NCBI GenBank assembly: GCA_040878345.1
Contig: JBBDML010000019.1
Location: 21,373 to 85,372, forward strand
DNA from: Acidimicrobiia bacterium
GTDB taxonomy: Bacteria > Actinomycetota > Acidimicrobiia > Spongiisociales > ZC4RG35
Length of the DNA stretch: 64,000 nucleotides
Direction: 5' to 3'
Both the position numbers and the translations under genes were made by a program. The notes beneath the pieces were generated by a model. That model ran no database searches. It worked only from the letters and a program-made list of their open reading frames with translations, and had not been told where the DNA came from. This document shows positions 1 through 64,000 of the stretch, one piece after another (positions within the stretch are counted from its first letter, which is position 1; every line of letters starts with the position of its first letter).

Positions 1-1
1 C

Positions 2-469
2 TTGAGGAGCAATGAGCAGATCCTCTCGGTGTCGGTGGTGCAGACCGGTGAGTCAGACGACTTCCTGACGATGGGTGAGGCCATCGCCGAGGCGGTAGGC
101 CGGCTCGATCGCCGGGTGGTGGTCCTGGCATCGGGTGGGATGAGCCACACCTTCTGGCCCCTCAAGCAGATCGCCAAGCACGAGGCGTCGGACCCGGTGC
201 ACATCTTCACGCCCGAGGCCCGCCAGGCCGACGAGCTCCGGCTCGAATGGATGAAGGCAGGTGATCATCGGAGGCTGGTCGAGTCGATGGCCGACTACCT
301 CGAGCACAGTCCCGAAGGTAACTTCGGCCACTTCCTGATGATGCTGGGGTCGATCGGCGGAGCCGACTGCGTTGCCAGGGGCGAGCTGTTCTCCGATTAC
401 GAGAACGCCACCGGGACCGGTCAGGTTCACGTCTGGTTTGATCGCCCGTCAGGCGGCTGGACCGAGTAA
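2..469 (+). CDS. Class III extradiol ring-cleavage dioxygenase (LigB / 4,5-DOPA dioxygenase family), C-terminal part; 5' end outside window
   Basis: ORF open at the window edge. 'VVVLASGGMSHTFWPL' and 'EGNFGHFLMMLG' resemble LigB-type subunit B segments. Motif memory only. Confidence 0.55.
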   Translation: MRSNEQILSVSVVQTGESDDFLTMGEAIAEAVGRLDRRVVVLASGGMSHTFWPLKQIAKHEASDPVHIFTPEARQADELRLEWMKAGDHRRLVESMADYLEHSPEGNFGHFLMMLGSIGGADCVARGELFSDYENATGTGQVHVWFDRPSGGWTE

Positions 470-508
470 AGCCCGTCGCATCACGGCGGTCATGCCACAA
501 TCAATGGC

Positions 509-1996
509 GTGGTCGCTGTCAGGAGACCCCTCGGGCTGACCGACGATCTGACCCGTCTCGCCGCCTCTCTCGAGGCTCTCGAACTGCGCGGGAGTGCTGC
601 GGTGGCCGGCCTCGCCGCCACCAGGGACCGCTTGGTGTCGGTGATTCGCTCCTATCTGATCCCCAGGATCGACAATCCCGACGAGCCCCTCCTGGTAGTG
701 GTGGCCGGTCCCACCGGGTCGGGGAAGTCGACATTGGTGAACACTCTCGCCGGGGTGGACCTGTCGCTGACCGGGCCGACACGGCCCACCACCAAGGTCC
801 CCTTGGTGCTGACCCGCGGGGCTCGCCACGAAGCCGGGATGAGTGTGGGCGGGGTCGAGTGCGTGGTGCGGACAGGTCTGGCACCGATCCTGGAGCACAT
901 GAGCCTGATCGACACCCCTGACATCGACTCGACCTCGGTCGAGCATCGCGTCGTCGCCGAGACCTTGATCGACCATGCGGACATCGTGCTGTTCGTCACA
1001 TCGGCGCTCCGCTACGCCGACAACGTCCCCTGGGAGGTGCTGCGCCGGGCCCTCTCCCGGGGCACCACCGTGATCCCGGTCCTAAACCGGGTGGGTGCCG
1101 AGTCGGGAGCCGCACTGCTCGACTTTCGTGCGCTGCTGTCCGCCGCCGGGATCGTCGAGAAACCGGTCAGGGTCCCGGAGCATCATCTCGGCCCCGGCGC
1201 CCAGCAGATTCCGTCGCTGGCGGTGCGTGACCTCAGACACCGGCTCTACTCCGTGGCCAGGGAGCGGGGACGATTCCATCAAGAGGTAGTCAATCGAGTC
1301 ATAAACGTGACGGCCGGCCAGGTGAGGGACCTGATAGACGGGATCATCGATGTCGGCTCAGCCAACGATGCCATGGCCCGTGTCATAGATGACGACATGG
1401 CCGCGGCGGCTCGGCTCGACCGACGGGAGCGACTCTGGGCGGCGCTCGATCTGGGGTATCCACCAAGCGGGCGACTCCGCGCCGGCATATGGATGCGCCG
1501 GCGCCAGCCACCCGCCAACGGCCTGAATCACTGGTTGGGCCAGGTCCGCGCCGGGCTGGTGGCCGAGATCGAGACCAAGGTCCGAGAGGAGGTTGTCGAC
1601 CAGAGGACCAGGCTGGCGCTCACAGGCCCGGGAGCCCCGACCGGGCTGGTCGACGAGACGATGCCGATCATCGGGGGTGCCTTAGACGGCTGGTTGGAGG
1701 CGACATCTTTGCTGGTCGGCACGCATCCATACCCGCGTCTGGCGACGATGACCCTCATCTCGGCCACCCTCGCCCACCGGGAGGGCCCAGCGGTGTCGGC
1801 GATACTCGGCGTGGCTGATCATGACCTGATCGATAAGGCGGTGTCGATGTTCGAGGCCCGGATGAGCGTGGTCTTCGGACATCTTGGCGCCCGACTCATC
1901 GAGCTGATGCGTCTGAGCCGGGGGCAACCCGCGATCGACGATCTCCCATCGAGACTGTCGTCGGTGCTGGCCGCGTATCAGTTCGCCGATGCGTGA
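509..1996 (+). CDS. P-loop GTPase, dynamin-like / YfjP-type (first of a pair)
   Basis: GTG start. G1 'GPTGSGKSTLVNTL', G3 'LIDTPDIDS', G4-like 'VLNRVG'. Long helical C-terminal half. Its stop overlaps the next gene's ATG by 8 nt. Confidence 0.65.
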   Translation: MVAVRRPLGLTDDLTRLAASLEALELRGSAAVAGLAATRDRLVSVIRSYLIPRIDNPDEPLLVVVAGPTGSGKSTLVNTLAGVDLSLTGPTRPTTKVPLVLTRGARHEAGMSVGGVECVVRTGLAPILEHMSLIDTPDIDSTSVEHRVVAETLIDHADIVLFVTSALRYADNVPWEVLRRALSRGTTVIPVLNRVGAESGAALLDFRALLSAAGIVEKPVRVPEHHLGPGAQQIPSLAVRDLRHRLYSVARERGRFHQEVVNRVINVTAGQVRDLIDGIIDVGSANDAMARVIDDDMAAAARLDRRERLWAALDLGYPPSGRLRAGIWMRRRQPPANGLNHWLGQVRAGLVAEIETKVREEVVDQRTRLALTGPGAPTGLVDETMPIIGGALDGWLEATSLLVGTHPYPRLATMTLISATLAHREGPAVSAILGVADHDLIDKAVSMFEARMSVVFGHLGARLIELMRLSRGQPAIDDLPSRLSSVLAAYQFADA

Positions 1997-3188
1997 GGCC
2001 CTGACCGGCCTGATCGAACGAGCCGAGTTGGCGGTCACCGCCGCCCGCCCGGTGGTGGAGCCTGGCCGGCTCGACGGGGTCGCCGCCATGATCGCAGATG
2101 CCAGGGTCAGGCTGGATTACCCCGATGACATCTTGGTGGTTGCGCTGGCTGGAGGCACCGGGTCGGGGAAGTCGAGCCTGTTCAACGCCCTCACCGGGAC
2201 TGACGCCGCCATGGTCGGTGCCACCCGGCCTATCACGGGGGAACCGCTGGCCGCAGTGCCCAGCGGCCGGGGGATGGCCCTCACCGGGCTCCTCGACCAT
2301 CTGGGCATCGAGGCGCGGGTCGAGTCGGTGGGCTTTCAGCATTGTCTCATCGACCTGCCGGACACCGACTCGATCGAGATCGGGCACCGTCACCGCGTGG
2401 AGGCGCTGATGCCCAGGCTCGACATCCTGGTGTGGGTCCTGGACCCGGAGAAGTACCGTGATGCTGCCCTCCATCACCGCTACCTCCGGCCGCTGTCGGA
2501 ATACTCCGACCAGTTCGTCTTCGTCCTCAACCGGGTGGACCGGCTCGACGAGGCTGCCAGGGGCGAGGTACTCGAAGATCTCGAGAGGGCTCTGGCCGAA
2601 GACGGGATCACCGACCCCAAGGTCGGTGCCACCGCTTCCAACCCGACCAGGGGCCCCACCACCGGGATCGGAGACCTGAGGGCGGCCCTTGGGTCTCTGG
2701 CGGGCTCCCGGCTCCTCTACTCGAAACTCCTCACCGATCTCGACCATGCCGCCGCCGAGGTGATCGATGCCATAGGCCCCGCGCTCGACTACCGCCAGAG
2801 GCTGGCGACGATGACCGAGGATGCGGTGACGTCGATCGCCGCAGGGGACGAGGAAGGTGCGGTGCGTGGCATGACCCTCTTCTTCGAGTCCACCGGCGAG
2901 GAGGTGGGTGGCCCGCTCGGCGAGATGCTCTCGAGGTTCGCCGCCACGCTGCCCGCCACGGTCCATTCCATCTCTGGGGCGATGCGCGACCCGCCGGCAT
3001 CACGGATCCGCATTGGCAGGAGACGCGGCCGCAAAGCCCCGACCGCCGACCGAGAGGCCGCGGCCAGCACATTGTTGGATGAGGCGATCCGCCCCGTCAC
3101 CGAGGCCGTCGCCGGACGGGCCCGTGCCGCCGCCGCCGCCGCCGAGTTGTCGGTGGCCGTCAGATCGGTGTCAAATCGCCCCTTATAG
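1989..3188 (+). CDS. P-loop GTPase, dynamin-like / YfjP-type (second of a pair)
   Basis: G1 'GGTGSGKSSLFNAL', G3 'LIDLPDTDS', G4 'VLNRVD'. Ala-rich helical tail. Overlaps the upstream paralog (1989-1996). Confidence 0.65.
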   Translation: MREALTGLIERAELAVTAARPVVEPGRLDGVAAMIADARVRLDYPDDILVVALAGGTGSGKSSLFNALTGTDAAMVGATRPITGEPLAAVPSGRGMALTGLLDHLGIEARVESVGFQHCLIDLPDTDSIEIGHRHRVEALMPRLDILVWVLDPEKYRDAALHHRYLRPLSEYSDQFVFVLNRVDRLDEAARGEVLEDLERALAEDGITDPKVGATASNPTRGPTTGIGDLRAALGSLAGSRLLYSKLLTDLDHAAAEVIDAIGPALDYRQRLATMTEDAVTSIAAGDEEGAVRGMTLFFESTGEEVGGPLGEMLSRFAATLPATVHSISGAMRDPPASRIRIGRRRGRKAPTADREAAASTLLDEAIRPVTEAVAGRARAAAAAAELSVAVRSVSNRPL

Positions 3189-3199
3189 ACTCGCCATCG

Positions 3200-3970
3200 A
3201 TGTCCAATCTGGTCGCCACTGCGGTGGTCGTGGGGGTCCTCATCCTCACCTACTGGTTGCTCGCCATGGTGGGGCGGCGATACGTGCGTCGGATGACGGT
3301 CCGGGGCTCGGAGAGCGCAGCCCGGGCCAGGACCCTTTGGATGGTGTTGCGTCGAGTGATCGCAGGGATCTTGGGGGTCATCGGGATACTGGTGATATTC
3401 AATGTCTGGGCCCTCAGCCTCACCCCCTTTGTCGCGGTTGGCGCCGCGATCGCAGCCGCCATCGGGTTTGGGGCCCAGGGTTTCGTCAGAGACGTCCTTG
3501 CCGGCTTCTTCATACTCGCCGAGGATCAGTTCCACGTTGGCGACACCGTGACCATCGCCGGGGCGACGGGGACGGTGGAAGACGTCCAGCTCCGGGTGAC
3601 GGTCCTACGGGACTTGGAGGGGACGGTCCACTACGTCCCCAATGGGCAGATCACAGTCACCTCCAACTCGACCAGCCGGTACGCCCAGCCACTCATCGAC
3701 GTTCCGATCTCCCATCAGGCGGATGTCGACAGGGCCCTCGCGGTGATGGCCGATGAGCTGACGAGGCTCACCACCGACCCCGCCTGGTCGGAGAGGATCC
3801 GGGACCAGCCGGAGATGCTCGGTGTCGACGGTCTCGGTGGATCCAGACTGGTGCTCCTCGGGCGCATGACCACATTGCCCAACGAGAGGTGGTCGGTACG
3901 CCGCGAGGCCCTACTGCGAATCAAGAAGCGGTTCGACAGCGAGGGCATCGACATGGCCAACCTCGACTGA
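3200..3970 (+). CDS. Small-conductance mechanosensitive channel (MscS family)
   Basis: N-terminal TM helices, then 'GFGAQGFVRDVLAGFFILAEDQFHVGDTVTI' (TM3/beta-domain signature of MscS). Confidence 0.85.
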   Translation: MSNLVATAVVVGVLILTYWLLAMVGRRYVRRMTVRGSESAARARTLWMVLRRVIAGILGVIGILVIFNVWALSLTPFVAVGAAIAAAIGFGAQGFVRDVLAGFFILAEDQFHVGDTVTIAGATGTVEDVQLRVTVLRDLEGTVHYVPNGQITVTSNSTSRYAQPLIDVPISHQADVDRALAVMADELTRLTTDPAWSERIRDQPEMLGVDGLGGSRLVLLGRMTTLPNERWSVRREALLRIKKRFDSEGIDMANLD

Positions 3971-3973
3971 CGG

Positions 3974-4990
3974 TCACCCTGGTGGCTGCTCTCCCGCAAT
4001 TGCCTTGAGCGCAGACGGGACCCACTCGATGGTCGCCATCTCGAACATCCCCAACCCTTCACCATCCGCCTGGGCGGCCACCGGCGGGTCCGCCTTGAGC
4101 GACAAGCGCTCCACCCCCTCCCAGATCTCGGCTCCCTTGATCCGGGACAGGTCGCGTCCGGAGAGGGCGTCGAAGGCCACCTGTGGGACGCGGGAGCGCC
4201 GGAGACGGTCGAGGGTGAGCACGGTCATCGGTTGGGGTGGAGAAGCGGCGAGACGGATCGGGAGCTTCCCGAAGTAGGTGTAGACCTCGCGGAACTGGAC
4301 CAATGCCGTGGAGACCATCGTGGTTCGCTCGCCTGCCTTGGCCTCTACCTGCGGCTTGACCCTAGAGAACGAGCCCATGGCAACACCGACCGCGGTCCGG
4401 AAGTAATGGATCGACCCGAAACGGTACTTCCGGTAAGGGTCCTGATCGGCTCGCGCCACCACTTCGGCGTCGAGGCCGACCCCGCAGGCGAATATGGCAT
4501 GGTGGACCGTCTCCACTGTGCCTCGTGACAGGGTCATCCTGGCGACGCCGATGGTCCGGGGAAACGGGATGCGATTGATCAAACGGGCCGCCTTGCCGTG
4601 CCGGGACGGGATGCCGAGGAGCCGAGCGATGACGTTGGTGGTCCCGGCCGGGATTATCCCCAGGGCCGTCCGGGTGCCTACAACACCCTGGGCGACGTGA
4701 TGGACCATCCCGTCTCCTCCCATGGCCACCACAACTTCCACCTCGTCGGCGGCGGCCTTCGCCGCCATCTCGGCCGCCTCGGTGGCGGTTGATGGCCAGA
4801 GGGCGTCGACCTCGTGGGTGCCCGAGAGGATCGACATCACGTCGCGATGCGACCCGCCGGTGAACTGTGATGCGACCGGGTTGGCGATGACTGCGACACG
4901 AACCACTTCGGGTGAGGGTACCCCGCTGTACCCTGACCGATCGTGGACAGGGTCGAAACGGAGGGTGCAGAGCCCGCCTCCAGCAGTCAT
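3974..4990 (-). CDS. Diacylglycerol/lipid kinase (DAGK catalytic domain, YegS/BmrU-like)
   Basis: 'VAVIANPVAS', 'VVAMGGDGMVHHVAQG', 'IIPAGTTNVIAR'. The true start may be the GTG at 4906, because the ATG at 4990 overlaps the divergent ORF. Confidence 0.8.
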   Translation of the reverse strand: MTAGGGLCTLRFDPVHDRSGYSGVPSPEVVRVAVIANPVASQFTGGSHRDVMSILSGTHEVDALWPSTATEAAEMAAKAAADEVEVVVAMGGDGMVHHVAQGVVGTRTALGIIPAGTTNVIARLLGIPSRHGKAARLINRIPFPRTIGVARMTLSRGTVETVHHAIFACGVGLDAEVVARADQDPYRKYRFGSIHYFRTAVGVAMGSFSRVKPQVEAKAGERTTMVSTALVQFREVYTYFGKLPIRLAASPPQPMTVLTLDRLRRSRVPQVAFDALSGRDLSRIKGAEIWEGVERLSLKADPPVAAQADGEGLGMFEMATIEWVPSALKAIAGEQPPG

Positions 4991-5938
4991 CAGGAGGCGC
5001 TATTCAGCCTGGTGTCGGGTGAGGGCGATGGAGTGATGCTGGGCCTGGCGGCCGGGGATGCCGCCGGCGGGGCGTGGGAGCTGGGCTATTCGGCGGTCAC
5101 CGAGCAGGCGACGGTCATCGCCTATGAGTTGATCACACATCGAGGCATCGACTCCGAAAGCCTCCGTGTCGCCTTGGAGGATCTCGATGGCTCCACCGAG
5201 GAAGAGCCGGTGTACCGGGCGGAGACCCCGCACTTCAGACGATGGTTGGACCGGCTCAAGGCCGGGGCTCCGGCCCCCTCGGAGGAGCCCAATATCGATG
5301 GCGTGGCCAGGGCGACCGTGGTCGGGGTGGCGTTTCGGCGAGACCCCGCCGCCCTGACCAGGGAGACCATCTCCTTGAGTCGGGTGTTCGATCGTGACGC
5401 CTCGAGTCTGGCGGCATCCCTGATCGCGGCCAATGCCGCAGCTGCATCATGTTTCGGGCAATCGGGCCGCGATCTGATCGCCGGCGTGCGCGAGGCGGTG
5501 ATGCCGACGCTCACCCAGCTCGGCTTCGATGGCCTCGGCTCGATCCGTGACCGGTTGGCGAAAGACCTCGAGGGCCTGATCGGCAAGGTGGGCGTCACCG
5601 ACGGGGTTGAGGCCCTCGAGACGGTCGGCGGCGACATCTCCGACCCGCTGCAGGCGGTGGAGGCAGTCCTTCTCCTACTGGCTCCGATGAGCGATCGTTT
5701 CCATCTGGCGGTGGAGCAATCGGCGCGCATCGGCGGCAGCACGTTGGGTGCCCTCGCCGGGGCGGTGGTGGGCGCCCGGGTCGGGATCAAGGCGTGGCCG
5801 TGGGCATTTGCCAATGACACCTGGTTCGCCGAGATCGGCCGTCGGCTGGTCCGTGGCCCCGACGACCTCGATGGGCTTCCGATCCCCTACGCGGTGGAAC
5901 AGCATCTCATGTTCGGTCCGCGTCCCGGGTTCCACTGA
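4943..5938 (+). CDS. ADP-ribosylglycohydrolase family protein
   Basis: 'MLGLAAGDAAGG' near the N-terminus and a C-terminal 'GGSTLGALAGAVVGA' motif typical of the ARH fold. The start is probably internal (GTG 5012 or ATG 5036). Confidence 0.6.
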   Translation: MDRVETEGAEPASSSHQEALFSLVSGEGDGVMLGLAAGDAAGGAWELGYSAVTEQATVIAYELITHRGIDSESLRVALEDLDGSTEEEPVYRAETPHFRRWLDRLKAGAPAPSEEPNIDGVARATVVGVAFRRDPAALTRETISLSRVFDRDASSLAASLIAANAAAASCFGQSGRDLIAGVREAVMPTLTQLGFDGLGSIRDRLAKDLEGLIGKVGVTDGVEALETVGGDISDPLQAVEAVLLLLAPMSDRFHLAVEQSARIGGSTLGALAGAVVGARVGIKAWPWAFANDTWFAEIGRRLVRGPDDLDGLPIPYAVEQHLMFGPRPGFH

Positions 5939-7196
5939 CCTCGAGCGCATCTCCCGGGCCCCATCGACGCGGGGTGTCGTCCACGCCTCGCAGAACCCAC
6001 CAGCCAATGACGATGAAGGCGGCGAGTGCGCCCATGGCCACGTTGCGCCCGAGACCGATGACATCGACGATGATCGCCCACGTCAGAGGGCCGGCAATGG
6101 TGGCGAATCGCCCAACGGTGGCATACAGACCGTAGAACTCGCCGAGGTGGCTCGGTGGGGAGACCCTGGTCATCACCAAGCGGTCCGAGGCCCAGGTGGC
6201 CCCGAGGGCCACACCCCCGAGGGGCCCTATCAACCAGGCGAGCCTGGTCACCCCGGTGACACTCGCCGCTATCCCCATCGAGATAGCGATCACCCAGATC
6301 GCCAGGACCACTCTGAGGAGCCGAAGCGGGCTCAATCGGTCGAGGAGCCGACCCGCTCCCAGACCCCCGATGACCGCGGCAGCGATGGCGACACCCATCA
6401 ACAAGGTGAAGAAGGAGCGATCGAGGCCGAGCTCGTCGATGACGAAGATGGCGAGAAACCCGGTGAGAAGGGTGTTGATGGCGTCGGTGTAGAAGAACCT
6501 CCCCACCAGGAACCGGATCACCCCCGGGTAGTTCGAGGCGAGACCCCACGAAGCCAGCACTCGGGCCATCACCTCGCCCGGACCGGGTGCCCGCCCTACC
6601 CGGCGAGGGCCTTCCTCGACGAAGACGAAGGCCGGGACGGCGAAGATGAGGAACGCGATCGCCAGGGCCCTGAAAGTCCCTTCATGCCCCCAGCCGAGGA
6701 CATCGATGGTGAGCGTGCCTATCCCGAGCCCGACGAAGGACCCGAAGTAGCCGACCCCGACACCGAGGCCCGAGACCCAACCCCGGTTCTCGGGGGTGCT
6801 GACATCGACGAGGAGGGCGTCGTAGACCACCGACCCGGTGTTGACCGCCACCACCGCCACCCCGAGGAGGATGAGGGTCAGGGGCACCGGGCCGGTGCCA
6901 AGGAAGAATGTGGCGATGACGGCGATCACGGTGGTGACCACCAAGGTGGGGAGGCGGGCACCACTGGCGTCGGTCCTGGCCCCGGCCCAGGGGCCCAGGA
7001 AGATGACGACCGCCGCCGCCGAGATCTGGGCCGCGGCCAGGGCGCTGTCCGGAAGGTCGGCGGCGAGCAGCCAGTCGGCGAAGTAGAGCCCCACCACCCC
7101 CAGGGCGAAGATGGTGTTGGCCAGGTCGTAGACCACCCAGGACGAGACCGAGAGTCGACCCGGCCTGGTGGCCGGCCCGCGGGCCGCGTCCGTCAT
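5907..7196 (-). CDS. MFS transporter (UMF1/Atg22-like subfamily)
   Basis: About 12 hydrophobic segments. N-terminal 'SWVVYDLANTIFALGVVGLYF' is typical of UMF1-type MFS. Confidence 0.8.
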   Translation of the reverse strand: MTDAARGPATRPGRLSVSSWVVYDLANTIFALGVVGLYFADWLLAADLPDSALAAAQISAAAVVIFLGPWAGARTDASGARLPTLVVTTVIAVIATFFLGTGPVPLTLILLGVAVVAVNTGSVVYDALLVDVSTPENRGWVSGLGVGVGYFGSFVGLGIGTLTIDVLGWGHEGTFRALAIAFLIFAVPAFVFVEEGPRRVGRAPGPGEVMARVLASWGLASNYPGVIRFLVGRFFYTDAINTLLTGFLAIFVIDELGLDRSFFTLLMGVAIAAAVIGGLGAGRLLDRLSPLRLLRVVLAIWVIAISMGIAASVTGVTRLAWLIGPLGGVALGATWASDRLVMTRVSPPSHLGEFYGLYATVGRFATIAGPLTWAIIVDVIGLGRNVAMGALAAFIVIGWWVLRGVDDTPRRWGPGDALEVSGTRDADRT

Positions 7197-7203
7197 GATC
7201 TGC

Positions 7204-8280
7204 TCAGAAGGTGACGGCCACCGAGATCAACTCGTCCCTCCCCAGCAACCCGGCTGCGGCCTGGAGGGCCCTGGAGGCCTCCGACAACGGGAATTGATGT
7301 GAGACGAGGTCATCGATCCTCGGGTCGGTCTCCAATTGGCTGGTGGCCCATTGGTACCCGACGCTCGAGGCGCCCATCGCCCCTTTCATGGTCAACTGCT
7401 TGGCCACGATGACGTCCGACAGGAAGTGGAAGGCCCGGTTGCCCTTCGTCGAGGCGAGGATCACCCGTCCGCCACTCCTCACCAGGTCGAGGGCGGTGAA
7501 CACGGCTTCGGGATCATCCGACGTGACGTCGACGACCACGTCGGGTCTCCGACCAAGCGCTCCGGCGATCTCACCGGCGACGTCGGTGTGCTCGGCGTCG
7601 ATGACCAGGTCGGCCCCAAGGAGACGGGCCAGCTCGAGCCGGTCCCGGTCGTGTGAGAGGCCGGTGATGCCGACCCAACCGGCGCCGGCCGCTTTGGCCG
7701 CGATCAGACAGGCCAGACCACGGGGGCCGGGCCCGAGGATCAGGACCCCTTCGCCCTGCTGGAGGGCAGGGAGCTCCACGGCCCAGGTGTGGCCGGAGGC
7801 GAGGGGGTGGACGAATGTGGCGACTTCGGCGGGCACGTCGTCGGTCACCGGATGAAGCCGGGCATTGGGGTCCAAATAGAGCAACTCGGCGAGGCCGCCC
7901 CAGAGCCCTGGAGGCTCGATCGATGGGATCATCCCATAGGAGTTGCTGGGTTTGCGGCTGACGCAGGTCGCCAGGTTCTGTCGGCATCGGTGGCAGATCC
8001 CGCACCGGATCCTCGGCTCAACGACCACTCGGGTCCCCACCGGGAACGGGACATTGGGCCCCTGAACCGCAACCCGGCCCACCACCTCGTGCCCGGGGAC
8101 CAGGGGATAGACCACGTCACGGGCTTCGCCCTTCCACACCTGAACGTCGTTCCCCGACACCCCGGTGGCCTCCACCGCCAGCCATCCGCCATCGTCGCCG
8201 CCGACGGCCTCGATGACGGTGTCGGCGAAGTGTCGCGGCTCTACGAGCATCATGGCCCGCGCCGTTGTCCCTCGGTCCAT
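7204..8280 (-). CDS. Zinc-dependent alcohol/threonine/sorbitol dehydrogenase (MDR family)
   Basis: 'GHEVVGRV' catalytic Zn motif, a structural Zn Cys cluster 'CGICHRCRQNLATC', and Rossmann 'ILGPGPRGL'. Confidence 0.85.
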   Translation of the reverse strand: MDRGTTARAMMLVEPRHFADTVIEAVGGDDGGWLAVEATGVSGNDVQVWKGEARDVVYPLVPGHEVVGRVAVQGPNVPFPVGTRVVVEPRIRCGICHRCRQNLATCVSRKPSNSYGMIPSIEPPGLWGGLAELLYLDPNARLHPVTDDVPAEVATFVHPLASGHTWAVELPALQQGEGVLILGPGPRGLACLIAAKAAGAGWVGITGLSHDRDRLELARLLGADLVIDAEHTDVAGEIAGALGRRPDVVVDVTSDDPEAVFTALDLVRSGGRVILASTKGNRAFHFLSDVIVAKQLTMKGAMGASSVGYQWATSQLETDPRIDDLVSHQFPLSEASRALQAAAGLLGRDELISVAVTF

Positions 8281-8316
8281 CTGCGGCGAGTGTAAACCCG
8301 GGCCGGGGAGTCTCGA

Positions 8317-9498
8317 TCAGAGGGTGTCGAAGAAGGCGGCGATACGGCTCAGGCCTCTCTCGATGTCCTCCTCGCCCAGCGCATAGGAGAACCGGAGATG
8401 ACCGGGGGCGCCGAATGCCTCGCCCGAGACCACCGCCACCCCGGCGGCTTCGAGGATGTCGGCGGCGAGACGCTCTGAACTGGGATGCCCCTCTCCGAGG
8501 AGAGCGGTGACGTCGGGGAAGACGTAGAAGGCGCCAGCCGGCTCATGGCACCTTATCCCTGGCATGGCGGAGACCCCGGCGTGCATCAGCTTCCGGCGGC
8601 GGTCGAACGCCTGTCGCATCTCCTCCACCACGTCCTGTGGCCCGGTGAGGGCGGCAAGAGCAGCCTGTTGGGAGACATTGGCCACATTCCCCGAGGCGTG
8701 GGATTGATAGCGGGCGGCGGCGTCGACGACGTCATTGGGGGCCACCAGCCACCCGACGCGCCATCCGGTCATGGCGTAGCTCTTGGCCACACCATTTACC
8801 AGCACCAGGTTCTCCAGGTCAGGGGTGATCTGTGCGATCGACGGTGCCACCGGCTCGGCGTATGCCAGCCGTTGATAGATCTCGTCGGCGATCACCCAAG
8901 TCCCGGTGGATATCGCCCAGGCGGCGAGGTCCTCGAGCTCGGTAGTGGTGTACACCGAGCCGCTCGGGTTGGATGGCGACACCAGGATCAAGGCCTTGGT
9001 CCGCGAGCCGCGATGGGCCTCCAGGTCGGCGACCGAGATCTTGAAATCGGTGTCCGCCGTCGACGGGATCGCAACCGGGACCCCGCCGGCCAGCTCGATG
9101 GAGGCCGGGTAGGTGACCCAGTAGGGGGAGGGCACCAGCACCTCATCGCCCGGGTCGAGGATGGCGGCGCAGGCGTTGAATATCGCCTGTTTGGCCCCAT
9201 TGGTCACCAGCACCTGGCTGGGGTCGGCAGGCATCCCCGAGTAGCGAAGGGTGTTGTCGGCGATGGCCTCCCTGAGAGGCGCCAGACCGGCGTTGGCGGT
9301 GTAATGATGGTTGGCCGGGTCATGGACCGCGCGTGAAGCGGCAGCCAGGATATGCTCCGGGGTTGGGAAGTCGGGCTCGCCGGCGGCGAACGAGATCACG
9401 TCGCGCCCCTCCGCCCTCATCTCACGGGCGCGGGTGCTGATGGCCAGGGTCACCGACCCCGGGAGCCTGGTCAATCGGTCAGAAGTTCGATCGCCCAC
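8317..9498 (-). CDS. Pyridoxal-phosphate aminotransferase class I (aspartate aminotransferase-like)
   Basis: GTG start. 'SPSNPSGSVY', 'VNGVAKSYAMTGWRVGW' (PLP-lysine region), 'RFSYA' tail. Confidence 0.9.
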   Translation of the reverse strand: MGDRTSDRLTRLPGSVTLAISTRAREMRAEGRDVISFAAGEPDFPTPEHILAAASRAVHDPANHHYTANAGLAPLREAIADNTLRYSGMPADPSQVLVTNGAKQAIFNACAAILDPGDEVLVPSPYWVTYPASIELAGGVPVAIPSTADTDFKISVADLEAHRGSRTKALILVSPSNPSGSVYTTTELEDLAAWAISTGTWVIADEIYQRLAYAEPVAPSIAQITPDLENLVLVNGVAKSYAMTGWRVGWLVAPNDVVDAAARYQSHASGNVANVSQQAALAALTGPQDVVEEMRQAFDRRRKLMHAGVSAMPGIRCHEPAGAFYVFPDVTALLGEGHPSSERLAADILEAAGVAVVSGEAFGAPGHLRFSYALGEEDIERGLSRIAAFFDTL

Positions 9499-9518
9499 GG
9501 TGGTGCCAACCGGGAAGA

Positions 9519-9869
9519 TCAGGACCCTTCGGTCTCCTCCTCATCCGCATCGGATGCGGCGTCGGCGGCATCGGACATATGGTCCGAAGCGGTGCCGGCC
9601 GCGTGGGACATATGGTCCGAGGCGGTGTCGGCGGCGTGGGACATATGGTCCGAGGCGGTATCGCCACCGGCCTGAACCCGGTCTTTGACGGTCTCGAATG
9701 CCTCCGAAGCGGCATCTTTGACCTTCTCGACATAGGGCGCAGCCTTCTCAGCCATGTCGCCGGCGGCATCCTTTGCCTTGTCGACGTATGGGGCTGCCTT
9801 CTCGCCGACTTCTGATGCGGTTTCCTTCGCGGTACCGAACCATTTCTTGAGGGTGTCCATGAAACCCAT
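9519..9869 (-). CDS. Small acidic repeat protein (amphipathic 'EKAAPYV-K-KDAA' repeats plus 3x 'DTASDHMSHAA'); function unknown, stress/LEA-like by composition
   Basis: ATG preceded by GAAGGA SD. Internal amino-acid repeats are mirrored by 33-nt DNA repeats. No TM segment or signal peptide. Confidence 0.55.
   Translation of the reverse strand: MGFMDTLKKWFGTAKETASEVGEKAAPYVDKAKDAAGDMAEKAAPYVEKVKDAASEAFETVKDRVQAGGDTASDHMSHAADTASDHMSHAAGTASDHMSDAADAASDADEEETEGS
9574..9672. repeat. Three tandem 33-nt in-frame repeats (gacatatggtccgaRgcggtRYcggc...) inside the small repeat-protein gene
   Basis: Copies start at 9574, 9607 and 9640, with a few substitutions. Confidence 0.9.
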
Positions 9870-9920
9870 CGACTCATCCTTCTGTGGTGGGATGCCAACA
9901 GTACTCGTCGAGTTGGTGGC

Positions 9921-10319
9921 TCAGTAACGGAAGCGGGCGATCACCCGGCCGCCACCGTCCAACAGCAGCACCACGTCGCCGCCGTTGTTCCACACCGCAG
10001 AGTCGCCGGGATCCCATCCAGGGTCCGAGCTGCGGATCGTGACCTCGGCACCGGGGCCGATCATCGACCCCGGGGTGAAGCGATACCGGTGGCGGGACGA
10101 CTCGTCACGCAGGACCCATCCGGCGAGATCCACGGGAGCCGTGCCCCGATTGACCAACACCACGACCTCGTCATCCAGCGTTTCCTCGTCGGGCCCGGGA
10201 GGGTCGGCAACCAACCCGGAACCATCGATCGCGATCTGGGGAAGGACACCCGTTCCGCAGACGTCATCGGCCCAGAGGCCTGCTCCGGTTTGGAAGGCAG
10301 TGCCTTCGGCGTCGATCAA
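9921..10319 (-). CDS. Lamin-tail-domain (LTD) protein; start uncertain
   Basis: 'VVLVNRGTAPVDLAGWVLRDESSRHRYRFTPGSMIGPGAEVTI' is LTD-like. The track ORF extends to 10544, but that N-terminus is Arg/His-rich junk. TTG at 10319 has an upstream GAGAGGG. Confidence 0.5.
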   Translation of the reverse strand: MIDAEGTAFQTGAGLWADDVCGTGVLPQIAIDGSGLVADPPGPDEETLDDEVVVLVNRGTAPVDLAGWVLRDESSRHRYRFTPGSMIGPGAEVTIRSSDPGWDPGDSAVWNNGGDVVLLLDGGGRVIARFRY

Positions 10320-10535
10320 TAAACGGTCGTTCGGGCCCTCTCTGGTGTGACCGCGATGGCCGAGGCTGACCGGCTCCAGGTCACGGTGGCCCCTTGGCCG
10401 ACCGTGTTGGTGGCGGCAGGGGCCGCGGTGGTGGTGACGGTGTCGGTAGGGGTTCAGGCTGTCAGAGACGCGGCCAACAGCACCCTGACGACACCGATTC
10501 TCCTCACAAGTCCAAGCTAGACATACCCTGGGCCG

Positions 10536-11714
10536 ATGCCGCACGCCAAGTCCGTCTTCTGCCTGGCCCTTTTGGTGGCCGCTTGTTCCGTCCAGGAGCT
10601 GGCGCCGGTGCCGGAGACCACCTCCACCACTTCAGGGCGGGCCACCACCACGACCGCTCCTTCCACAACCACCACCTCGTCACCGGCCACCACCACCACC
10701 ACCCTCCCTCCATTGCAGGGCCTGGCCTACCAAGAGGTGGCGGCTTTCGATTTCCCCATCCAGATCACCGCCGTCCCCGGCAGCGAGTTGTCCTACGTGG
10801 CCACCAAGGACGGTCGAATTTGGGTGTACGACGGTGCTCAGGTGAGCCCCGACCCCGTGTTGGACATCTCCGAAGCGGTCCGGGACGAGGGCGAGCGGGG
10901 GCTCCTGTCGCTGGTGCTCCACCCCGATGATCCCACTCGCCTCTTCATCCACTACTCGGCGAACGATGGGGACACCGTGGTCGCCGAGTACACCTTCATC
11001 GATCCGACCGCGGTGGACCCAGGCTCGGAGCGGGTCCTGCTTCGTCTCGACCAGCCGGCACCCAATCACAACGGGGGAATGCTCCAATTCGGGTCAGACG
11101 GTTTCCTCTACCTGGGCCTGGGCGACGGCGGGGGATCCAACGACCAGTTCAACAACGGGCAGAACCCCGACACCCTTCTGGGAGGCCTGGTGACTATGTC
11201 CGTGGACGGAGAGCCTGTCCCTTCCCTGTACTCCATGGGTCTGCGCAATCCGTGGCGCTTCTGGATCGACGGAAGCCTCATCTACATCGCCGATGTCGGC
11301 CAGAACGCCTTCGAGGAGGTCTCGGTCACCACGCTGGCACCAGGGCTCAACTTCGGGTGGCCGGTCACCGAGGGTCTTCACTGCTTCCGGCCGGCTTCGG
11401 GCTGTGACACCGCCGGTCAGGTGATCCCCGTGGTCGAGGTGAGCCATGGCGACGCCGGCACCTGCTCCATCACCGGGGGGGTGGTGTACCGCGGCGCCGC
11501 CATCCCCGAGATCGACGGCCACTTCTTCTACTCCGACCTGTGCGGGGGTTACCTGCGCAGCTTCCGGTTCGACGGTGGCGTAGTGGACGCCACCGACTGG
11601 ACCGATCAGGTCGGGGTCCCGGGCAATGTCGTCGGCTTCGGTGTGGATGGAGCAGGGGAGATGTACGTTGCCACCACCACGGCCCTCCTCAAGGTGGTGG
11701 CGGTGCGGGGCTGA
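10536..11714 (+). CDS. PQQ-dependent soluble sugar (glucose/sorbosone) dehydrogenase, lipoprotein
   Basis: Lipobox 'LLVAACS', Thr/Ser-rich linker, beta-propeller motifs 'HNGGMLQFGSDG', 'GLRNPWRF', 'DVGQNAFEEV'. Confidence 0.85.
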   Translation: MPHAKSVFCLALLVAACSVQELAPVPETTSTTSGRATTTTAPSTTTTSSPATTTTTLPPLQGLAYQEVAAFDFPIQITAVPGSELSYVATKDGRIWVYDGAQVSPDPVLDISEAVRDEGERGLLSLVLHPDDPTRLFIHYSANDGDTVVAEYTFIDPTAVDPGSERVLLRLDQPAPNHNGGMLQFGSDGFLYLGLGDGGGSNDQFNNGQNPDTLLGGLVTMSVDGEPVPSLYSMGLRNPWRFWIDGSLIYIADVGQNAFEEVSVTTLAPGLNFGWPVTEGLHCFRPASGCDTAGQVIPVVEVSHGDAGTCSITGGVVYRGAAIPEIDGHFFYSDLCGGYLRSFRFDGGVVDATDWTDQVGVPGNVVGFGVDGAGEMYVATTTALLKVVAVRG

Positions 11715-11735
11715 CCCCCGGATAGGCTCCCGCCG

Positions 11736-12158
11736 ATGCCGACCATCTTCACCCGGATCATCGAAGGCGAGATACCGGGCATATTTGTGTGGAGGGACGA
11801 CCGATGTGTCGCCTTCCTTTCGGTCAACCCGCTCCGACCAGGGCACACCCTGGTGGTTCCCCGGGCCGAGATCGACCATTGGCTCGACTGCCCTCCAGAT
11901 CTCCGTGACCACCTCTTCTCGGTGGCTCAGGCGATCGGCTCCGCCATCCATGAGGCCTTCCCCTCTCGGAGGGTGGGGCTGATGATCGCCGGTCTCGAGG
12001 TGCCCCATCTCCACATTCACCTGGTGCCTATCGACAAGGCCCACGACCTCGACTTCGCCAATGCCGCCGCCTCCGTGGACCGGGAGTCCCTGGAGGGCGC
12101 CGCCTCCTCGATCCGGGGGGCATTGCGGGCGCAGGGAGCAGGCGGGGTCTCCGAGTAG
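11736..12158 (+). CDS. HIT-family nucleotide hydrolase/transferase
   Basis: 'FLSVNPLRPGHTLVVPR' and the histidine triad 'VPHLHIHLVP'. Confidence 0.9.
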   Translation: MPTIFTRIIEGEIPGIFVWRDDRCVAFLSVNPLRPGHTLVVPRAEIDHWLDCPPDLRDHLFSVAQAIGSAIHEAFPSRRVGLMIAGLEVPHLHIHLVPIDKAHDLDFANAAASVDRESLEGAASSIRGALRAQGAGGVSE

Positions 12159-12989
12159 ATGGGGGTCTTCCTAGGGGGGCTCAGCTCGCTCTTCTACGGC
12201 GTCGCCGACTTCTTGGGCGGGGAGGCGAGCAAGAAGGCCCCGGCACCTGCGGTGGTCCTCGGCGCCGGAATGGTCTCCTTCCCCTTGATCTCTATTGCCG
12301 CTCTCGCAATCGGCGGTCAGTCCCGACCCGGCGATTGGGTTCTTGGCGCCCTGGCCGGGTTATTCGGGGCGCTAGGCCTCACCACACTGTTCGCCGGTCT
12401 GGCTCGGGGTCACGCCGCTGCGGTGGCCCCGGCCTCGGCGGCTTTCGGTGGGGTGGTTCCCGTCGCTGTGGCGGTGATGTTGGGGGAGCGCCCTTCGGCG
12501 TTGGCCTGGGCCGGTGTGGCTCTGGCGGTGCCTTCGATCATCATGTGTTCCTGGGTGGCCGACCGGGGTGATCTGCCCCATGGCGGTCTCGGGTACGGGT
12601 TGATTGCTGGGCTGGGGTTCGGTGGGTTCACCATCATCATCAGCCGCACCGCCCCAGCGTCCAACCTGCTCCCCCTGATCCCGGCAAGGGCCGCCACCAT
12701 GGCCGCGGTTGTCGTTATGGCACTGTTCGGCTTGTGGCGGATCGAAGGGATGAGGACGTTGCCGAGGGGTCTGGTGGCTGGCAACGGAGTGCTCGACGTG
12801 TCCGCCAACATCGCCCTGTTGCTCGCACTCCGGGCCGGGTCACTGGCCCTGGTCGCGGTGGCGGCGTCGGTGTTCCCTGCGGTCACGGTGACCCTCGCCC
12901 GCCTGGTCAACCACGAGCATCTCAGAGGGAGACAGATTCTGGGGTTGGTGTTGACTCTGCTGGCCCTGGCCCTCATCGCGCTCGGCTGA
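12159..12989 (+). CDS. EamA/DMT-superfamily membrane transporter
   Basis: About 9-10 TM helices. 'FYGVADFLGG' N-terminus. The ATG immediately follows the HIT gene stop. Its 3' 580 nt are overlapped antisense by the HNH ORF. Confidence 0.75.
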   Translation: MGVFLGGLSSLFYGVADFLGGEASKKAPAPAVVLGAGMVSFPLISIAALAIGGQSRPGDWVLGALAGLFGALGLTTLFAGLARGHAAAVAPASAAFGGVVPVAVAVMLGERPSALAWAGVALAVPSIIMCSWVADRGDLPHGGLGYGLIAGLGFGGFTIIISRTAPASNLLPLIPARAATMAAVVVMALFGLWRIEGMRTLPRGLVAGNGVLDVSANIALLLALRAGSLALVAVAASVFPAVTVTLARLVNHEHLRGRQILGLVLTLLALALIALG

Positions 12990-14191
12990 GACGCCTGGCC
13001 GGGTGGGGCCCGGGTCGAGTTGACTGCGCTTGGGATGGCCGACCTGGCCCCTGACGTGGTTGTCTCGGGGGGATGGCCCGGCGGTCGTGCCCTTTCCGCC
13101 GCCTCACGCCGGTGGATGAGGGTGTGGTGGAACCGGCAGAGGAGGGCGCAATTCTCGAGATCGGTCGCCCCGCCATCGGCCCAATGCTGACGGTGATGAA
13201 CGTCGCACCAGCGGGCGGGTCGCTCGCATCCGCGGTGGGTGCAGTGACGGTCCCTGGCGATGATGGCTCTGCGTAGGGCGGAGGGTATGACTCTGGTCTT
13301 GCGTCCGATGTCGATGATCTCGGAGCCCGGGCCGAGCACGATGTGGCTGATGGTGGCGTCGCAGGCGGTCTGGCGAACGATGTCGACCGTCAGTACTTCC
13401 CCGGTCTCGGTCTCGTGGCGACCACCTGCGATTCCATGGAGGGCTGGGATGTCGCAGATCAGGTTGATGTGTGGTTTCTCCCCACCTACGACCGGAGTGT
13501 CGGCATGGTCGAGGTAGTGACGGGCCAGATCTTCGAGAGCATCGTGGCGGCGCTGGGTGGCGCTCCGATGGTCTCCCGGTGATGGTGGGGGCATGTGTGC
13601 TCCGAGGGCGGTGCGGAGGGTCTCGTAGGCGGTGGGGGTGAGCCACCCGTCGACACGCTCCATCCCGCCAATGGTTTGAGACATCGAGATGCCCCGGAAG
13701 TCCTCACTACGGTCGGGGATCTCCTCCGGTCCGGTGACGCTCTGGGACCAATAGTGGAGGGCCCGACGGGTGTCTCCCGGGGTCAAGGGAGCGACAATCT
13801 CGACCAAATGCCTCTCGGCGTCTGAGAACTCTCTCGGGGCGCTGTCGGAGGCCTCGAAGAGCCGGTGCGCTTGATCGGTGGAGACCTGGCCTCCAGTCCA
13901 CGCCTGATACACGTACCGGCATCGGAGGGCAGCGTGAGCCACACCCACCAGTCGCCGGGCCCGTCCTGAGGCGATGCGGCACCGGTGGATCAGAAAGGCA
14001 GTGACAGACGGATAACCGTGGATCCCCGGGCCACCGGCCGTCTGATACCTGTCGAGGCGTCGGGCACGCTCGGCCTCGACCAGACCAGTCACTACTTCCA
14101 GCTCCACCAGATCTTCGGCCAGGTCATCGACATGGACCTCGTCGAGATCCTGGGTCGCCCACTCCTCCAGGGCAGACCTCAGACCACTCAT
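12410..14191 (-). CDS. DUF222 / HNH endonuclease (mycobacterial 13E12-repeat-like); functional 3' end uncertain
   Basis: ATG at 14191 with GGAGAGAG SD. 'DLVELEVVTGLVEAERARRL' (DUF222) and the HNH core 'CTHRGCERPARWCDVHHRQHWADGGATDLENCALLCRFHHTLIH'. The first in-frame stop is only at 12410. Confidence 0.75.
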   Translation of the reverse strand: MSGLRSALEEWATQDLDEVHVDDLAEDLVELEVVTGLVEAERARRLDRYQTAGGPGIHGYPSVTAFLIHRCRIASGRARRLVGVAHAALRCRYVYQAWTGGQVSTDQAHRLFEASDSAPREFSDAERHLVEIVAPLTPGDTRRALHYWSQSVTGPEEIPDRSEDFRGISMSQTIGGMERVDGWLTPTAYETLRTALGAHMPPPSPGDHRSATQRRHDALEDLARHYLDHADTPVVGGEKPHINLICDIPALHGIAGGRHETETGEVLTVDIVRQTACDATISHIVLGPGSEIIDIGRKTRVIPSALRRAIIARDRHCTHRGCERPARWCDVHHRQHWADGGATDLENCALLCRFHHTLIHRREAAERARPPGHPPETTTSGARSAIPSAVNSTRAPPGQASQPSAMRARASRVNTNPRICLPLRCSWLTRRARVTVTAGNTDAATATRASDPARSASNRAMLADTSSTPLPATRPLGNVLIPSIRHKPNSAITTTAAMVAALAGIRGSRLDAGAVRLMMMVNPPNPSPAINPYPRPPWGRSPRSATQEHMMIEGTARATPAQANAEGRSPNITATATGTTPPKAAEAGATAAA

Positions 14192-14201
14192 GCTCTCTCC
14201 C

Positions 14202-14215
14202 CGAACATATGTTCG
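14202..14215. promoter_or_regulatory. Candidate LexA (SOS) box CGAACATATGTTCG
   Basis: Perfect palindrome with a GAAC-N4-GTTC core, 10 nt upstream of the HNH gene ATG and abutting its SD. Confidence 0.5.
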
Positions 14216-14413
14216 TACAACTATCAGACCCCAGGGACAGAAACAAGAGGGTCGTTCTGGGAGCTTCAGCCGCTGATTGCGCCCGATCGGTGGAAGCCGT
14301 CTGTCGACACACAAGTCAGCGAACTCGAACAGCTGAAGCCATCCACGCTTCCGGTGGGGGAAACAACGGATCCTCTCGGTGTGAGGGGTTCGAGCGCGGG
14401 GGCCAGCGCCCCG

Positions 14414-15535
14414 TCAATCGGATTGCAGCCGGACGGGCTGGACCTCCTGCTCTTCTAGGATCTGACGGAGACGGTCGGCGTTCTCACGGATCCCTTTGGA
14501 CAAGCTCCGTCTCATCAGAGGCCAGAGCAGTCGCTGCTTTCCCCGGAGGCGCTGGAGGCGAATACGCAGCTCGGTGGCTTCCTCCCCGAGCGGCCGGAAC
14601 TCGAAGGTCTGGATCCAGGGCCCAACCATCGGAAGGACGATCCGATGTGTGTAGTAATGGAAGGGGTGCCAGTCGAGGATCTCTTCGGTGATGGCACCGC
14701 GGCCGTGAACGCAATGATTGGTGGTGCCAGGGCCGCGGCGACCGCTCGGGTTGGTCTGGTCGATGTGTGTGAAGTCGGTCTGCCACAGCAGACGCTTCCG
14801 CGGGGAGGTGGAAAAGTCCCACACCACGTTCACCGGAGCCTGGAACTCGGCGGCGAATTCGAATTGTGCCTCGGTAGGGAGGACGAACACTCGCCTCCGC
14901 TCCTGTACGCGGCTCCAGGCCTCCTCCAGGTCTTCGACGTAGCTGCCTACCTCGCCCACGTCGTCATAGCTCTCTCGATGTTCACGCATTCCCAGGATGA
15001 GGGGATCTAGGCCGAGAGCAGTTACACAGGAGTCGGTGAACAGCGCGTAGCCAAGATATCCCAGGCACTCCTTCACGCTGTTCTTGAGAAGGCGGTGGGC
15101 AACGATCACATCGCTCCCAGTCAGCTCCTCGGTCCCGGCCACCACGCTGCGGACGAAACGGCCGTTGTGAGCCACGAACTTGAGGTTGAGGTTGGGAATA
15201 AGCCGGCAGGCGTTGCAGTCGCAAGTCGTTGCCTGCCGGATGTCACGCAAACGTGACCGGAAAGCGAAATACGTTTCGTCGATAGTGTCGAGGAGCGTGG
15301 ACGCCTCGACCTCAGACTCGAGGGCGTAGGCGAAAGTGGCGTCGCCCTCCAGCTTGCTGATCCGCAGAGCTGGTCGCAGACCGCCGACCACGGTCTCAGT
15401 GAGGTCGGCCAGGACGTCCTGGGCGTGCTCGAGCTCGGTGTCGCGAAGATATTGGGTGTAGCCAGAGATGTCGGCGAGCACGAGGCAACCGCTCTCGGCT
15501 GCCGGGATCATCCAATCATGCGATGCGGTTTGCAT
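14414..15535 (-). CDS. DUF2652 (nucleotidyl-cyclase-like) domain fused to a C-terminal SRPBCC domain
   Basis: ATG 15535 with GGGAGAG SD. 'GCLVLADISGYTQYL...KLEGDATFAY' resembles DUF2652 / class III cyclase-like cores. The C-terminal half is START/SRPBCC-like. Confidence 0.6.
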   Translation of the reverse strand: MQTASHDWMIPAAESGCLVLADISGYTQYLRDTELEHAQDVLADLTETVVGGLRPALRISKLEGDATFAYALESEVEASTLLDTIDETYFAFRSRLRDIRQATTCDCNACRLIPNLNLKFVAHNGRFVRSVVAGTEELTGSDVIVAHRLLKNSVKECLGYLGYALFTDSCVTALGLDPLILGMREHRESYDDVGEVGSYVEDLEEAWSRVQERRRVFVLPTEAQFEFAAEFQAPVNVVWDFSTSPRKRLLWQTDFTHIDQTNPSGRRGPGTTNHCVHGRGAITEEILDWHPFHYYTHRIVLPMVGPWIQTFEFRPLGEEATELRIRLQRLRGKQRLLWPLMRRSLSKGIRENADRLRQILEEQEVQPVRLQSD

Positions 15536-15660
15536 GGCTCTCCCGGTGGGCTCGAGCGAATTGTATGGAGTCGGCGCGGTGGGCAGCGAGATCGCGCTGC
15601 CCTTGTCCACATGCATTGAGCTGGCGGTGTCAGCGACAACCCATTCTCTGCGCCATAGTC

Positions 15661-16704
15661 ATGAAGACGCTGACCAAAGAGCGAGCAGCTGTCACTGAAT
15701 ACGCCATCGATCGGGGCGGCCCAACTGCGCTCTTGAACCCCCGAACCGTGTCAAGGTATGGTTGCCCAGCGGGGATCGAGGAGGTGACGGTGGCGGCGTC
15801 TGGCCGCAGCGCCGGCCGACTTGTGCTGGCCGCCTTTTTCGTGGAGGCGGTCCTCGCCGGCGGCAATTCGGTAGCGATCAGGTTCAGCAACCGCGAACTG
15901 GCTCCACTTTGGGGAGCGGGTCTGCGGTTCGCGCTCGCGGCGGTGTTGATCGTGGTCGTGATGGCAGCGTTGAAACTGGCCCTACCTCGTGGAAAGGCCC
16001 TTACGGGTGCGGTGCTCTTTGGTCTATTCCAATTCGCAGGCGCGTTTGGCCTTTACTACTACGCACTCGTTGAGATACATGCCGGACTCGGCCAGACCCT
16101 GCTGGCGCTGGTACCACTCGCAACGCTGATCTTGGCAGTGGCTCAGCGTCAAGAGCGACTTCGCGGAGCGGCTGTTATAGGAACCCTCATTGGGCTTGTG
16201 GGGGTTGGTTTGATCTCACGCGATCCGTTGCGGGGGTCTATACCGCTGATCTCGCTGCTGGCGGTGCTGGGGAGCGTGTTGTGCTTCGCCCAAGCGTTGG
16301 TGCTAGTCCGCCGTTTCCCACCTATCCATCCGGTTGTGCTGACCGCTGTGGGAATGCTGGTGGGCGCGGTGGTGCTGGTAGGCGCGTCTGTCGTGGTAGG
16401 CGAGCCGCTCGCGCTTCCACAGCGCATTGAGACATGGGTGGCGCTCGGCTACGTGGCCGCTTTCGGCTCGGTTGTGGTGTTCCTGATCCACGTGTACGTG
16501 GTTCAGCTCTGGAGCGCGTCTCGTACCGCCTACGTGATGGTGCTCATTCCTTTTGTCACCGTTGTCCTCTCTGCCTGGCTAGATCACGAACCGGTAACCA
16601 ATGGCCTGGTGCTCGGAGGTCTATTGGTGATAGCCGGGGTTTACGTCGGCGCGTTACGGCAGACGCGAGTTTCCTTGACCCGTGCCGGCACAGGCGCGGG
16701 CTAG
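15661..16704 (+). CDS. EamA/DMT-family transporter
   Basis: 10 TM-like segments in two EamA repeats. An alternative start is GTG 15790, preceded by GGAGG. Uses rare ATA/TTA codons. Confidence 0.8.
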   Translation: MKTLTKERAAVTEYAIDRGGPTALLNPRTVSRYGCPAGIEEVTVAASGRSAGRLVLAAFFVEAVLAGGNSVAIRFSNRELAPLWGAGLRFALAAVLIVVVMAALKLALPRGKALTGAVLFGLFQFAGAFGLYYYALVEIHAGLGQTLLALVPLATLILAVAQRQERLRGAAVIGTLIGLVGVGLISRDPLRGSIPLISLLAVLGSVLCFAQALVLVRRFPPIHPVVLTAVGMLVGAVVLVGASVVVGEPLALPQRIETWVALGYVAAFGSVVVFLIHVYVVQLWSASRTAYVMVLIPFVTVVLSAWLDHEPVTNGLVLGGLLVIAGVYVGALRQTRVSLTRAGTGAG

Positions 16705-16868
16705 TCCCTCGAAGAACGTTCACGCACTCTCGCCCGCCGGGCAATACCCTGACTCGAGGACAAGAAACCCGAGGGATGCGGCGCTGTGCAGCGGATCTGC
16801 ACTTACCGCTCCGCCTGTCTTCGGCATGAAGGCGCTGTTCGACGCGACGGCTAGGGGCTCCGTACTTG

Positions 16869-17303
16869 TCAGGTCTCCAGCGTACGCTTGAGATTCTCGA
16901 TGAACTCACCGTTTCGGCGGCGCACCATCATCTTCATCATCGGACTCATCAACGTCATCAGACCACTCGTTTCGATCTGAATGTGACGTGTGACCTGGGT
17001 GCCGCCGCCCGCCTCCTCGAAGATGTGAGTCAGTCTCGGCTTCATGTTGCCCATGTCGGACTGAGACACGATCCGACGGCCAGGCTCGAACTCAACTATC
17101 TCCACCGTCCCCTCGGATGGCGACATGGGCTGAGGTCTGAACTGAAGCTTGTACCTCGTACCCTGGCCAACCTCACCGTCGGTCAGGCGTTCCGCCTCCA
17201 GGATATCGGTGTGCCACTGCGGTTCGTTTTCCATCTCGGCCACGAATGCGAACACCTCACCACGAGGGCGGTTCACCCTTGTAGAAACGGTCACGTCGAT
17301 CAT
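16869..17303 (-). CDS. SRPBCC (polyketide cyclase/START-like) family protein
   Basis: 'MIDVTVSTRVNRPRGEVFAFVAEMENEPQWH' is a typical SRPBCC N-terminus. ATG 17303 has a strong GGAAGGAG SD. The track ORF starts at 17336. Confidence 0.7.
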   Translation of the reverse strand: MIDVTVSTRVNRPRGEVFAFVAEMENEPQWHTDILEAERLTDGEVGQGTRYKLQFRPQPMSPSEGTVEIVEFEPGRRIVSQSDMGNMKPRLTHIFEEAGGGTQVTRHIQIETSGLMTLMSPMMKMMVRRRNGEFIENLKRTLET

Positions 17304-17575
17304 CCCTTTGGCTCCTTCCCACCTGTCGCCCTCCATCTGTTGACAGAGAGATCGGGTAAGGGGCTACGAACCTACTCTGTTCAGCTAGTGGCCAGTCGCC
17401 CAAATAGCTACGCGGTTGCAGCAGCCGAAGCGGTAACTATCGCGCGTCCGTCGCGCGTACGGTGCAATTCACAGTCATCGGCACCGTCCGTAAAACGCCC
17501 TGACCAGCCATTTCAGTCCACGGTCGTCCGCGGAGTCCGCCCTGGCAGCGTTCACACCGCAGAGGTCGGGGAGGC

Positions 17576-18025
17576 TCACGCCGCGTTCCCGCTGCCTCCC
17601 ACCACCAGCCAGGTGCCGAATACCACCAGGGCGATGCCGGCCAATCTTCTCGGGTCGATTGTGTGGGCCTGAGAGAACAACCCGAAATGGTCGATCAGGG
17701 CCCCGAGTATCAGGGTGGAGCCTGTGAAAAGGGTGATGCCACCACCCAAACCCAGGCGGGCGATGACGATCCCCAGTGAGGCCACCACGACCAGTCCCAT
17801 CAAACCGGCGGTGAAGGCCCACCAGGGGACCTCCTTCAAGTCGGACCACTTGCTCCCGCCGAATGCCAGCATGACCAGGCCGATGGCCAGCCCGCCCCCT
17901 CCATAGGTGATGAATGTCGACGCCAGGGTCCCCACCCGGTTCTGCATCACCCCGAGGAATCCCGACTGCAAAGAGCCGGCCAACCCACCGGCCACTCCGA
18001 TGAGGATCACCAAGAACAGGCTCAT
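17576..18025 (-). CDS. Small DMT-superfamily membrane protein (DUF606/YdcZ-like)
   Basis: 150 aa with 5 hydrophobic helices starting 'MSLFLVILIGVAGG'. Its ATG overlaps the upstream gene's TGA (ATGA at 18022-18025). Confidence 0.7.
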   Translation of the reverse strand: MSLFLVILIGVAGGLAGSLQSGFLGVMQNRVGTLASTFITYGGGGLAIGLVMLAFGGSKWSDLKEVPWWAFTAGLMGLVVVASLGIVIARLGLGGGITLFTGSTLILGALIDHFGLFSQAHTIDPRRLAGIALVVFGTWLVVGGSGNAA

Positions 18026-19161
18026 GGCGATCCATCCTGGTCGGCCATCGCCTCGTATTGGCGGATGGTCCCCTCCAGGTAATCGATGGCTTGGTCGTAT
18101 CCCTCGACGGCCACCTCGGTGGTGTAGGTGAGCACCCTGATCAACCAGAGACGGAAGGCCAGGCTCTCCCACGCCGGGTCGCCCAGCACAAAGCGATCGT
18201 GGAGATGGACCAGTATCTCGCCCCACCGTTCGGCATCCATGAACCCATATCGCGCCTCAAACCGGTTGGCGAGCACACCGTCGACCACCCGGGTGGGCAG
18301 CTCCTCCGCCAGGCGCACCTCCTCCGTGCTCCAGTTGGCGGTGAGCAGGCCGACGGTCCGCTCCAGGTCATAGCCCACTGTCTGCTTCAGGTCGTCGGGG
18401 ACCGGGGCCGGTGGGTCGGTTGCCAACTCGATCATCGGAGCGGGCAAACCTCTCAAGGACCTCACCGCGTCGAGGCACTCCACCACCATGGTCCGGATCT
18501 CGTCCAGGGACCCATAAAGGGCGTGGCGCTTGCCTTCGGCCACATTGTGCTCGTAGAGGGGGAGGCCCATGGTGGCGGTGGCATGAGTGATCAGAGTGTC
18601 CACTCCCCAGTCGGAGCGCTCCGCCACCAGGGGATCGGCGGCCAGTGTCGCCACCGCTTCCCGGGTGAGGAAGATCTCCCCGCCCAACGGCTGGCCGAGA
18701 CGGGGGAGCACGGAGCCGGGGAACAGGATCGCCAGCGACGGGCGCGTGACCATCCAGGTGATCATGGCGTCGGTGGATGCCCGCGGGAATCGGTGTCTGA
18801 CGATCTGATATCCGTCGTCCGCCGTCTGCTCGGCGCCGTCGATCCAGCCCTCGTCGAAGTTGGTTATGTCGGCGTCGTAGAAATGGACCCGCTCGAACCC
18901 CTGCTCGGCGGCGTGGCGGAGGGCGGTGTTAAGCCCATCACCCTTTCCGGGGCGGAATCTGCCGATCCGCTCCTGGGGGAAGACCAGGACCGGGGCCCCA
19001 CCCAAACCGGCGGCGATGCCCTCCACCGCCGCCATGGCCTCACCCTGGGTGGCGGCCACCGCCCAAACCGCATCGACCCGCCGATGGGCGGCTGCGATCT
19101 CGAGGTTGGCCCCGACCACCTCCAGGTCCTCCTCCTTGAAAGGGAAGACGATCAGGCTCAA
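18022..19161 (-). CDS. mgs: Mannosylglycerate synthase (GT78, single-step GDP-mannose:D-glycerate mannosyltransferase)
   Basis: TTG start gives 'MSLIVFPFKEED'. The motifs 'RPGKGDGLNTAL', 'FYDADITNF', 'FPRASTDAMITWM', 'QPLGGE', 'SDWGVDT' and 'EGKRHALYG' match the Rhodothermus marinus MGS as I remember it. Confidence 0.75.
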   Translation of the reverse strand: MSLIVFPFKEEDLEVVGANLEIAAAHRRVDAVWAVAATQGEAMAAVEGIAAGLGGAPVLVFPQERIGRFRPGKGDGLNTALRHAAEQGFERVHFYDADITNFDEGWIDGAEQTADDGYQIVRHRFPRASTDAMITWMVTRPSLAILFPGSVLPRLGQPLGGEIFLTREAVATLAADPLVAERSDWGVDTLITHATATMGLPLYEHNVAEGKRHALYGSLDEIRTMVVECLDAVRSLRGLPAPMIELATDPPAPVPDDLKQTVGYDLERTVGLLTANWSTEEVRLAEELPTRVVDGVLANRFEARYGFMDAERWGEILVHLHDRFVLGDPAWESLAFRLWLIRVLTYTTEVAVEGYDQAIDYLEGTIRQYEAMADQDGSP

Positions 19162-19175
19162 GGGCGGGAGGGTTC

Positions 19176-19197
19176 TGTCATGGCCGGTGTCTACTCT
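19176..19197 (+). promoter_or_regulatory. Possible RecA-independent (PafBC-type, RecA-NDp) damage promoter: TGTCAtgg-8nt-TACTCT
   Basis: Partial match to tTGTCRgtg-8nt-TAnnnT at the exact spacing, 21 nt upstream of the herA GTG. A GGAGA SD follows. Confidence 0.25.
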
Positions 19198-19217
19198 CGA
19201 CTCGGGATGGAGACGCT

Positions 19218-20888
19218 GTGATCGAAAAGATGGTCGGGCGGGTCCTGGGGACCAAGGATGCCACCCCCCTCGAGTTCTGGGTGGGTGTGGCCGAAGGTGA
19301 GTTCCTTCAGCTCGACGACGTGGTGGCTCTCGAGCGACTACTGCCGACCGGCGAATTGGTGATGATGTACGGCACCGTGGGCCAAGTGGTGGCTCGTCAT
19401 GAGGGGGCCCGGTTCGACTCCGACGTGTTCCTGATCGAAGAGGGTGTCCTACCTGCCGAGGTGACCGAGACCGCACAGGTCACCGCCACCCGGTTCGAGC
19501 CAGAGGTGTTCGTCCCACCTCGCCCCGGCCAACCGGTGCGGATTGCCCTCGATGATGAGCGCGACCGCGCCCTGTTCTTCGACCGTATGGAGCAGCGGCT
19601 CCCAGTGGGGCTCTCCCGCAATGGTGAGCCGTTCTGGATCAATCTCGAGTTCCTCAATGGGGAGCGGGGGGCACATGTCAATATCTCGGGGATCTCCGGA
19701 GTCGCCACCAAGACCACGTATGCCACCTTCCTGCTCCACTCGTTGTACACCTCCGGGGTCCTCGGGGATGCCGCGGTCAACACCAAGAGCCTGATCTTCA
19801 ACGTCAAGGGCGAGGACCTGTTGCATCTCGATCGGGCCAACAACCGCCTCGGTGGGGAGGAGCGGGCCCGCTACGCCAAGCTCGGCCTCCCTGCCACCCC
19901 GTTCGAGTCGGTGGCGATCTTCGCCCCGCCCCGGCCCGGAGACCCCAACGCCGGCGCCGACGTCAACACCCGTCACGACGTGACATCCTTCTTCTGGACC
20001 CTGGAACGGTTCTGTCACGACGACCTGCTCCCGTTCCTCTTCGCCGACGCCGAGGACGACCGCGCCCAATACACCACGGTGGTCTACAACGTGATGGCCC
20101 ATCTCCGTCAGGCACAGGCCACCGAGACCGGCGCAATGGTGATCGACGGCGTCACCCTGCGGACCTTCCGCCAGCTCGCCGATCTCATCGTGGAGCGAGT
20201 TCAGGACGAGAGCCTCCGCTACCAGTGGGCGGGGCCGGCGATCGGGACCGGGACGGTCAACGCCTTTGTCCGCCGGCTCCTGGGTGCGGTCCGTCACGTG
20301 GAACGTCTCATCAGGGCGGATGTAGCCGACCCGGCCCGGCACGCCATAGCCCTCGAGAGCCAGGTGACGGTGGTCGATCTCCACAACCTCAACGACAGGG
20401 CCAAGCGTTTCGTGGTGGGGGTCACCCTGAAGCGGGCATTCGATGACAAAGAGATGGCGGGCCAGACCCCTGAGCTGTTGTTTGTGGTCCTCGACGAGCT
20501 CAACAAGTACGCCCCGCGTGAAGGGACCAGTCCCATCAAGGAGATCCTCCTCGACATCGCCGAGCGAGGCCGGTCCCTCGGGGTGATACTGATCGGGGCC
20601 CAGCAGACCGCCTCGGAGGTGGAGCGCCGCATCATCGCCAACTCCTCGATCCGCGTGGTGGGCCGGCTCGACTCGGCCGAGGCGGCACGTGAGGAATACG
20701 GGTTCCTCCCCGGGCCCCACCGACAGCGGGCCACCATCATCAAGCCGGGGACCATGCTCCTCAGCCAGCCCGAGATCCCGGTCCCACTCGTCCTCGAGTT
20801 CCCCTTTCCCGCCTGGGCCACCAGACCCTCGGAGGCGGTCGTCCCCAGCGGCAGTGGGGGTCCCGAAGACCCCTTCGAAGGCCTGTAG
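19218..20888 (+). CDS. herA: HerA-type hexameric DNA translocase/helicase ATPase (DUF87)
   Basis: N-terminal barrel-like 'GRVLGTKDATPLEFWVGV', Walker B 'LLFVVLDELNKYAP', 'AERGRSLGVILIGAQQ'. Atypical P-loop 'GISGVATKTT'. Confidence 0.75.
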   Translation: MIEKMVGRVLGTKDATPLEFWVGVAEGEFLQLDDVVALERLLPTGELVMMYGTVGQVVARHEGARFDSDVFLIEEGVLPAEVTETAQVTATRFEPEVFVPPRPGQPVRIALDDERDRALFFDRMEQRLPVGLSRNGEPFWINLEFLNGERGAHVNISGISGVATKTTYATFLLHSLYTSGVLGDAAVNTKSLIFNVKGEDLLHLDRANNRLGGEERARYAKLGLPATPFESVAIFAPPRPGDPNAGADVNTRHDVTSFFWTLERFCHDDLLPFLFADAEDDRAQYTTVVYNVMAHLRQAQATETGAMVIDGVTLRTFRQLADLIVERVQDESLRYQWAGPAIGTGTVNAFVRRLLGAVRHVERLIRADVADPARHAIALESQVTVVDLHNLNDRAKRFVVGVTLKRAFDDKEMAGQTPELLFVVLDELNKYAPREGTSPIKEILLDIAERGRSLGVILIGAQQTASEVERRIIANSSIRVVGRLDSAEAAREEYGFLPGPHRQRATIIKPGTMLLSQPEIPVPLVLEFPFPAWATRPSEAVVPSGSGGPEDPFEGL

Positions 20889-20945
20889 GGGAGCTTCCCC
20901 GACTCTCCCCGAATCTGTCACACCCCGGTCGTACGATCCTGGGGA

Positions 20946-22070
20946 ATGAAGATCCTCCATACCTCCGACTGGCATGTGGGTCGTCGGATGCGGGGACGCG
21001 ACCGAGCCGAGGAGCACCGTGCCGTCCTCTCCGAGGTGTTGTCGGCAGCCGTCTCGAATCAGGTCGACCTGACGGTGGTGGCCGGCGACCTCTTCGACAC
21101 CGGCTCGCCCACCGCCGCCTCCGAGGAGATCGTCTGGACCGCCCTGCTCCAGCTGGCCGAGGTGGCGCCGGTGCTGGTGGTGGGGGGTAACCACGACAAC
21201 CACGCCCGCATCGACGCAGTGGCGCCGCTGCTTCGAATGGGGAGGATCACCGCCCTCGGCGCCCCTCGATCACCTGAAGAGGGAGGTGTGGTCCATCTCG
21301 AGGAGATCGGGGCGCGGGTGGCGTTGCTCCCCTTCGTCTCTCAGAGGGGGATTGTCCGCGCCGAGGACATCATGGCCTCCGACCCCGATCAGAACGCCGG
21401 GGCATACCAGGACCGGTTGCGACGGGTCGTCCACCGGCTCAGTGCCGACATGACCCCAGACACGGTGAACCTCCTGGTGACTCATCTCACCGTCTTCGGG
21501 GCGGAGCTGGGTGGCGGGGAGCGTGAAGCACACGTCTTTGGCTATGCGGTGCCGGCGGCGGTCTTCCCCGGGCATCTCTCCTATGTCGCCCTGGGGCACT
21601 TCCATCGCCAGCAGAAAATCCCTCATCCCGGGGCGGTTTGGTACTCGGGGTCGCCCTTGCAGCTCGACTTCGGGGAGGTCGACGACACCAAGGGGGTGTT
21701 GGTGGTCGAGGCGACACCGGGAAAGCCGGCCCGGGTCACCACGGTCCCGGTGACAAGCGGGCGCAAGCTGGTGACGGTCCGGGGGACCCTCGAGGAAGTC
21801 CTTGCCCGTGCCGACGACCTCGACGATGCCTTTGTGCGTGTGGTCCTGGTGGAGAAGGCCCGGGTGGGTCTGGCCGATGAGGTCAGGATGGCGATACCCG
21901 ACGCCGTCGAGGTGGTCCTCGACTCACCCTTGCAGCCCAGGTCCGATCCCGAGCCCCGCGCCCAGCTCGAGCCAGGCGAGGCCTTTCATCGTTATCTGTC
22001 CGAGAAGGGAGCCGATGACCCCAGGGTCGAGGCTCTCTTCGCCGAGCTGATGGACGAGGTCGCGGTGTGA
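20946..22070 (+). CDS. sbcD: Mre11/SbcD-family nuclease (calcineurin-like phosphoesterase)
   Basis: 'MKILHTSDWHVG', 'VVAGDLFD', 'VVGGNHDN', 'GHFH'. Confidence 0.9.
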   Translation: MKILHTSDWHVGRRMRGRDRAEEHRAVLSEVLSAAVSNQVDLTVVAGDLFDTGSPTAASEEIVWTALLQLAEVAPVLVVGGNHDNHARIDAVAPLLRMGRITALGAPRSPEEGGVVHLEEIGARVALLPFVSQRGIVRAEDIMASDPDQNAGAYQDRLRRVVHRLSADMTPDTVNLLVTHLTVFGAELGGGEREAHVFGYAVPAAVFPGHLSYVALGHFHRQQKIPHPGAVWYSGSPLQLDFGEVDDTKGVLVVEATPGKPARVTTVPVTSGRKLVTVRGTLEEVLARADDLDDAFVRVVLVEKARVGLADEVRMAIPDAVEVVLDSPLQPRSDPEPRAQLEPGEAFHRYLSEKGADDPRVEALFAELMDEVAV

Positions 22071-24439
22071 GGCCGGTGAGGATCGAGGTCGAGGGCTTCT
22101 CCGCCTATCGATCGGCGGTCAGTGTCGACCTCAGCAGACTCCTCGACTCCGACCTCCCCTTCTTCTCGCTGAGCGGGGCGACCGGGGCGGGGAAGTCGAG
22201 CCTGATCGACGCCATGATCTTCGCCCTCTATGGAAGGATCCCCCGACTTGGTGGCACCGCGGTGGCCCCGGTCATCTCGGCCGGCACCGACCGGGCCCGG
22301 GTCAGATTCGACTTCGACGTCGACGGGGTGATCCACACCGCGGTCCGTTTGGCGCAGCGAACGCCCAGCGGTGGCGCAACCGTCAAAGAGGCGCGGCTGG
22401 AGCGGGGCGACGAGGTCCTGGCCGACGGTGCCGACAACGTCACCACTGCGGTGGAGGAGCTGCTCCGGCTGGGATTCGACGACTTCACCCGGACCGTTGT
22501 CCTGCCTCAGGGGGATTTCGCCAGGTTCCTCAATGCCACCAAGGCGGAGCGGCAAGCCCTCCTCCGAGGCATCCTCGGGCTCGAGGTATATGGGAGGGTC
22601 CGGGAGCTGGCCGGCGGGAGACAGGCAGTGGCCTCCGACCGGGCCTCCGGCGCCCACACCCGGCTGGACGCTCTCGAGGTGCCTGCAGAGGCCGACATCG
22701 AGGGGGCCTCGGCCCGTCTCTCCTCTCTGGAAGCCATGGTGGGCCAGATCAGGGATCGAGAGCAGGCTCTCGCCGTCCTGGCCCTCGAGGTCGGTGCCGC
22801 CACCGCCGACGTGACCCGACTCACCGGAGCCAGGGAGAGGTTGGAGGTGCTGGCACCACCCGAGGACCTGGACGAGCTCGGCGAGATGGTGACACTGGCC
22901 CGCTCGACGTTCTCCGACGCCGAGGAGGCTCACGCGGCCGCGGTGGCGGGCGGTCGGGAGATCGAGAAGAGACTGGAGGGGATCCCGGAGCCTGAGACCA
23001 TTGCCCTCGGCAAGCACGATTACCAATCGCTCGACCAGGTCGAGACCCAGCTCGAGGCGTTGGCTGACGACCGGCCGAGGCAAGCGCTGGAGGAGGCCGA
23101 GACCCGGTTGGCCGAGTCGCGCCAGGCTCACCTCGAGGCGGTTGCTCGCCGAAACTCTCTCCACATCTCCCACACCGCACATGCCATCGGGGCGACCCTG
23201 GTGGTGGGCGAGAACTGCCCTGTGTGTCAGCGCCGCGTCGAGGTCTTGCCGGTCGCGGAGACTCCACCGGAGCTGACCCGGGTCGAGAAGGAGTTGGAGA
23301 CCTCGGAAGCCCGGGTGGAGGCCGATCTTGGCGCCGTCGGTCTGGCTCGAGCAGCGATCACCGAGCACGAGACCACCAGGGCCAACCTGGCCGCCACCCG
23401 GGACACCCTGGTCGCCCGATTGTCGGGTGCCCCGAACCGCGAGGAGTTGGCTCGCTTGGAGACCCTGGCCACAGAGTTGAAGGATCAGCTCGCCGGCTCG
23501 CGTCGCACGGTGTCTTCGGCCGAGGAGACCCTGGGTCTTGCCCGTAAGCAGCTCGATGAAATGGCGGCGCGGCAACATGCCATGGGCCGGCTCCTCACCA
23601 CGGCCCAGCTCAAGGTGGCCGACCTGAGCCCCCCGGTGTCGGAGAGCGACGACGTGGTGGTGCAGTGGAAGGACCTGATGACCTGGCGGGCCGAGACTCT
23701 GGACCGTGTGGTCGAGGAGCATGCCGCCCTTCTCGCGCGCTCGGCGGAGGCACTTTCGGCCCACGACTCCGCCCGGGAGGAGCTGGTGGCCGACCTCGCC
23801 ACCGCCGGGCTCGACGCCATCGAGCCCTATTCGGCCACTCTGGCCTCCGAGGTCGAGCGGGCGCGCCATGTAGTCGCCCACCAGCAGAAGACACTTGTTG
23901 ATGCCAACGCGCTAAGCGCCGAGATCGACTCCGAGACCGCCAATGCCGACGTGGCCGCCGCCCTCGCCGGGCATCTCAAGGCAAACGGGTTCGAGCAGTG
24001 GCTGATGGCCGGCGCGCTGGAGACACTGGTGGTCGGGGCCAATGACCTCCTGGCCCAGCTCTCCGAGGGCGGCTACTCCCTCCACTCCCAGGAGGGGAGC
24101 TTCACCATCGTCGATCATCGCAACGCCGACGAGAAGAGATCGGTGTCCACCCTCTCCGGCGGGGAGACCTTCCTGGTTTCGCTGGCCTTGGCCCTCTCAC
24201 TGGCGGAGACCCTGGCTTCTGCCGGTGGCGCCCGGCTCGACGCCATCATCCTCGACGAGGGATTCGGCACCCTCGACGACGAATCGCTCGACACGGTGGC
24301 GTCGGTGTTGGAGGAGCTTGCCGGGAAGGGCCTGATGGTGGGGGTCATCACCCATGTCAAAGAGCTTGCCTCCCGTGCCGCGGTGCGTTTCGAGGTGACA
24401 CGGGAGGCCCGTGGCTCGACGGTCAGCGATATGCCATGA
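22067..24439 (+). CDS. sbcC: Rad50/SbcC-family SMC-like ATPase with zinc hook
   Basis: GTGA overlap with sbcD. Walker A 'GATGAGKSS', long coiled coil, central 'CPVCQR' hook, signature 'LSGGETF', Walker B 'AIILDEGFGTLD'. Confidence 0.9.
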   Translation: MRPVRIEVEGFSAYRSAVSVDLSRLLDSDLPFFSLSGATGAGKSSLIDAMIFALYGRIPRLGGTAVAPVISAGTDRARVRFDFDVDGVIHTAVRLAQRTPSGGATVKEARLERGDEVLADGADNVTTAVEELLRLGFDDFTRTVVLPQGDFARFLNATKAERQALLRGILGLEVYGRVRELAGGRQAVASDRASGAHTRLDALEVPAEADIEGASARLSSLEAMVGQIRDREQALAVLALEVGAATADVTRLTGARERLEVLAPPEDLDELGEMVTLARSTFSDAEEAHAAAVAGGREIEKRLEGIPEPETIALGKHDYQSLDQVETQLEALADDRPRQALEEAETRLAESRQAHLEAVARRNSLHISHTAHAIGATLVVGENCPVCQRRVEVLPVAETPPELTRVEKELETSEARVEADLGAVGLARAAITEHETTRANLAATRDTLVARLSGAPNREELARLETLATELKDQLAGSRRTVSSAEETLGLARKQLDEMAARQHAMGRLLTTAQLKVADLSPPVSESDDVVVQWKDLMTWRAETLDRVVEEHAALLARSAEALSAHDSAREELVADLATAGLDAIEPYSATLASEVERARHVVAHQQKTLVDANALSAEIDSETANADVAAALAGHLKANGFEQWLMAGALETLVVGANDLLAQLSEGGYSLHSQEGSFTIVDHRNADEKRSVSTLSGGETFLVSLALALSLAETLASAGGARLDAIILDEGFGTLDDESLDTVASVLEELAGKGLMVGVITHVKELASRAAVRFEVTREARGSTVSDMP

Positions 24440-25368
24440 GATACACCGTGGAGAACTGGGACTCCGATTACGGGGCCCCCACCGACCCCGAGCTGACCGA
24501 CGCCACCCAGAACGTCGATGTCGGGGTCGAGATGGCGGCCGATCAATGGCGCCCCATCCTGCCGGAATCCCCGGCCGTCGAGGAAGTGCTGTTCGTCGAC
24601 GGGGTCCGTCGGGTCGACGCCAGCCTCTGGATCGACCAACCCCCCGACTTCCCCGGCTTCGCCCTGGCGGCGACCTACGCCGCCGGAGCGGTGAGATGCA
24701 ACTCCCGTGCCGGCCTGGAGGTGGCAGAGGTGGGGCGGGGCCTCTTCACCTCAGCTCTTGCCACCGATATCGAGACCACCGTCGGCACATATGGGGTGAA
24801 GGCCACCAAGGGCAGCACCTCAGAAGAGCTCTGGCTGGGGATACAGCAAAGGATGGGGGACCTCGAGGCCCGGGTGGTTCACCAGGCGGGGGGAGCCGCC
24901 CTGGTGGTGGTCGACGGCCCATTGTCACATGCCAGAGACATCGACAACGCCATCGGGTACATCAAGACCCAGAAGGTGCAGTACCTGCCGCTGGAGCTGC
25001 GACATGTCCTCACCTCGCTCCCTGCCGGCTACCGCACACCGCTGTTCCTCACCACCACCTCATGGAGCCGCTTCTCCTGGTATCTCCGTCTCGCCAACCA
25101 CGACGGGCCCGCCGGTGGGCTGGTGAGATGCGAGATCGACGCCGACAAGCCGGCGGCGGAGGCGGCGCGGATCGCCACCGCGGTGAGCGCCACCCTGCCC
25201 CGTTTCGCCTCGGCCCGCCACAAGGACCCGCGCGCTCCCCAGAACCTCTACCCGATCGGTGGCCTGGAGCGTGACCTGAGACACCGTCTCGGCGACAAGG
25301 ACCTGGCGGTCAGGGCCTTGAGGAGAGCAGCCGCGATGGCGGGCAAGGCCTCAGATCTCGCGTCGTGA
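24436..25368 (+). CDS. nurA: NurA-like 5'-3' nuclease
   Basis: ATGA overlap with rad50. Acidic motifs 'LFVDGVRR', 'LVVVDGPL', then 'GYIKT', 'FSWYLRL', 'LYPIGGLERDL' in NurA-like order. Operon context with herA. Confidence 0.55.
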   Translation: MRYTVENWDSDYGAPTDPELTDATQNVDVGVEMAADQWRPILPESPAVEEVLFVDGVRRVDASLWIDQPPDFPGFALAATYAAGAVRCNSRAGLEVAEVGRGLFTSALATDIETTVGTYGVKATKGSTSEELWLGIQQRMGDLEARVVHQAGGAALVVVDGPLSHARDIDNAIGYIKTQKVQYLPLELRHVLTSLPAGYRTPLFLTTTSWSRFSWYLRLANHDGPAGGLVRCEIDADKPAAEAARIATAVSATLPRFASARHKDPRAPQNLYPIGGLERDLRHRLGDKDLAVRALRRAAAMAGKASDLAS

Positions 25369-26256
25369 GGCGAGGATGGCGCCGGCGATCACCAGTCCGA
25401 TGCCGAGGATGGCGAGACCACTCACCTGCTCGTTGCGAAAGACGACGCCCAATATCAGAGCCACCACCGGGATCAGATAGGTGACGAAGGCGGATCTGGT
25501 GGCCCCGACACGGGAGGTGAGCTTTCCCGAGAGGATGAAGGCCACACCTGTCCCCAACAACCCGGCGGCGACCGTAGCTGTCAATGACGGCCATGAGAAC
25601 TCCGACCGGGTCAGGCCAAACAGCCCGAAAGGCAAGACCATGAGGATGCCCAACCAAAGGATCCTGGTCATCACCGGAACCGCCCCGTACCGCTGGGTCA
25701 GGGGCACCACCATGTTGAAGGCGATCGCATAACAGATGGTGACGATCACCATCAACACCACTCCGACCAGGGCCGACGTGTCGGAACCGGCCGCCGGTGC
25801 TGCGATGGCCACCACCCCGGCGAGCCCGATCACCAACCCGGCGACCTGAAGACGCCCGGGGAGGGCCCTGAGGAGGATCGAAGCCAGGATCGCGGTGAAG
25901 ATGGGCGCCGCACCGTTGAGCATGCCGGCCACACCAGAGTCGATCCACTGCTGGGCGATCGGGATCATGGTCATCGGGAGACCGACCCAGGTGACACTCA
26001 CAATGACTATCCGGGCGCGATCCTCACTCTCGATCACCGTGGGGTACGACCTGGCCACCATGGTCATGAAGCCGGCTCCGGAGAGGACACGGACCAGGGT
26101 CACGAGACCGGGATGAAATGAGTCAAGGCCGATGGCCATGAACAGGAACGAAGAACCCCAGATCAGGCCGATGCAAACAAAGAACAACCAGTCGAGGGCG
26201 GTGAACGCCTCCCGGTGTGACCCATGAGAAGTGGTGATCAGCCTGACGCCCGTCAT
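25351..26256 (-). CDS. EamA/DMT-family transporter
   Basis: 10 TM segments in two EamA repeats ('LIWGSSFLFM'). The 3' end overlaps the nurA 3' end by 18 nt (convergent). Confidence 0.8.
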   Translation of the reverse strand: MTGVRLITTSHGSHREAFTALDWLFFVCIGLIWGSSFLFMAIGLDSFHPGLVTLVRVLSGAGFMTMVARSYPTVIESEDRARIVIVSVTWVGLPMTMIPIAQQWIDSGVAGMLNGAAPIFTAILASILLRALPGRLQVAGLVIGLAGVVAIAAPAAGSDTSALVGVVLMVIVTICYAIAFNMVVPLTQRYGAVPVMTRILWLGILMVLPFGLFGLTRSEFSWPSLTATVAAGLLGTGVAFILSGKLTSRVGATRSAFVTYLIPVVALILGVVFRNEQVSGLAILGIGLVIAGAILASRREI

Positions 26257-26298
26257 GGGAAGGAGAACACATGCAGATGGCCATTTGTTGCAGTGAAC

Positions 26299-27297
26299 TC
26301 ACAGTTCGGCCTTCGCCTGACGGGTCATCAGGCTCAGGACCGCGTCCCGAGGGTGGACGCCCTCGTAGAGCACCATGGCGACGTGCTCGGCAATGGGCAT
26401 CTCGACACCGACCCTGGCGGCCAGCCCCAGGACACTGGTGGTGGTCTTGACCCCTTCGGCCACCATGTCCATCTCGGTGACGATGTCTTCGAGCGCACGG
26501 CCCTTGGCTAGCCCATATCCCACCTGGTGGTTTCGGCTCTTCGAGGAGATGCAGGTGGCGATCAGGTCACCCATGCCGGCAAGACCGGCGAAGGTGGAAG
26601 GCCGGCCCCCGAGGCTGACACCGAGCCTGGTCAGCTCGGTCAACGCCCTCGTGATCAAGGTCGCCCGGGTGTTGTCGCCGAAACCGAGACCATCGGACAT
26701 GCCTGCAGCGATCGCCATGACGTTTTTCAAGGCGCCACCCAGCTCGCACCCGATCACGTCGTCGTTGGTGTAGACGCGGAATGTCGGGCCCATCACGACC
26801 GACTGGACCTGGCGGGCGGCGTCGTCGTCGCCCATTGCCACCACCGCCGCGGCCGGCTGGCCCATGGCAACCTCTGCGGCCAGATTGGGCCCGGTGAGCA
26901 CTCCGACCAGACCGGAATCGTGGCCCGGCGCCTCCTCCATGATGACCCTGGTCATGGTGGCCAGGGTGTCCTGCTCGATCCCTTTGGTCAGTGACACCAG
27001 CGGAACGGGCCCGGAGACGTATGGTGCCAGCTCTCTGAAGACCTGACGGAACCCATGGGAGGGGACGGCGATGGCGACTGCCTCGGCTCCATGCATCGCC
27101 TCCTCCATGGACGAGGTGGGCGCAACGTCATCGGGAAGCGAGTATCCAGGCAAGTACCGGGTGTTGGATCGGGTCGCCTGCATCGTCTCGGCCAGCTCCG
27201 GTCTGCGGGCCCAGAGCGAGATCGGGGTCCTGTCGCCGGCCAGGAGGGCCACGGTGGTTCCCCAGGATCCGGCCCCGATCACAGCCAGCTTCCTCAT
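26299..27297 (-). CDS. gpsA: NAD(P)H-dependent glycerol-3-phosphate dehydrogenase
   Basis: 'MRKLAVIGAGSWGTTVA', 'GALKNVMAIAAGMSDGLGFGDNT'. Confidence 0.92.
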   Translation of the reverse strand: MRKLAVIGAGSWGTTVALLAGDRTPISLWARRPELAETMQATRSNTRYLPGYSLPDDVAPTSSMEEAMHGAEAVAIAVPSHGFRQVFRELAPYVSGPVPLVSLTKGIEQDTLATMTRVIMEEAPGHDSGLVGVLTGPNLAAEVAMGQPAAAVVAMGDDDAARQVQSVVMGPTFRVYTNDDVIGCELGGALKNVMAIAAGMSDGLGFGDNTRATLITRALTELTRLGVSLGGRPSTFAGLAGMGDLIATCISSKSRNHQVGYGLAKGRALEDIVTEMDMVAEGVKTTTSVLGLAARVGVEMPIAEHVAMVLYEGVHPRDAVLSLMTRQAKAEL

Positions 27298-27348
27298 GCC
27301 GACACGCTAGCCAGGTACCACCATCGCCCTCCCTAACCTCCGCGGCCG

Positions 27349-28431
27349 ATGAGCCTCTCGATCGGGATCGTCGGCCTGCCCAACGTCGGGAAGTCGACAC
27401 TGTTCAACGCCTTGACGGCTGCCGCCGCCCTGGCCGCCAATTACCCCTTTGCCACCATCGAGCCCAACGTCGGCGTAGTCCCCATCCCCGACCCCCGACT
27501 CGAGACGCTCGCCCGGATCTTCTCCTCGGCGAAGACAACGCCGGCGACCGTGAGGTTCGTCGACATCGCCGGGCTGGTCAGGGGGGCGAGCCAGGGCGAG
27601 GGGCTGGGCAACCAGTTCCTGGGGAACATCCGCGACGTCAGCGCCATCTGTCACGTGGTACGTACATTCCACTCGGTCAGCGTCACCCATATAGAGGAGT
27701 TGATCGACCCCCGAAGGGACATCGAGACCATCGAGACCGAGTTGGCGCTCGCCGACCTCGAGACCATCGATAGACGGCTGCCTCGTCTCGAGAAGGAGGC
27801 CACCGTCGACCGTTCCCTGCTGCCACGGGTAGGGCTGCTGACCGAGGTCCGCGGCGTGGTGGCGTCAGGCCGGATGCTCGGCGCCGATCCCCGACTCATG
27901 GCCCGCAGCGCCGAGCTCGCCGACCTCCAACTCCTGACCGCCAAGCCCATGATCTACGTGTTCAACGCCGACCACGACCTTCTCGGGGATACTCATCGGC
28001 GCCACCAGCTGGCGGGTCTGGTGGCCCCGGCCGAGGCGCTCTTCCTGGACGCCGAGTTCGAAGCCGATGCGGCCCGCCTTCCGCCGACGGAGCGCGCCGA
28101 GTTGCTCGAGATGGCGGGCCTCGAGGAGCCTGGTCTCGACGTGGTGACTCGATCCGCATACCGAACCCTTGGCTTGCAGAGCTTTCTCACCGCCGGGCCC
28201 AAGGAGGCGCGGGCCTGGACGATCCCAACCGGGGCGACCGCGCAGGAGGCGGCGGGTCTGATCCACACCGACTTCCAGCGGGGCTTCATCGCCGCCGAGG
28301 TCGTGGGCTTCGAGCGACTGCTCGAGGCCGGCTCGTGGCAGGCGGCCCGGGCCGCGGGGGCGGTCCGATCTGAGGGCAAGGGCTATGTCATGGGCCCGGA
28401 CGACGTGGTCGAGTTCAGGTTCAACGTCTGA
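27349..28431 (+). CDS. ychF: Ribosome-binding ATPase YchF (Obg-like)
   Basis: 'IGIVGLPNVGKSTLFNALT', 'FVDIAGLVRGAS', C-terminal TGS 'RAWTIPTGATAQEAAGLIHTDFQRGFI'. Confidence 0.95.
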   Translation: MSLSIGIVGLPNVGKSTLFNALTAAAALAANYPFATIEPNVGVVPIPDPRLETLARIFSSAKTTPATVRFVDIAGLVRGASQGEGLGNQFLGNIRDVSAICHVVRTFHSVSVTHIEELIDPRRDIETIETELALADLETIDRRLPRLEKEATVDRSLLPRVGLLTEVRGVVASGRMLGADPRLMARSAELADLQLLTAKPMIYVFNADHDLLGDTHRRHQLAGLVAPAEALFLDAEFEADAARLPPTERAELLEMAGLEEPGLDVVTRSAYRTLGLQSFLTAGPKEARAWTIPTGATAQEAAGLIHTDFQRGFIAAEVVGFERLLEAGSWQAARAAGAVRSEGKGYVMGPDDVVEFRFNV

Positions 28432-28442
28432 AGCAGCAGCGG

Positions 28443-28508
28443 AGCCGCTGCGTACTGGCTCGGCTTCGCCTCGCCAGCCGCTGCGTACTGGCTCGGCTTC
28501 GCCTCGCC
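28443..28508. repeat. Exact 33-nt tandem duplication (agccgctgcgtactggctcggcttcgcctcgcc x2)
   Basis: Copies at 28443-28475 and 28476-28508 are identical. The first begins 12 nt after the ychF stop. Confidence 0.95.
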
Positions 28509-28579
28509 GTACTTGGTACTTCGTACTTCGACTCCAAGGCAGGCCCTTTTCCAACTACCAGGTACCGGGTACCAAGTAC
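28509..28579. repeat. GTAC-rich inverted repeat (gtacttggtac ... gtaccaagtac) with internal gtactt/ggtacc reiterations
   Basis: 11-bp arms at 28509-28519 and 28569-28579. AT-richer than the surroundings. Confidence 0.8.
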
Positions 28580-28580
28580 C

Positions 28581-28586
28581 TACAAT
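28581..28586 (+). promoter_or_regulatory. Candidate -10 hexamer TACAAT for the gcvP leader
   Basis: Consensus-like TAnnnT about 15-20 nt upstream of the riboswitch P1. No convincing -35. Confidence 0.35.
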
Positions 28587-28597
28587 GCAATCGCCGT

Positions 28598-28740
28598 AGA
28601 TGCCGGCGGGAGAGCCCCGAGTGGGGCGCCGAAGGGGCAACACCTTCCCGGAAACTCTCAGGCGACCTGGACCGACCGGCTGAGGCAGCGCTGAAGGGGA
28701 CGACAGCGGGGAAGGGTCAAGAGACCGCAACACGGAGACC
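28598..28740 (+). promoter_or_regulatory. Glycine riboswitch (single aptamer plus expression platform) in the gcvP 5' leader
   Basis: P1 'GCCGG...CCGGC' encloses 'GGGAGAG...CGCCGAAGGGGCAAC...CTCTCAGGCgacctGGAC' (28602-28680), the conserved glycine-aptamer core. A GGAGA SD precedes the ATG at 28743. Confidence 0.8.
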
Positions 28741-28742
28741 CG

Positions 28743-31568
28743 ATGCCCCAGACCTCCCAGCCCGGCTTCGCCAGCCGACACATCGGCCCGCGACCCTCCG
28801 ACATCGAGCGGATGTTGTCCCTGGTAGGCGCATCCAGTCTCGACGAGTTGGTCGCCACCACCATCCCCGCTTCGATCCTGGACACCAGGTTGGACCTCCC
28901 TCCGGCGATGACCGAGCCGGAGCTGATACGACATCTCGCTGGGATCGCCGGGAAGAACCGGCTGGTGCGATCGTTGATCGGGCTCGGGTATCACGACACC
29001 CACACCCCGGCCGTGATCCAGCGGAACGTTCTCGAGGACCCGGCGTGGTACACCGCCTACACCCCATATCAGCCTGAGATCTCACAGGGCCGTCTCGAGG
29101 CCCTGCTCAACTTCCAGACCATGGTCGCCGATCTCACTGGGCTCGACATCGCCAACGCGTCGCTTCTCGACGAGCCCACTGCGGCCGCCGAGGCGATGGC
29201 GATGGCCCGTCGCCTGCATCGCGGCGACCGTGATGTCTTCTTTGTCGACCCCGACTGTCACCTGCCCACCCGTGCGGTGTTGGAGACCCGGGCACAGGCC
29301 ATCGGTGTCGAGGTCGAGGATCTCGATGATGAAGCCGATCCCACTGTGTCGTTTGGGGCACTCCTCGCCTACCCGGGATCATCCGGGGCCATCCCCGATC
29401 ACGGTGAGACGGTGAATCGGTTCCATGAGGCGGGGGCAATGGTGGTGGTCACCACCGATCTGCTGGCACTGACCTCGATCGTCCCCCCCGGGGAATGGGG
29501 CGCCGACGTCGCCGTCGGGTCGGCGCAGCGGTTCGGGGTCCCCATGGGGTTCGGGGGCCCCCATGCCGCTTTCATCGCCTGTCGCCAGGACCAGGTTCGC
29601 GCCCTACCGGGCCGATTGGTCGGGGTCTCCAGAGACCAGGCCGGCCGGACCGCCTACCGGCTGGCCCTCCAGACACGCGAACAGCACATCCGTCGTGAGA
29701 AGGCGACCTCCAATGTCTGCACCGCACAGGTCTTGCTGGCGGTGGTGGCCGGCCTCTACGCCTGCTGGCATGGCCCCGAGGGAGTGAAGGGGATCGCCGA
29801 CCAGGTCCACGACCTCACGGGGCGGCTTGCCGCATCACTCACGGCCTCCGGTCACCGGCTGGCCAACCCGAGCTGGTTCGACACCCTGACCGTGGTGGTC
29901 CCCGGCCGCGCCGATGAGATCCTGGCTTCCGCCGTCTCATCCGGACTGAATCTCGGACGGGTCGACGCCGACCGGGTCAGGATCGCACTCGACGAGACGT
30001 GTGACACCCGGGTGATCGAGACGATTATCGGCGTCTTCGGTGGGTCCCTGGTAGAGACGCCGGAGCCCGGGATCCCGGACGGCCTGGTCAGGGCCAGCGA
30101 GTTCCTCACCCACCCGGTATTCCACGCCCACCGCTCCGAGCACGAGATGCTGCGGTATCTGCGTCGTCTGGCCGACAAGGACCTGGCCCTCGATCGGACC
30201 ATGATTCCTCTCGGGTCTTGCACCATGAAGCTCAACGCCACCACCGAGATGGTGCCGATGACCTGGCCCGAGTTCGCCGATATCCACCCTTACGCCCCAC
30301 TGGACCAGGCGGAGGGCTACCTGGAGCTGATCAGGGAGCTCGAGGCATACTTGGCGTCGATCACCGGGTATGACCGGGTCTCCCTCCAACCCAATGCCGG
30401 CTCGCAGGGAGAGCTCGCCGGACTGCTCGCCATCGCCGCCTATCACCGTTCGCGAGGCGAGCCCGAGCGGGATGTCTGCCTGATCCCGGCATCGGCCCAT
30501 GGCACCAATGCCGCCTCGGCGGTCATGGCCGGCATGCGGGTCGTGGTGGTCGCCACCGACGAGGCCGGAAACGTCGACCTCGACGACCTGGAGCGGCTGG
30601 CGGCGGAGCACTCGTCCCACCTGGCGGCGGCGATGATCACATACCCGTCGACTCATGGAGTCTTCGAGCCCGGGATGAGGAGGCTCGCCGAGATCGTCCA
30701 CGTCAACGAGGGTCAGGTGTACGTCGACGGCGCAAATCTCAATGCCCTGGTCGGCCTGGCACGGCCCGGCGACTTCGGGGCCGATGTCGGCCATCTCAAT
30801 CTCCACAAGACGTTCACCATTCCCCATGGTGGCGGAGGCCCCGGAATGGGGCCCCTTGGGGTGAAGGAGCACCTTGCCCCGTTCCTCCCTAATCATCCGC
30901 TGGTTGCCGCCGCCGGGCCCGAAACCGGGATCGGGCCGATCTCGGGCGCCCCGTTCGGGTCTGCCGGCATCCTTCCCATCCCCTACGCCTACATTCGGCT
31001 GATGGGAGCCGAGGGGCTTCGTCGGGCGACCCAGGTGGCGATTCTCTCCGCCAACTACCTGGCTCGCCGACTCGAGCCCCATTACCCGGTGCTCTATACC
31101 GGCGAGGGTGGCCGGGTGGCCCACGAGTGCATCCTCGACTTGCGCCCCCTGACCCGGGAGACCGGGGTAACCGCCGAGGACGTGGCGAAACGTCTCGCCG
31201 ACTATGGCTTTCACGCCCCCACCCTCTCCTTCCCGGTGCCGGGGACCCTGATGGTCGAGCCCACCGAGTCGGAGAGCCTCGTGGAGCTCGAGCGCTTCTG
31301 CGAGGCAATGATCGCGATTCGGGAAGAGGCCCGCCGTGTCGGTTCAGGTGAGTGGCCGGCAGGTGACAACCCTCTGGTGCTGGCCCCGCACACCGCCGCG
31401 GACGTCGTCTCCGACAAGTGGGAGCGGTCCTACACCCGAGAGGAAGCGGCATTCCCGGTGCCATGGCTGACGGACTCCAAGTACTGGCCGCCGGTGGGGA
31501 GAGTCGACGGGGCCGGTGGCGACCGAAACCTGATGTGCTCTTGCCCCCCACTGGACGCTTACCGATGA
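28743..31568 (+). CDS. gcvP: Glycine dehydrogenase (decarboxylating), fused P-protein of the glycine cleavage system
   Basis: 941 aa. 'FASRHIGP', '[21 protein letters not shown]', '[16 protein letters not shown]' (PLP-lysine region). Confidence 0.95.
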
Positions 31569-31663
31569 ACTCCTCCGTACCGACTCGACCTTGACATTCC
31601 TGTTGGCAATGGGATCGTGAGACACCACAATCCGAGGGCGCGGGGCGTTATGAAGGTGAAGCG

Positions 31664-33685
31664 GTGAAGTTCGGCGGTCAAGTTCGCATCCCAGAGGTGG
31701 ATCACCCCGGGATTCCGGCCACGGTCCTGGTAGAGGACAATCAGGTCGAGTTGGTTCTCGACGGAGAATCACTTGGAAGATGGTCACTGTACGACGTCCG
31801 CGCCCGGAGACTGATCTCGAGCGCATTCCAGCTCGAGTTGGACGGCGAGGAAGTCACCTTCATCGCCGACGAGCCGATCGACTTCGCCTATCGAGGGGTC
31901 GACCACATGGCCGAAGTCTGGGCCCGCTTCAAGACGATGCGGGCCCCCCGTCGGGCTGTTGCGGTGCGCAAGTCTCGGGGGGGCACCAAGCCATCGCGGG
32001 TCCAGGAACTGCGTGACGCCATGGAGGCGAATTTGCAGGCTCAGCAGCACCCCCGCCCGGAGCCGGCCCCGGAGATGCCTCATTCCCCGGTCGTCGAGGA
32101 CACCGCTGGGGTGGAGGAGATTCCGGTGGTTCCGGAGCCCGATACTGCCGAGCCGCCGGCCGCCAAGACACCTGCCAGGAAGACCCCGACTCGATCCCCT
32201 GCGTCCAAGGCCGCATCCACATCGAAGCCCGCCCCCGCCAAGACCACCACACCCAGGTCGGCCCCGGCCTCGAAGCCGGCCGCCGCGCCCAAGCCCACGA
32301 CCGCCAGGAGTCGAGCCAAGCCTCCGGTCGCCGAGCCGGTGGCGCCAGAGCCTGAAGTTGTCGAGCCGGCGGCGGAGGTGGCACCCGAACCGGTTGCGCC
32401 GGCTCCGGCGGCCGCGGTTCCGGCCACCCCAGCCCCTCCGGAGCGGAAGGTGGAGCCTCCGATCGAACGTTCCGGTCATGATCGGCTGGCTGAGGAGAAA
32501 TCGGCCCTGGTGGCGGAGCGGGCACGACTCGAAGGGGAGAGGGTTCGTCTCGAACAGTTGCGGAAAGAGGCGGAGGAGCGAGATGCCCGCCGGATCGAGG
32601 CATTCCGACTCGAGATGGCCAGGCTCGAGACGGAGCGCGCCCAGCAGGACGGGCGTGAGCGAGAGCGTTCGCTTGTGTTCCAGAACGAGATGAAGGCGCT
32701 CCAGGCCGAGAGAGAGAAGCTGGAGGCCCTGGAGAACGAGAGACGGACCAAGGCGCAAGAGGACGAGGAGCGGGCACAGGCCCTGAGACGGGAGATGAAT
32801 CGCATCGAGGTCGAGCGCCAGCAGATGGAGCGTCTCGAGGCCGAGCGCCTGGCCGCGGCACAACGCGACATGGAGGCGGTGCGCTCCAAGCGGCTGGAGC
32901 TGGAACGGCTGGAAGCCGAGCGAGCCGAGAAGGCACGCATCGAGGTGGAGCGCGTCGAGGGGGCACGAGCTAAAGCTGAGGCCGAGGCGGCGCGCATCGA
33001 GGCCGAACGCGTCGAGCAGGCGCGCGCCGTTGCCGAAAAAGAGTCCCGTCGCCAGGCCGCCGCGAGACAGGCGACCGAGCGCAGGCTGGCGGAGGAAGCC
33101 GAACCGGCTCGTCTCGCAGCCGAGGCGGCAGATGCCGCCCGCCTGAAGGCGGAGGGGCTGGCGCAGGCCAAGAAAGCAGCCGAGGCGGCAGATGTCGCTC
33201 GTCTGGAGGCGGAGGGGCTGGCGCAGGCCAAGAAGGCTGCCGAGCAGGCCGAGGCGGAGGGGCTGGCGCAGGCCAAGGAGGCTGCCGAGCAGGCCGAGGC
33301 GGAGGGGCTGGCGCAGGCCAAGAAGGCTGCCGAGCAGGCCGAGAAGAAGCGTGGCGCTGCCAGGGAGGCTGCCCCTGATGCCGAGAAGGCCCGTGACGAC
33401 CGCGGACCCGACGGGACATCGACATCCGACGACGGGTCGGAGTCGGCCAAAGAGCTGGTGGTCGACCTCGGTGTCTACGAGACCGAGCCCTCACCCAACG
33501 GCCCGATCCCGGCCATGGCCTCGGCGACGAAGGAGAAGGCCGGATTCATGGGTGCGGTCAAGTCAGCCTTCACTCGCAACGGTCGTGGCCACGAGCACGA
33601 CTTCGTCGAGGCTCCTGGTGGCCTTGGGATCTCCCGCTCGATCTGCCGTGAGTGCGGCTTCGTCTCGATCGGGGCCACCGACTGA
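31664..33685 (+). CDS. Modular coiled-coil protein: small N-terminal globular domain, Pro/Ala-rich spacer, about 300-aa Glu/Arg/Ala coiled coil, acidic Ser/Asp patch, conserved-looking C-terminus with 'CRECGF'
   Basis: GTG start after GAAGG. Coherent architecture on this strand only. Heptad-like 'ERxRLExER' reiteration. Confidence 0.7.
   Translation: MKFGGQVRIPEVDHPGIPATVLVEDNQVELVLDGESLGRWSLYDVRARRLISSAFQLELDGEEVTFIADEPIDFAYRGVDHMAEVWARFKTMRAPRRAVAVRKSRGGTKPSRVQELRDAMEANLQAQQHPRPEPAPEMPHSPVVEDTAGVEEIPVVPEPDTAEPPAAKTPARKTPTRSPASKAASTSKPAPAKTTTPRSAPASKPAAAPKPTTARSRAKPPVAEPVAPEPEVVEPAAEVAPEPVAPAPAAAVPATPAPPERKVEPPIERSGHDRLAEEKSALVAERARLEGERVRLEQLRKEAEERDARRIEAFRLEMARLETERAQQDGRERERSLVFQNEMKALQAEREKLEALENERRTKAQEDEERAQALRREMNRIEVERQQMERLEAERLAAAQRDMEAVRSKRLELERLEAERAEKARIEVERVEGARAKAEAEAARIEAERVEQARAVAEKESRRQAAARQATERRLAEEAEPARLAAEAADAARLKAEGLAQAKKAAEAADVARLEAEGLAQAKKAAEQAEAEGLAQAKEAAEQAEAEGLAQAKKAAEQAEKKRGAAREAAPDAEKARDDRGPDGTSTSDDGSESAKELVVDLGVYETEPSPNGPIPAMASATKEKAGFMGAVKSAFTRNGRGHEHDFVEAPGGLGISRSICRECGFVSIGATD
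33121..33330. repeat. In-frame tandem repeats: 2 x 60 nt (33121, 33181), then 2 x 45 nt (33241, 33286)
   Basis: Near-identical units encoding '(AEAADxARLxAEGLAQAKKA)' and '(AEQAEAEGLAQAKxA)'. Confidence 0.9.
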
Positions 33686-33765
33686 TGCCTTCTCAACAGA
33701 GACACACCTCCCCAGTGGAGTAGTCGGGTAGCCGCCTGAACGCCTGGGGACGGTACTCTCCGCGG

Positions 33766-34806
33766 GTGTCCGTGATACGACCGGTGATCCTCTCGGGCGG
33801 CTCGGGGACCCGTCTTTGGCCACTGTCCACCCACGCTCGCCCCAAGCAGTTCGCCGACCTGATCCCTGGGGCGCCGTCGCTTTTCCAGGCGACGATCAGC
33901 CGGCTCGCCGGCATGGCTGGCGCCGCCCCGCCGATGGTCGTCACCGGCGCCGACCACTTGGGGCTGGTTCGGGCCGACGCCGCCACCTGCGGGGTCGAGC
34001 CCATGGTGGTCATTGTCGAGCCAATGGGTCGGAACACAGCACCTGCAGTCGCCGCCGCCGCCCTCCTCGCCGACTCTGAGGACGTCCTCGTCATCCTCCC
34101 CGCCGATCATCTGATAGGAGACACCGGAGCGTTCCAAGACGGGGTGAGGACCGCAGTGGGCCACGCCCTGTCGGGATCGATAGTTGCTTTCGGAATCACC
34201 CCGACCCGGGCGGAGACAGGTTATGGCTACATCGAGACCGGGGACAGCGTCGGAGACGGATGGCACGTCGCCCGGTTCAAGGAGAAACCGGCGGTCGAGG
34301 AGGCCGGCGAGTTGATGTCCGATGGCCGCCATCTCTGGAACTCGGGCATGTTCGTCGCTATGGCCGGAGCGCTGATCGATGAGATGGCAGCCACCTGCCC
34401 GGCCATCCTCGAGGGGGTCCGAGGAGCGGTTCCCACCTCGATCGAGGGGCTGGCCGTGCTCGGCCCTTCATTCGCGACGGTCGAGGCCATCTCGTTCGAC
34501 CATGCCGTGATGGAGAGGACAGGCCGTGCGGTCGTCATCCCACTCGATGTCGGCTGGGACGACATCGGTTCGTACCAGGCGCTGATGGGGCTGAGCGCCA
34601 AGGATGGTGAGGGCAATGCGGTCTCGGGGCCGGTGATCCTCGAGAACGTGACCGGATCGTTCATCCACGCCACCACCCGGACCGTGGCCGTGGCCGGGAT
34701 GAGCGATGTGATCGTGGTCGAGGCAGCGGACGGCGTGCTGGTGGTGCCCTTGAGTGAAGCGCAACGGGTGAAGGACCTGGCGGAGCGAGACCAGAAACAG
34801 GGATGA
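33766..34806 (+). CDS. manC: Mannose-1-phosphate guanylyltransferase (GDP-mannose pyrophosphorylase)
   Basis: GTG start. 'PVILSGGSGTRLWPLS', 'LPADHLI', 'GYGYIE', 'FKEKP', 'WNSGMF'. Confidence 0.85.
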   Translation: MSVIRPVILSGGSGTRLWPLSTHARPKQFADLIPGAPSLFQATISRLAGMAGAAPPMVVTGADHLGLVRADAATCGVEPMVVIVEPMGRNTAPAVAAAALLADSEDVLVILPADHLIGDTGAFQDGVRTAVGHALSGSIVAFGITPTRAETGYGYIETGDSVGDGWHVARFKEKPAVEEAGELMSDGRHLWNSGMFVAMAGALIDEMAATCPAILEGVRGAVPTSIEGLAVLGPSFATVEAISFDHAVMERTGRAVVIPLDVGWDDIGSYQALMGLSAKDGEGNAVSGPVILENVTGSFIHATTRTVAVAGMSDVIVVEAADGVLVVPLSEAQRVKDLAERDQKQG

Positions 34807-35105
34807 GAGCCCTAATCGTCGGTCTGGCATTGGCCCTCACCGCCTGCTCGGTGGGGCGCGTGCCCGAGGACGCCACCGGGGCCCAGATCTACCAACAGCT
34901 ATGCGTCAACTGCCATGGCGCCGACATGTCGGGCGGCATCGGGCCCGACCTCGGCCCCGGCTCCAACGCGGCCGGACAACCCGACGAGTTCCTCCGGGTG
35001 ACCATCCTCAACGGGCGGGGGAGGATGCCCTCGTTCTCGTCGAGTCTCGACGCTGAACAGGTGGAACGGCTCATCGAGCACATCCGGGAAGTCCAGTCGG
35101 GATGA
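34803..35105 (+). CDS. Class I c-type cytochrome, lipoprotein
   Basis: Lipobox 'LALTACS', heme motif 'CVNCH', distal 'GRMPSF'. ATGA overlaps at both ends. Confidence 0.75.
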   Translation: MRALIVGLALALTACSVGRVPEDATGAQIYQQLCVNCHGADMSGGIGPDLGPGSNAAGQPDEFLRVTILNGRGRMPSFSSSLDAEQVERLIEHIREVQSG

Positions 35106-36058
35106 GCTCGGTCCTCGACGACCTCGATCTCCACCCAGTGAGCATCCCGATGCGGCATCGGTTTCGTCGTGTCGACCACCGTGAGGCGGTCCTGATCAAG
35201 GGACCAAAGGGTTGGGGGGAGTTCTCGCCGTTTCCCGATTATCCGCCCGAGCAGACGACGAAGTGGTTGGCGGCTGCTCTTGAGCTGGCATGCGGCGACC
35301 TGCCGGCCCCAGGCCGGCCACTGATCGAGGTGAACGTGACGGTGCCGGCGGTGGACCCGGTGACCGCCGCCTGGCTGGTGACGGAGTCCGGGGCGCGGAC
35401 GGCGAAGGTCAAGGTAGGAGACCCGGGGGATGACGAGACGACCGATACCGTGCGTCTCGAAGCGGTACAGGCTGCCCTGGGACCTGGGGGCCGGATGCGG
35501 ATCGATGCCAACGCATCCTGGGACCTCGCCACCGCCACCAGTCGACTGGCGAAGATGGAGCGATTCGGCCTGGAGTACGTCGAGCAACCGGTGGCGACAC
35601 TCGAGGAGATGAGAGAGCTGCGCCGCCGGGTGACCATCCCTCTTGCCGCAGATGAGTTGGTTCGTCAGGGTCCGAACCCCCTCCGCGTGATCGAAGAGGG
35701 GGGCGCCGACGTGCTGGTCTTGAAGGCGCAACCGATGGGAGGGGTGGCCCCCATCCTCGACTTGGCGGGGAGAGCAGGCGTCCCCGTGGTCCTGTCGTCG
35801 GCTCTCGAGACATCGGTGGGGATGTATGCCGGGCTCCTGGCCGCCTCGCTGGTCGACTCCCCATATGCGTTCGGGCTGGGCACCGTCTCCATGCTGGCGG
35901 GTGACCCCACCATCCGGCCGCTGTTGCCGATCAAGGGACAGCTCGAGGTTCGAAGGCCCGAGCCCGACCCCGACCTACTGGAGAGATGGCGCCCCGGCCC
36001 CGATGTGGCCTCCAGCCTGCTGGCACGTCTTCGCCTCGCTGCCGAGGCCCTGACATGA
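35102..36058 (+). CDS. menC: o-Succinylbenzoate synthase (enolase superfamily)
   Basis: 'KVKVG', 'RIDANASW', 'LEYVEQP', 'ADE' metal/acid-base motifs. Adjacent to menD. Confidence 0.8.
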   Translation: MSSVLDDLDLHPVSIPMRHRFRRVDHREAVLIKGPKGWGEFSPFPDYPPEQTTKWLAAALELACGDLPAPGRPLIEVNVTVPAVDPVTAAWLVTESGARTAKVKVGDPGDDETTDTVRLEAVQAALGPGGRMRIDANASWDLATATSRLAKMERFGLEYVEQPVATLEEMRELRRRVTIPLAADELVRQGPNPLRVIEEGGADVLVLKAQPMGGVAPILDLAGRAGVPVVLSSALETSVGMYAGLLAASLVDSPYAFGLGTVSMLAGDPTIRPLLPIKGQLEVRRPEPDPDLLERWRPGPDVASSLLARLRLAAEALT

Positions 36059-37752
36059 GCCGCCCCAACCCGAGCACTGCCATGGCGGAGGTGGTCATCG
36101 ACGAGCTCGCCCTAAACGGTGTCAGGTTGGTGGTGATCTCACCGGGGTCGCGGTCGGCGGCCTTGGCCATCGCCGCCTCCCGGCATCCCGGGATCCAGAG
36201 CGTGGTAGTCCTGGACGAGCGTTCGGCGGCCTTCCATGCGTTGGGAAGGTCGAAGGTTGATGGGTTCCCGGCCGTGGTGATCTCCACGTCGGGGACCGCC
36301 CCGGCCAACTGGTACCCGGCGGTGATCGAGGCCGACATGTCGATGACCCCCCTGATCCTGGTCTCAGCGGATCGACCCGCCGAGTCGAGGGGTGTCGGAG
36401 CCAATCAGACCATCGACCAGGTCCGGCTGTTCGGTGACAAGGTCCGATGGTTCGCCGAGATCGATGCCCCGGGCCAACAGGACATGAACGCCGGGTGGCG
36501 TGGTCTGATCTGTGAGGCGGTGACCACCAGCCGGGGTGATGGCTCAGGGCCGGGCCCGGTTCACCTGAACCTGGCGTTCAGGGAGCCAACGGTCCCCGTG
36601 TCCGATGACGGGAGGACCGCTACCGACCCGTACCCCCACCCCATCGAAGGCCGGGATGGCGGTCACCCTTGGATCGAGCCCGCCCCCGGCGGTTCCCGCC
36701 CGAGCCCGGGGAGAGAGATCCCTTACACCCCCCGTGGGTTGGTGATCGCCGGCGACGGGTCGTACGAGCGGGATCGGCTGTTGGAGGCGGCTCGGGTCCT
36801 GGGCTGGCCGGTCCTGGCCACCGCACTCTCAGGACTGCGCGGCCAGGACGTGATCACCTGCTATCACCACCTGCTCGCCGGCCCCCTTCCCGATGGCATG
36901 CGCCCCGAGTTGGTGGTCGCCGCGGGGCACATCGGCCCCAGCCAGCGTCTGGAAGCCCTGATCGCCATTGCCGACCATCGGGTGCGGGTGGACGCCTGGG
37001 GCCGGTCCATCGACCCAAACCGCAATGCCACCCTGAAGGTCGACTCGGACCCGGTGAGTGCCCTGGCCACGATGGCCGACCGTGCCCGGCCCGATCCGGA
37101 CTGGGCCGGCGCATGGTCGAAGGCGGGTGCAGTGGTGCGAAGCCTGCTGGATCGGTGTCTGGCCGATCATCCGGGTCTGTCCGGGGCCGGGGTGGCCCAC
37201 ACCCTCGACCGGGTCGATTGGGGCTGCCTGGTGGTGGCCTCATCGCTCCCGATCCGTGAGGTCGACGCCCATCTCACCCGGCCGGGCAGGGTCATCGCCA
37301 ATCGTGGCGCATCCGGGATCGACGGGTTCGTCTCGACCGCAATGGGTGTGGCCTCGGCGGTGCCGCGGACCTTGGCCCTGAGCGGGGATCTCTCGCTTCT
37401 CCACGACGCCAATGGCTTCCTAAGTGACGGGGATCGCGACCTGACGATGGTGGTGATCAACAACGATGGCGGCGGTCTGTTCGACTCGCTTCCCCAGGCG
37501 GCCCACGCCCCCGAGTACGAACGGCTGTTTCTGACTCCCCAGCGGCGCGACCTGGCGGGTCTCGCCAGATTCCACGGGCTGGACTATCAGGCGGCCGAGG
37601 GTCTCGATCAGCTGGCCGCCATCGTCGAGTCGAGACTTGGCTCGGGCCAAGAGTCGTTGATCGAGGCCCGGGTCGATCGCAGCTTCGACCTCGCCGTCCG
37701 CCGGAGCCTCGATGAGGCTGGCCGCTCAGCCATGGCCGCCTTCAACCCCTAA
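36055..37752 (+). CDS. menD: SEPHCHC synthase (2-succinyl-5-enolpyruvyl-6-hydroxy-3-cyclohexene-1-carboxylate synthase), ThDP-dependent
   Basis: ATG 36055 (ATGA overlap with menC). 'VISPGSRSAALA', 'DERSAAFHALG', 'SGDLSLLHDANG...NNDGGGLF'. Confidence 0.9.
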   Translation: MSRPNPSTAMAEVVIDELALNGVRLVVISPGSRSAALAIAASRHPGIQSVVVLDERSAAFHALGRSKVDGFPAVVISTSGTAPANWYPAVIEADMSMTPLILVSADRPAESRGVGANQTIDQVRLFGDKVRWFAEIDAPGQQDMNAGWRGLICEAVTTSRGDGSGPGPVHLNLAFREPTVPVSDDGRTATDPYPHPIEGRDGGHPWIEPAPGGSRPSPGREIPYTPRGLVIAGDGSYERDRLLEAARVLGWPVLATALSGLRGQDVITCYHHLLAGPLPDGMRPELVVAAGHIGPSQRLEALIAIADHRVRVDAWGRSIDPNRNATLKVDSDPVSALATMADRARPDPDWAGAWSKAGAVVRSLLDRCLADHPGLSGAGVAHTLDRVDWGCLVVASSLPIREVDAHLTRPGRVIANRGASGIDGFVSTAMGVASAVPRTLALSGDLSLLHDANGFLSDGDRDLTMVVINNDGGGLFDSLPQAAHAPEYERLFLTPQRRDLAGLARFHGLDYQAAEGLDQLAAIVESRLGSGQESLIEARVDRSFDLAVRRSLDEAGRSAMAAFNP

Positions 37753-38763
37753 GGCCCGGAGCATCGGCCCCAGCTTGAGGTCGGTCTCGGCCCACTCAGA
37801 TTGGCGGTCCGACCCGTGCACAAGGCCTCCCCCTGCATAGATGGTGCCCCGGTTTTGATCGAAGAGCCCGCAGCGCAGGGCAATGGCGAACTCGCCGTCG
37901 CCCTTGGTGTCGAACCAGCCGACCGGGCCTGCATAACGGCCCCGTCCCCGCGGCTCCATGGCCCGGATCAGGGCGAGTGCGGCGGGCGTGGGGGTGCCGG
38001 CAACCGCGGCAGTGGGGTGAATCGAAGACAGGAGGTCGAGCACCTTGGTGCCGGGCAATGCGATCGCCGTGAAGTCGGTCGCGACGTGGAGGATTGGACC
38101 CACCTGGATGACCGAGCGCTCGCCGATGAGGTCGATGCTGTGGCCTCCGAGACCGGCAGCCGCAGATCGGGCAGCCAGGTCGTGTTCCATCTCGATCCTG
38201 GCAGCGTCGAGATGATCGACCTCGGTTGCAGTCCCGGCGAGCACCCTCGACCTCACCCGATCGCCCTCCAAGGAGACGAGCAGCTCGGGGCTGGCTCCGA
38301 CCAGCCCATCGTTCAGGAACACATAGGTCGAGGGGTTTGCCCGGACCAGGCGCTCAAGGATGAGGTGCGGATCGAAGGGCTCCGACAACTCCACCTCGAC
38401 ATGGCGGGCCAGCACCACCTTCTCCAACTCGCCGGCGGAGATCGACGACATGGCAATGGAGAATCCGTGTTCCCATTCAGCCCGGCCATCGGCGACCAAT
38501 CGAGCCAACAGCCGGCCCTCGTCGGCCGACGACCAGGCGACCTGGCCCTCAGCGACTTCCTCGGGCGCCAGGACCAGCGAGCCCCTCTGATCGGGATCGA
38601 AGGTGAAGGAGGCGAACCCGACTCCCCGATCCACCGAGGCGAGCCAGTCCCCTGTCTTGGTGTACCGGTCGGCCCCCGTCCCGGGGTCAAAGGACAGGAG
38701 CTCCCCGAGCCCTCTCAAGCTGTGATCAGGGCTCGACCAGAATGGGGCCAGGTCGGGGCTCAC
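37726..38763 (-). CDS. menF: Isochorismate synthase
   Basis: GTG start. Chorismate-binding 'LHPTAAVAGTP', 'EPRGRGRYAGPVGW', 'AIALRCG', 'YAGGGLV'. Confidence 0.8.
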   Translation of the reverse strand: MSPDLAPFWSSPDHSLRGLGELLSFDPGTGADRYTKTGDWLASVDRGVGFASFTFDPDQRGSLVLAPEEVAEGQVAWSSADEGRLLARLVADGRAEWEHGFSIAMSSISAGELEKVVLARHVEVELSEPFDPHLILERLVRANPSTYVFLNDGLVGASPELLVSLEGDRVRSRVLAGTATEVDHLDAARIEMEHDLAARSAAAGLGGHSIDLIGERSVIQVGPILHVATDFTAIALPGTKVLDLLSSIHPTAAVAGTPTPAALALIRAMEPRGRGRYAGPVGWFDTKGDGEFAIALRCGLFDQNRGTIYAGGGLVHGSDRQSEWAETDLKLGPMLRALGVEGGHG

Positions 38764-39524
38764 GGATAGGCGAGGATGGTATCGGCGGTGAGCCCGGCCA
38801 GTTCTCTGGCGAGATCGGCGAAGCGCCCGAGGTCTCCCGAGGCCGCCATGCGCAACCCGCCGCTCTCATTGGTTCCCGGCGCCACCCGCGCCGTCTGCAT
38901 GGCCACCGCCGGTGCGGGGTCGATCACCGTCGCCGACCCTCCCGAAACTCGATCGATCACCGGGCGCAGGAACGAGAAGTGGGTGCATCCCAGCACCAGG
39001 GCATCGGCCCCGGCCTCGAGCGCCGGCCCCAGGCACGCGGTCACCGCCCTCTCCACCCCAGGGTCGTCGACCCTTCCGGCTTCGACCAGCTCCACCCATT
39101 CCGGGCATGCCCGCTCGATGACCTGTGCGCCGTGGCCGAACCTACTGACCACAGACTCGAACAGCCTCCCCTGGAAGGTGGCAGCGGTGGCGAACACCGC
39201 GATCACCCCGGTGGTGCTCAGGGCGGCGGCCGGCCTGACCGCGGGCTCCATGCCAACGATGGGGAGGCTCGGGTGATCGGCCCTGAGCTCATCGAGGGCC
39301 GCCGCCGAGGCGGTGTTGCACGCCACCACCAGAGTGGTTGCCCCGTGGCCGATGAGCCATCTGGCGATCTCCCTGGAGAACGACTGGACCTCGGCGAGGC
39401 TTCGAGGGCCGTACGGGGCGCGTGCCCGGTCGGCTACATAGAGGAGATCGGCCCGGGGCAGGGCGCGACGGATCTCCAGGAGCACGCTGAGGCCCCCCAC
39501 ACCCGAGTCGAAGACACCGATCAC
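38760..39524 (-). CDS. murI: Glutamate racemase
   Basis: 'IGVFDSGVGGLSVL', 'VVACNTASA', 'LGCTHF'. Confidence 0.92.
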   Translation of the reverse strand: MIGVFDSGVGGLSVLLEIRRALPRADLLYVADRARAPYGPRSLAEVQSFSREIARWLIGHGATTLVVACNTASAAALDELRADHPSLPIVGMEPAVRPAAALSTTGVIAVFATAATFQGRLFESVVSRFGHGAQVIERACPEWVELVEAGRVDDPGVERAVTACLGPALEAGADALVLGCTHFSFLRPVIDRVSGGSATVIDPAPAVAMQTARVAPGTNESGGLRMAASGDLGRFADLARELAGLTADTILAYP

Positions 39525-39593
39525 GGGTGTATCTCACCATCCGGGGCCGGGCACCGCTGGTAGCGTCGCCGGCCCGAGCCGCGGAGGGCGTCG

Positions 39594-40364
39594 ATGCAAC
39601 TGGATGGTGCGGTGGCCGTGGTCACCGGCGGCGTCTCGGGTTTGGGGCTGGGGGCGGCCCGGCGACTCACCGAGCATGGGGCCTCGGTCGCCATGTTCGA
39701 TGTCAACGAGGCCAAAGGGGCATCGGCAGCCGCCGAGCTCGGAGACCGGTCACGGTTCCTGATTTGTGACGTCTCGGTTGCCGAGAGCGTCGGGGCCGCG
39801 GTGGCGGGGGCGGTCGAGGAGTTCGGGCGTATCGACATCTTGGTGAATGCCGCCGGCATTGCCCCGGCGCAGCGAGTGGTCTCGCGGGATGGCGAAATGT
39901 TCGACCTCGAGCTCTTCAAGCTCACCATTGGCGTCAACTTGGTCGGGATGTTCGACGTGATTCGCAACGTGGCTGCGGTCATGGCTCGAAACGAGGCAGG
40001 GAGCACCGGGGAACGCGGGGTGATCGTCAACGTGGCCTCGATCGCCGCATTCGACGGCCAGATCGGACAGGCCGCATACTCGGCGTCGAAGGGGGGCGTG
40101 GTGGGCATGACCCTCCCCATCGCCCGGGACCTCGGGAGCGTGGGCATTCGGGTGATGACGATCGCGCCGGGGATCATGGACACCCCGCTCCTCGCCGGCG
40201 CACCGCAGGAGTTGCGCGACGCCCTGGCCAAGCTCCATGTCTTCCCCCAGAGGTTGGGGACGCCCGAGGACTTCGCCCACCTGGTCCAGGCGATCGTGGA
40301 GAACCCGATGCTCAACGGCGAGGTGATAAGGCTCGACGCCGCGGCCCGCATGCCGCCACGGTGA
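39594..40364 (+). CDS. SDR-family 3-hydroxyacyl-CoA dehydrogenase (type II / HSD10-like)
   Basis: 'VVTGGVSGLG', 'NAAGI', 'YSASKGGVVGMT', 'RLDAAARMPPR' tail. Confidence 0.85.
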   Translation: MQLDGAVAVVTGGVSGLGLGAARRLTEHGASVAMFDVNEAKGASAAAELGDRSRFLICDVSVAESVGAAVAGAVEEFGRIDILVNAAGIAPAQRVVSRDGEMFDLELFKLTIGVNLVGMFDVIRNVAAVMARNEAGSTGERGVIVNVASIAAFDGQIGQAAYSASKGGVVGMTLPIARDLGSVGIRVMTIAPGIMDTPLLAGAPQELRDALAKLHVFPQRLGTPEDFAHLVQAIVENPMLNGEVIRLDAAARMPPR

Positions 40365-42302
40365 TCAACCGATCTTCCTGATGCCTTCCAGGCTCTCCGG
40401 GTTCTCGAGGCTGGTCAGATCGCCCGGGTCTTCGCCGAGGGCCATCGCCTTGACCACACGTCGCATGATCTTCTGGGAGCGGGTCCGGGGGAGGTCGGCG
40501 ACCCAGGTGACGGACACCGGGCGGAACGCTCTTCCGAGGCTGGCGGCCACGGCATCCAGGACCTCGCCGGTGAGGGCAGCGGTATCGGTCACCCCCGGTG
40601 CCGGGACCAGGTACAGGGCGATGGCCTCGCCCTTGACCTCATCGGGAACACCGATCGCAGCCGCCATCACCACCTCGTCGAAGGAAACCGCCACCGACTC
40701 GATCTCGGCCGGCCCGATTCGCTTGCCGGCGATGTTGAGGGTGTCGTCCGAGCGCCCATGGAGGTACCAGAAGCCGTCCTCGTCGACGGACGCCCAATCC
40801 CCATGCACCCAGGTGTCCTCGAACCGTGACCAGTAGGTGTCGATGTAGCGCTGTGGCTCGCCCCAAAACCCGCGAGTCATCCCGGGCCAGGAGCCGCGGA
40901 TCACCAGCTCACCCACCTCACCCCTGAGGGGTTGCCCGTCTGGGCCGTACACGTCGGCGTCGACTCCCAGGGCCGGGCCACCCAGAGAGGTGGGCTTGAT
41001 CCCCTGGAGGAGGTTGACCGAGAGGATGCAGGCCCCGATCTCGGTGCCTCCGGAGATGTTGACGATCGGGATCCGCTCTCCACCCACCTCACGGAACAGC
41101 CACCACCAGGGCTCTGGGTTCCATGGCTCACCGGTTGATCCGAAGGTCTTGAGGTGTGACAGGTCGTGACGTCGAGCCATCTCCGCTCCATGCGGCTGCA
41201 AGGACCTGACCAGGGTGGGAGAGAGGCCGAGGATGGTCACTCCCAAGTCGGCGGTGACCTCCCAGAGGCGGTCGGGCCCGGGGTAGTCGGGTGCCCCGTC
41301 ATAGGTGGCGATGGCGGCACCGTTGGCCAGACCGGCCACCACCACCCAGGGCCCCATGATCCAACCCATGTCGGTGGCCCACATCAGGACGTCGTCTCGC
41401 TCTACCTCGAACTGGAAGGCCCCTTCGGCGGCGAGCTTCACGGTGAGCCCGGCATGGACGTGGACCGCGCCCTTGGGTCGCCCGGTGGTGCCAGAGGTGT
41501 AGGCGATCATCACCGGGTCCTCGGCACGGGTCTTCACCGGGTCGAGTGGCTCCGATCCGGCGACCAGATCGTGCCACCAATGATCGCGCCCATCCGTCAT
41601 AGGGGTGCTGGGACGGGGGGAGTAGTCGACCACCAGGAGATGGTCGATACCCCCGGCGAGAGCCACCGCCTCGTCGGCAGTCTCCTTCATGGGGATGGGC
41701 CGTCCCCGGCGGGTGAAGCCATTGGCGCAGATCATCACCTTCGGCTTGGGGTCGTCGAGTCGGGTCGCCACCGCCTCCGACCCGTACCCGGAGAAGACCG
41801 GGATGAACACCGCGCCCAGACGCGCCACTCCGAGGAGGGCGACCACCGCCTCCTCGGACATGGGGAGAAAGACGGAGACCGCATCACCCCGCTCGACGCC
41901 AAGGTACTGCAGCGCCCCGGCCAGGCGCGACACCCGGTCGGCGAGCTGGCCGAAGCTGATCTCCCGGGTCTCGGCGGACTCCTTCTGGGATCGGATCGCC
42001 AGCCGCCCCGGGTCCTCGGCGGCCCACTTGTCGACACAGGCGCGGGACAGGTTGAACAGCCCATCTGGGAACCAGGTCGCCCAGGGGTGGCCACGGGAGG
42101 TGTCCCGGATCACGGTGGGGGGGCGGTCGAAAGGCAACTCGAGGAACTCGACGACCGCCCCCCAGAACCACTCGGGGTGGTCTGCCGAGCGCGTCACGAG
42201 GTCCTGGAAGACGGAGATGCCGTGACGTTCCATGAAGCGGCGGGTGTTGGTGGTGGCGGCCCGCTCCGGGTCCGGTGCCCACACGATGTCGAAGCTCTCC
42301 AT
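40365..42302 (-). CDS. AMP-forming acyl-CoA synthetase (acetyl/propionyl/acetoacetyl-CoA synthetase family)
   Basis: 'YTSGTTGRPKG', 'GSTGEPWNPE', 'GDWASVDEDGFWYLHGRSDD', 'LPRTRSQKIMRR'. Confidence 0.85.
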   Translation of the reverse strand: MESFDIVWAPDPERAATTNTRRFMERHGISVFQDLVTRSADHPEWFWGAVVEFLELPFDRPPTVIRDTSRGHPWATWFPDGLFNLSRACVDKWAAEDPGRLAIRSQKESAETREISFGQLADRVSRLAGALQYLGVERGDAVSVFLPMSEEAVVALLGVARLGAVFIPVFSGYGSEAVATRLDDPKPKVMICANGFTRRGRPIPMKETADEAVALAGGIDHLLVVDYSPRPSTPMTDGRDHWWHDLVAGSEPLDPVKTRAEDPVMIAYTSGTTGRPKGAVHVHAGLTVKLAAEGAFQFEVERDDVLMWATDMGWIMGPWVVVAGLANGAAIATYDGAPDYPGPDRLWEVTADLGVTILGLSPTLVRSLQPHGAEMARRHDLSHLKTFGSTGEPWNPEPWWWLFREVGGERIPIVNISGGTEIGACILSVNLLQGIKPTSLGGPALGVDADVYGPDGQPLRGEVGELVIRGSWPGMTRGFWGEPQRYIDTYWSRFEDTWVHGDWASVDEDGFWYLHGRSDDTLNIAGKRIGPAEIESVAVSFDEVVMAAAIGVPDEVKGEAIALYLVPAPGVTDTAALTGEVLDAVAASLGRAFRPVSVTWVADLPRTRSQKIMRRVVKAMALGEDPGDLTSLENPESLEGIRKIG

Positions 42303-42367
42303 GAGATCCCGCCCGAGGGTATCCGAGACACCCCGGGAGCTGGTCGACGGTTCTAGCCTGGCCCCCG

Positions 42368-43480
42368 ATGAGCACTGCCCGTGAGCGCGAGGACAACCGG
42401 GTCTTCAGGCGCCGGACCCTCGTGGTAGCCGGGGTTCTCGCCGCGACCGCCACCGGGGTCTGGCTGGTCTACAGGTTGAAGACCCTCTTTTTCATGGTCT
42501 TCGTCGCAGTGGCCTTGGCAATCGCCTTCGAGCCGCCGGTCCACTATCTCGAGAAGCGGGGCTGGAAGAGGAGGACCGCCACCGGGGTGGTGCTTCTCGC
42601 CGCCCTGATCGTCATCATCGGGTTCACCTGGGCGCTGGCGCCTTTGTTCGTGGCTCAGATCAACGAGGTGATCGCGGCCATCCCCGACGTCGTCGAGTCG
42701 GTGATCGCTTTCCTCAACGACCGTTTCGGGCTCGATTTGTCGGCCCTGGACCTGTCCCAGGCCGGCGAAGACTTGGCCGGCTACCTGCAGCGTGGCTTCG
42801 GCACCATCGCCGGCGGGGTGTTGAGCGTTGGCGCATCAGTGGCCGGGTTCGTGGTGTTCGTCACCACGGTGGCCCTGTTTGCCTTCTACATGATCGCCGA
42901 GCTGCCCAAACTGCAGCGCACCGTCCTCTCCTTCATGCCCGAGCCCCAACAGCACCGAGCCCTCCACATCTGGGATGTGGCGGTGGAGAAAATGGGCGGC
43001 TACGTCTACTCCCGGCTTCTCCTGGCGGTCCTCGGAGCGATCATCTCCACCGCGGCACTGGGCTTCCTCGGAGTCCCCTTCGCCCTCTCGCTCGGGATCT
43101 GGGTGGGCGTCTTGAGCCAGTTCGTCCCGGTGGTCGGCACCTATCTGGCAGCGGTCCTCCCGGTGGTGGTGGCATTGACCTTCAATGGCACGACCACTGC
43201 CATCTGGGTGGCGGTGATCTTCGTCGCCTACCAGCAGATAGAGAACTATCTCTTCGCGCCGTGGGTGACCAAGCGAACCATGGAGATCCACCCTGCGGTG
43301 TCGGTGGGGGCCATCATCGCCGGTGCCGCCCTACTCGGCGGGGTGGGCGTCATCCTCGCCCTTCCAGTCACAGGGATCGTCCAGGCGATGATCTCGGAGT
43401 CGCGTCAACCATATGAGGTGGTCCTTGACGACACCGGTGATGCCCCGGTGAATGACGACGACACGGGGGGCCCGGTCTGA
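42368..43480 (+). CDS. AI-2E family transporter (PerM/UPF0118)
   Basis: About 8 TM helices. 'QQIENYLFAPWVTKRTMEIHP' is the family signature region. Confidence 0.85.
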   Translation: MSTAREREDNRVFRRRTLVVAGVLAATATGVWLVYRLKTLFFMVFVAVALAIAFEPPVHYLEKRGWKRRTATGVVLLAALIVIIGFTWALAPLFVAQINEVIAAIPDVVESVIAFLNDRFGLDLSALDLSQAGEDLAGYLQRGFGTIAGGVLSVGASVAGFVVFVTTVALFAFYMIAELPKLQRTVLSFMPEPQQHRALHIWDVAVEKMGGYVYSRLLLAVLGAIISTAALGFLGVPFALSLGIWVGVLSQFVPVVGTYLAAVLPVVVALTFNGTTTAIWVAVIFVAYQQIENYLFAPWVTKRTMEIHPAVSVGAIIAGAALLGGVGVILALPVTGIVQAMISESRQPYEVVLDDTGDAPVNDDDTGGPV

Positions 43481-43583
43481 GGGCACCGCACTAGGCATTC
43501 TCCCCATCTGGGGTTTATTGTGCTGACCACACATCGCATACCTCTCGGTTTGCGTGTGCGACCCCTAATTCGGAGGAATTCAA

Positions 43584-45722
43584 TTGAAATCAACAAAGCC
43601 CTTTGGGCTTAGGTTGTTCGCCCTCCTCGCTGCCCTGGCCATGGTGCTGTCGGCGTGCCAAGCAATCACGACCGACACCACCCAGCTGGACGGAGGGACC
43701 ACCCAACCGGGTGGTCCGGGGACGACACAGCCACCGACTGCTGGAGGTGGGACATTCCGTATCGGGATGATCACCAACATCACGACAGACAACTGGTGGG
43801 CTTCGCTCGACGGGACCACCAACGCCTCTCAGAACCAGGCCTACCTGACCAACATGCATACAGCGCTCTACACGCTGTCATTGCCCGGGTTCGTCTACGT
43901 CCCCGCCATGGGGGCAACCGACGAACCGGTGGCCGCGGTCCAGGAAGGCGACATCTGGGTGGTGGAGCAGGCGATCGCGGAGGACCGCACCTGGTCCGAC
44001 GGGACCCCGATCACGGCCAACGACCTGGTGTTCTACTTCGACACCGTCCGCGGCCTTGGCCTCGGGGGCAACCATGCTGCCGGCTTCCCACCTGACGTCC
44101 TCTCGATCACGGCACCGGACGACTACACGGTGAGGATCGAGTTCGCGACCCAGCCTGGCCTTGCGGTGTGGCAGAACGGGGTTGGCTTCGCCGACTTCGT
44201 CCCGTCCCACTTCTGGCAGGAGCACGTCGACGCGGCTCGGGCAGCGTCCGACGCGATAACCGCCGGGATCACCGAAGCCGACGCCCGACAGGGCGTGGTG
44301 GACGGGCTCGCCGCCGATGAGGACCCCGAGAACGACAAGGCCGTGGCCGACGTCACTCAGGAGGAGATCGACGCCTTCATCGCCAACGCCGGCTCGCAGG
44401 AGGCCCTTGCCACCCTTTACGGGGTTCAGGGCGCTCAGGAGCCGAGCGCGGGGTCCATCACCTTCGACCAGTGGGAGACGGGCGCATTTGCCGCCACCGT
44501 CGCCAACCCCGGCTACGTCGACAATGGCACCGAGAACACCCTCTACTCAGACGGGTCGTTCCGGGTCGCCAACGCGGATCGCGGGCTCGATTCGGTGTTC
44601 GGTGGCGAAGGAAGCGGCGACGTGATCGTCTCGTACGTCGAAGGGCCGTTCGTCGGCGAGATCCTCTGGGTCGAGCACGGCACCAAGGACGCCGCCTACG
44701 AGAAGCTGGCCGCCGGTGAGATCGATTACGTCTTTGACCCGACCGGTCTGACCAGCGGTCTCCGCAACGAGCTGGCAACCAACTCGGAGCTCCAGTTCTC
44801 GGTCAACCAGACCGAGGGCTTCCGGTACCTGGCCTTCAACTTGCGCAAAGCACCGATGTCCGACCTGCCGTTCCGTCAGGCTCTGGCAACCGTCATCGAC
44901 AAGGAGCTGGTTTCCGGGACCGTGCTCGCCGGTGCCGCCATCCCTGGCTACACCGTGGTTCACCCCGACCTGACCGTGTTCTACAACGAGGAGGCGCCGA
45001 GGGCCGGTTGGGCCGAGGGCGCGCCGCTGGGCGAGGGCGAGCGTTACGACGCAGCCATCACCATCCTCAAGGACGCCGGTTACACCTGGACCACCGAGCC
45101 GGTGGTAAACCGCGACGCCGACGGCGTGTTCGTCGACGTGACACCTGGTGCCGGGCTGACGATGCCGAACGGCACCGCCGTCCCGCCATTGACCCTGATG
45201 GCGCCTGGCCCGGGTTACGACCCGTTCCGGGCGACGTTCGCCATCTGGATCGAGCAGTGGGCGAATCAGCTGGGCATCCCGTTGAGCACCGCCTCGATGG
45301 CTTTCAACGCCATCAGCGCCACCGCCTTCGACGGGACGACGCCAGAGGCTCTCAACGCCTGGGACATGTACATGCTGGGTTGGGGTGGTGGCGACCCGTC
45401 ACTGCCCGGGACGTCTCTGACGTTCTTCTTCCACTCCCGTGAGGACACCGCCGCCGGTGGGTCGAACTCACCCGGATACCACAGCGATCGCTTCGACGCT
45501 GCCTCGGATGCTTTCGAGGCGGCGACCGATCTCGAGACCGCTGCCGAGCTGACCAAGGAGATGGACCAGATCATCGCTGAGGAGCTGCCGTACATCGTGC
45601 TGTTCCGCACGCCGATCATCGAGGCCTATCGCGCCGGGGTTCAGTTCCCGGTCGAGACCATCATGGGTGGCCAGCAGGGCTTCCCCAACGCCTGGCCCAA
45701 CGCGGTGAAGGTCGCCGAGTAA
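43584..45722 (+). CDS. ABC transporter substrate-binding lipoprotein (family 5, peptide/nickel type), long form
   Basis: TTG start after GGAGG. Lipobox 'VLSACQ', then a Thr/Gly/Pro linker. 'FRYLAFNLRKAPMSD' is typical of SBP_bac_5. Confidence 0.85.
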   Translation: MKSTKPFGLRLFALLAALAMVLSACQAITTDTTQLDGGTTQPGGPGTTQPPTAGGGTFRIGMITNITTDNWWASLDGTTNASQNQAYLTNMHTALYTLSLPGFVYVPAMGATDEPVAAVQEGDIWVVEQAIAEDRTWSDGTPITANDLVFYFDTVRGLGLGGNHAAGFPPDVLSITAPDDYTVRIEFATQPGLAVWQNGVGFADFVPSHFWQEHVDAARAASDAITAGITEADARQGVVDGLAADEDPENDKAVADVTQEEIDAFIANAGSQEALATLYGVQGAQEPSAGSITFDQWETGAFAATVANPGYVDNGTENTLYSDGSFRVANADRGLDSVFGGEGSGDVIVSYVEGPFVGEILWVEHGTKDAAYEKLAAGEIDYVFDPTGLTSGLRNELATNSELQFSVNQTEGFRYLAFNLRKAPMSDLPFRQALATVIDKELVSGTVLAGAAIPGYTVVHPDLTVFYNEEAPRAGWAEGAPLGEGERYDAAITILKDAGYTWTTEPVVNRDADGVFVDVTPGAGLTMPNGTAVPPLTLMAPGPGYDPFRATFAIWIEQWANQLGIPLSTASMAFNAISATAFDGTTPEALNAWDMYMLGWGGGDPSLPGTSLTFFFHSREDTAAGGSNSPGYHSDRFDAASDAFEAATDLETAAELTKEMDQIIAEELPYIVLFRTPIIEAYRAGVQFPVETIMGGQQGFPNAWPNAVKVAE

Positions 45723-45746
45723 CGACGACCCGAAAGAGGTGAGTTA

Positions 45747-45772
45747 GGAGGGGGGTCGCAAGGCCCCCCTCC
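45747..45772 (+). other. Intercistronic GC stem-loop (GGAGGGGGG-8nt-CCCCCCTCC) between the SBP and permease genes
   Basis: Perfect 9-bp stem seen directly. No T-tract follows. Confidence 0.6.
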
Positions 45773-45798
45773 AACCCCGGTCGAGGAGGACCGAAGCC

Positions 45799-46962
45799 TT
45801 GCTCAAGTTCCTTTCCAAACGCCTGGCCCAGATGGCGTTCTTGTTCTTCCTCTTCTTGAGCCTCGTCTTCTTCCTGCTCCAGGCTCAGCCCGGTGACATC
45901 TCCAACCTGTTCATCGACCCCAACCTCCCCAGAGAGGTGCAAGAACAGGTCAGGGAGCGTCTCGGCCTCGACGGGAGTGTCTGGCAGCAGTGGTGGACCT
46001 ACATCATCAATTTCTTCCAAGGCAATCTCGGGGTGAGCTTCTCCCAATTCCCCCGTCCGGTCACCGAGATCATCCTCGAGCGGCTCCCACGGACCCTCTT
46101 CCTGTTCACCCTGGCAACCTTGTTCTCTTATGTCCTGGGATTCAACCTGGGCAAGCACCTGGCCTGGCGGCGCGGCGGCTTCTCCGAGTACTCGGTGACC
46201 ATCAGCGGTGTCCTCCTCTACACGGTGTTCTACCCATGGTTCGCCGTCATCATGATCCTCACCTTCGGTTCGAGGCTCGGGTTCTTCCCGATCAACGGCT
46301 TCCTGACACCGGAACTGTGGCGTAACGCCCCGTACGGCGGGAATCAGGTGTTCAACCAACTGCTCCTGTGCCTGGCGATCGCCGGGGCGGTTGCCGCGGT
46401 GACGGCCCTGGTGGCCCGGCGCCAGGAGGAGAGACCCCGGGCCCGGATGATCCGCCGAGTCGGGTACGGGCTGGCGATCGCCTCGATATTCCTCTTCTGG
46501 CTCCCCCAGACCACGATGAGGCCGTTTGCGCTCGACATCGCCCACCACGCCGTCCTGCCGATCGCCACCCTGACCCTGGTGGCGTTTGCCGGGGTGATGC
46601 TGCTCACGAGAGGCTCGATGCTGGAGACGCTTCGGGAGGACTACATCCTCACCGCCAGGGCCAAGGGGGTCCCCGAGCGTGACATCCGCGACCGTCACGC
46701 CGCCCGCAACGCCCTGCTCCCCGTGGTCACCTCTTTCGTCCTCGGTCTGGCGTTCATCATCGGCGGGGGAGTGGTCACCGAGACAGTGTTCTCCTGGCCA
46801 GGCATGGGTCAACTCCTGCTCGGGGCGACCCTGATCGAGGACATCCCATTGGCCACCGGTGCTCTGGGGTTCATCGGGATCCTGGCGCTCTTCGCCCACT
46901 TGATGGTTGACCTGCTCTACGCGGTGCTCGACCCACGAATACGAATCCAGGCAGGGACATAG
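45799..46962 (+). CDS. ABC transporter permease (DppB/OppB-like)
   Basis: TTG start. 'MLKFLSKRLAQM', EAA-loop region 'YILTARAKGVPERDIRDRHAARNALLPV'. Confidence 0.85.
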   Translation: MLKFLSKRLAQMAFLFFLFLSLVFFLLQAQPGDISNLFIDPNLPREVQEQVRERLGLDGSVWQQWWTYIINFFQGNLGVSFSQFPRPVTEIILERLPRTLFLFTLATLFSYVLGFNLGKHLAWRRGGFSEYSVTISGVLLYTVFYPWFAVIMILTFGSRLGFFPINGFLTPELWRNAPYGGNQVFNQLLLCLAIAGAVAAVTALVARRQEERPRARMIRRVGYGLAIASIFLFWLPQTTMRPFALDIAHHAVLPIATLTLVAFAGVMLLTRGSMLETLREDYILTARAKGVPERDIRDRHAARNALLPVVTSFVLGLAFIIGGGVVTETVFSWPGMGQLLLGATLIEDIPLATGALGFIGILALFAHLMVDLLYAVLDPRIRIQAGT

Positions 46963-46972
46963 GAGTCGGGTC

Positions 46973-48094
46973 ATGGTGATCAAGGAGCAGGACCCGTCGG
47001 ACCTCCTCACCCATGCCGAGGACCAGGTCCTCGCCGCCGGAGACGACCTGCCCCAATCCTTGTGGAGGGTCCGCCTCACCCTCGCCTGGAAAGGTTTCAA
47101 GAGGAACTGGGCACTGTTCGCCGAGAACAAGATAGGGCTTCTGGGCCTGGCCATCATCGTCTCCTTCGCTGCACTCGCCCTCTCCTACCCGCTTCTACGG
47201 TCAGTGGGGCCCTGGCAGGACGACGCCGTCTACGACCCGATCATCGGCCATGAGGCGGTGCTCGAGGACTTCGAGATCGTGGCCACGGCCGCCGACGTGG
47301 TCGACCCCACCGTCCAAATGGATGCCAACACCGCCCAGCTCTTCTGCTTCGGCGCCGGGCCGGGCGACACCTGCACCATCGCCAGACAGCCAGCCCGTCC
47401 CGGTCCCGACCACATCCTGGGCACCGATCCGCTGGGAAGGGACATCGCCAGCCAACTCGCCTTCAGCACCCGGGCGGCCTTCATGCTGGGGATGATCGCC
47501 GCGGTGGTCACGGTGGTGGTCGCCACCATCGTGGGCTCGATGGCCGCCTTCTACGGGGGCTGGATCGACAACTCCCTGATGCGGCTGGCCGATTTGGTGC
47601 TGCTCCTCCCCCTGATCCCGATCCTGATAGTGATGTCGGGTCTGTTCCAGATAACCCTTCCCCTCCTGGGGATACTCATCGGGATCCTGTCCGGGTTCGG
47701 GGGCACTGCCATCGTGCTCAAATCCCAGGCTCTCTCGATCAAGGTGAAGCCCTTCATCGACGCCGCCCGGGTATCGGGGGGGTCGAACCGTCACCTCATC
47801 TTCAAGCACATCATCCCCAACGTCCTTCCGCTGAGCTTCCTCTTCATGGTGTTCACCGTGACCGATGCCATCTCCCTGGAAGCCACGCTGTCGTTCTTCG
47901 GGTTGCTCAACGTCGACATGAGCTGGGGGATCATGCTCAACATCGCCCAGACCGAGGGGTACCTCCGATTCGGGCTCCAGTACTGGTGGTTGCTGGTCCC
48001 CGGTGGGCTCGCCGTCACCCTTCTCGCCGCCGGCTTCTTCTTCGTCGGCCGTGCCATGGACGAAGTGATCAACCCGCGGCTCAGGGCACGATGA
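46973..48094 (+). CDS. ABC transporter permease (DppC/OppC-like)
   Basis: ATG 46973. 'GTDPLGRDIASQL', 'FIDAARVSGGSNRHLIFKHIIPNV'. Confidence 0.85.
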   Translation: MVIKEQDPSDLLTHAEDQVLAAGDDLPQSLWRVRLTLAWKGFKRNWALFAENKIGLLGLAIIVSFAALALSYPLLRSVGPWQDDAVYDPIIGHEAVLEDFEIVATAADVVDPTVQMDANTAQLFCFGAGPGDTCTIARQPARPGPDHILGTDPLGRDIASQLAFSTRAAFMLGMIAAVVTVVVATIVGSMAAFYGGWIDNSLMRLADLVLLLPLIPILIVMSGLFQITLPLLGILIGILSGFGGTAIVLKSQALSIKVKPFIDAARVSGGSNRHLIFKHIIPNVLPLSFLFMVFTVTDAISLEATLSFFGLLNVDMSWGIMLNIAQTEGYLRFGLQYWWLLVPGGLAVTLLAAGFFFVGRAMDEVINPRLRAR

Positions 48095-49104
48095 AGGGCA
48101 ACGGCGCAGAGGCACCGGTTCTAGAAGTCAAGAACCTGGTTATGAACTACGAGATCAAGTCGGGGATGGTCTCGGCGGTGGAAGACGTCTCGTTCACACT
48201 CCCCAAGGGCAAGTCGCTGGGCCTGGTGGGGGAGTCGGGATGTGGCAAGACCTCGGTAGCACTCACCCTCCTCCAACTCCAGGCATCCAACGCCAGGATC
48301 CTCGGGGGCGAGGTCATCCTCGACGGCGAGAACCTCCTCGACCTGTCGCCCGAGGAGATGCGGAAGCGACGGTGGTCGGGTATCTCCATGGTCTTCCAGG
48401 GCGCCATGAACTCATGGAACCCGGTGTATACCGTGGGCGAGCAGATCCGGGAGGCCATCGATCTCCACTGGCGGCCGAAGCCGACCGCGGCCGAGGCCCG
48501 GGCCAAGATCGTCGAGCTGTATCAGATGGTCGGCCTCAACCCAGAGATGATCGACCGCTATCCCCATGAGTACTCGGGTGGGATGAAGCAGCGGGCCGTC
48601 ATCGCCATGGCGCTGTCCTGCAACCCCAAGCTGATCGTGGCCGACGAGCCCACCACCGCCCTCGACGTCATCGTCCAGGAGCAGATCCTCGCCGAGCTGA
48701 AGAAGATCCAGGAAGAGCTGGGGATGAGCATCATCTACATCTCCCACGACATCGCGGTGATCGCCGAGATCACCGACCTCCTCGGGGTGATGTACGCCGG
48801 CAAGCTGGTCGAGGTCGGCTCCACCTCCGAGGTGTTCGCCAGGCCACGGCACCCCTACACTTGGCTGATCCTGTCGTCGACGCCGTCGATCACCGGCGAG
48901 CGTCGGAAGCTTGCCCCTCTCGAAGGGGAGCCGCCCAACCTGCTCGACCCACCGACCGGCTGTCGGTTCCACCCCAGATGCCCATTCGCCACCGAGGTCT
49001 GTGTCACCAAGGAGCCGCCGCTCGAGGACATCGGGGGTGGCCACTCCGTTGCCTGTTGGAACTACCAGATGGTGCCGGAGACCCTGGCCAGGGGGGTGGT
49101 GTGA
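48091..49104 (+). CDS. ABC transporter ATP-binding protein (OppD/DppD-like)
   Basis: ATGA overlap. 'GESGCGKTS', 'YSGGMKQR', '[11 protein letters not shown]', C-terminal oligopeptide '[10 protein letters not shown]'. Confidence 0.9.
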
Positions 49105-50162
49105 GCCAGCTCAACGGGAAGGTCCGGGTCCGGGTGGAGAATCTGGAGAAGCGATTCCCCATCTCCAAAGGGCTGTTCCGGAAGGCCACCGACTTCGTCC
49201 ATGCCGTGGACGGGATCAGCTTCGACATCAACGCCGGAGAGAGCCTGGGGCTGGTCGGCGAGTCCGGGTGTGGCAAGACCACCACCGGGCGGATGCTGGT
49301 CAAGCTCGAGGATTCGACCAGCGGCACCATCCTGATCCGCGACGGCAACACCGACGAGCTGGCCGATGTCACCCAGATCCATGACAGGGCGGACCAGAAG
49401 GAGTTCCGGAAGAACGTCCAGATGATCTTCCAGGACCCCTACGAGTCGATGAACCCGAGACGGACCATCTTCGACGTGGTTGCCGAGCCGTTGGCGGTGC
49501 AGGGCATCGGGACCACCGAAGAGCGCGAGGAGAGGGTTGTCGCCCTCCTGCGGATGGTTGGTCTCACTCCGCCCGAGCCCTTCCTGTTCCGTTACCCCCA
49601 CGAGCTCTCCGGCGGGCAGCGGCAAAGGGTGGCAATAGCCAGGGCGCTGGTGATGGAGCCGTCCTTCGTGGTCGCCGACGAGCCGACGTCGATGCTCGAT
49701 GTGAGCATCCGGATCTCGATCATGCGGCTCATGCTCGAGCTGGCGGAGCGACTCGGCGTCACCTATCTATACATAACCCACGACTTGGCGGTTGCCCGCT
49801 ACATGTGCGACCGGATCGCGGTGATGTACCTGGGGAAGATCGTCGAGATGGCCCGCACCGAGGAGCTGCTCACCAACCCGATGCATCCCTACACCAGAGC
49901 GCTCCTCTCCGCGGTGCCTGTGCCCGACCCCCAGTACCGTCGGCCCCCAGTGGAGATCGAGGGCGGGATAGCCAGGGCGGTGAACCCCTCCGCAGAGTGT
50001 CGTTTCCTGGCGCGGTGCCCCTTCTCCACCGACGTCTGCCGGACCGCGCCTCATCCCCAGCTCGACGACCGAGGTGGTGAGCATTACGTCGCCTGCTACC
50101 TGGTGGCACCGGACGGGACCTGGACCGGAGCCGACCGGGCCGTGCTCAACCTTCGCTCCTGA
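49101..50162 (+). CDS. ABC transporter ATP-binding protein (OppF/DppF-like)
   Basis: GTGA overlap. 'GESGCGKTT', 'LSGGQRQR', '[11 protein letters not shown]', 'CRFLARCPF'. Confidence 0.9.
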
Positions 50163-50210
50163 CCTCGAAATCCTGCTGTTTTGGCACCGAGAGCGGTTTC
50201 ATCTGACCTG

Positions 50211-51875
50211 ATGACCTCTTCCCGCCGGTGGTCCCGGCTGATCGGTGTCGGTGTCCTCACCCTGGCGGCGTGCTCCGAGCCGGCGACCGGCACCACCACG
50301 ACGGGCCTTCCGCTGCCCACCACCTCAACACCCGTCTCCAGCCCCAGCACCATCGACGTCAGCTGCCCCGATGTCTTCTGTGTGATCTTTCACATCCGCC
50401 CCGACGCCACCTGGTCGGATGGCGCGCCGGTGGTCGGGGCGGACTTCGCCTATACCCTGGACCTGGTCACCGACCCCCGCGCCCCCGGCTCCGGCAACCC
50501 CGGGTACTCGCTGATAACCGCCGATCGAATCCTCGATGACAAGACCTACATGGTCGCCATGTCGCGGGTCTTCTCCCCATGGCGGACCATGTTCGACATC
50601 GTCCTCCCCGCCCACGCCGAGTACGACGCAGACGCCCCGGGGCCGGTCACCGGCCCATTCACCTTCGTGGAGTGGGTCGAAGGAGACCGCATAGTCCTCG
50701 ACCGCAACCCGTGGCACACCCCGCAGGATGGGAGCCCGGCCGGTGACGTCGACCAGCTCAGATTCGTCTTCCCGGGGAGTGTCAGGAACATGATCGGAGA
50801 CCTGGAGAATGGGGCGGTCGACGTCATCGACCTCCGGCCGCTCGACTGGACGATCGAGGACATCAGTGGCATCGAAGGCGTGGAGTACCGGGTCGGCCCC
50901 GGCCCGTTCTGGGAGCATGTCACCTTCAACCACGACGATCCGCTCCTGTCCCAACGCTGGGTCAGGGAGCTGATCGCCCTGACGATCGACCGGGAGGCCA
51001 TCCTCGACCTCACCGTCCGGGGGATCGACCCCACCGCCGTGCCGCTCGGCAACACCGTCTGGATGCAGGATTCGCCGTCTTACCTCGACCAGTTCGGGAT
51101 CGGGCACGACCCGGCGCTCGCCGAGCAGATGATGATCGACCGCTTCTGTGAGAGGGGCGAGGATGACGTCTACTCCTGTCAGGGCAGGCGGATGTCGTTC
51201 ATCTGGGCCACCAGCGTCGGCGACCCATTCCGGGAGGCCCAGGTCGACCTGGCGGTGGAGCGTATGGAGGCGATCGGAGTCGAGATCGTGCCATTGCTGC
51301 TGACACCGTCGGACCTGTTCTCCCCCGAGGTGATCTTCGGGGACCACCGTGTCTGGCAGATCATCAGCTTCTCCTGGAAGGCGGCCGCCGACCCATTCCT
51401 CGGCGACAGCACCTATCAGTGCCAGGGTTCCGGCCCACATGGGATGGGCGCCCTCAACGTCAATCGGTATTGCCGGGAGGAGGTTGACTCCCTGATCACC
51501 TCCACCAGGGCGATCCTCGACCTCGACGAGCGGTCGCGGGTCTACAACGAGGCCGATCGCCTCTATCTCGAGGACATCGCCGTCATCCCCCTATACCAGA
51601 AGCCTTCAATCCTGGCCTGGCGATCGTCCATCGCCGGCCCTGAGCTCAACCCGGGCGCAACCCCGATGTGGAACGTCGGCTCATGGTCGGGACTGGAGAC
51701 GGTGGTGGTGGCCCTTGAGATCGAGCCGACGGCCCTGGTGCCACTGGTTCCAGCCAACGATGCCACTGCCGTGGTGAGGAGCGCGATGTATCTGGGGGCC
51801 TTCTCGGTGACGCCGCGGCTCGAGTACGTGCCGGCTTTGGTCAGCGGGGCCGACACCATCGTGAACGGAGGCTGA
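50211..51875 (+). CDS. Second ABC substrate-binding lipoprotein (family 5)
   Basis: ATG 50211. Lipobox 'LTLAACS' plus a Thr/Ser/Pro linker. 'WEHVTFNHDDPLL' and the overall SBP_bac_5 layout. Confidence 0.8.
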   Translation: MTSSRRWSRLIGVGVLTLAACSEPATGTTTTGLPLPTTSTPVSSPSTIDVSCPDVFCVIFHIRPDATWSDGAPVVGADFAYTLDLVTDPRAPGSGNPGYSLITADRILDDKTYMVAMSRVFSPWRTMFDIVLPAHAEYDADAPGPVTGPFTFVEWVEGDRIVLDRNPWHTPQDGSPAGDVDQLRFVFPGSVRNMIGDLENGAVDVIDLRPLDWTIEDISGIEGVEYRVGPGPFWEHVTFNHDDPLLSQRWVRELIALTIDREAILDLTVRGIDPTAVPLGNTVWMQDSPSYLDQFGIGHDPALAEQMMIDRFCERGEDDVYSCQGRRMSFIWATSVGDPFREAQVDLAVERMEAIGVEIVPLLLTPSDLFSPEVIFGDHRVWQIISFSWKAAADPFLGDSTYQCQGSGPHGMGALNVNRYCREEVDSLITSTRAILDLDERSRVYNEADRLYLEDIAVIPLYQKPSILAWRSSIAGPELNPGATPMWNVGSWSGLETVVVALEIEPTALVPLVPANDATAVVRSAMYLGAFSVTPRLEYVPALVSGADTIVNGG

Positions 51876-53014
51876 TGGGCCCGCTCGTGGGTTTGCGAGT
51901 GGTGGAGTTGGCCGGTCTCGGCCCGGGGCCGTTCTCCGCGATGGTCCTGGCCGATCTGGGCGCTGACGTGATGCGTGTCGATCGGGTCGAGTCGGTGACG
52001 GAGGGCCACACCCCGTCGACACGCAACGATCTCCTCAATCGCGGCAAGCGGTCGGTCGCGGTGGATCTCAAACAGTCGGCGGGCGTAGAGCTGGTTCTCG
52101 GGCTGGTCGCCGGGGCAGACGCCTTGATCGAAGGGTTTCGGCCGGGTGTCACCGAGCGTCTCGGGCTAGGCCCGGCGGAGTGTCTGGCACGCAACCCTGG
52201 CCTGGTCTACGGGAGGATGACGGGTTGGGGGCAGACCGGGCCGATGGCTGGAGCAGCCGGACATGACATCGACTACATCGCCCTCTCCGGGGCGCTCGCC
52301 TCGATAGGGACCACCGAGAGGCCGATCCCACCGCTGAACCTGGTGGGAGATTTCGGCGGTGGCGGGTTGATCCTGGCCCTCGGAGTCGTCTCGGCCATCC
52401 TCTGGTCCCGAGATAACGGGGTGGGTCAGGTGGTCGACGCCGCCATGACCGATGGCTCGGCCCTCCTGATGACCTCACATCACGGCTATCTGTCCGAGGG
52501 GTGGTGGGTGGCTGACCGCGAGTCCAACCTCTTCGATGGCGCCGCTCCCTTCTACACCACCTACCCCGCCTCCGATGGGAGGCACCTGGCAGTGGGGGCC
52601 CTGGAGCCTCGTTTCTATGCCGAGCTGCTTCGGGTTCTCGACCTCGACCCGGAGACCCTCCCCCAGCAACTCGATCGGTCCGGGTGGCCCCGGCTGAGAC
52701 AGGAGATCGGTGATCGCTTCGCCTCGAGGACGAGGGAGGAGTGGGCACGACGCTTCGATGGGACGGACGCCTGCGTTGTCCCGGTCCTCGACATGGCCGA
52801 AGCCCCCGGCCATCCCCACAACCTCGAGCGGGCCACTTTCGTCGAGGTCGACGGGATCACCCAACCCGCCCCCGCCCCCCGGTTCTCGGGTACCCCGGCG
52901 GAGATCTCCCGTCCCCCGAGCTTCCCCGGTGAGCACACCAACGAGATCGTCCTCTCTCTGGGTTATAGCCGTGACGACCTCGGTATGCTCCGGCGATCCG
53001 GAGCCATTGCATGA
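51875..53014 (+). CDS. Family III CoA-transferase fold: alpha-methylacyl-CoA racemase-like (CaiB/BaiF family)
   Basis: 'GLRVVELAGLGPGPFSAMVLADLGADV', 'GFRPGVTERLG', 'GHDIDYIALSG'. Confidence 0.85.
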   Translation: MGPLVGLRVVELAGLGPGPFSAMVLADLGADVMRVDRVESVTEGHTPSTRNDLLNRGKRSVAVDLKQSAGVELVLGLVAGADALIEGFRPGVTERLGLGPAECLARNPGLVYGRMTGWGQTGPMAGAAGHDIDYIALSGALASIGTTERPIPPLNLVGDFGGGGLILALGVVSAILWSRDNGVGQVVDAAMTDGSALLMTSHHGYLSEGWWVADRESNLFDGAAPFYTTYPASDGRHLAVGALEPRFYAELLRVLDLDPETLPQQLDRSGWPRLRQEIGDRFASRTREEWARRFDGTDACVVPVLDMAEAPGHPHNLERATFVEVDGITQPAPAPRFSGTPAEISRPPSFPGEHTNEIVLSLGYSRDDLGMLRRSGAIA

Positions 53015-53027
53015 ACTTGGAGGAAGA

Positions 53028-54866
53028 GTGACCGACCAGTCCGTCCTTGCCGAGCGAGCCGAGATCGACGCCGTCGTCGAGGGCAAGACCATCGTGGACT
53101 TCCTCGAGCGCAATGCGGACACCTACGCCGATCAGCCCGCCATCCACTGGAAGAACGAGGAGTGGGAGAGCCTGACCTGGTCCGAGTACCGCGACACGGT
53201 TCATGACGTCGCCGCCGGCCTCCAGGCGCTCGGCGTTGGCCAGGGGGAATTCGTGGCGATCATGGCCGGGAACCGCCCCGAGCACGTGATTGCCGACTTC
53301 GGCGTGGTTCACGCCGGTGGGACCCCAGTGACGATCTACTCGACGCTGACCGCCCCGCAGATCCAGTACATCGCCGACAACTGCAAGGCGACCGTCGCCA
53401 TCCTCGAGGATCTCGACTTCATGAAGCGGTGGGAGGAGATCCGGGCCGACCTCCCCAACCTCCGCTATGTGGTCCTGATGTCGGGGGCCGAGAATTACGA
53501 CACCCTCGACTGGGTGTTGGGCTGGGACCAGCTCGTGATGAAGGGCCAGCAATGGAGGGCCGAGGACCGTGACACGGTAGCGCGCTCGTCTGCCGCGGTC
53601 ACACCTGACAGCCTGGCCACCCTGATCTACACCTCAGGGACCACCGGGACCCCCAAAGGCGTGATGATCAGCCAGCGGAACGTGGTCTGGACGCTCGAAT
53701 CACTGCGTCGAGGGGCCAACCTCGAGATGGGAGCGAAGATGGTCTCCTACCTCCCCTTGGCCCATATCGCCGAACGACTGGCCACCCACTACCTGGGCAC
53801 ATATCTGGCGGGCCAGGTGTGGTACTGCCCCAACCTCGCCGGTGTCCTCGAGTACCTGTTGGTGGCCCGTCCCACCCTGTTCGTCGGGGTCCCCCGGGTG
53901 TACGAGAAGTTCCACTCGCGGCTCAACGCCCGCTTCGCCGAGGCCGAGGGGGTGAAGAAGGTCCTCCTCGATCGGGCGCTGGCGGCGAACGCCAAGAGGG
54001 TGGATGCCGAGCTGGCCGGCAGGTCGGGGCCGATGCTCGCCGGTGTCCTCGACAAGATCGTCCTCTCCAAGGTCCGTGACGGCCTGGGCCTCGACCAGGT
54101 TGCCATGGCCATCACCGCCGCCGCCCCGATCAGCGCCGATCTGGTCAAGTTCTTCATGACCCTCGGGGTGCCCCTCTATGAGCTCTATGGTCTCTCGGAG
54201 ACCACCGGTCCCGCCACCACCAATCTCCCCGGAGCGGTGAAGCCCGGGTCTGTTGGCAAGCCGATCCCGGGTGTCGAGGTCCAGCTGATGGATGACGGCG
54301 AGCTCCTGATCCGGGGCGGGGTGATCACCGATGGCTACTACAAGATGGACGACGCCACCCGAGAGTCCTTTGACGAGGAGGGATGGCTTCACAGCGGCGA
54401 CCTGGCCCGTATCGACGAGGAGGGGTTCGTCTGGATTGTTGGCCGGAAGAAGGAGATCATCATCACCGCCGCCGGTAAAAACATCGCCCCGGCCAAGCTG
54501 GAGACCACGCTGGGCAACCACCCTCTGATCTCGAAGGCCTGCATGATCGGCGACGGGCGCAAGTTCCTGGCCATGCTGATCGCGCTCGATGGCGAGGAGG
54601 CGCCGGATTGGGCCGCCGCCCACGGGTTGGAGTACGCCGACATGTCGAGCTTCTCCAAGCTGGCCGAGGTCCGTTCCGAGATCGAGAATGCGGTGGAGGC
54701 CGCCAACGAGACGGTGAGCCGCGTCGAGCAGATCAAGAAGTGGTTCGTCGTGCCTGACGAGTGGACCCCCGACGGCGGTGAGCTGACCCCGTCGCTCAAG
54801 CTGAAGCGACGGGTGGTCATGGACAAGTACGCCAACGAGATCGAGGCGATGTACACCGGCGTCTGA
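53028..54866 (+). CDS. Long-chain fatty acid-CoA ligase (FadD15-like AMP-binding enzyme)
   Basis: GTG after GGAGG. 'YTSGTTGTPKGV', 'YGLSETTG', 'GWLHSGDLARIDEEGF', 'TPSLKLKRR'. Confidence 0.85.
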   Translation: MTDQSVLAERAEIDAVVEGKTIVDFLERNADTYADQPAIHWKNEEWESLTWSEYRDTVHDVAAGLQALGVGQGEFVAIMAGNRPEHVIADFGVVHAGGTPVTIYSTLTAPQIQYIADNCKATVAILEDLDFMKRWEEIRADLPNLRYVVLMSGAENYDTLDWVLGWDQLVMKGQQWRAEDRDTVARSSAAVTPDSLATLIYTSGTTGTPKGVMISQRNVVWTLESLRRGANLEMGAKMVSYLPLAHIAERLATHYLGTYLAGQVWYCPNLAGVLEYLLVARPTLFVGVPRVYEKFHSRLNARFAEAEGVKKVLLDRALAANAKRVDAELAGRSGPMLAGVLDKIVLSKVRDGLGLDQVAMAITAAAPISADLVKFFMTLGVPLYELYGLSETTGPATTNLPGAVKPGSVGKPIPGVEVQLMDDGELLIRGGVITDGYYKMDDATRESFDEEGWLHSGDLARIDEEGFVWIVGRKKEIIITAAGKNIAPAKLETTLGNHPLISKACMIGDGRKFLAMLIALDGEEAPDWAAAHGLEYADMSSFSKLAEVRSEIENAVEAANETVSRVEQIKKWFVVPDEWTPDGGELTPSLKLKRRVVMDKYANEIEAMYTGV

Positions 54867-54901
54867 GCCGGGCCTCGTAGCTTCGAAGGAGACGGCATCA
54901 C

Positions 54902-55810
54902 TTGAGCGAGCCAATCACGTTCGACGGCCGCGTCGCCATCGTCACCGGGGCCGGCGGCGGTCTGGGCCGCACCTATGCCCTCGAGTTGGGGCGCCGCGGC
55001 GCCAGGGTCGTCGTCAACGATCTGGGTGGGGCAGTCGACGGGACCGGGGCGTCGTCATCTGCAGCCGACCAGGTGGTGACCGAGATCAAGGAAGGGGGAG
55101 GTGAGGCGGTGGCCAGCTACGACTCGGTGTCCACCGAGGAGGGCGGGGCGGAAGTCGTCCAGACCGCGGTCGACTCCTTCGGGACAGTCGACATATTGGT
55201 CAGCAATGCCGGGATTCTTCGTGACCGCTCATTCGCCAACATGACCATGGCCGAGGTGGGGGCAGTCCTCGACGTCCACCTGAAGGGCGGGTTCCATGTC
55301 TCGATGCCCGCCTTCCGGATCATGAAGGAGAAGAGTTACGGCCGCCTGGTCTTCGCCACCTCAGGCTCGGGTCTGTTCGGGAACTTCGGTCAGGCCAACT
55401 ACGCCGCGGCGAAGATGGGTCTGGTCGGGCTGAGCAATGTCATCGCCATCGAGGGTGCCAAGTACAACGTCAAGTCCAACGCCATCGCCCCCATCGCCCA
55501 CACCAGGATGACCGAGGACCTTCTCGGGCCTCTGGTGGAGATGGTCTCCCCGGAGCTGGTGACACCGTTGGTGGTCTATCTCTGCTCGGAAGACAACCCG
55601 CACACTCATCAGATCTTCACCGTGGGCGGTGGTAGGTACGGCAGGGTGTTCGTCGGGACCAACAACGGCTGGTTCGCCGGAGGCGGCGAGGCTCCTTCGG
55701 TTGAGGAGGTCGCCGGCCACATCGACGAGATCCGGGACATCTCCGACTACGTGGTGCCGGGCTCGAGCACCGAGGAGATCATGCTGCTCGGTCAAATGCT
55801 GGCCGGCTGA
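54902..55810 (+). CDS. SDR dehydrogenase resembling the N-terminal (3R)-hydroxyacyl-CoA dehydrogenase module of multifunctional enzyme type 2
   Basis: TTG after GAAGGAGA. 'VAIVTGAGGGLGRTYALELGRRGARVVVNDLGG', 'YAAAKMGLVGL'. Confidence 0.8.
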   Translation: MSEPITFDGRVAIVTGAGGGLGRTYALELGRRGARVVVNDLGGAVDGTGASSSAADQVVTEIKEGGGEAVASYDSVSTEEGGAEVVQTAVDSFGTVDILVSNAGILRDRSFANMTMAEVGAVLDVHLKGGFHVSMPAFRIMKEKSYGRLVFATSGSGLFGNFGQANYAAAKMGLVGLSNVIAIEGAKYNVKSNAIAPIAHTRMTEDLLGPLVEMVSPELVTPLVVYLCSEDNPHTHQIFTVGGGRYGRVFVGTNNGWFAGGGEAPSVEEVAGHIDEIRDISDYVVPGSSTEEIMLLGQMLAG

Positions 55811-56661
55811 TGCCGATCGACATCGAGAAGGTGCTGGGAGCCGAGGTCCCCGGAGCCGACTTCTCCTGGACCGAGAAGGACATCATCCTCTACAACCTGG
55901 CGGTGGGGGCGGGTGATCCGCCGACCGACCTCAACGAGCTCCGCTACACCTATGAGGGAGACCTGGTCGCTCTCCCCGGGTTCGGCACCATCCCTCCTTT
56001 CGCGATGATGATGAGCCTGACTTCCATGGATGGCGCCGACATCAACCTGGCCCAGATCCTCCATGGTGAGCAGAGCCTCACCGTCCATGGCCCGATCCCG
56101 ACCAGTGGCTCGGTCAGCCAGGCCGGGCGGGTCAGCGATGTCTTCGACAAGGGTAAGGGGGCGCTCATCGTGTTAGAGGTGGTATCCACCCTGGAGAGGG
56201 ACGGGCAAATCCTGTTCACCAACCGGGCCGGGGTCTACGTCCGGGGTGAGGGCGGGTTCGGTGGAGACCCCGGGCCGGGATCGAGGCCAAAAGCCCCCGA
56301 TCGTCAGCCCGATCACATCGTCGAGACGCCCACCATACCCCAGCAGGCCCTCCTCTACCGTCAGGCGTCGGGCGACCGCAACCCCCTCCATGCCGACCCG
56401 GGCTTTGCCGCCTTTGCCGGTTACGAGCGTCCCATCCTCCATGGGTTGTGCACCTACGGGATGGCGGCCAAGGTGGCGGTCGACACCGTCCTCGACGGCG
56501 ACCCCGGGCAATTCGAGGGGCTCACCGCTCGCTTCTCCGGCCATGTCTTCCCCGGAGAGACCCTGGTGACCAGGATTTGGGAGGACGGTGACGGCCACCT
56601 GCTGGAGGTGTCGACCAAGGAGCGGGGTCTCCCGGTCCTCTCCAACGCCCGGTTGAGCTAG
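55810..56661 (+). CDS. MaoC-like (R)-specific enoyl-CoA hydratase, double hot-dog
   Basis: 1-nt overlap with the SDR gene. 'YRQASGDRNPLHADPGFA', 'ILHGLCTYG'. Confidence 0.85.
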   Translation: MPIDIEKVLGAEVPGADFSWTEKDIILYNLAVGAGDPPTDLNELRYTYEGDLVALPGFGTIPPFAMMMSLTSMDGADINLAQILHGEQSLTVHGPIPTSGSVSQAGRVSDVFDKGKGALIVLEVVSTLERDGQILFTNRAGVYVRGEGGFGGDPGPGSRPKAPDRQPDHIVETPTIPQQALLYRQASGDRNPLHADPGFAAFAGYERPILHGLCTYGMAAKVAVDTVLDGDPGQFEGLTARFSGHVFPGETLVTRIWEDGDGHLLEVSTKERGLPVLSNARLS

Positions 56662-57449
56662 GCCGTTATATCCACCGGCGTCCCGATGGGGACTATCGAG
56701 TGGAGCATGGCGATCATGTCATTGGGGAGCCTGACACATCCGAGCGACGCGGCTTGGCCGATCGATGAGGGACGATTGGTCCCATGAATCCCCACGATGC
56801 CGTCACCACCGTTGAACTCGGTGACGGTGTCGGATCTCGCCGACAGGCCGAGGGCATTCGGGCCCCAAGGGCCGGCTGAGTTGGTGATCCGGACCCGGTC
56901 GGTGACGAAGAACCGTCCCGTGGGAGTGGGGTTGGAGGCCGTTCCCACCGCCACCGTCGACCTGAACCTCTCCTCACCCCCGACCGAGTAGACCAATTGC
57001 CTCTCGCTCAGATCGATATCGATCCGCCCATCGACCACGTAGAGCTCCACCCCCTCGAGGCTGATCCAACCGGTGGTCCCGTTGGGCCGCACCGGGAGCA
57101 TCACTTCGGCCCATTCGTCGACAGGTTGGTCGACCAGGGCGAGCACGGTGGTGGTGCCCAGGATCGTGGTCTTGGGGAGCACCAGCATCGGCTCGGCGCT
57201 CCCGGGGGCGCTGAACACCTCCACCCCTTCGGAGGCGAGGGCCACCAGGGTGCCCTCGACCTCACCTGTCTCGGCAAACCCCTGGTAGAGCGGTCCGGCC
57301 AAAGTGGTGGTGGGAGACTCACCAGGCGTGGTGGTTGCCACCGAGGATGGGGGAGCTGAGCTAGGGTCCTCCGACTGGCGCCCGCCGCCACAGGCGACGA
57401 GAACGAGGAGGGCGAGAGCGAGCCCCGAGGCGGTCCGGGCGGAGAACAT
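56658..57449 (-). CDS. L,D-transpeptidase (YkuD domain) lipoprotein
   Basis: Lipobox 'LVLVACGG', Ser/Thr/Pro linker, catalytic 'GIHGTN...SLGCVRL'. Confidence 0.85.
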   Translation of the reverse strand: MFSARTASGLALALLVLVACGGGRQSEDPSSAPPSSVATTTPGESPTTTLAGPLYQGFAETGEVEGTLVALASEGVEVFSAPGSAEPMLVLPKTTILGTTTVLALVDQPVDEWAEVMLPVRPNGTTGWISLEGVELYVVDGRIDIDLSERQLVYSVGGEERFRSTVAVGTASNPTPTGRFFVTDRVRITNSAGPWGPNALGLSARSDTVTEFNGGDGIVGIHGTNRPSSIGQAASLGCVRLPNDMIAMLHSIVPIGTPVDITA

Positions 57450-57497
57450 GACTGGGATGGTATCGGCCCGGTCCCTTTCGGTGTTTAGCCTCCGCCG

Positions 57498-58451
57498 ATG
57501 GCCGAGATCCTGGTCACCCGCGCTCTCCCATCCGACATCCTGGGGCCGCTGCTATCCCGAGGCGGGGTGGAGGTCTGGGAAGGTGATGGCCCTATCCGGC
57601 GCGAGGTGTTGCTCGCTTCGGTGGGTAACTCACTGGGTGTCCTCAGCATGCTCACAGACTCGATCGACGCCGAACTGCTCGAGGCCGCGCCCCGGCTAAT
57701 GGTGGTGTCGCAGATGGCCGCCGGTGTCGACAACATCGACCTCGATGCCTGCGCCCGTCGCGGGGTGAGGGTGGGCCACACACCAGGGGTGCTCACCGAG
57801 ACGGTGGCCGATACCGCCTTTGCCCTGATGGCCTCGATCGTGCGCCGCCTCCCCGAGGGCAAGCGCCTGGTCGAGGAGGGGCGCTGGGGCCCTTGGTCGC
57901 CCTTCGAAGGTCTGGGCGGCGACCTCCACGGATCGGTCTTGGGCATCGTGGGCATGGGTGGTGTCGGCAGGGCGGTGGCGCGTCGGGCGTCCGGCTTCGA
58001 GATGAGGGTGATCTACACCACGCCTCGGGCGGTGGAGGGCTCGCCGGGCCAAGCGGTCACACTCGACGAGCTCCTGGCCACCGCCGACGTAGTGATGTTG
58101 TGCGCCCCTCTCACCGAGGAGACACGGGCGATGATCGGGGTGGCGCAGCTCGAGGCGATGAGACCCATCTCCTACCTGGTCAACGTGGCCCGTGGGCAGC
58201 TGGTGGACACTGACGCCCTGGTGGAGGCCCTCGGCTCGGGTTCCATCGCCGGGGCGGCACTCGATGTCATCGACCCCGAGCCGCTGCCCCCCGACCACCC
58301 CATCCTGAGCCTGCCCAACTGCCTGGTGACCCCCCACATCGCCAGCGCCTCGGTCTCCACCAGGAGGGCAATGGCGAAGCTGGCGGTGGACAACCTGATC
58401 GCCGGGCTCGATGGCACCGAGATGCCGGCGGAACGTCGTCCCGGTGGGTAG
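57498..58451 (+). CDS. D-isomer-specific 2-hydroxyacid dehydrogenase (glyoxylate/hydroxypyruvate reductase-like)
   Basis: 'GIVGMGGVGRAVARR', 'NVARGQLVD', 'LDVIDPEPLP', 'TPHIAS'. Confidence 0.85.
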   Translation: MAEILVTRALPSDILGPLLSRGGVEVWEGDGPIRREVLLASVGNSLGVLSMLTDSIDAELLEAAPRLMVVSQMAAGVDNIDLDACARRGVRVGHTPGVLTETVADTAFALMASIVRRLPEGKRLVEEGRWGPWSPFEGLGGDLHGSVLGIVGMGGVGRAVARRASGFEMRVIYTTPRAVEGSPGQAVTLDELLATADVVMLCAPLTEETRAMIGVAQLEAMRPISYLVNVARGQLVDTDALVEALGSGSIAGAALDVIDPEPLPPDHPILSLPNCLVTPHIASASVSTRRAMAKLAVDNLIAGLDGTEMPAERRPGG

Positions 58452-58516
58452 GCGTTCAGGGCTGATTACTCTCCACTGACCCCGTTGCGTGAGGAGGACA
58501 GATCGAGACCTTCAAC

Positions 58517-60040
58517 TTGCCTCCAGCCAAGTCGGTGGAGCGCAATCCCAGTCAGGAGAGGCTCCGGGAGCTGGCACGAGCCGACACCTCCCGCGTAATC
58601 GAGACCGAGTTCGGCAATCTCAACTACCGGGCGGAGGTGACCGCCCGGCTCAAGAACTCGACGTTCTTCGTCGCCGACCACGAGATCCACCAGAACCGGA
58701 TCTCCAGGGCCGAGGCCCAGGGGTGGGCGGCCTGCCAGGACCGATACATCGCCGATCGGGAGATGCTCCTGGTCGAGGGTTTCATCGGGCCCGACCCCGA
58801 CTTTCGGACCGGCTGCCGGCTGTTCATCGAGGCGAGCCAGCCCAACATCGCCGCGATGCAGGTCCAGCTCTACTTCCCCCCTGATGAGAGATGGGAGCCC
58901 GAGTTCAGCGTGATCTACACCCCCGGCCTGGCCGCCCCGGGAAAGCCGGACGAGCGCCTCATCATCGTCGATCTCGACAATTGGGTGACCCGGGTGTTCG
59001 GCTCCGACTACTTCGGTGAGTCCAAGATGGGCGGTCTCCGGATGTGGAACCGGATGGTGTACGACATGGGGGGTCTTGGCCTCCATGCCGGGCTGAAGAC
59101 CTACCCGGCCCAGGTGACCAGGAGCGGCGCCGAGGAGTCGATGTTGATCATCGGCCTCTCGGGGACCGGCAAGACCACCACCACATTTCGCCAGCAGCTC
59201 GGGTCGCTACCGGTGCAGGACGACTTCGTCGCCCTGATGCCCGGAGGGCTGATCCACACCACTGAAGCCGGGTGTTTCGCCAAGACCTTTGGCCTCGATC
59301 CCGAGGACGAGCCGACCATCTACGGCGGCACCACCCGCCCCGACGCCTGGCTGGAGAACGTCTCGGTCGACAAGAGCGGGAAGGTCGACTTCTTCGACAC
59401 CGGGTACACGGCCAACGGGCGCTGCACCTTCCCGATGGCCAACATCCGCCATCGCGACCCGCGAGCGGTCCCCCCTGCTCGCTTTCTCGTCATCCTCAAT
59501 CGGTCAGATCACGTCATACCTGCGGTGGCCAAGCTCAACCGGGACCAGATCGCTGCCTACTTCATGCTGGGCGAGACCAAGGGGACCTCGGCCGGAGGGG
59601 AAGCCGAGGCCGGCAAGAGCCTGCGGGTCCCGGGCACCAACCCATTCTTCTTCGACGACGATTCCCTCCAGGGGAACCGGCTCCTCGAGCTGCTGGAGAC
59701 CATCCCCGATCTCGAGGCGTTCATGCTCAACACCGGGCGGATCGGCGGCGAGGGGGGCGACTCGAAGAAGGTCACCATCCCCGGTTCGTCGGCGATAGTC
59801 CAGGGAATCGTGGAGGAGTCGATCTCATGGACCACGGATCACGACTTCGGATACCAGGTGGCCGAAAACGTCCTTGGGGTCGCCGATCCCGAGTTGCTCC
59901 AACCCCGACGCCTCTACGAGAGGACGGGCCGGCTCGAGGAGTACGAGACGACCGTTGCCAGGCTGAGCAAGGAGCGTGTCGACTACTTGGCCGGCTACCA
60001 GGCTCTCGACCCTTCGATTCCTTCCGGTCTCCAGGGCTGA
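58517..60040 (+). CDS. pckA: Phosphoenolpyruvate carboxykinase (ATP-dependent)
   Basis: 'IIGLSGTGKTT' kinase-1a, 'ANGRCTFP', 'FMLNTGRIGG'. The TTG start is provisional, since the SD is far upstream. Confidence 0.88.
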   Translation: MPPAKSVERNPSQERLRELARADTSRVIETEFGNLNYRAEVTARLKNSTFFVADHEIHQNRISRAEAQGWAACQDRYIADREMLLVEGFIGPDPDFRTGCRLFIEASQPNIAAMQVQLYFPPDERWEPEFSVIYTPGLAAPGKPDERLIIVDLDNWVTRVFGSDYFGESKMGGLRMWNRMVYDMGGLGLHAGLKTYPAQVTRSGAEESMLIIGLSGTGKTTTTFRQQLGSLPVQDDFVALMPGGLIHTTEAGCFAKTFGLDPEDEPTIYGGTTRPDAWLENVSVDKSGKVDFFDTGYTANGRCTFPMANIRHRDPRAVPPARFLVILNRSDHVIPAVAKLNRDQIAAYFMLGETKGTSAGGEAEAGKSLRVPGTNPFFFDDDSLQGNRLLELLETIPDLEAFMLNTGRIGGEGGDSKKVTIPGSSAIVQGIVEESISWTTDHDFGYQVAENVLGVADPELLQPRRLYERTGRLEEYETTVARLSKERVDYLAGYQALDPSIPSGLQG

Positions 60041-60679
60041 CTAGAGCCTGGGGAAGAGGGCGAGAAGACACCCCGACTCGACACTGATGTCCACCACCGG
60101 GGACACCAGTCGGTTGGAGAGCCCGCGCGTCGACCCGAACTGGAGGTCTTCCCCGGCCAGGTCCCAATGGAGCCCGGTCGTCCTCACACCTGTTGCGTCT
60201 CCACCGGAGGCGATCAGGCTCACTGTGGCGCCGATGTCGCCGTGGAGCCGCCGGTGGCCCCGAATCACGTGAGCCCGGCCCCGCGCCGAGAACCAGTCGA
60301 TCTCCTCGATCCCCACCCACCGCGGCGAGCAGATCAGGGCGGCGGCACCGAACTCATGGTCGATCCGGCCCCCGGAGCCACCTACGATCACCACTCGGTC
60401 GGGGGCTTGCATCGACATCAACTCGAGAGCCAGCTCGAGATCGGTGGCGTCCTTGTCCACCGGATGACGCTCGACCAACACATGACCGGGAAGCTCGGCT
60501 GCGTGTATCGAGTCGAGATCACCGACCAGGACATCGACCGGGTGACCGAGCTCGACGGCGATGTCGTAGCCGCCGTCGGCGGCGACCACCAGCTCGGCCT
60601 CGGGAAGGTCCTCCAGGACGTCCCGGGGAGGGGACTCACCACCGGCGAAGAGGATCAAGGTTCTCATTGAGAATGACAA
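60041..60679 (-). CDS. Thiamine pyrophosphokinase
   Basis: 'LILFAGGE', 'VVAADGG', 'LVGDLDSI', 'DKDATDLELAL', C-terminal B1-binding-like domain. Confidence 0.75.
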   Translation of the reverse strand: MSFSMRTLILFAGGESPPRDVLEDLPEAELVVAADGGYDIAVELGHPVDVLVGDLDSIHAAELPGHVLVERHPVDKDATDLELALELMSMQAPDRVVIVGGSGGRIDHEFGAAALICSPRWVGIEEIDWFSARGRAHVIRGHRRLHGDIGATVSLIASGGDATGVRTTGLHWDLAGEDLQFGSTRGLSNRLVSPVVDISVESGCLLALFPRL

Positions 60680-60816
60680 AATCGTCTTACGCGCCGTCCC
60701 GCGGGTAAGACTTAACGCTCAAGTGGACCTTGAGGGTTGGCGATCGATGGCGGTGGAGGCATGGTGGGCGGTGATACGGCATATCTGGGCCCCAGGTGGG
60801 GTTAGCATTCTCGCAG

Positions 60817-61428
60817 ATGTCCGACGCCAACGTCCTCACCATCACCCCAGAGGCGCTCGATATGATCGTCCAGCTGCGTGACAACGAGCCGGGCGACGAC
60901 GAGTTCGCACTCTCCCTCGCTGTGTCCGGGACAAGGGGCCCTCAATACACCTACGAGCTCGCTTTCGTCCCCCTCACCGACAAGACCGAGGATTGGGCGT
61001 TGGAGAGTCATGGGGATCTGGCCGTGATCTTCCCCATCGCCGACAGCGAGAAGCTCGATGGTGCCGCGTTGGAGCTCACCGAGAGCGGTCTCGCCATGAA
61101 CAACCCGAACAACCCGGTTTCGCCCTCGATCCCCGGCTTCAACGGCGAGCTCTCCGGGCCTCTGGCCGAACAGGTCCAGCAGGTCCTCGCCGAGCAGATC
61201 AACCCGGCCATCGCCGGCCATGGCGGGGGCGCCGAGCTGGTGGGAATCGACGGGACCGTCGCCTACCTTCGCCTCAGCGGCGGCTGCCAGGGTTGTGGCA
61301 TGGCCCAGGTCACCCTCAGGCAGGGGATCGAGAAGGCCTTGCTGGACGCCATCGACGAGCTCACCGCGATCGTGGACGTCACCGACCACGAGTCTGGCGA
61401 GGCCCCCTACTACGCCCACCAGCACTGA
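60817..61428 (+). CDS. Fe-S cluster carrier: HesB/IscA-like N-domain fused to an Nfu C-domain (NfuA-like)
   Basis: 'INPAIAGHGGGAELVGIDG...LRLSGGCQGCGMA'. The alternative start is GTG 60796. Confidence 0.8.
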   Translation: MSDANVLTITPEALDMIVQLRDNEPGDDEFALSLAVSGTRGPQYTYELAFVPLTDKTEDWALESHGDLAVIFPIADSEKLDGAALELTESGLAMNNPNNPVSPSIPGFNGELSGPLAEQVQQVLAEQINPAIAGHGGGAELVGIDGTVAYLRLSGGCQGCGMAQVTLRQGIEKALLDAIDELTAIVDVTDHESGEAPYYAHQH

Positions 61429-61437
61429 CCGAGGCTG

Positions 61438-62013
61438 ATGCCTCGGTTCACCCGGGCTCAACTCGAGGCCTTCCGGGACCAACCCGTGCCCGACCTGATC
61501 GGCGATGACTGTCGTCTGCTGATCGTGGGAATCAACCCGGGCTTGTGGACCGCCGCCACCCAAACCCATTTCTGTCATCCCAGCAACCGTTTCTACCCGG
61601 CCCTTCGGACCGCCGGTCTGATCCATTGGGGTCTCGACACCGCCACGGGGATCACTCCGGGGCAACGCCAGGGCTTCACAGCAACCGGCATGGGCATCAC
61701 CAACCTGGTCAATCGGGCCACCGCCCGGGCCTCCGAGCTCTCCGCCGATGAGCTCGAGGCGGGTGGCAGGCGCCTGGTCGACCTGGCGCAACGCATGTCC
61801 CCGTCGGTGATCGCCATCGCCGGCGTGACCGCCTACCGGACTGCATTCCAACGTCCCGGTGCGGTCCTCGGCGAGCAGGAGGAGGGGATCGGCCCGGCAG
61901 CAACCTGGGTCATCCCCAACCCCAGCGGGCTCAACGCCCATGTCACGGTGGCCGATCTCGCCGGGTGGCTCCGAAAGGTTGCTGATATCGCCGGGGTCGG
62001 CTCAGGTCTCTGA
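61438..62013 (+). CDS. mug: G/U mismatch-specific uracil-DNA glycosylase (family 2, Mug-like)
   Basis: 'LLIVGINPG' active-site motif, 'NPSGLNA' near the C-terminus. Confidence 0.8.
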   Translation: MPRFTRAQLEAFRDQPVPDLIGDDCRLLIVGINPGLWTAATQTHFCHPSNRFYPALRTAGLIHWGLDTATGITPGQRQGFTATGMGITNLVNRATARASELSADELEAGGRRLVDLAQRMSPSVIAIAGVTAYRTAFQRPGAVLGEQEEGIGPAATWVIPNPSGLNAHVTVADLAGWLRKVADIAGVGSGL

Positions 62014-62019
62014 ACCCGG

Positions 62020-62832
62020 TCAGCCCCGGTCCAAGAAGAGGGTCTGGGCCGATCTCCCCACCCACGCGCCCTGATCCCAGAGAAGTCCTGCTGCAACACC
62101 ACGCCCCAGTTCCTGGTAGATCGAGACCGCGTCCAAAGCCACCCACTCGCCATCAGGGTGACGTCCCAGATGCACAGTCAGGTCGCTGTTCATGAACACC
62201 CACCCCGGGTCCAGTGCCGCCGACACGCCGTTGCAGAAGTCGGCCACCATCACCGCTCGTTGAGCGGCAGTCGGGTCCTCGCCGGCGACGATCGGAACCA
62301 CGAGGCGAGCCCAGATGGCCCCCGGCCCCTTCTCGGCGAATCTCCCGTGGATCTGTCGAACCTCGATGGCGTTGCGATGGAACATGACCTTGCCCGGATC
62401 GCCATGGCCCCACGACTCCGAGTCGATCACCTCAGACTCCCCGGGGGGCGCCAGGGTCGTGACCGGGGTGGCGAGGTCCATGGGGAGGGGCCGGTGCGCG
62501 ATCCGCAGACGTTGCACGATGGCGACTGATAGAAGTGTCCCGTTTGGGTCCGAGACAATCGCCTGGACCGTCTGAATCTTCTTGCCTTCCCTGAGAATCG
62601 AGGTTTCGACGGTCAGAGGGACCAGGGGGACCACCCTGAACAGCTCGACGCTGACCCTGGCCACTTCCATCGGGGTCAGGGTGGGCACCTTCTCGACCTC
62701 TCCGGTGATCAAGGCGGCGAGGGCCCCTCCGTGCTGACCCTCTTCGTACCATCCGGCGTTGGACAGCTCGGTCGACTCAAAGGTGCCTGGCCGATCCGTG
62801 GGGAGATAAACCGCTGGTTGGGCCTGGTTCAT
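62020..62832 (-). CDS. Thioesterase-superfamily protein (acyl-CoA thioesterase, double hot-dog-like)
   Basis: 'QHGGALAALI', 'REGKKIQTV'. Layout typical of actinobacterial TesB-like thioesterases. Confidence 0.65.
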   Translation of the reverse strand: MNQAQPAVYLPTDRPGTFESTELSNAGWYEEGQHGGALAALITGEVEKVPTLTPMEVARVSVELFRVVPLVPLTVETSILREGKKIQTVQAIVSDPNGTLLSVAIVQRLRIAHRPLPMDLATPVTTLAPPGESEVIDSESWGHGDPGKVMFHRNAIEVRQIHGRFAEKGPGAIWARLVVPIVAGEDPTAAQRAVMVADFCNGVSAALDPGWVFMNSDLTVHLGRHPDGEWVALDAVSIYQELGRGVAAGLLWDQGAWVGRSAQTLFLDRG

Positions 62833-62892
62833 GGGCGGGGCACCCTAACGGAGCAATGGAATCGTGGCGGTGGTCGTTTAACATCACCACCT

Positions 62893-63732
62893 GTGACCAG
62901 TGAAGTCTCGGCCTCGGAGACGGCACCCAGGACCATAGGCCACATCGGTCTGGCTCTCGTCCTCGCCTCCGCCCTTGGATCGACTCTCGGGATCATCATC
63001 GCCCAGTTCGTCGACAACCTCGGTGACGGGCTCCTCGCCGAGATCATGGGGGGGGAGGCCACGGTCTTCAACAACCGAGCCGAATTCACCGGCGTCACCG
63101 ACCTCGCCTGGGGCGGCGGATTCGCCCTCTGCCTGATCATCGGGTTCATCGCCCTCTTCGCCTATCCGACCCAGAAGGGCCATCAGTTACCCCGGCTGGT
63201 ACTCCTCTGGATGGTGGTCCACCTGCTTCGCCAAGCCATGACTCAGGCGATCATGCTCCCCTTCTCCGCTGACGGCCAGCTTGGCCTGGCGTATGCCACC
63301 CTCGATGCCCCTCCCGGGCTGGACGTGGTGATCGCCGCCGGCGGTGCTGTGGGGCTCCTCCTGGTGGCCCTCTCGGCGGCATCGGCGTTCCTGGCCTTCA
63401 CCCCCCATCGACGCCTGGTCTCCAATGGCCGCAAACGGCTCACCTTCGCCCTGTGGATCGCGGTGATCCCGGCGGCTGCGGCGGTGTTCCTCTCGATCCC
63501 GTTCTTCCTCCCCGACTCGGAGAGCCTGGTGATATCGGGTCTTCCCCTGACCGCGGTGATGTTCCTCGCCACGCTGGCGGCGGCACCGGGGACCACCACC
63601 GTCCAGGGCCCCGAGGACTGGCGTGACACGCCATGGCCCTTCGGTCTGGCTGCCTTCCTGGTGGTGGTGCTGGTCTTTCATCTCCTGGTTCTCCAGGGTG
63701 GGGTCTCGGTGGACCCCAGACAGTGGGGGTAG
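62893..63732 (+). CDS. Hypothetical polytopic membrane protein
   Basis: About 7 hydrophobic segments. GTG 62893 was chosen because the track start (62731) overlaps the divergent thioesterase gene. No family recognised. Confidence 0.5.
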   Translation: MTSEVSASETAPRTIGHIGLALVLASALGSTLGIIIAQFVDNLGDGLLAEIMGGEATVFNNRAEFTGVTDLAWGGGFALCLIIGFIALFAYPTQKGHQLPRLVLLWMVVHLLRQAMTQAIMLPFSADGQLGLAYATLDAPPGLDVVIAAGGAVGLLLVALSAASAFLAFTPHRRLVSNGRKRLTFALWIAVIPAAAAVFLSIPFFLPDSESLVISGLPLTAVMFLATLAAAPGTTTVQGPEDWRDTPWPFGLAAFLVVVLVFHLLVLQGGVSVDPRQWG

Positions 63733-64000
63733 GCGGAGCCACTGTCACCGTCATCACCGTCAGTGACGGGGTGAGCGCCGGTGCGAGAGAAGACGGGTCC
63801 GGGGATGCTCTGGCGGCCATCCTGTCCGGTCGTGGGTTTATCGTGACGCGGACGGTGGTACCCGACGAGGCCGACCAGATCTCCGCTGCCATCTCGGAAG
63901 CCGCCTCGGCCAGCTCACTGGTGGTCACCACCGGGGGGACCGGTTTCGGGCCACGCGACGTCACCCCCGAGGCGACGGCCAGGGTGCTCGACCGGGAGGC
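63723..64000 (+). CDS. mogA: MogA/MoaB-type molybdenum cofactor biosynthesis protein (5' part; runs off the window)
   Basis: Not in the ORF track because it is open-ended. Translating from GTG 63723 gives 'VTVITVSDGVSAGAREDGSG...LVVTTGGTGFGPRDVTPEAT', the MoCF_biosynth signature. Confidence 0.7.
   Translation, partial: MGVGGATVTVITVSDGVSAGAREDGSGDALAAILSGRGFIVTRTVVPDEADQISAAISEAASASSLVVTTGGTGFGPRDVTPEATARVLDRE

What the first reader, a model, noticed from the sequence alone, without database searches (positions are those of the whole stretch)
17576..19161. GT78 mannosylglycerate synthase translationally coupled to a DUF606 membrane protein
The 380-aa product (TTG start, 'MSLIVFPFKEED...') shares long motif blocks with the single-step mannosylglycerate synthase of Rhodothermus marinus, as I recall it: RPGKGDG-NTAL, FYDADIT-F, FPRASTDAMITWM, QPLGGE, SDWG-DT. 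To my knowledge the single-step GT78 route is rare in bacteria; most mannosylglycerate producers use the two-step MpgS/MpgP route. Its TGA overlaps the ATG of a 150-aa five-helix DUF606/DMT protein (ATGA at 18022-18025). This suggests a dedicated synthase plus efflux/uptake pair for the compatible solute, which I am not aware of being described. Elsewhere the window also encodes GDP-mannose pyrophosphorylase (33766-34806) and a hydroxypyruvate/glyoxylate reductase-like enzyme (57498-58451). These could supply both substrates, although they are not linked to mgs.
Basis: partly seen in the sequence, partly recalled or inferred. Interest (0 to 1): 0.62.

Follow-up and report, generated by a model that had tools for sequence, protein, structure and literature searches.

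The report
Mannosylglycerate synthase with small transporter gene
An uncultured Acidimicrobiia bacterium carries an intact one-step enzyme for the stress-protectant mannosylglycerate. Its gene overlaps a small half-size membrane transporter gene, but the pairing is an inherited, often-lost feature of one bacterial family, not proof of a dedicated transporter.

Summary
Window 18022-19161 (minus strand, TTG start) encodes a 379-aa protein. It matches Rhodothermus marinus mannosylglycerate synthase over its full length (PDB 2BO4, E 2e-101), has both Pfam MGS domains, and keeps every catalytic and substrate-binding residue. Its TGA overlaps the ATG of a 149-aa YdcZ/DUF606 half-transporter (17576-18025).

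The GT78 assignment is therefore supported. The family is small: 27 clusters at 50% identity in 1.84 billion proteins, and only 3 of 401 genomes sampled in the phylum carry it. It is nevertheless the norm in this Acidimicrobiia family (28 of 35 genomes), and databases already name it.

The claim of a dedicated synthase plus transporter is only weakly supported.
- YdcZ lies directly downstream in about a quarter of 80 relatives and within 4 kb in 43 of 66.
- Unrelated neighbours are conserved more often (herA in 71 of 75).
- YdcZ was lost at least 7 times while mgs stayed.
- Its closest relatives also sit beside MerA-like and ArsM-like genes, or beside herA with no mgs.

In other lineages mgs is joined to other partners: an ABC importer, a sodium:solute symporter, or a glycerate-kinase-like gene. 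This is a new member of a known kind, of modest interest.

The parts
18022..19161 (-). mgs: GT78 mannosylglycerate synthase, 379 aa, TTG start
   Evidence: Pfam MGS_GT and MGS_C. PDB 2BO4 at 2e-101 over the full length. Start is homologous in relatives. Functional residues are conserved.
17576..18025 (-). ydcZ-type DUF606 five-helix DMT half-transporter, 149 aa, the only copy in the genome
   Evidence: PF04657 at 4e-22. One match in the genome. Hydropathy and K+R count. The AlphaFold model's weak best fold matches are EmrE and Gdx.
18022..18025 (-). ATGA stop/start overlap joining mgs and ydcZ
   Evidence: Sequence read directly. The same 4-nt overlap occurs in 11 of 22 relatives where ydcZ is directly adjacent and in L168 and L170.
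19162..19217 (.). 56-bp divergent spacer between mgs and herA. It holds TGTC (19176-19179), 12 nt, then TACTCT (19192-19197), oriented towards herA.
   Evidence: A motif of this form is found in 70 of 73 relatives' spacers.
33766..34806 (+). ManC-type mannose-1-phosphate guanylyltransferase, a likely GDP-mannose supplier, unlinked to mgs
   Evidence: PF00483 and PF22640; TIGR01479 at 3.7e-97.
57498..58451 (+). D-2-hydroxyacid dehydrogenase of the glyoxylate/hydroxypyruvate reductase type, a possible D-glycerate source, unlinked to mgs
   Evidence: PF02826 and PF00389. The best NCBIfam models are glyoxylate reductase and GhrB, both below their cut-offs.

Best explanation
mgs and ydcZ form a two-gene operon read from the minus strand. 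MGS is a functional retaining GT-A glycosyltransferase. It transfers mannose from GDP-mannose to the 2-hydroxyl of free D-glycerate and so makes alpha-mannosylglycerate in one step. The inferred mechanism rests on residue equivalences with the R. marinus enzyme. D98 and H213 hold the metal. Q63 reads the guanine. The K73-D96-D188 network holds the sugar. T135, the I134 backbone and R127 hold the glycerate carboxylate. This is the genome's only recognisable route to the solute. YdcZ is translated by coupling at the ATGA overlap. As a singleton DUF606 protein with a weak positive-charge bias, it probably inserts in both orientations and forms an antiparallel homodimer, giving a ten-helix DMT-type secondary transporter. 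The pair is an ancestral but dispensable arrangement of one Acidimicrobiia family. YdcZ is an accessory neighbour whose substrate is unknown. It is not an obligatory or demonstrably mannosylglycerate-specific partner. Shown here: gene identities, the overlap, residue conservation and the distribution of the pairing. Inferred: enzyme activity, co-transcription, dimer topology and the transporter's role.
For: Enzyme: the full-length match to R. marinus MGS and both Pfam domains. All residues listed for the R. marinus active site in PMC2581804 are kept in the window protein, and nearly all are invariant in 117 homologues. The genome has a single mgs copy, no GT55 MpgS and no true GpgS. ManC and a GhrB-like dehydrogenase are present. 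Operon: the ATGA overlap. The same direct adjacency is seen in 22 of 80 related loci, 11 of them with the 4-nt overlap, and in 3 of 5 further sampled YdcZ homologues. Dispensable: 13 of 28 mgs-positive genomes in the family have no YdcZ at all. On the MGS tree, starred branches force at least 7 changes to the no-YdcZ state. Not specific: herA, HIT and EamA neighbours are conserved more often than YdcZ (71/75, 56/66 and 51/66 against 43/66). Copies beside MerA-like and ArsM-like genes nest inside the window's YdcZ clade. A 71%-identical YdcZ sits beside herA with no mgs. Topology: one copy in the genome; K+R count is 4 on one side and 2 on the other; the DUF606 literature describes singleton, paired and fused forms.
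Against: Of the 53 YdcZ copies in the clade built from my sample, 50 lie within 4 kb of mgs. The overlap has persisted across several genera. Both facts also fit a real functional link. In other phyla mgs sits beside other transporters, which hints that transport of some related solute matters. Two positions near the guanine pocket differ from the R. marinus enzyme (Y86/F87 become H83/A84), so the nucleotide preference is untested.
Confidence: 0.6

Rival explanations
1. Dedicated pair. YdcZ moves mannosylglycerate (a release valve or recapture system) or imports the acceptor D-glycerate. The operon would then be a synthase-plus-transporter module for the compatible solute.
For: The genes are on the same strand with a 4-nt overlap, and this is conserved in many relatives. 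On the tree the pairing looks ancestral to the family-type MGS clade. Restricted to the window-type YdcZ clade, it occurs in 15 of 28 mgs-positive and 0 of 7 mgs-negative family genomes (Fisher p 0.012, not corrected for phylogeny). mgs is joined to other transporters elsewhere: an ABC importer in two Acetothermia genomes, with a 4-nt overlap in L141, and a sodium:solute symporter in a Gemmatimonadota genome. It is joined to a glycerate-kinase-like gene in a sister family. No mannosylglycerate exporter is known (PMC8490865).
Against: Counting any YdcZ, there is no presence/absence association (odds ratio 0.46, p 0.67). YdcZ was lost at least 7 times while mgs was retained. Linkage is lower than for unrelated syntenic genes. 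Copies 61-71% identical to the window's lie beside MerA-like and ArsM-like genes, or lack an adjacent mgs. In one large genus an opposite-strand MFS gene separates the two genes, so they cannot be co-transcribed there.
Confidence: 0.27
2. The enzyme's physiological product is not mannosylglycerate. It could be glucosylglycerate, mannosyl-lactate or a primer for a larger glycoconjugate, because GT78 enzymes are promiscuous.
For: Two positions lining the guanine pocket and R218 of the R. marinus enzyme are replaced in this family (H83/A84 and A214). From my own knowledge, the R. marinus and Selaginella enzymes accept other donors and acceptors in vitro.
Against: The residues that contact mannose, the metal and the glycerate carboxylate are nearly all invariant in 117 homologues. 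Q63, the guanine-reading glutamine, is kept. A GDP-mannose-forming enzyme is encoded.
Confidence: 0.1
3. The overlap is incidental tight packing in a small, dense genome, and ydcZ is expressed on its own or not at all.
For: About half of the directly adjacent relatives have small gaps of 3-30 nt instead of an overlap. No promoter or terminator could be scored.
Against: There is no room for a promoter between the genes. An AGGATGGA purine run lies 9 nt before the ATG. The ydcZ frame is intact, and 30 alignment columns are invariant across 21 homologues.
Confidence: 0.03

Closest known systems
Rhodothermus marinus mannosylglycerate synthase (CAZy GT78; PDB 2BO4, 2BO6-8, 2Y4J-M)
   Same: Same length and two-domain build, with roughly half the residues identical in the alignment. 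The DXD motif, the His metal ligand, the guanine-reading Gln, the Lys-Asp-Asp network and the glycerate-binding Thr and Arg are all kept.
   Different: The window protein belongs to a separate, vertically inherited Acidimicrobiia clade. Rm Y86/F87 and R218 are replaced. It is uncharacterised, and the host is an uncultured organism represented mostly by soil and sediment MAGs rather than a marine thermophile. R. marinus also has the two-step route (own knowledge; Borges et al. 2004, cited); this genome does not.
Escherichia coli mnaT-ydcZ
   Same: A cytoplasmic small-molecule enzyme gene whose stop overlaps by 4 nt the start of a 149-aa YdcZ half-transporter.
   Different: The upstream enzyme is an acyltransferase, not a glycosyltransferase. 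The two YdcZ proteins are only 32% identical over 88 residues. Neither transporter has a known substrate.
DUF606 family as analysed by Lolkema et al. 2008 (cited in PMC3962082 and PMC3111387)
   Same: A half-size DMT unit. This one is a singleton form, expected to act as a dual-topology homodimer.
   Different: Topology was not tested here, and that work proposed no substrate link.
mgs operons found here in other lineages: ABC importer-mgs in Acetothermia/Bipolaricaulota, symporter-mgs in Gemmatimonadota, mgs-DUF4147/MOFRL in a sister Acidimicrobiia family
   Same: mgs lies on the same strand as, and often overlaps, a gene for solute transport or glycerate metabolism.
   Different: The partner families differ and the mgs genes belong to the R. 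marinus-type clade. Other lineages have mgs with no such partner.

Membership tests
GT78 mannosylglycerate synthase | Full-length sequence similarity to the characterised R. marinus enzyme | tested here: met
   PDB 2BO4 at E 2e-101, residues 1-373 aligned to 1-378.
GT78 mannosylglycerate synthase | Both family domains (MGS_GT and MGS_C) score above Pfam gathering cut-offs | tested here: met
   296.9 and 89.9 bits against a cut-off of 27.
GT78 mannosylglycerate synthase | DXD motif and His that bind the metal (Rm D100, D102, H217) | tested here: met
   D96, D98 and H213 in the window protein; invariant in 117 homologues.
GT78 mannosylglycerate synthase | Acceptor carboxylate contacts (Rm I138, T139 and R131) and donor pocket (K76, D192, L163, W189, M229, Q66) | tested here: met
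   R127, I134, T135, K73, D188, L159, W185, M225 and Q63 are all present.
GT78 mannosylglycerate synthase | Makes mannosylglycerate from GDP-mannose and D-glycerate | not testable with these tools
   Needs an enzyme assay.
GT81 GpgS / GT55 MpgS (two-step routes) | Scores above the family model cut-off | tested here: not met
   The GpgS model gives 21 bits against a cut-off of 262. The genome has no PF09488 match. The best GpgS-model hit in the genome is 69 bits.
DMT_YdcZ / DUF606 | Family model scores above cut-off over its whole length | tested here: met
   79.4 bits against 24, profile positions 1-140 of 140.
DMT_YdcZ / DUF606 | About 150 aa with five membrane helices | tested here: met
   149 aa with five hydrophobic stretches. 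The AlphaFold model is helical, with pLDDT 78.7.
DMT_YdcZ / DUF606 | Singleton members act as dual-topology antiparallel homodimers | tested here: inconclusive
   One copy in the genome. The K+R count is 4 against 2. The fold search gave only weak EmrE and Gdx matches, E above 0.1.
Dedicated compatible-solute synthase-transporter module | The partner gene co-occurs with the synthase beyond background gene order and is retained with it | tested here: not met
   Linkage is 43/66, against 71/75 for herA. YdcZ was lost at least 7 times. 13 of 28 mgs-positive family genomes lack YdcZ.

The most novel reading that the evidence does not exclude
The window-type YdcZ clade is the first transporter for mannosylglycerate or for its acceptor D-glycerate. 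The ATGA-coupled mgs-ydcZ pair would then be a minimal 'make and gate' module for an anionic compatible solute. The ABC- and symporter-linked mgs operons of other phyla would be analogous solutions.
Probability: 0.25. Interest if true: 0.6.

Novelty: new member of a known kind. Interest (0 to 1): 0.3.

Why it matters
Mannosylglycerate is a valued protein stabiliser, and its one-step synthase has been studied in very few organisms. This work shows that the enzyme is standard equipment in a whole family of uncultured, apparently mostly soil- and sediment-dwelling Acidimicrobiia, which lack the two-step route. That widens the ecology of this solute beyond thermophiles and algae and offers presumably mesophilic enzyme variants. 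No mannosylglycerate exporter is known. If YdcZ moved the solute, it would help production strains and would give the first substrate for a DUF606 protein. The evidence here does not favour that reading, so the finding is mainly a solid annotation with one testable lead.

Tried and rejected
- **Promoter and terminator scan.** The scan of 17000-19500 found no promoter and one weak terminator-like site inside another gene. It was uninformative for this high-GC organism.
- **Fold search.** The YdcZ model gave no significant match. The best hits were EmrE and Gdx at E 0.26-2. I use this only as weak support for a DMT-like fold.
- **Presence/absence test.** mgs against any YdcZ in the family showed no association (p 0.67). 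The clade-restricted test (p 0.012) ignores phylogeny, so I do not rely on it.
- **MGS as a GpgS-like enzyme.** I considered this because of the weak NCBIfam hit and rejected it (21 bits against a cut-off of 262).
- **Longer upstream ORFs.** The 484-aa and 216-aa ORFs from the ORF listing were rejected. Homologues start at MSLVVFPFK, and the Pfam YdcZ profile begins at residue 5 of the ATG-started protein.
- **Crude gene calls.** My GC3-based ORF calls mislabelled some antisense shadows. I replaced them with tblastn maps.
- **Overlap baseline.** I did not measure how often unrelated same-strand gene pairs in this genome overlap by 4 nt.

Full report
**What is there**

On the minus strand, an ORF at 18022-19161 starts with TTG and encodes 379 residues beginning MSLIVFPFKEED. 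Its TGA shares three bases with the ATG of a 149-residue ORF at 17576-18025 (ATGA at 18022-18025). A purine run, AGGATGGA, lies 9 nt before that ATG. The longer ORFs that the ORF listing offers for both genes are artefacts. All 30 relatives first collected read xS(L/x)VVFPFK at the same position, about 25 of them from an ATG or GTG start. The Pfam YdcZ profile starts at residue 5 of the ATG-started protein.

**Identity of the enzyme**

The large protein hits Pfam MGS_GT (1.3e-88) and MGS_C (1.6e-25). It aligns over its whole length with the solved Rhodothermus marinus mannosylglycerate synthase (2BO4, E 2e-101). The GpgS model reaches only 21 bits against a cut-off of 262.

The M. tuberculosis GpgS structure paper (PMC2581804) lists the functional residues of the R. 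marinus enzyme:
- E11 contacts the ribose.
- Q66 reads the guanine.
- K76, D100 and D192 form a hydrogen-bond network.
- D102 and H217 bind the metal.
- L163, W189 and M229 line the sugar pocket.
- I138 and T139 bind the glycerate carboxylate.
- Y220 lies close to the nucleotide phosphates.

Mapped through the alignment, these are E11, Q63, K73, D96, D188, D98, H213, L159, W185, M225, I134, T135 and Y216 in the window protein. All are present, as is R127, the counterpart of R. marinus R131. Nearly all are invariant in 117 homologues. Only Rm Y86/F87 and R218 vary; they are H83/A84 and A214 here.

The genome is 2.46 Mb in 39 contigs and about 98% complete. It has one mgs copy. It has no GT55 MpgS, no GpgS above the model cut-off and no GH63-type mannosylglycerate hydrolase. 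A ManC-type guanylyltransferase (33766-34806) and a glyoxylate/hydroxypyruvate-reductase-like dehydrogenase (57498-58451) are real but unlinked. A DUF4147/MOFRL glycerate-kinase-like gene lies on another contig.

**How rare is it**

At 50% identity clustering, only 27 of 1.84 billion representative proteins match at E 1e-30 or better, and about a dozen of those are full length. In 401 genomes sampled across the phylum, only 3 carry mgs, all from the window's own family.

Within that family, 28 of 35 genomes carry it. Seven genomes of three sister families also do. At 90% clustering there are at least 659 clusters. Many are already labelled 'mannosylglycerate synthase' by JGI or 'mannosylglycerate synthase domain-containing protein' by NCBI. 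Homologues also occur in Acetothermia/Bipolaricaulota, Rhodothermaceae and Gemmatimonadota MAGs.

The MGS tree splits into two parts. One is a family-type clade of 81 sequences that includes the window. The other is an R. marinus-type clade that mixes phyla, sister families and one genus of the window's own family. I found no paper linking mannosylglycerate to Acidimicrobiia genes.

**The small protein**

It matches DMT_YdcZ end to end (4e-22) and is the only copy in the genome. It has five hydrophobic stretches, with 4 K+R on one side and 2 on the other. DUF606 proteins are known as singleton, paired or fused half-transporters thought to form antiparallel dimers. A singleton with a weak charge bias fits the dual-topology type.

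An AlphaFold model (pLDDT 78.7) is all-helical. Its best, non-significant, fold matches are EmrE and Gdx. The protein is only 32% identical over 88 residues to E. coli YdcZ. That gene likewise overlaps the stop of an upstream enzyme gene, mnaT, by 4 nt.

**Is the pairing conserved**

I examined 80 related loci from species-representative genomes, all uncultured Acidimicrobiia. The position of ydcZ relative to mgs was as follows:

| Arrangement | Loci |
|---|---|
| ydcZ directly downstream of mgs | 22 (11 with the same 4-nt overlap) |
| ydcZ about 1.24 kb downstream (0.8 kb in one) | 25 |
| ydcZ 3-3.7 kb downstream | 3 |
| No ydcZ found (seven contigs too short to tell) | about 30 |

In the 1.24-kb group an opposite-strand MFS transporter gene lies between the two genes. 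They cannot be co-transcribed there.

The whole neighbourhood is strongly syntenic. Its order is GSDH, HIT, EamA, then ydcZ where present, then mgs, divergent from herA-sbcD-sbcC-nurA. Measured on loci with enough flank:
- herA is the divergent neighbour in 71 of 75.
- HIT lies within 4 kb in 56 of 66.
- EamA lies within 4 kb in 51 of 66.
- ydcZ lies within 4 kb in 43 of 66 and is directly adjacent in 18 of 73.

So ydcZ is less conserved next to mgs than genes with no plausible link to the solute.

**Gains, losses and exceptions**

On the MGS tree, ydcZ-adjacent loci include early-branching lineages, so the pair is probably ancestral to the family-type clade. The no-ydcZ state needs 12 changes, at least 7 of them forced by well-supported branches (a quick tree).

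In the 35 family genomes the counts are: 15 with both genes, 13 with mgs only, 5 with ydcZ only and 2 with neither. That gives an odds ratio of 0.46 and p 0.67.

The five ydcZ-only genomes carry a divergent YdcZ, 32-40% identical. It occupies the same syntenic neighbourhood next to EamA, and next to herA in one case.

All mgs-linked YdcZ proteins fall in one supported clade. That clade also contains three other copies, 61-68% identical to the window's. One lies directly after a MerA-like gene in another family. I read it as MerA from its pyridine-nucleotide-disulphide-oxidoreductase domains, an N-terminal metal-binding motif and a C-terminal Cys pair. Two lie after an ArsM-like methyltransferase, read by eye with generic methyltransferase Pfam hits. 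Those two are in a genus whose mgs is of the R. marinus type and sits at a different site.

Among five further close YdcZ homologues sampled, three follow mgs directly and one is MFS-separated. One, 71% identical to the window's YdcZ, abuts herA with no mgs.

**mgs partners elsewhere**

- In two Acetothermia genomes, mgs closes a sugar-type ABC importer operon (binding protein, two permeases, MalK-like ATPase), with a 4-nt overlap in one of them.
- In a Gemmatimonadota genome, a sodium:solute symporter precedes mgs on the same strand.
- In a sister Acidimicrobiia family, mgs overlaps by 4 nt a DUF4147/MOFRL gene of the glycerate-2-kinase type.
- In other genomes mgs stands between unrelated genes.

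This recurring link to transport or glycerate metabolism keeps a functional reading of ydcZ alive. It does not single out YdcZ.

**Verdict**

The enzyme call is solid. The operon structure is real and probably ancestral in this family. The idea of a dedicated mannosylglycerate transporter is possible, at about one in four, but it is not favoured. YdcZ is dispensable for keeping mgs. It is less tightly linked than bystander genes, and its nearest relatives keep other company. This is a new member of a known kind.

Activity and transport need bench work.

Noticed in passing
window 13000-17575: A block of four genes lies between the conserved EamA gene and ydcZ: DUF222/HNH, DUF2652-SRPBCC, a second EamA transporter and SRPBCC. 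It is absent from this position in the relatives' gene order. Its GC is lower from about 14000 to 17500 (0.59-0.63, against 0.65-0.68 in the flanks). It looks like an inserted islet.
   Followed up: partly
window 19162-19217 and L051-L130 spacers: The roughly 56-bp spacer between mgs and herA carries TGTC-N12-TAC(T/G)CT oriented towards herA in 70 of 73 relatives. The spacing matches what I recall of the mycobacterial PafBC/RecA-independent damage promoter. This leaves almost no room for a separate mgs promoter, so mgs expression may be tied to that of the repair operon.
   Followed up: partly
window 19218-25368: A herA-like ATPase (no Pfam hit), sbcD, sbcC and a NurA-domain gene form a conserved operon divergent from mgs in nearly all relatives.
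   Followed up: partly
L145:5827-8480 and L146:5998-8480: In a sister Acidimicrobiia family, mgs overlaps by 4 nt a DUF4147/MOFRL gene of the glycerate-2-kinase type. This ties the synthase to glycerate metabolism there.
   Followed up: partly
L141:853-6149 and L164:981-6146: In two Acetothermia/Bipolaricaulota genomes, mgs is the last gene of a sugar-type ABC importer operon: binding protein, two permeases and a MalK-like ATPase.
   Followed up: partly
L161:4283-6423; L163:4799-6414; L162: Close homologues of the window's YdcZ (61-68% identical) lie directly downstream of a MerA-like mercuric reductase gene and of ArsM-like methyltransferase genes. This hints at a metal or metalloid context for some members of this clade.
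   Followed up: partly
L150 and L151 (genomes G174 and G238): One genus of the window's family carries an R. marinus-type mgs at a different site, convergent with herA. A strictosidine-synthase-like gene occupies the usual mgs slot. This suggests replacement or separate acquisition of mgs.
   Followed up: partly
window 12159-12989 and 12410-14314: The long HNH ORF runs antisense through the 3' part of the conserved EamA gene. Its low-complexity tail is probably a shadow frame and not real protein.
   Followed up: no
L076, L085, L113 (ydcZ ORFs of 293-405 codons): In a few relatives the ydcZ frame stays open far beyond the usual 144 codons. This may be read-through into the antisense of the neighbouring EamA gene, or an assembly error.
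   Followed up: no

What the first reader, a model, noticed from the sequence alone, without database searches (positions are those of the whole stretch)
19218..25368. Archaeal-order herA-mre11-rad50-nurA operon in a high-GC bacterium
Four consecutive plus-strand genes encode the following. (1) A HerA-type ATPase. (2) An Mre11/SbcD phosphoesterase with DWH, GDLFD and GNHD motifs. (3) A compact 790-aa Rad50/SbcC with Walker A, a central CPVC zinc hook, LSGGE and a D-loop. (4) A 310-aa protein whose acidic motif order (FVDGVRR ... VVVDGPL ... GYIKT ... SWYLRL ... LYPIGG) fits NurA. The last three genes are chained by GTGA/ATGA overlaps, which implies stoichiometric co-translation. From published work, this gene order is the hallmark DNA-end-resection operon of thermophilic archaea. 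Bacteria normally carry sbcDC alone, or a herA-nurA pair alone. A fused four-gene version in an actinobacterium-like genome could reflect inter-domain transfer. It could also be an uncharacterised bacterial end-resection machine replacing or complementing AddAB/RecBCD/AdnAB. HerA partners are also used in several anti-phage systems, so a DNA-targeting defence module is possible. The three options cannot be distinguished from sequence alone.
Basis: partly seen in the sequence, partly recalled or inferred. Interest (0 to 1): 0.72.

Follow-up and report, generated by a model that had tools for sequence, protein, structure and literature searches.

The report
Bacterial HerA–SbcDC–NurA DNA-repair operon
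This is a real four-gene DNA-end-processing operon (HerA motor, SbcD/SbcC end-recognition nuclease, NurA nuclease) in an Acidimicrobiia bacterium, but all four parts are bacterial-type and the arrangement is common in this protein family, so it is a new member of a known kind with a likely DNA-damage-inducible promoter.

Summary
The genes are herA (19218-20888), sbcD (20946-22070), sbcC (22067-24439, central CPVC hook) and nurA (24436-25368).

- HerA and NurA are close relatives of the solved Deinococcus radiodurans HerA-NurA complex (E=5e-140 and 5e-19).
- SbcD and SbcC match bacterial SbcCD much better than archaeal Mre11/Rad50.
- Archaeal HerA and NurA structures are not detected even with profiles. 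A recent transfer from archaea is therefore not supported.

The arrangement is not rare. It is collinear in nearly all of the 80 related genome loci that are long enough to show it. These come from Acidimicrobiia, Nitriliruptoria, Actinomycetes, Dehalococcoidia, Gemmatimonadota and Saprospiraceae. In a wider metagenome sample, sbcD follows herA in 49 of 66 loci.

The genomic context is syntenic and housekeeping, not a defence island.

New here: a 22-nt PafBC/RecA-NDp-type DNA-damage promoter motif (TGTC-N12-TANNNT) lies before herA and again before sbcD. It is conserved upstream of herA in 46-60 of 77 loci, against about 0.001-0.014 expected per upstream region.

Best reading: a damage-inducible double-strand-break end-resection module. 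It is a new member of a known kind.

The parts
19176..19197 (+). PafBC/RecA-NDp-type promoter motif TGTCATGGCCGGTGTCTACTCT (-26 element TGTC plus -10 TACTCT) upstream of herA
   Evidence: Pattern hit. It fits the published consensus tGTCgg(N10)tA(N3)T (PMC8635444) and tTGTCRgtg-8nt-TAnnnT (PMC5656591). The motif is conserved upstream of herA in 46/77 loci (strict) or 60/77 loci (NGTC form).
19218..20888 (+). herA: bacterial-type HerA hexameric dsDNA translocase/ATPase (556 aa)
   Evidence: Full-length match to D. radiodurans HerA 7f6d_B: E=5.4e-140; profile search E=7.9e-186. Residues K165/T166, E199/D200, D426/E427 and R491 are invariant and R434 is nearly invariant in the family alignment. 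Close relatives carry the JGI name 'DNA helicase HerA-like ATPase'. No Pfam hit for the window protein.
20916..20937 (+). Second PafBC/RecA-NDp-type promoter motif TGTCACACCCCGGTCGTACGAT in the herA-sbcD spacer. The -10 ends 8 nt before the sbcD ATG, which suggests a leaderless transcript.
   Evidence: The motif is present in the same spacer in 22/74 loci (strict) or 25/74 loci (relaxed).
20946..22070 (+). sbcD: Mre11-family nuclease of the bacterial SbcD type (374 aa)
   Evidence: TIGR00619 sbcd 157.7 bits (cut-off 77.65), against archaeal Mre11 models at 34-49 bits. E. coli SbcD structures E=1e-30, against P. furiosus Mre11 E=1e-11. Metallophos domain plus a borderline SbcD_C domain. Motifs DWH, GDLFD, GNHD and GHFH are present.
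22067..24439 (+). sbcC: compact Rad50/SbcC ABC-ATPase (790 aa) with coiled coil
   Evidence: TIGR00618 sbcc E=2.5e-70, against archaeal Rad50 models E=1e-14 to 1e-20. E. coli SbcC 6s6v_C E=3.9e-40. Walker A, LSGGE and DEGFG are present. Median length of orthologues in related loci is 793 aa.
23216..23227 (+). Zinc-hook codons CPVC (aa 384-387) at the apex of the SbcC coiled coil
   Evidence: A central CPxC is conserved in 56/60 complete SbcC ORFs of related loci.
24436..25368 (+). nurA: bacterial-type NurA nuclease (310 aa)
   Evidence: D. radiodurans NurA 7f6d_H E=5.1e-19 and T. maritima TM1739 (1zup) E=1.6e-6. Family profile search E=2.9e-42 and 4.2e-16. 13 of 23 family members hit Pfam NurA; the window protein is sub-threshold at 18.2 bits against a 21-bit cut-off. 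W8, D55, D160, K177 and R266 are invariant and correspond to DrNurA W8, D53, K201 and R309, which were shown to be essential (PMC9960219). NCBI names close relatives 'DNA double-strand break repair nuclease NurA'.

Best explanation
The locus encodes a bacterial-type, probably DNA-damage-inducible machine for processing DNA double-strand-break ends.

The mechanism below is inferred from homologues.
1. The SbcD2-SbcC2 complex recognises, tethers and endo/exonucleolytically opens broken, blocked or hairpin DNA ends. It uses ATP, and its coiled-coil arms are joined by the CPVC zinc hook.
2. A HerA hexamer then threads the duplex through its pore, using ATP, into a NurA dimer docked on the HAS-barrel face.
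3. The N-terminal Trp8/pin of NurA splits the strands. Its RNase-H-like sites (D55, D160, K177, R266) degrade the 5' strand. This leaves a 3' tail for RecA.

Transcription appears to start from two PafBC-type 'sigma-adaptation' promoters. One lies before herA. The other, apparently leaderless, lies before sbcD. The start/stop overlaps between sbcD, sbcC and nurA suggest translational coupling.

Shown here: the gene identities, the conserved catalytic residues, the conservation of gene order, and the conservation and enrichment of the promoter motif.

Inferred: physical cooperation between SbcCD and HerA-NurA, induction by DNA damage, and a role in homologous recombination.
For: Identity of the proteins:
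- HerA and NurA match the solved DrHerA-NurA complex over their full lengths.
- Residues shown by mutagenesis to be essential in D. radiodurans are invariant in the family alignments.
- SbcD and SbcC carry all nuclease and ABC-ATPase motifs and the zinc hook.

Selected linkage:
- herA-sbcD-sbcC-nurA is collinear in nearly all genome loci that are long enough to show it, across several classes and phyla.
- The same order occurs in Streptomyces and Nonomuraea. The order nurA-herA-sbcD-sbcC occurs on a cyanobacterial plasmid.
- In a metagenome sample, 49 of 66 loci have sbcD directly after herA.

Regulation:
- TGTC-N12-TANNNT lies before herA and before sbcD.
- Of 87 strict hits in 1.29 Mb, 68 fall in these two positions. 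Background is 0.0012 per 160 nt.
- The relaxed form is present in 60 of 77 loci.
- The motif is absent from the non-actinobacterial loci.
- The remaining hits precede a RecQ-family helicase, RmuC and DUF222-HNH genes.
- The motif equals the published PafBC consensus.

Context:
- Flanks are syntenic in relatives: mannosylglycerate synthase, EamA, GpsA, YchF and GcvP.
- The rest of the window is metabolic and housekeeping.
Against: - There are no functional data for this lineage.
- In D. radiodurans and Thermus, herA/nurA mutants have mild or unclear repair phenotypes (PMC4663267; PMC5448004). An end-resection role in bacteria is therefore not established.
- The presence of pafBC in this genome was not tested.
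- The motif is missing in about 20% of related loci and in the Streptomyces and Nonomuraea copies.
- The NurA structure prediction failed (pLDDT 44). The fold is therefore inferred from sequence homology only.
- The window NurA and SbcC score below the curated cut-offs of Pfam NurA and TIGR00618.
Confidence: 0.72

Rival explanations
1. An anti-phage or anti-plasmid defence module. A HerA motor is coupled to nucleases that destroy foreign linear DNA ends, as RecBCD does and as HerA-Sir2 and HerA-DUF4297 systems do.
For: - Weak PADLOC hits cover the HerA ATPase core (HerA models E=3.5e-8 and weaker; mad8 E=1e-10). SbcC hits mad3 and LmuB.
- After DrHerA, the next PDB matches are defence HerAs, at E around 1e-2 to 1e-5.
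- The Streptomyces plasmid copy lies beside ImmA/IrrE and TIGR02677-80-type genes.
- Blackwood et al. speculated about a genome-guarding role for archaeal HerA-NurA (PMC3326311).
Against: - NurA has no PADLOC match, and no known system architecture is matched.
- The locus sits in a conserved syntenic housekeeping context in many species.
- HerA is 65-83% identical across classes, unlike fast-evolving, patchily distributed defence genes.
- Only remote HerA relatives (30% identity or less) are found in phages, and few on plasmids.
- The promoter motif is the DNA-damage type.
Confidence: 0.08
2. The whole four-gene operon was acquired recently from thermophilic archaea by horizontal transfer.
For: - The gene order herA-mre11-rad50-nurA is the same as in Sulfolobus and Pyrococcus (and established knowledge).
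- Thermus HerA has been described as of archaeal origin (PMC5448004).
Against: - SbcD scores 158 bits against bacterial models and 49 bits or less against archaeal ones. SbcC scores 238 bits against 73 bits or less. The PDB ranking runs E. coli, then Thermotoga, then archaea.
- Archaeal HerA (4D2I) and archaeal NurA (2YGK, 3TAI) are not retrieved at E<=1 and E<=10, even with family profiles.
- GC content is uniform with the flanks.
- The operon is inherited with syntenic flanks across the class.
- A second common order, nurA-herA-sbcD-sbcC, exists in the same family.
Confidence: 0.03
3. A module for a different DNA transaction. Candidates are processing of hairpins, stalled forks or protein-blocked ends at replication, or DNA pumping/segregation as once proposed for HerA-FtsK ATPases. 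Under this reading it is not for recombinational double-strand-break resection.
For: - E. coli SbcCD is best known for cleaving hairpins and protein-blocked ends (established knowledge; PMC3326311 reference list).
- D. radiodurans HerA-NurA contributes little to radiation resistance and interacts with RecJ (PMC4663267).
- Koonin and Wolf describe HerA-NurA as partition machinery (PMC2588523).
Against: - drNurA-HerA produces 3' tails in vitro, and mutants lose FUV/MMC resistance (PMC9960219).
- The damage-type promoter points to a repair role.
- This rival overlaps mechanistically with the best explanation rather than excluding it.
Confidence: 0.12

Closest known systems
Deinococcus radiodurans HerA-NurA complex (PDB 7F6D; PMC9960219)
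   Same: HerA aligns over its full length at roughly 55-60% identity (E=5e-140). The unusual GVATKT P-loop, Walker B DE, pore arginines and TR-motif region are the same. NurA shares W8, the pin region, and the equivalents of D53, K201 and R309.
   Different: In Deinococcus and Thermus, nurA and herA form a two-gene unit and sbcCD lies elsewhere. Here sbcD and sbcC are inserted between herA and nurA. The window NurA is shorter than the solved DrNurA chain (310 aa against 369 residues). The promoter is PafBC-type rather than Deinococcus RDRM/DdrO-type; the Deinococcus regulation is stated from established knowledge and was not tested here.
Archaeal herA-mre11-rad50-nurA operon (Sulfolobus, Pyrococcus)
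   Same: The four functions, the gene order and the tight operon structure are the same. The presumed division of labour is also the same: Mre11-Rad50 opens the end and HerA-NurA carries out long-range resection.
   Different: All four proteins here are bacterial-type. The archaeal HerA and NurA structures are too distant to be detected by sequence profiles. SbcD and SbcC are closer to E. coli SbcCD. In this lineage the operon is not tied to thermophily.
Oceanithermus profundus nurA-hepA(herA)-sbcD-sbcC cluster (noted in PMC5448004) and the cyanobacterial plasmid AP018315 cluster
   Same: Bacterial-type HerA-NurA is physically linked to SbcDC.
   Different: The gene order is nurA-herA-sbcD-sbcC rather than herA-sbcD-sbcC-nurA. 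Both orders are common in metagenomes: 9 against 7 of 25 informative loci.
E. coli SbcCD (PDB 6S6V)
   Same: This is the best structural match for both SbcD and SbcC. The nuclease and ABC-ATPase motifs and the zinc hook are shared.
   Different: SbcC here is 790 aa against 1048 aa, so the coiled coil is much shorter. It scores below the TIGR00618 cut-off (237.6 against 478.5 bits). It is also operonic with HerA and NurA.
Mycobacterial PafBC regulon promoters (RecA-NDp)
   Same: A 22-nt bipartite motif, tGTCgg-N10-tA-N3-T, with a -26 element and a -10 element and no -35 element.
   Different: The positions after GTC are mostly A/C-C-A-C-C-C rather than gg. The regulator was not identified in this genome, and no expression data exist.

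Membership tests
Bacterial-type HerA (DrHerA family, FtsK-HerA superfamily) | Full-length sequence homology to a solved HerA (HAS-barrel, RecA-like and helix-bundle domains) | tested here: met
   7f6d_B E=5.4e-140 over residues 5-541. Profile search E=7.9e-186.
Bacterial-type HerA (DrHerA family, FtsK-HerA superfamily) | Walker A Lys/Thr, the acidic residue after beta2, Walker B Asp-Glu and the pore arginines | tested here: met
   K165/T166, E199/D200, D426/E427, R434 and R491 align with DrHerA K175/T176, D220, D487/E488, R495 and R552. They are invariant or nearly invariant in 25 sequences.
Bacterial-type HerA (DrHerA family, FtsK-HerA superfamily) | Match to the curated HerA domain models (Pfam DUF87 / HAS-barrel) | tested here: not met
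   No Pfam family at E<=0.01. The precomputed Pfam field is empty for all 120 relatives. The curated models evidently do not cover this clade.
NurA nuclease | Homology to structurally solved NurA proteins | tested here: met
   DrNurA E=5.1e-19 and TM1739 E=1.6e-6. Profile search E=2.9e-42 and 4.2e-16.
NurA nuclease | Pfam NurA (PF09376) above the gathering score | tested here: inconclusive
   The window protein scores 18.2 bits against a 21-bit cut-off. However, 13 of 23 orthologues match, best E=6.2e-8, and many close relatives carry PF09376 in the precomputed data.
NurA nuclease | Catalytic and DNA-handling residues (the Asp of the RNase-H-like site, Lys, Arg, and the N-terminal Trp/pin) | tested here: met
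   W8, D55, D160, K177 and R266 are invariant in 23 sequences. They align with DrNurA W8, D53, K201 and R309.
NurA nuclease | RNase-H-like fold and toroidal dimer | tested here: inconclusive
   The AlphaFold2 model built from a shallow alignment (all sequences 78% identical or more) had pLDDT 43.9, so no fold search was run. The fold is inferred from homology only.
SbcD / Mre11 | Calcineurin-like phosphoesterase motifs and an SbcD family model above cut-off | tested here: met
   TIGR00619 157.7 bits against a 77.65-bit cut-off. Metallophos E=3.5e-14. DWH, GDLFD, GNHD and GHFH are present.
SbcC / Rad50 | Split ABC-ATPase head (Walker A, signature LSGGE, Walker B/D-loop) separated by a coiled coil with a central CxxC zinc hook | tested here: met
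   The hook is conserved in 56/60 orthologues.
SbcC / Rad50 | Curated SbcC model (TIGR00618) above cut-off | tested here: not met
   237.6 bits against a 478.5-bit cut-off, with two matched stretches. This is consistent with the much shorter coiled coil (790 aa).
Archaeal HerA-Mre11-Rad50-NurA operon | Gene order herA-mre11-rad50-nurA in one transcription unit | tested here: met
   Order and overlaps confirmed. The archaeal order is as listed in PMC4351679. However, a second promoter-like motif lies before sbcD.
Archaeal HerA-Mre11-Rad50-NurA operon | Proteins of the archaeal orthologous groups | tested here: not met
   Archaeal Mre11 and Rad50 models score three to five times lower than the bacterial ones. 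Archaeal HerA and NurA structures are not retrieved.
PafBC (RecA-NDp) DNA-damage regulon | Promoter with GTC at about -26, 12 nt after TGTC, then TAnnnT, and no -35 element | tested here: met
   Sites at 19176-19197 and 20916-20937. No sigma-70 consensus promoter was found. Conservation and enrichment are shown.
PafBC (RecA-NDp) DNA-damage regulon | The genome encodes PafB/PafC, and the genes are induced by DNA damage | not tested
   Only 64 kb of the genome is available and no expression data exist. Indirect support: the same motif precedes RecQ-family, RmuC and DUF222-HNH genes in related loci.
Known HerA-containing anti-phage systems (PADLOC) | Family-level match of the ATPase and its effector partner | tested here: not met
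   HerA gives only weak partial hits to the C-terminal core, and NurA gives none.

The most novel reading that the evidence does not exclude
Bacterial-type HerA-NurA may normally be an SbcCD-coupled machine. The well-studied Deinococcus and Thermus pairs would then be the unlinked exception. In Acidimicrobiia, Nitriliruptoria and relatives the machine may be a core member of a PafBC-like DNA-damage regulon and may serve as the main double-strand-break end-resection pathway. That would make it a bacterial counterpart of the archaeal MR-HerA-NurA system. The identical gene order would then reflect either very ancient common ancestry of the whole operon or convergent selection for assembly order.
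Probability: 0.3. Interest if true: 0.6.

Novelty: new member of a known kind. Interest (0 to 1): 0.38.

Why it matters
The role of HerA-NurA in bacteria is still unclear. It has been studied only in Deinococcus and Thermus, where the genes are not linked to sbcCD and the mutant phenotypes are mild.

This survey shows two things. First, in most members of the family HerA-NurA is operonic with SbcDC, in two recurrent gene orders. Second, in one large actinobacterial radiation the cluster carries a conserved DNA-damage-type promoter.

Together these give a concrete, testable hypothesis: SbcCD hands DNA ends to HerA-NurA, as Mre11-Rad50 is thought to do in archaea. They also point to tractable hosts, such as Streptomyces and Nonomuraea copies, in which to test it.

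For this particular window, however, the locus is an ordinary, vertically inherited member of that family.

Tried and rejected
1. Structure test of NurA. It gave pLDDT 43.9, so no Foldseek search was run. I relied instead on sequence and profile homology to two solved NurA structures.
2. Pfam and NCBIfam gave nothing useful for HerA. The PDB sequence search resolved its identity.
3. I could not read Iyer et al. 2004 or Constantinesco et al. 2004; neither is held. I therefore cannot say whether they already listed bacterial four-gene clusters.
4. A recent archaeal origin was considered and rejected.
5. A defence-island context was considered and rejected for this window.
6. The 1.5-4.4 kb inserts between herA and sbcD in some loci are unrelated housekeeping genes: an oxidoreductase, an ECF sigma factor and a DsbA-like protein. 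They are not accessory components.
7. The other two motif hits in the window were not pursued. The one at 63823 lies inside a coding region and is probably chance. The one at 16867 is unresolved.
8. The strict motif is not present upstream of the Streptomyces and Nonomuraea copies.
9. The simple sigma-70 and terminator scan found no consensus promoter, and its two terminator-like hits match the number expected from shuffles.
Full report
**Observation.** The four plus-strand ORFs exist exactly as described: 19218-20888 (556 aa), 20946-22070 (374 aa), 22067-24439 (790 aa) and 24436-25368 (310 aa).
- SbcD has DWH, GDLFD and GNHD.
- SbcC has GATGAGKS, a mid-protein CPVC (aa 384-387), LSGGE and DEGFG.
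- NurA has FVDGVRR, VVVDGPL, GYIKT, SWYLRL and LYPIGG.

The sbcD/sbcC junction is GTGA and the sbcC/nurA junction is ATGA. herA and sbcD are 57 nt apart. GC content across the locus (0.66-0.69) matches that of the window.

**Protein identities.** Pfam gives nothing for the first protein. A search of PDB sequences shows it is a full-length homologue of Deinococcus radiodurans HerA (7f6d_B, E=5.4e-140, residues 5-541). The unusual P-loop GISGVATKT is the same.

The residues that PMC9960219 shows to be functionally important in drHerA have equivalents here: K175/T176, D220, D487/E488, R495 and R552. The equivalents are K165/T166, D200, D426/E427, R434 and R491. All are invariant or nearly invariant in 25 family members.

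The fourth protein matches DrNurA (7f6d_H, E=5.1e-19) and Thermotoga TM1739/1ZUP (E=1.6e-6). A family profile raises these to 2.9e-42 and 4.2e-16. The window protein falls just below the Pfam NurA cut-off. Even so, 13 of 23 orthologues match the model, and NCBI already names close relatives 'DNA double-strand break repair nuclease NurA'.

W8, D55, D160, K177 and R266 are invariant in NurA. They correspond to the drNurA residues W8, D53, K201 and R309, whose mutation abolishes or impairs activity.

An AlphaFold2 model was uninformative (pLDDT 44) because only near-identical sequences could be supplied. The RNase-H-like fold therefore rests on homology, not on a fold comparison.

SbcD passes the TIGR00619 cut-off. 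SbcC has all the head motifs and the hook, but its short coiled coil keeps it below the TIGR00618 cut-off.

**Bacterial or archaeal?** SbcD scores about 158 bits against bacterial SbcD models and 49 bits or less against archaeal Mre11 models. SbcC scores 238 bits against 73 bits or less. In the PDB the ranking runs E. coli SbcCD, then Thermotoga, then Methanocaldococcus and Pyrococcus.

Archaeal HerA and NurA structures are not retrieved at permissive thresholds, even with family profiles. After DrHerA, the next HerA matches are anti-phage HerAs at marginal E-values.

The gene order matches the archaeal one, herA, mre11, rad50, nurA (PMC4351679). The parts, however, are bacterial. A recent inter-domain transfer is not supported. 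Whether the shared order is ancient or convergent cannot be decided here.

**How common is it?** A scan of one genome per species with HerA gave at least 581 confirmed relatives. The best 80 loci are mostly Acidimicrobiia and Nitriliruptoria. They also include a complete Dehalococcoidia chromosome, Gemmatimonadota, Saprospiraceae and the cultured Salinilacustrithrix flava.

tblastn with the four window proteins shows herA-sbcD-sbcC-nurA collinear in nearly every locus long enough to tell. A few loci have unrelated housekeeping genes inserted between herA and sbcD.

The same order occurs on a Streptomyces linear plasmid and in Nonomuraea. A cyanobacterial plasmid has nurA-herA-sbcD-sbcC, the order already noted for Oceanithermus (PMC5448004).

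A broader metagenome sample used HerA proteins 44-81% identical to the window's. In it, sbcD lies directly after herA in 49 of 66 loci. Of 25 fully informative loci:
- 9 are nurA-herA-sbcD-sbcC.
- 7 are herA-sbcD-sbcC-nurA.
- 3 are nurA-herA only.
- 5 are herA with no detected partner.
- 1 has another arrangement (nurA-herA-sbcC).

The family comprises 492 clusters at 50% identity with E<=1e-30.

Linkage to SbcDC is therefore the rule for this HerA family. The studied Deinococcus and Thermus pairs are the minority. I found no paper describing the cluster in Actinomycetota. [quoted passage not shown]

**Context.** The flanks are a divergently transcribed mannosylglycerate synthase, EamA transporters, gpsA, ychF, and a glycine riboswitch followed by gcvP. 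These flanks are syntenic in the nearer relatives. The rest of the window is metabolic. No tRNA genes or integrases were found, and no known defence-system architecture is matched.

The sequence TGTCATGGCCGGTGTCTACTCT (19176-19197) lies 20 nt upstream of the herA start. The sequence TGTCACACCCCGGTCGTACGAT (20916-20937) lies in the herA-sbcD spacer, and its -10 ends 8 nt before the sbcD ATG.

Both fit the 22-nt PafBC/RecA-NDp consensus. That consensus is written tTGTCRgtg-8nt-TAnnnT in PMC5656591 and tGTCgg(N10)tA(N3)T in PMC8635444. It consists of a -26 element plus a canonical -10, with no -35 element. No sigma-70 consensus promoter is present.

Across the window plus the 80 genome loci (1.29 Mb), the strict pattern occurs 87 times on both strands. 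Of these, 68 lie within 160 nt upstream of herA (46 of 77 loci) or of sbcD (22 of 74 loci). The background is 0.0012 per 160 nt. With NGTC in place of TGTC, 60 of 77 loci have the motif upstream of herA, against 0.014 expected.

The surrounding intergenic sequence is otherwise diverged. The non-actinobacterial loci lack the motif. The remaining strict hits precede a RecQ-family helicase, RmuC, DUF222-HNH and a DUF559 endonuclease-like gene.

This is the pattern expected of a lineage-specific DNA-damage regulon. It argues for a repair role. Whether the genome encodes PafBC was not tested, and the Streptomyces and Nonomuraea copies lack the strict motif.

**Mechanism (inferred).** By homology with the E. 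coli SbcCD and D. radiodurans HerA-NurA structures and biochemistry, the likely sequence is as follows.
1. SbcD2C2 senses and opens DNA ends.
2. A HerA hexamer translocates the duplex into a NurA dimer.
3. The Trp8/pin of NurA separates the strands, and the nuclease sites degrade the 5' strand to leave a 3' tail for RecA.

The overlaps between sbcD, sbcC and nurA fit translational coupling. The second promoter would allow sbcD-sbcC-nurA to be expressed apart from herA. Direct contact between SbcCD and HerA, reported for archaeal Mre11-HerA (cited in PMC4663267), is an inference here.

**Verdict.** It is not an archaeal import and it is not rare. It is a vertically inherited member of a widespread bacterial HerA-NurA-SbcDC cluster family whose existence was already noted in one bacterium. 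The added value lies in the family-wide linkage statistics and the conserved damage-type promoter. Interest is moderate.

Noticed in passing
window 19207-19221: A 4-codon mini-ORF, ATGGAGACGCTGTGA, starts 9 nt after the -10 TACTCT and overlaps the herA GTG start as GTGA. In relatives (L002, L007-L009) the ATG at the equivalent place is in frame with herA and looks like a leaderless start. In this window herA translation may therefore depend on re-initiation, or may start at the internal ATG at 19230.
   Followed up: partly
window 28598-28684 (+): A glycine riboswitch aptamer (Rfam RF00504, 52.7 bits) lies directly upstream of the glycine dehydrogenase gene gcvP (28743-31568). Only a single aptamer was detected.
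   Followed up: no
window 12410-14314 (-): A DUF222 + HNH endonuclease gene (REP13E12-like). A homologue in L004 (3919-5031) is preceded by two tandem PafBC-type motifs. No such motif was found before the window copy.
   Followed up: partly
window 18022-19161 (-): A mannosylglycerate synthase gene (MGS_GT + MGS_C) is transcribed divergently from herA, with only about 56 nt between the likely starts. The adjacency is conserved in about 17 related loci. The long ORF call (to 19476) overextends into herA.
   Followed up: partly
L052:6860-8926 (-), L040:96-1172 (-), L067:8073-8987 (-): In related loci the same TGTC-N12-TANNNT motif precedes a RecQ-family helicase, an RmuC recombination protein and a DUF559/REase-like gene. 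This hints at a wider damage regulon in these lineages.
   Followed up: partly
L081 (Streptomyces sp. BB1-1-1 plasmid NZ_CP134205, 411754-431403): The plasmid-borne herA-sbcD-SMC(1117 aa)-nurA copy is flanked by an ImmA/IrrE metallopeptidase and TIGR02678/TIGR02680/DUF2397 genes, and is followed by a 'helicase associated domain' protein. This context differs from the chromosomal one and may be defence-related.
   Followed up: no
L004, L016, L023-L025, L032, L041 (between herA and sbcD): Unrelated genes totalling 1.5-4.4 kb (a pyridine-nucleotide disulfide oxidoreductase, an ECF sigma factor, a DsbA-like thioredoxin, DUF6629) are inserted between herA and sbcD. In several of these loci sbcD keeps its own PafBC-type motif about 28 nt upstream.
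   Followed up: partly
window 14000-18000: GC content dips to 0.61-0.62, against about 0.66 elsewhere. The stretch holds DUF2652/polyketide-cyclase, EamA and YdcZ-type genes and an unassigned ORF (16866-17672). A further strict motif hit lies at 16867-16888.
   Followed up: no
window 19449-21203 (-), 21992-23881 (-), 18058-19221 (+): Long ORFs (387-629 aa) lie antisense to or overlap the real genes. The one checked (18058-19221) has no family match and a low-complexity translation. They look like high-GC artefacts, not genes.
   Followed up: partly
window 509-3188 (+): Two adjacent dynamin-like / MMR_HSR1 GTPase genes, possibly a bacterial dynamin-like pair.
   Followed up: no
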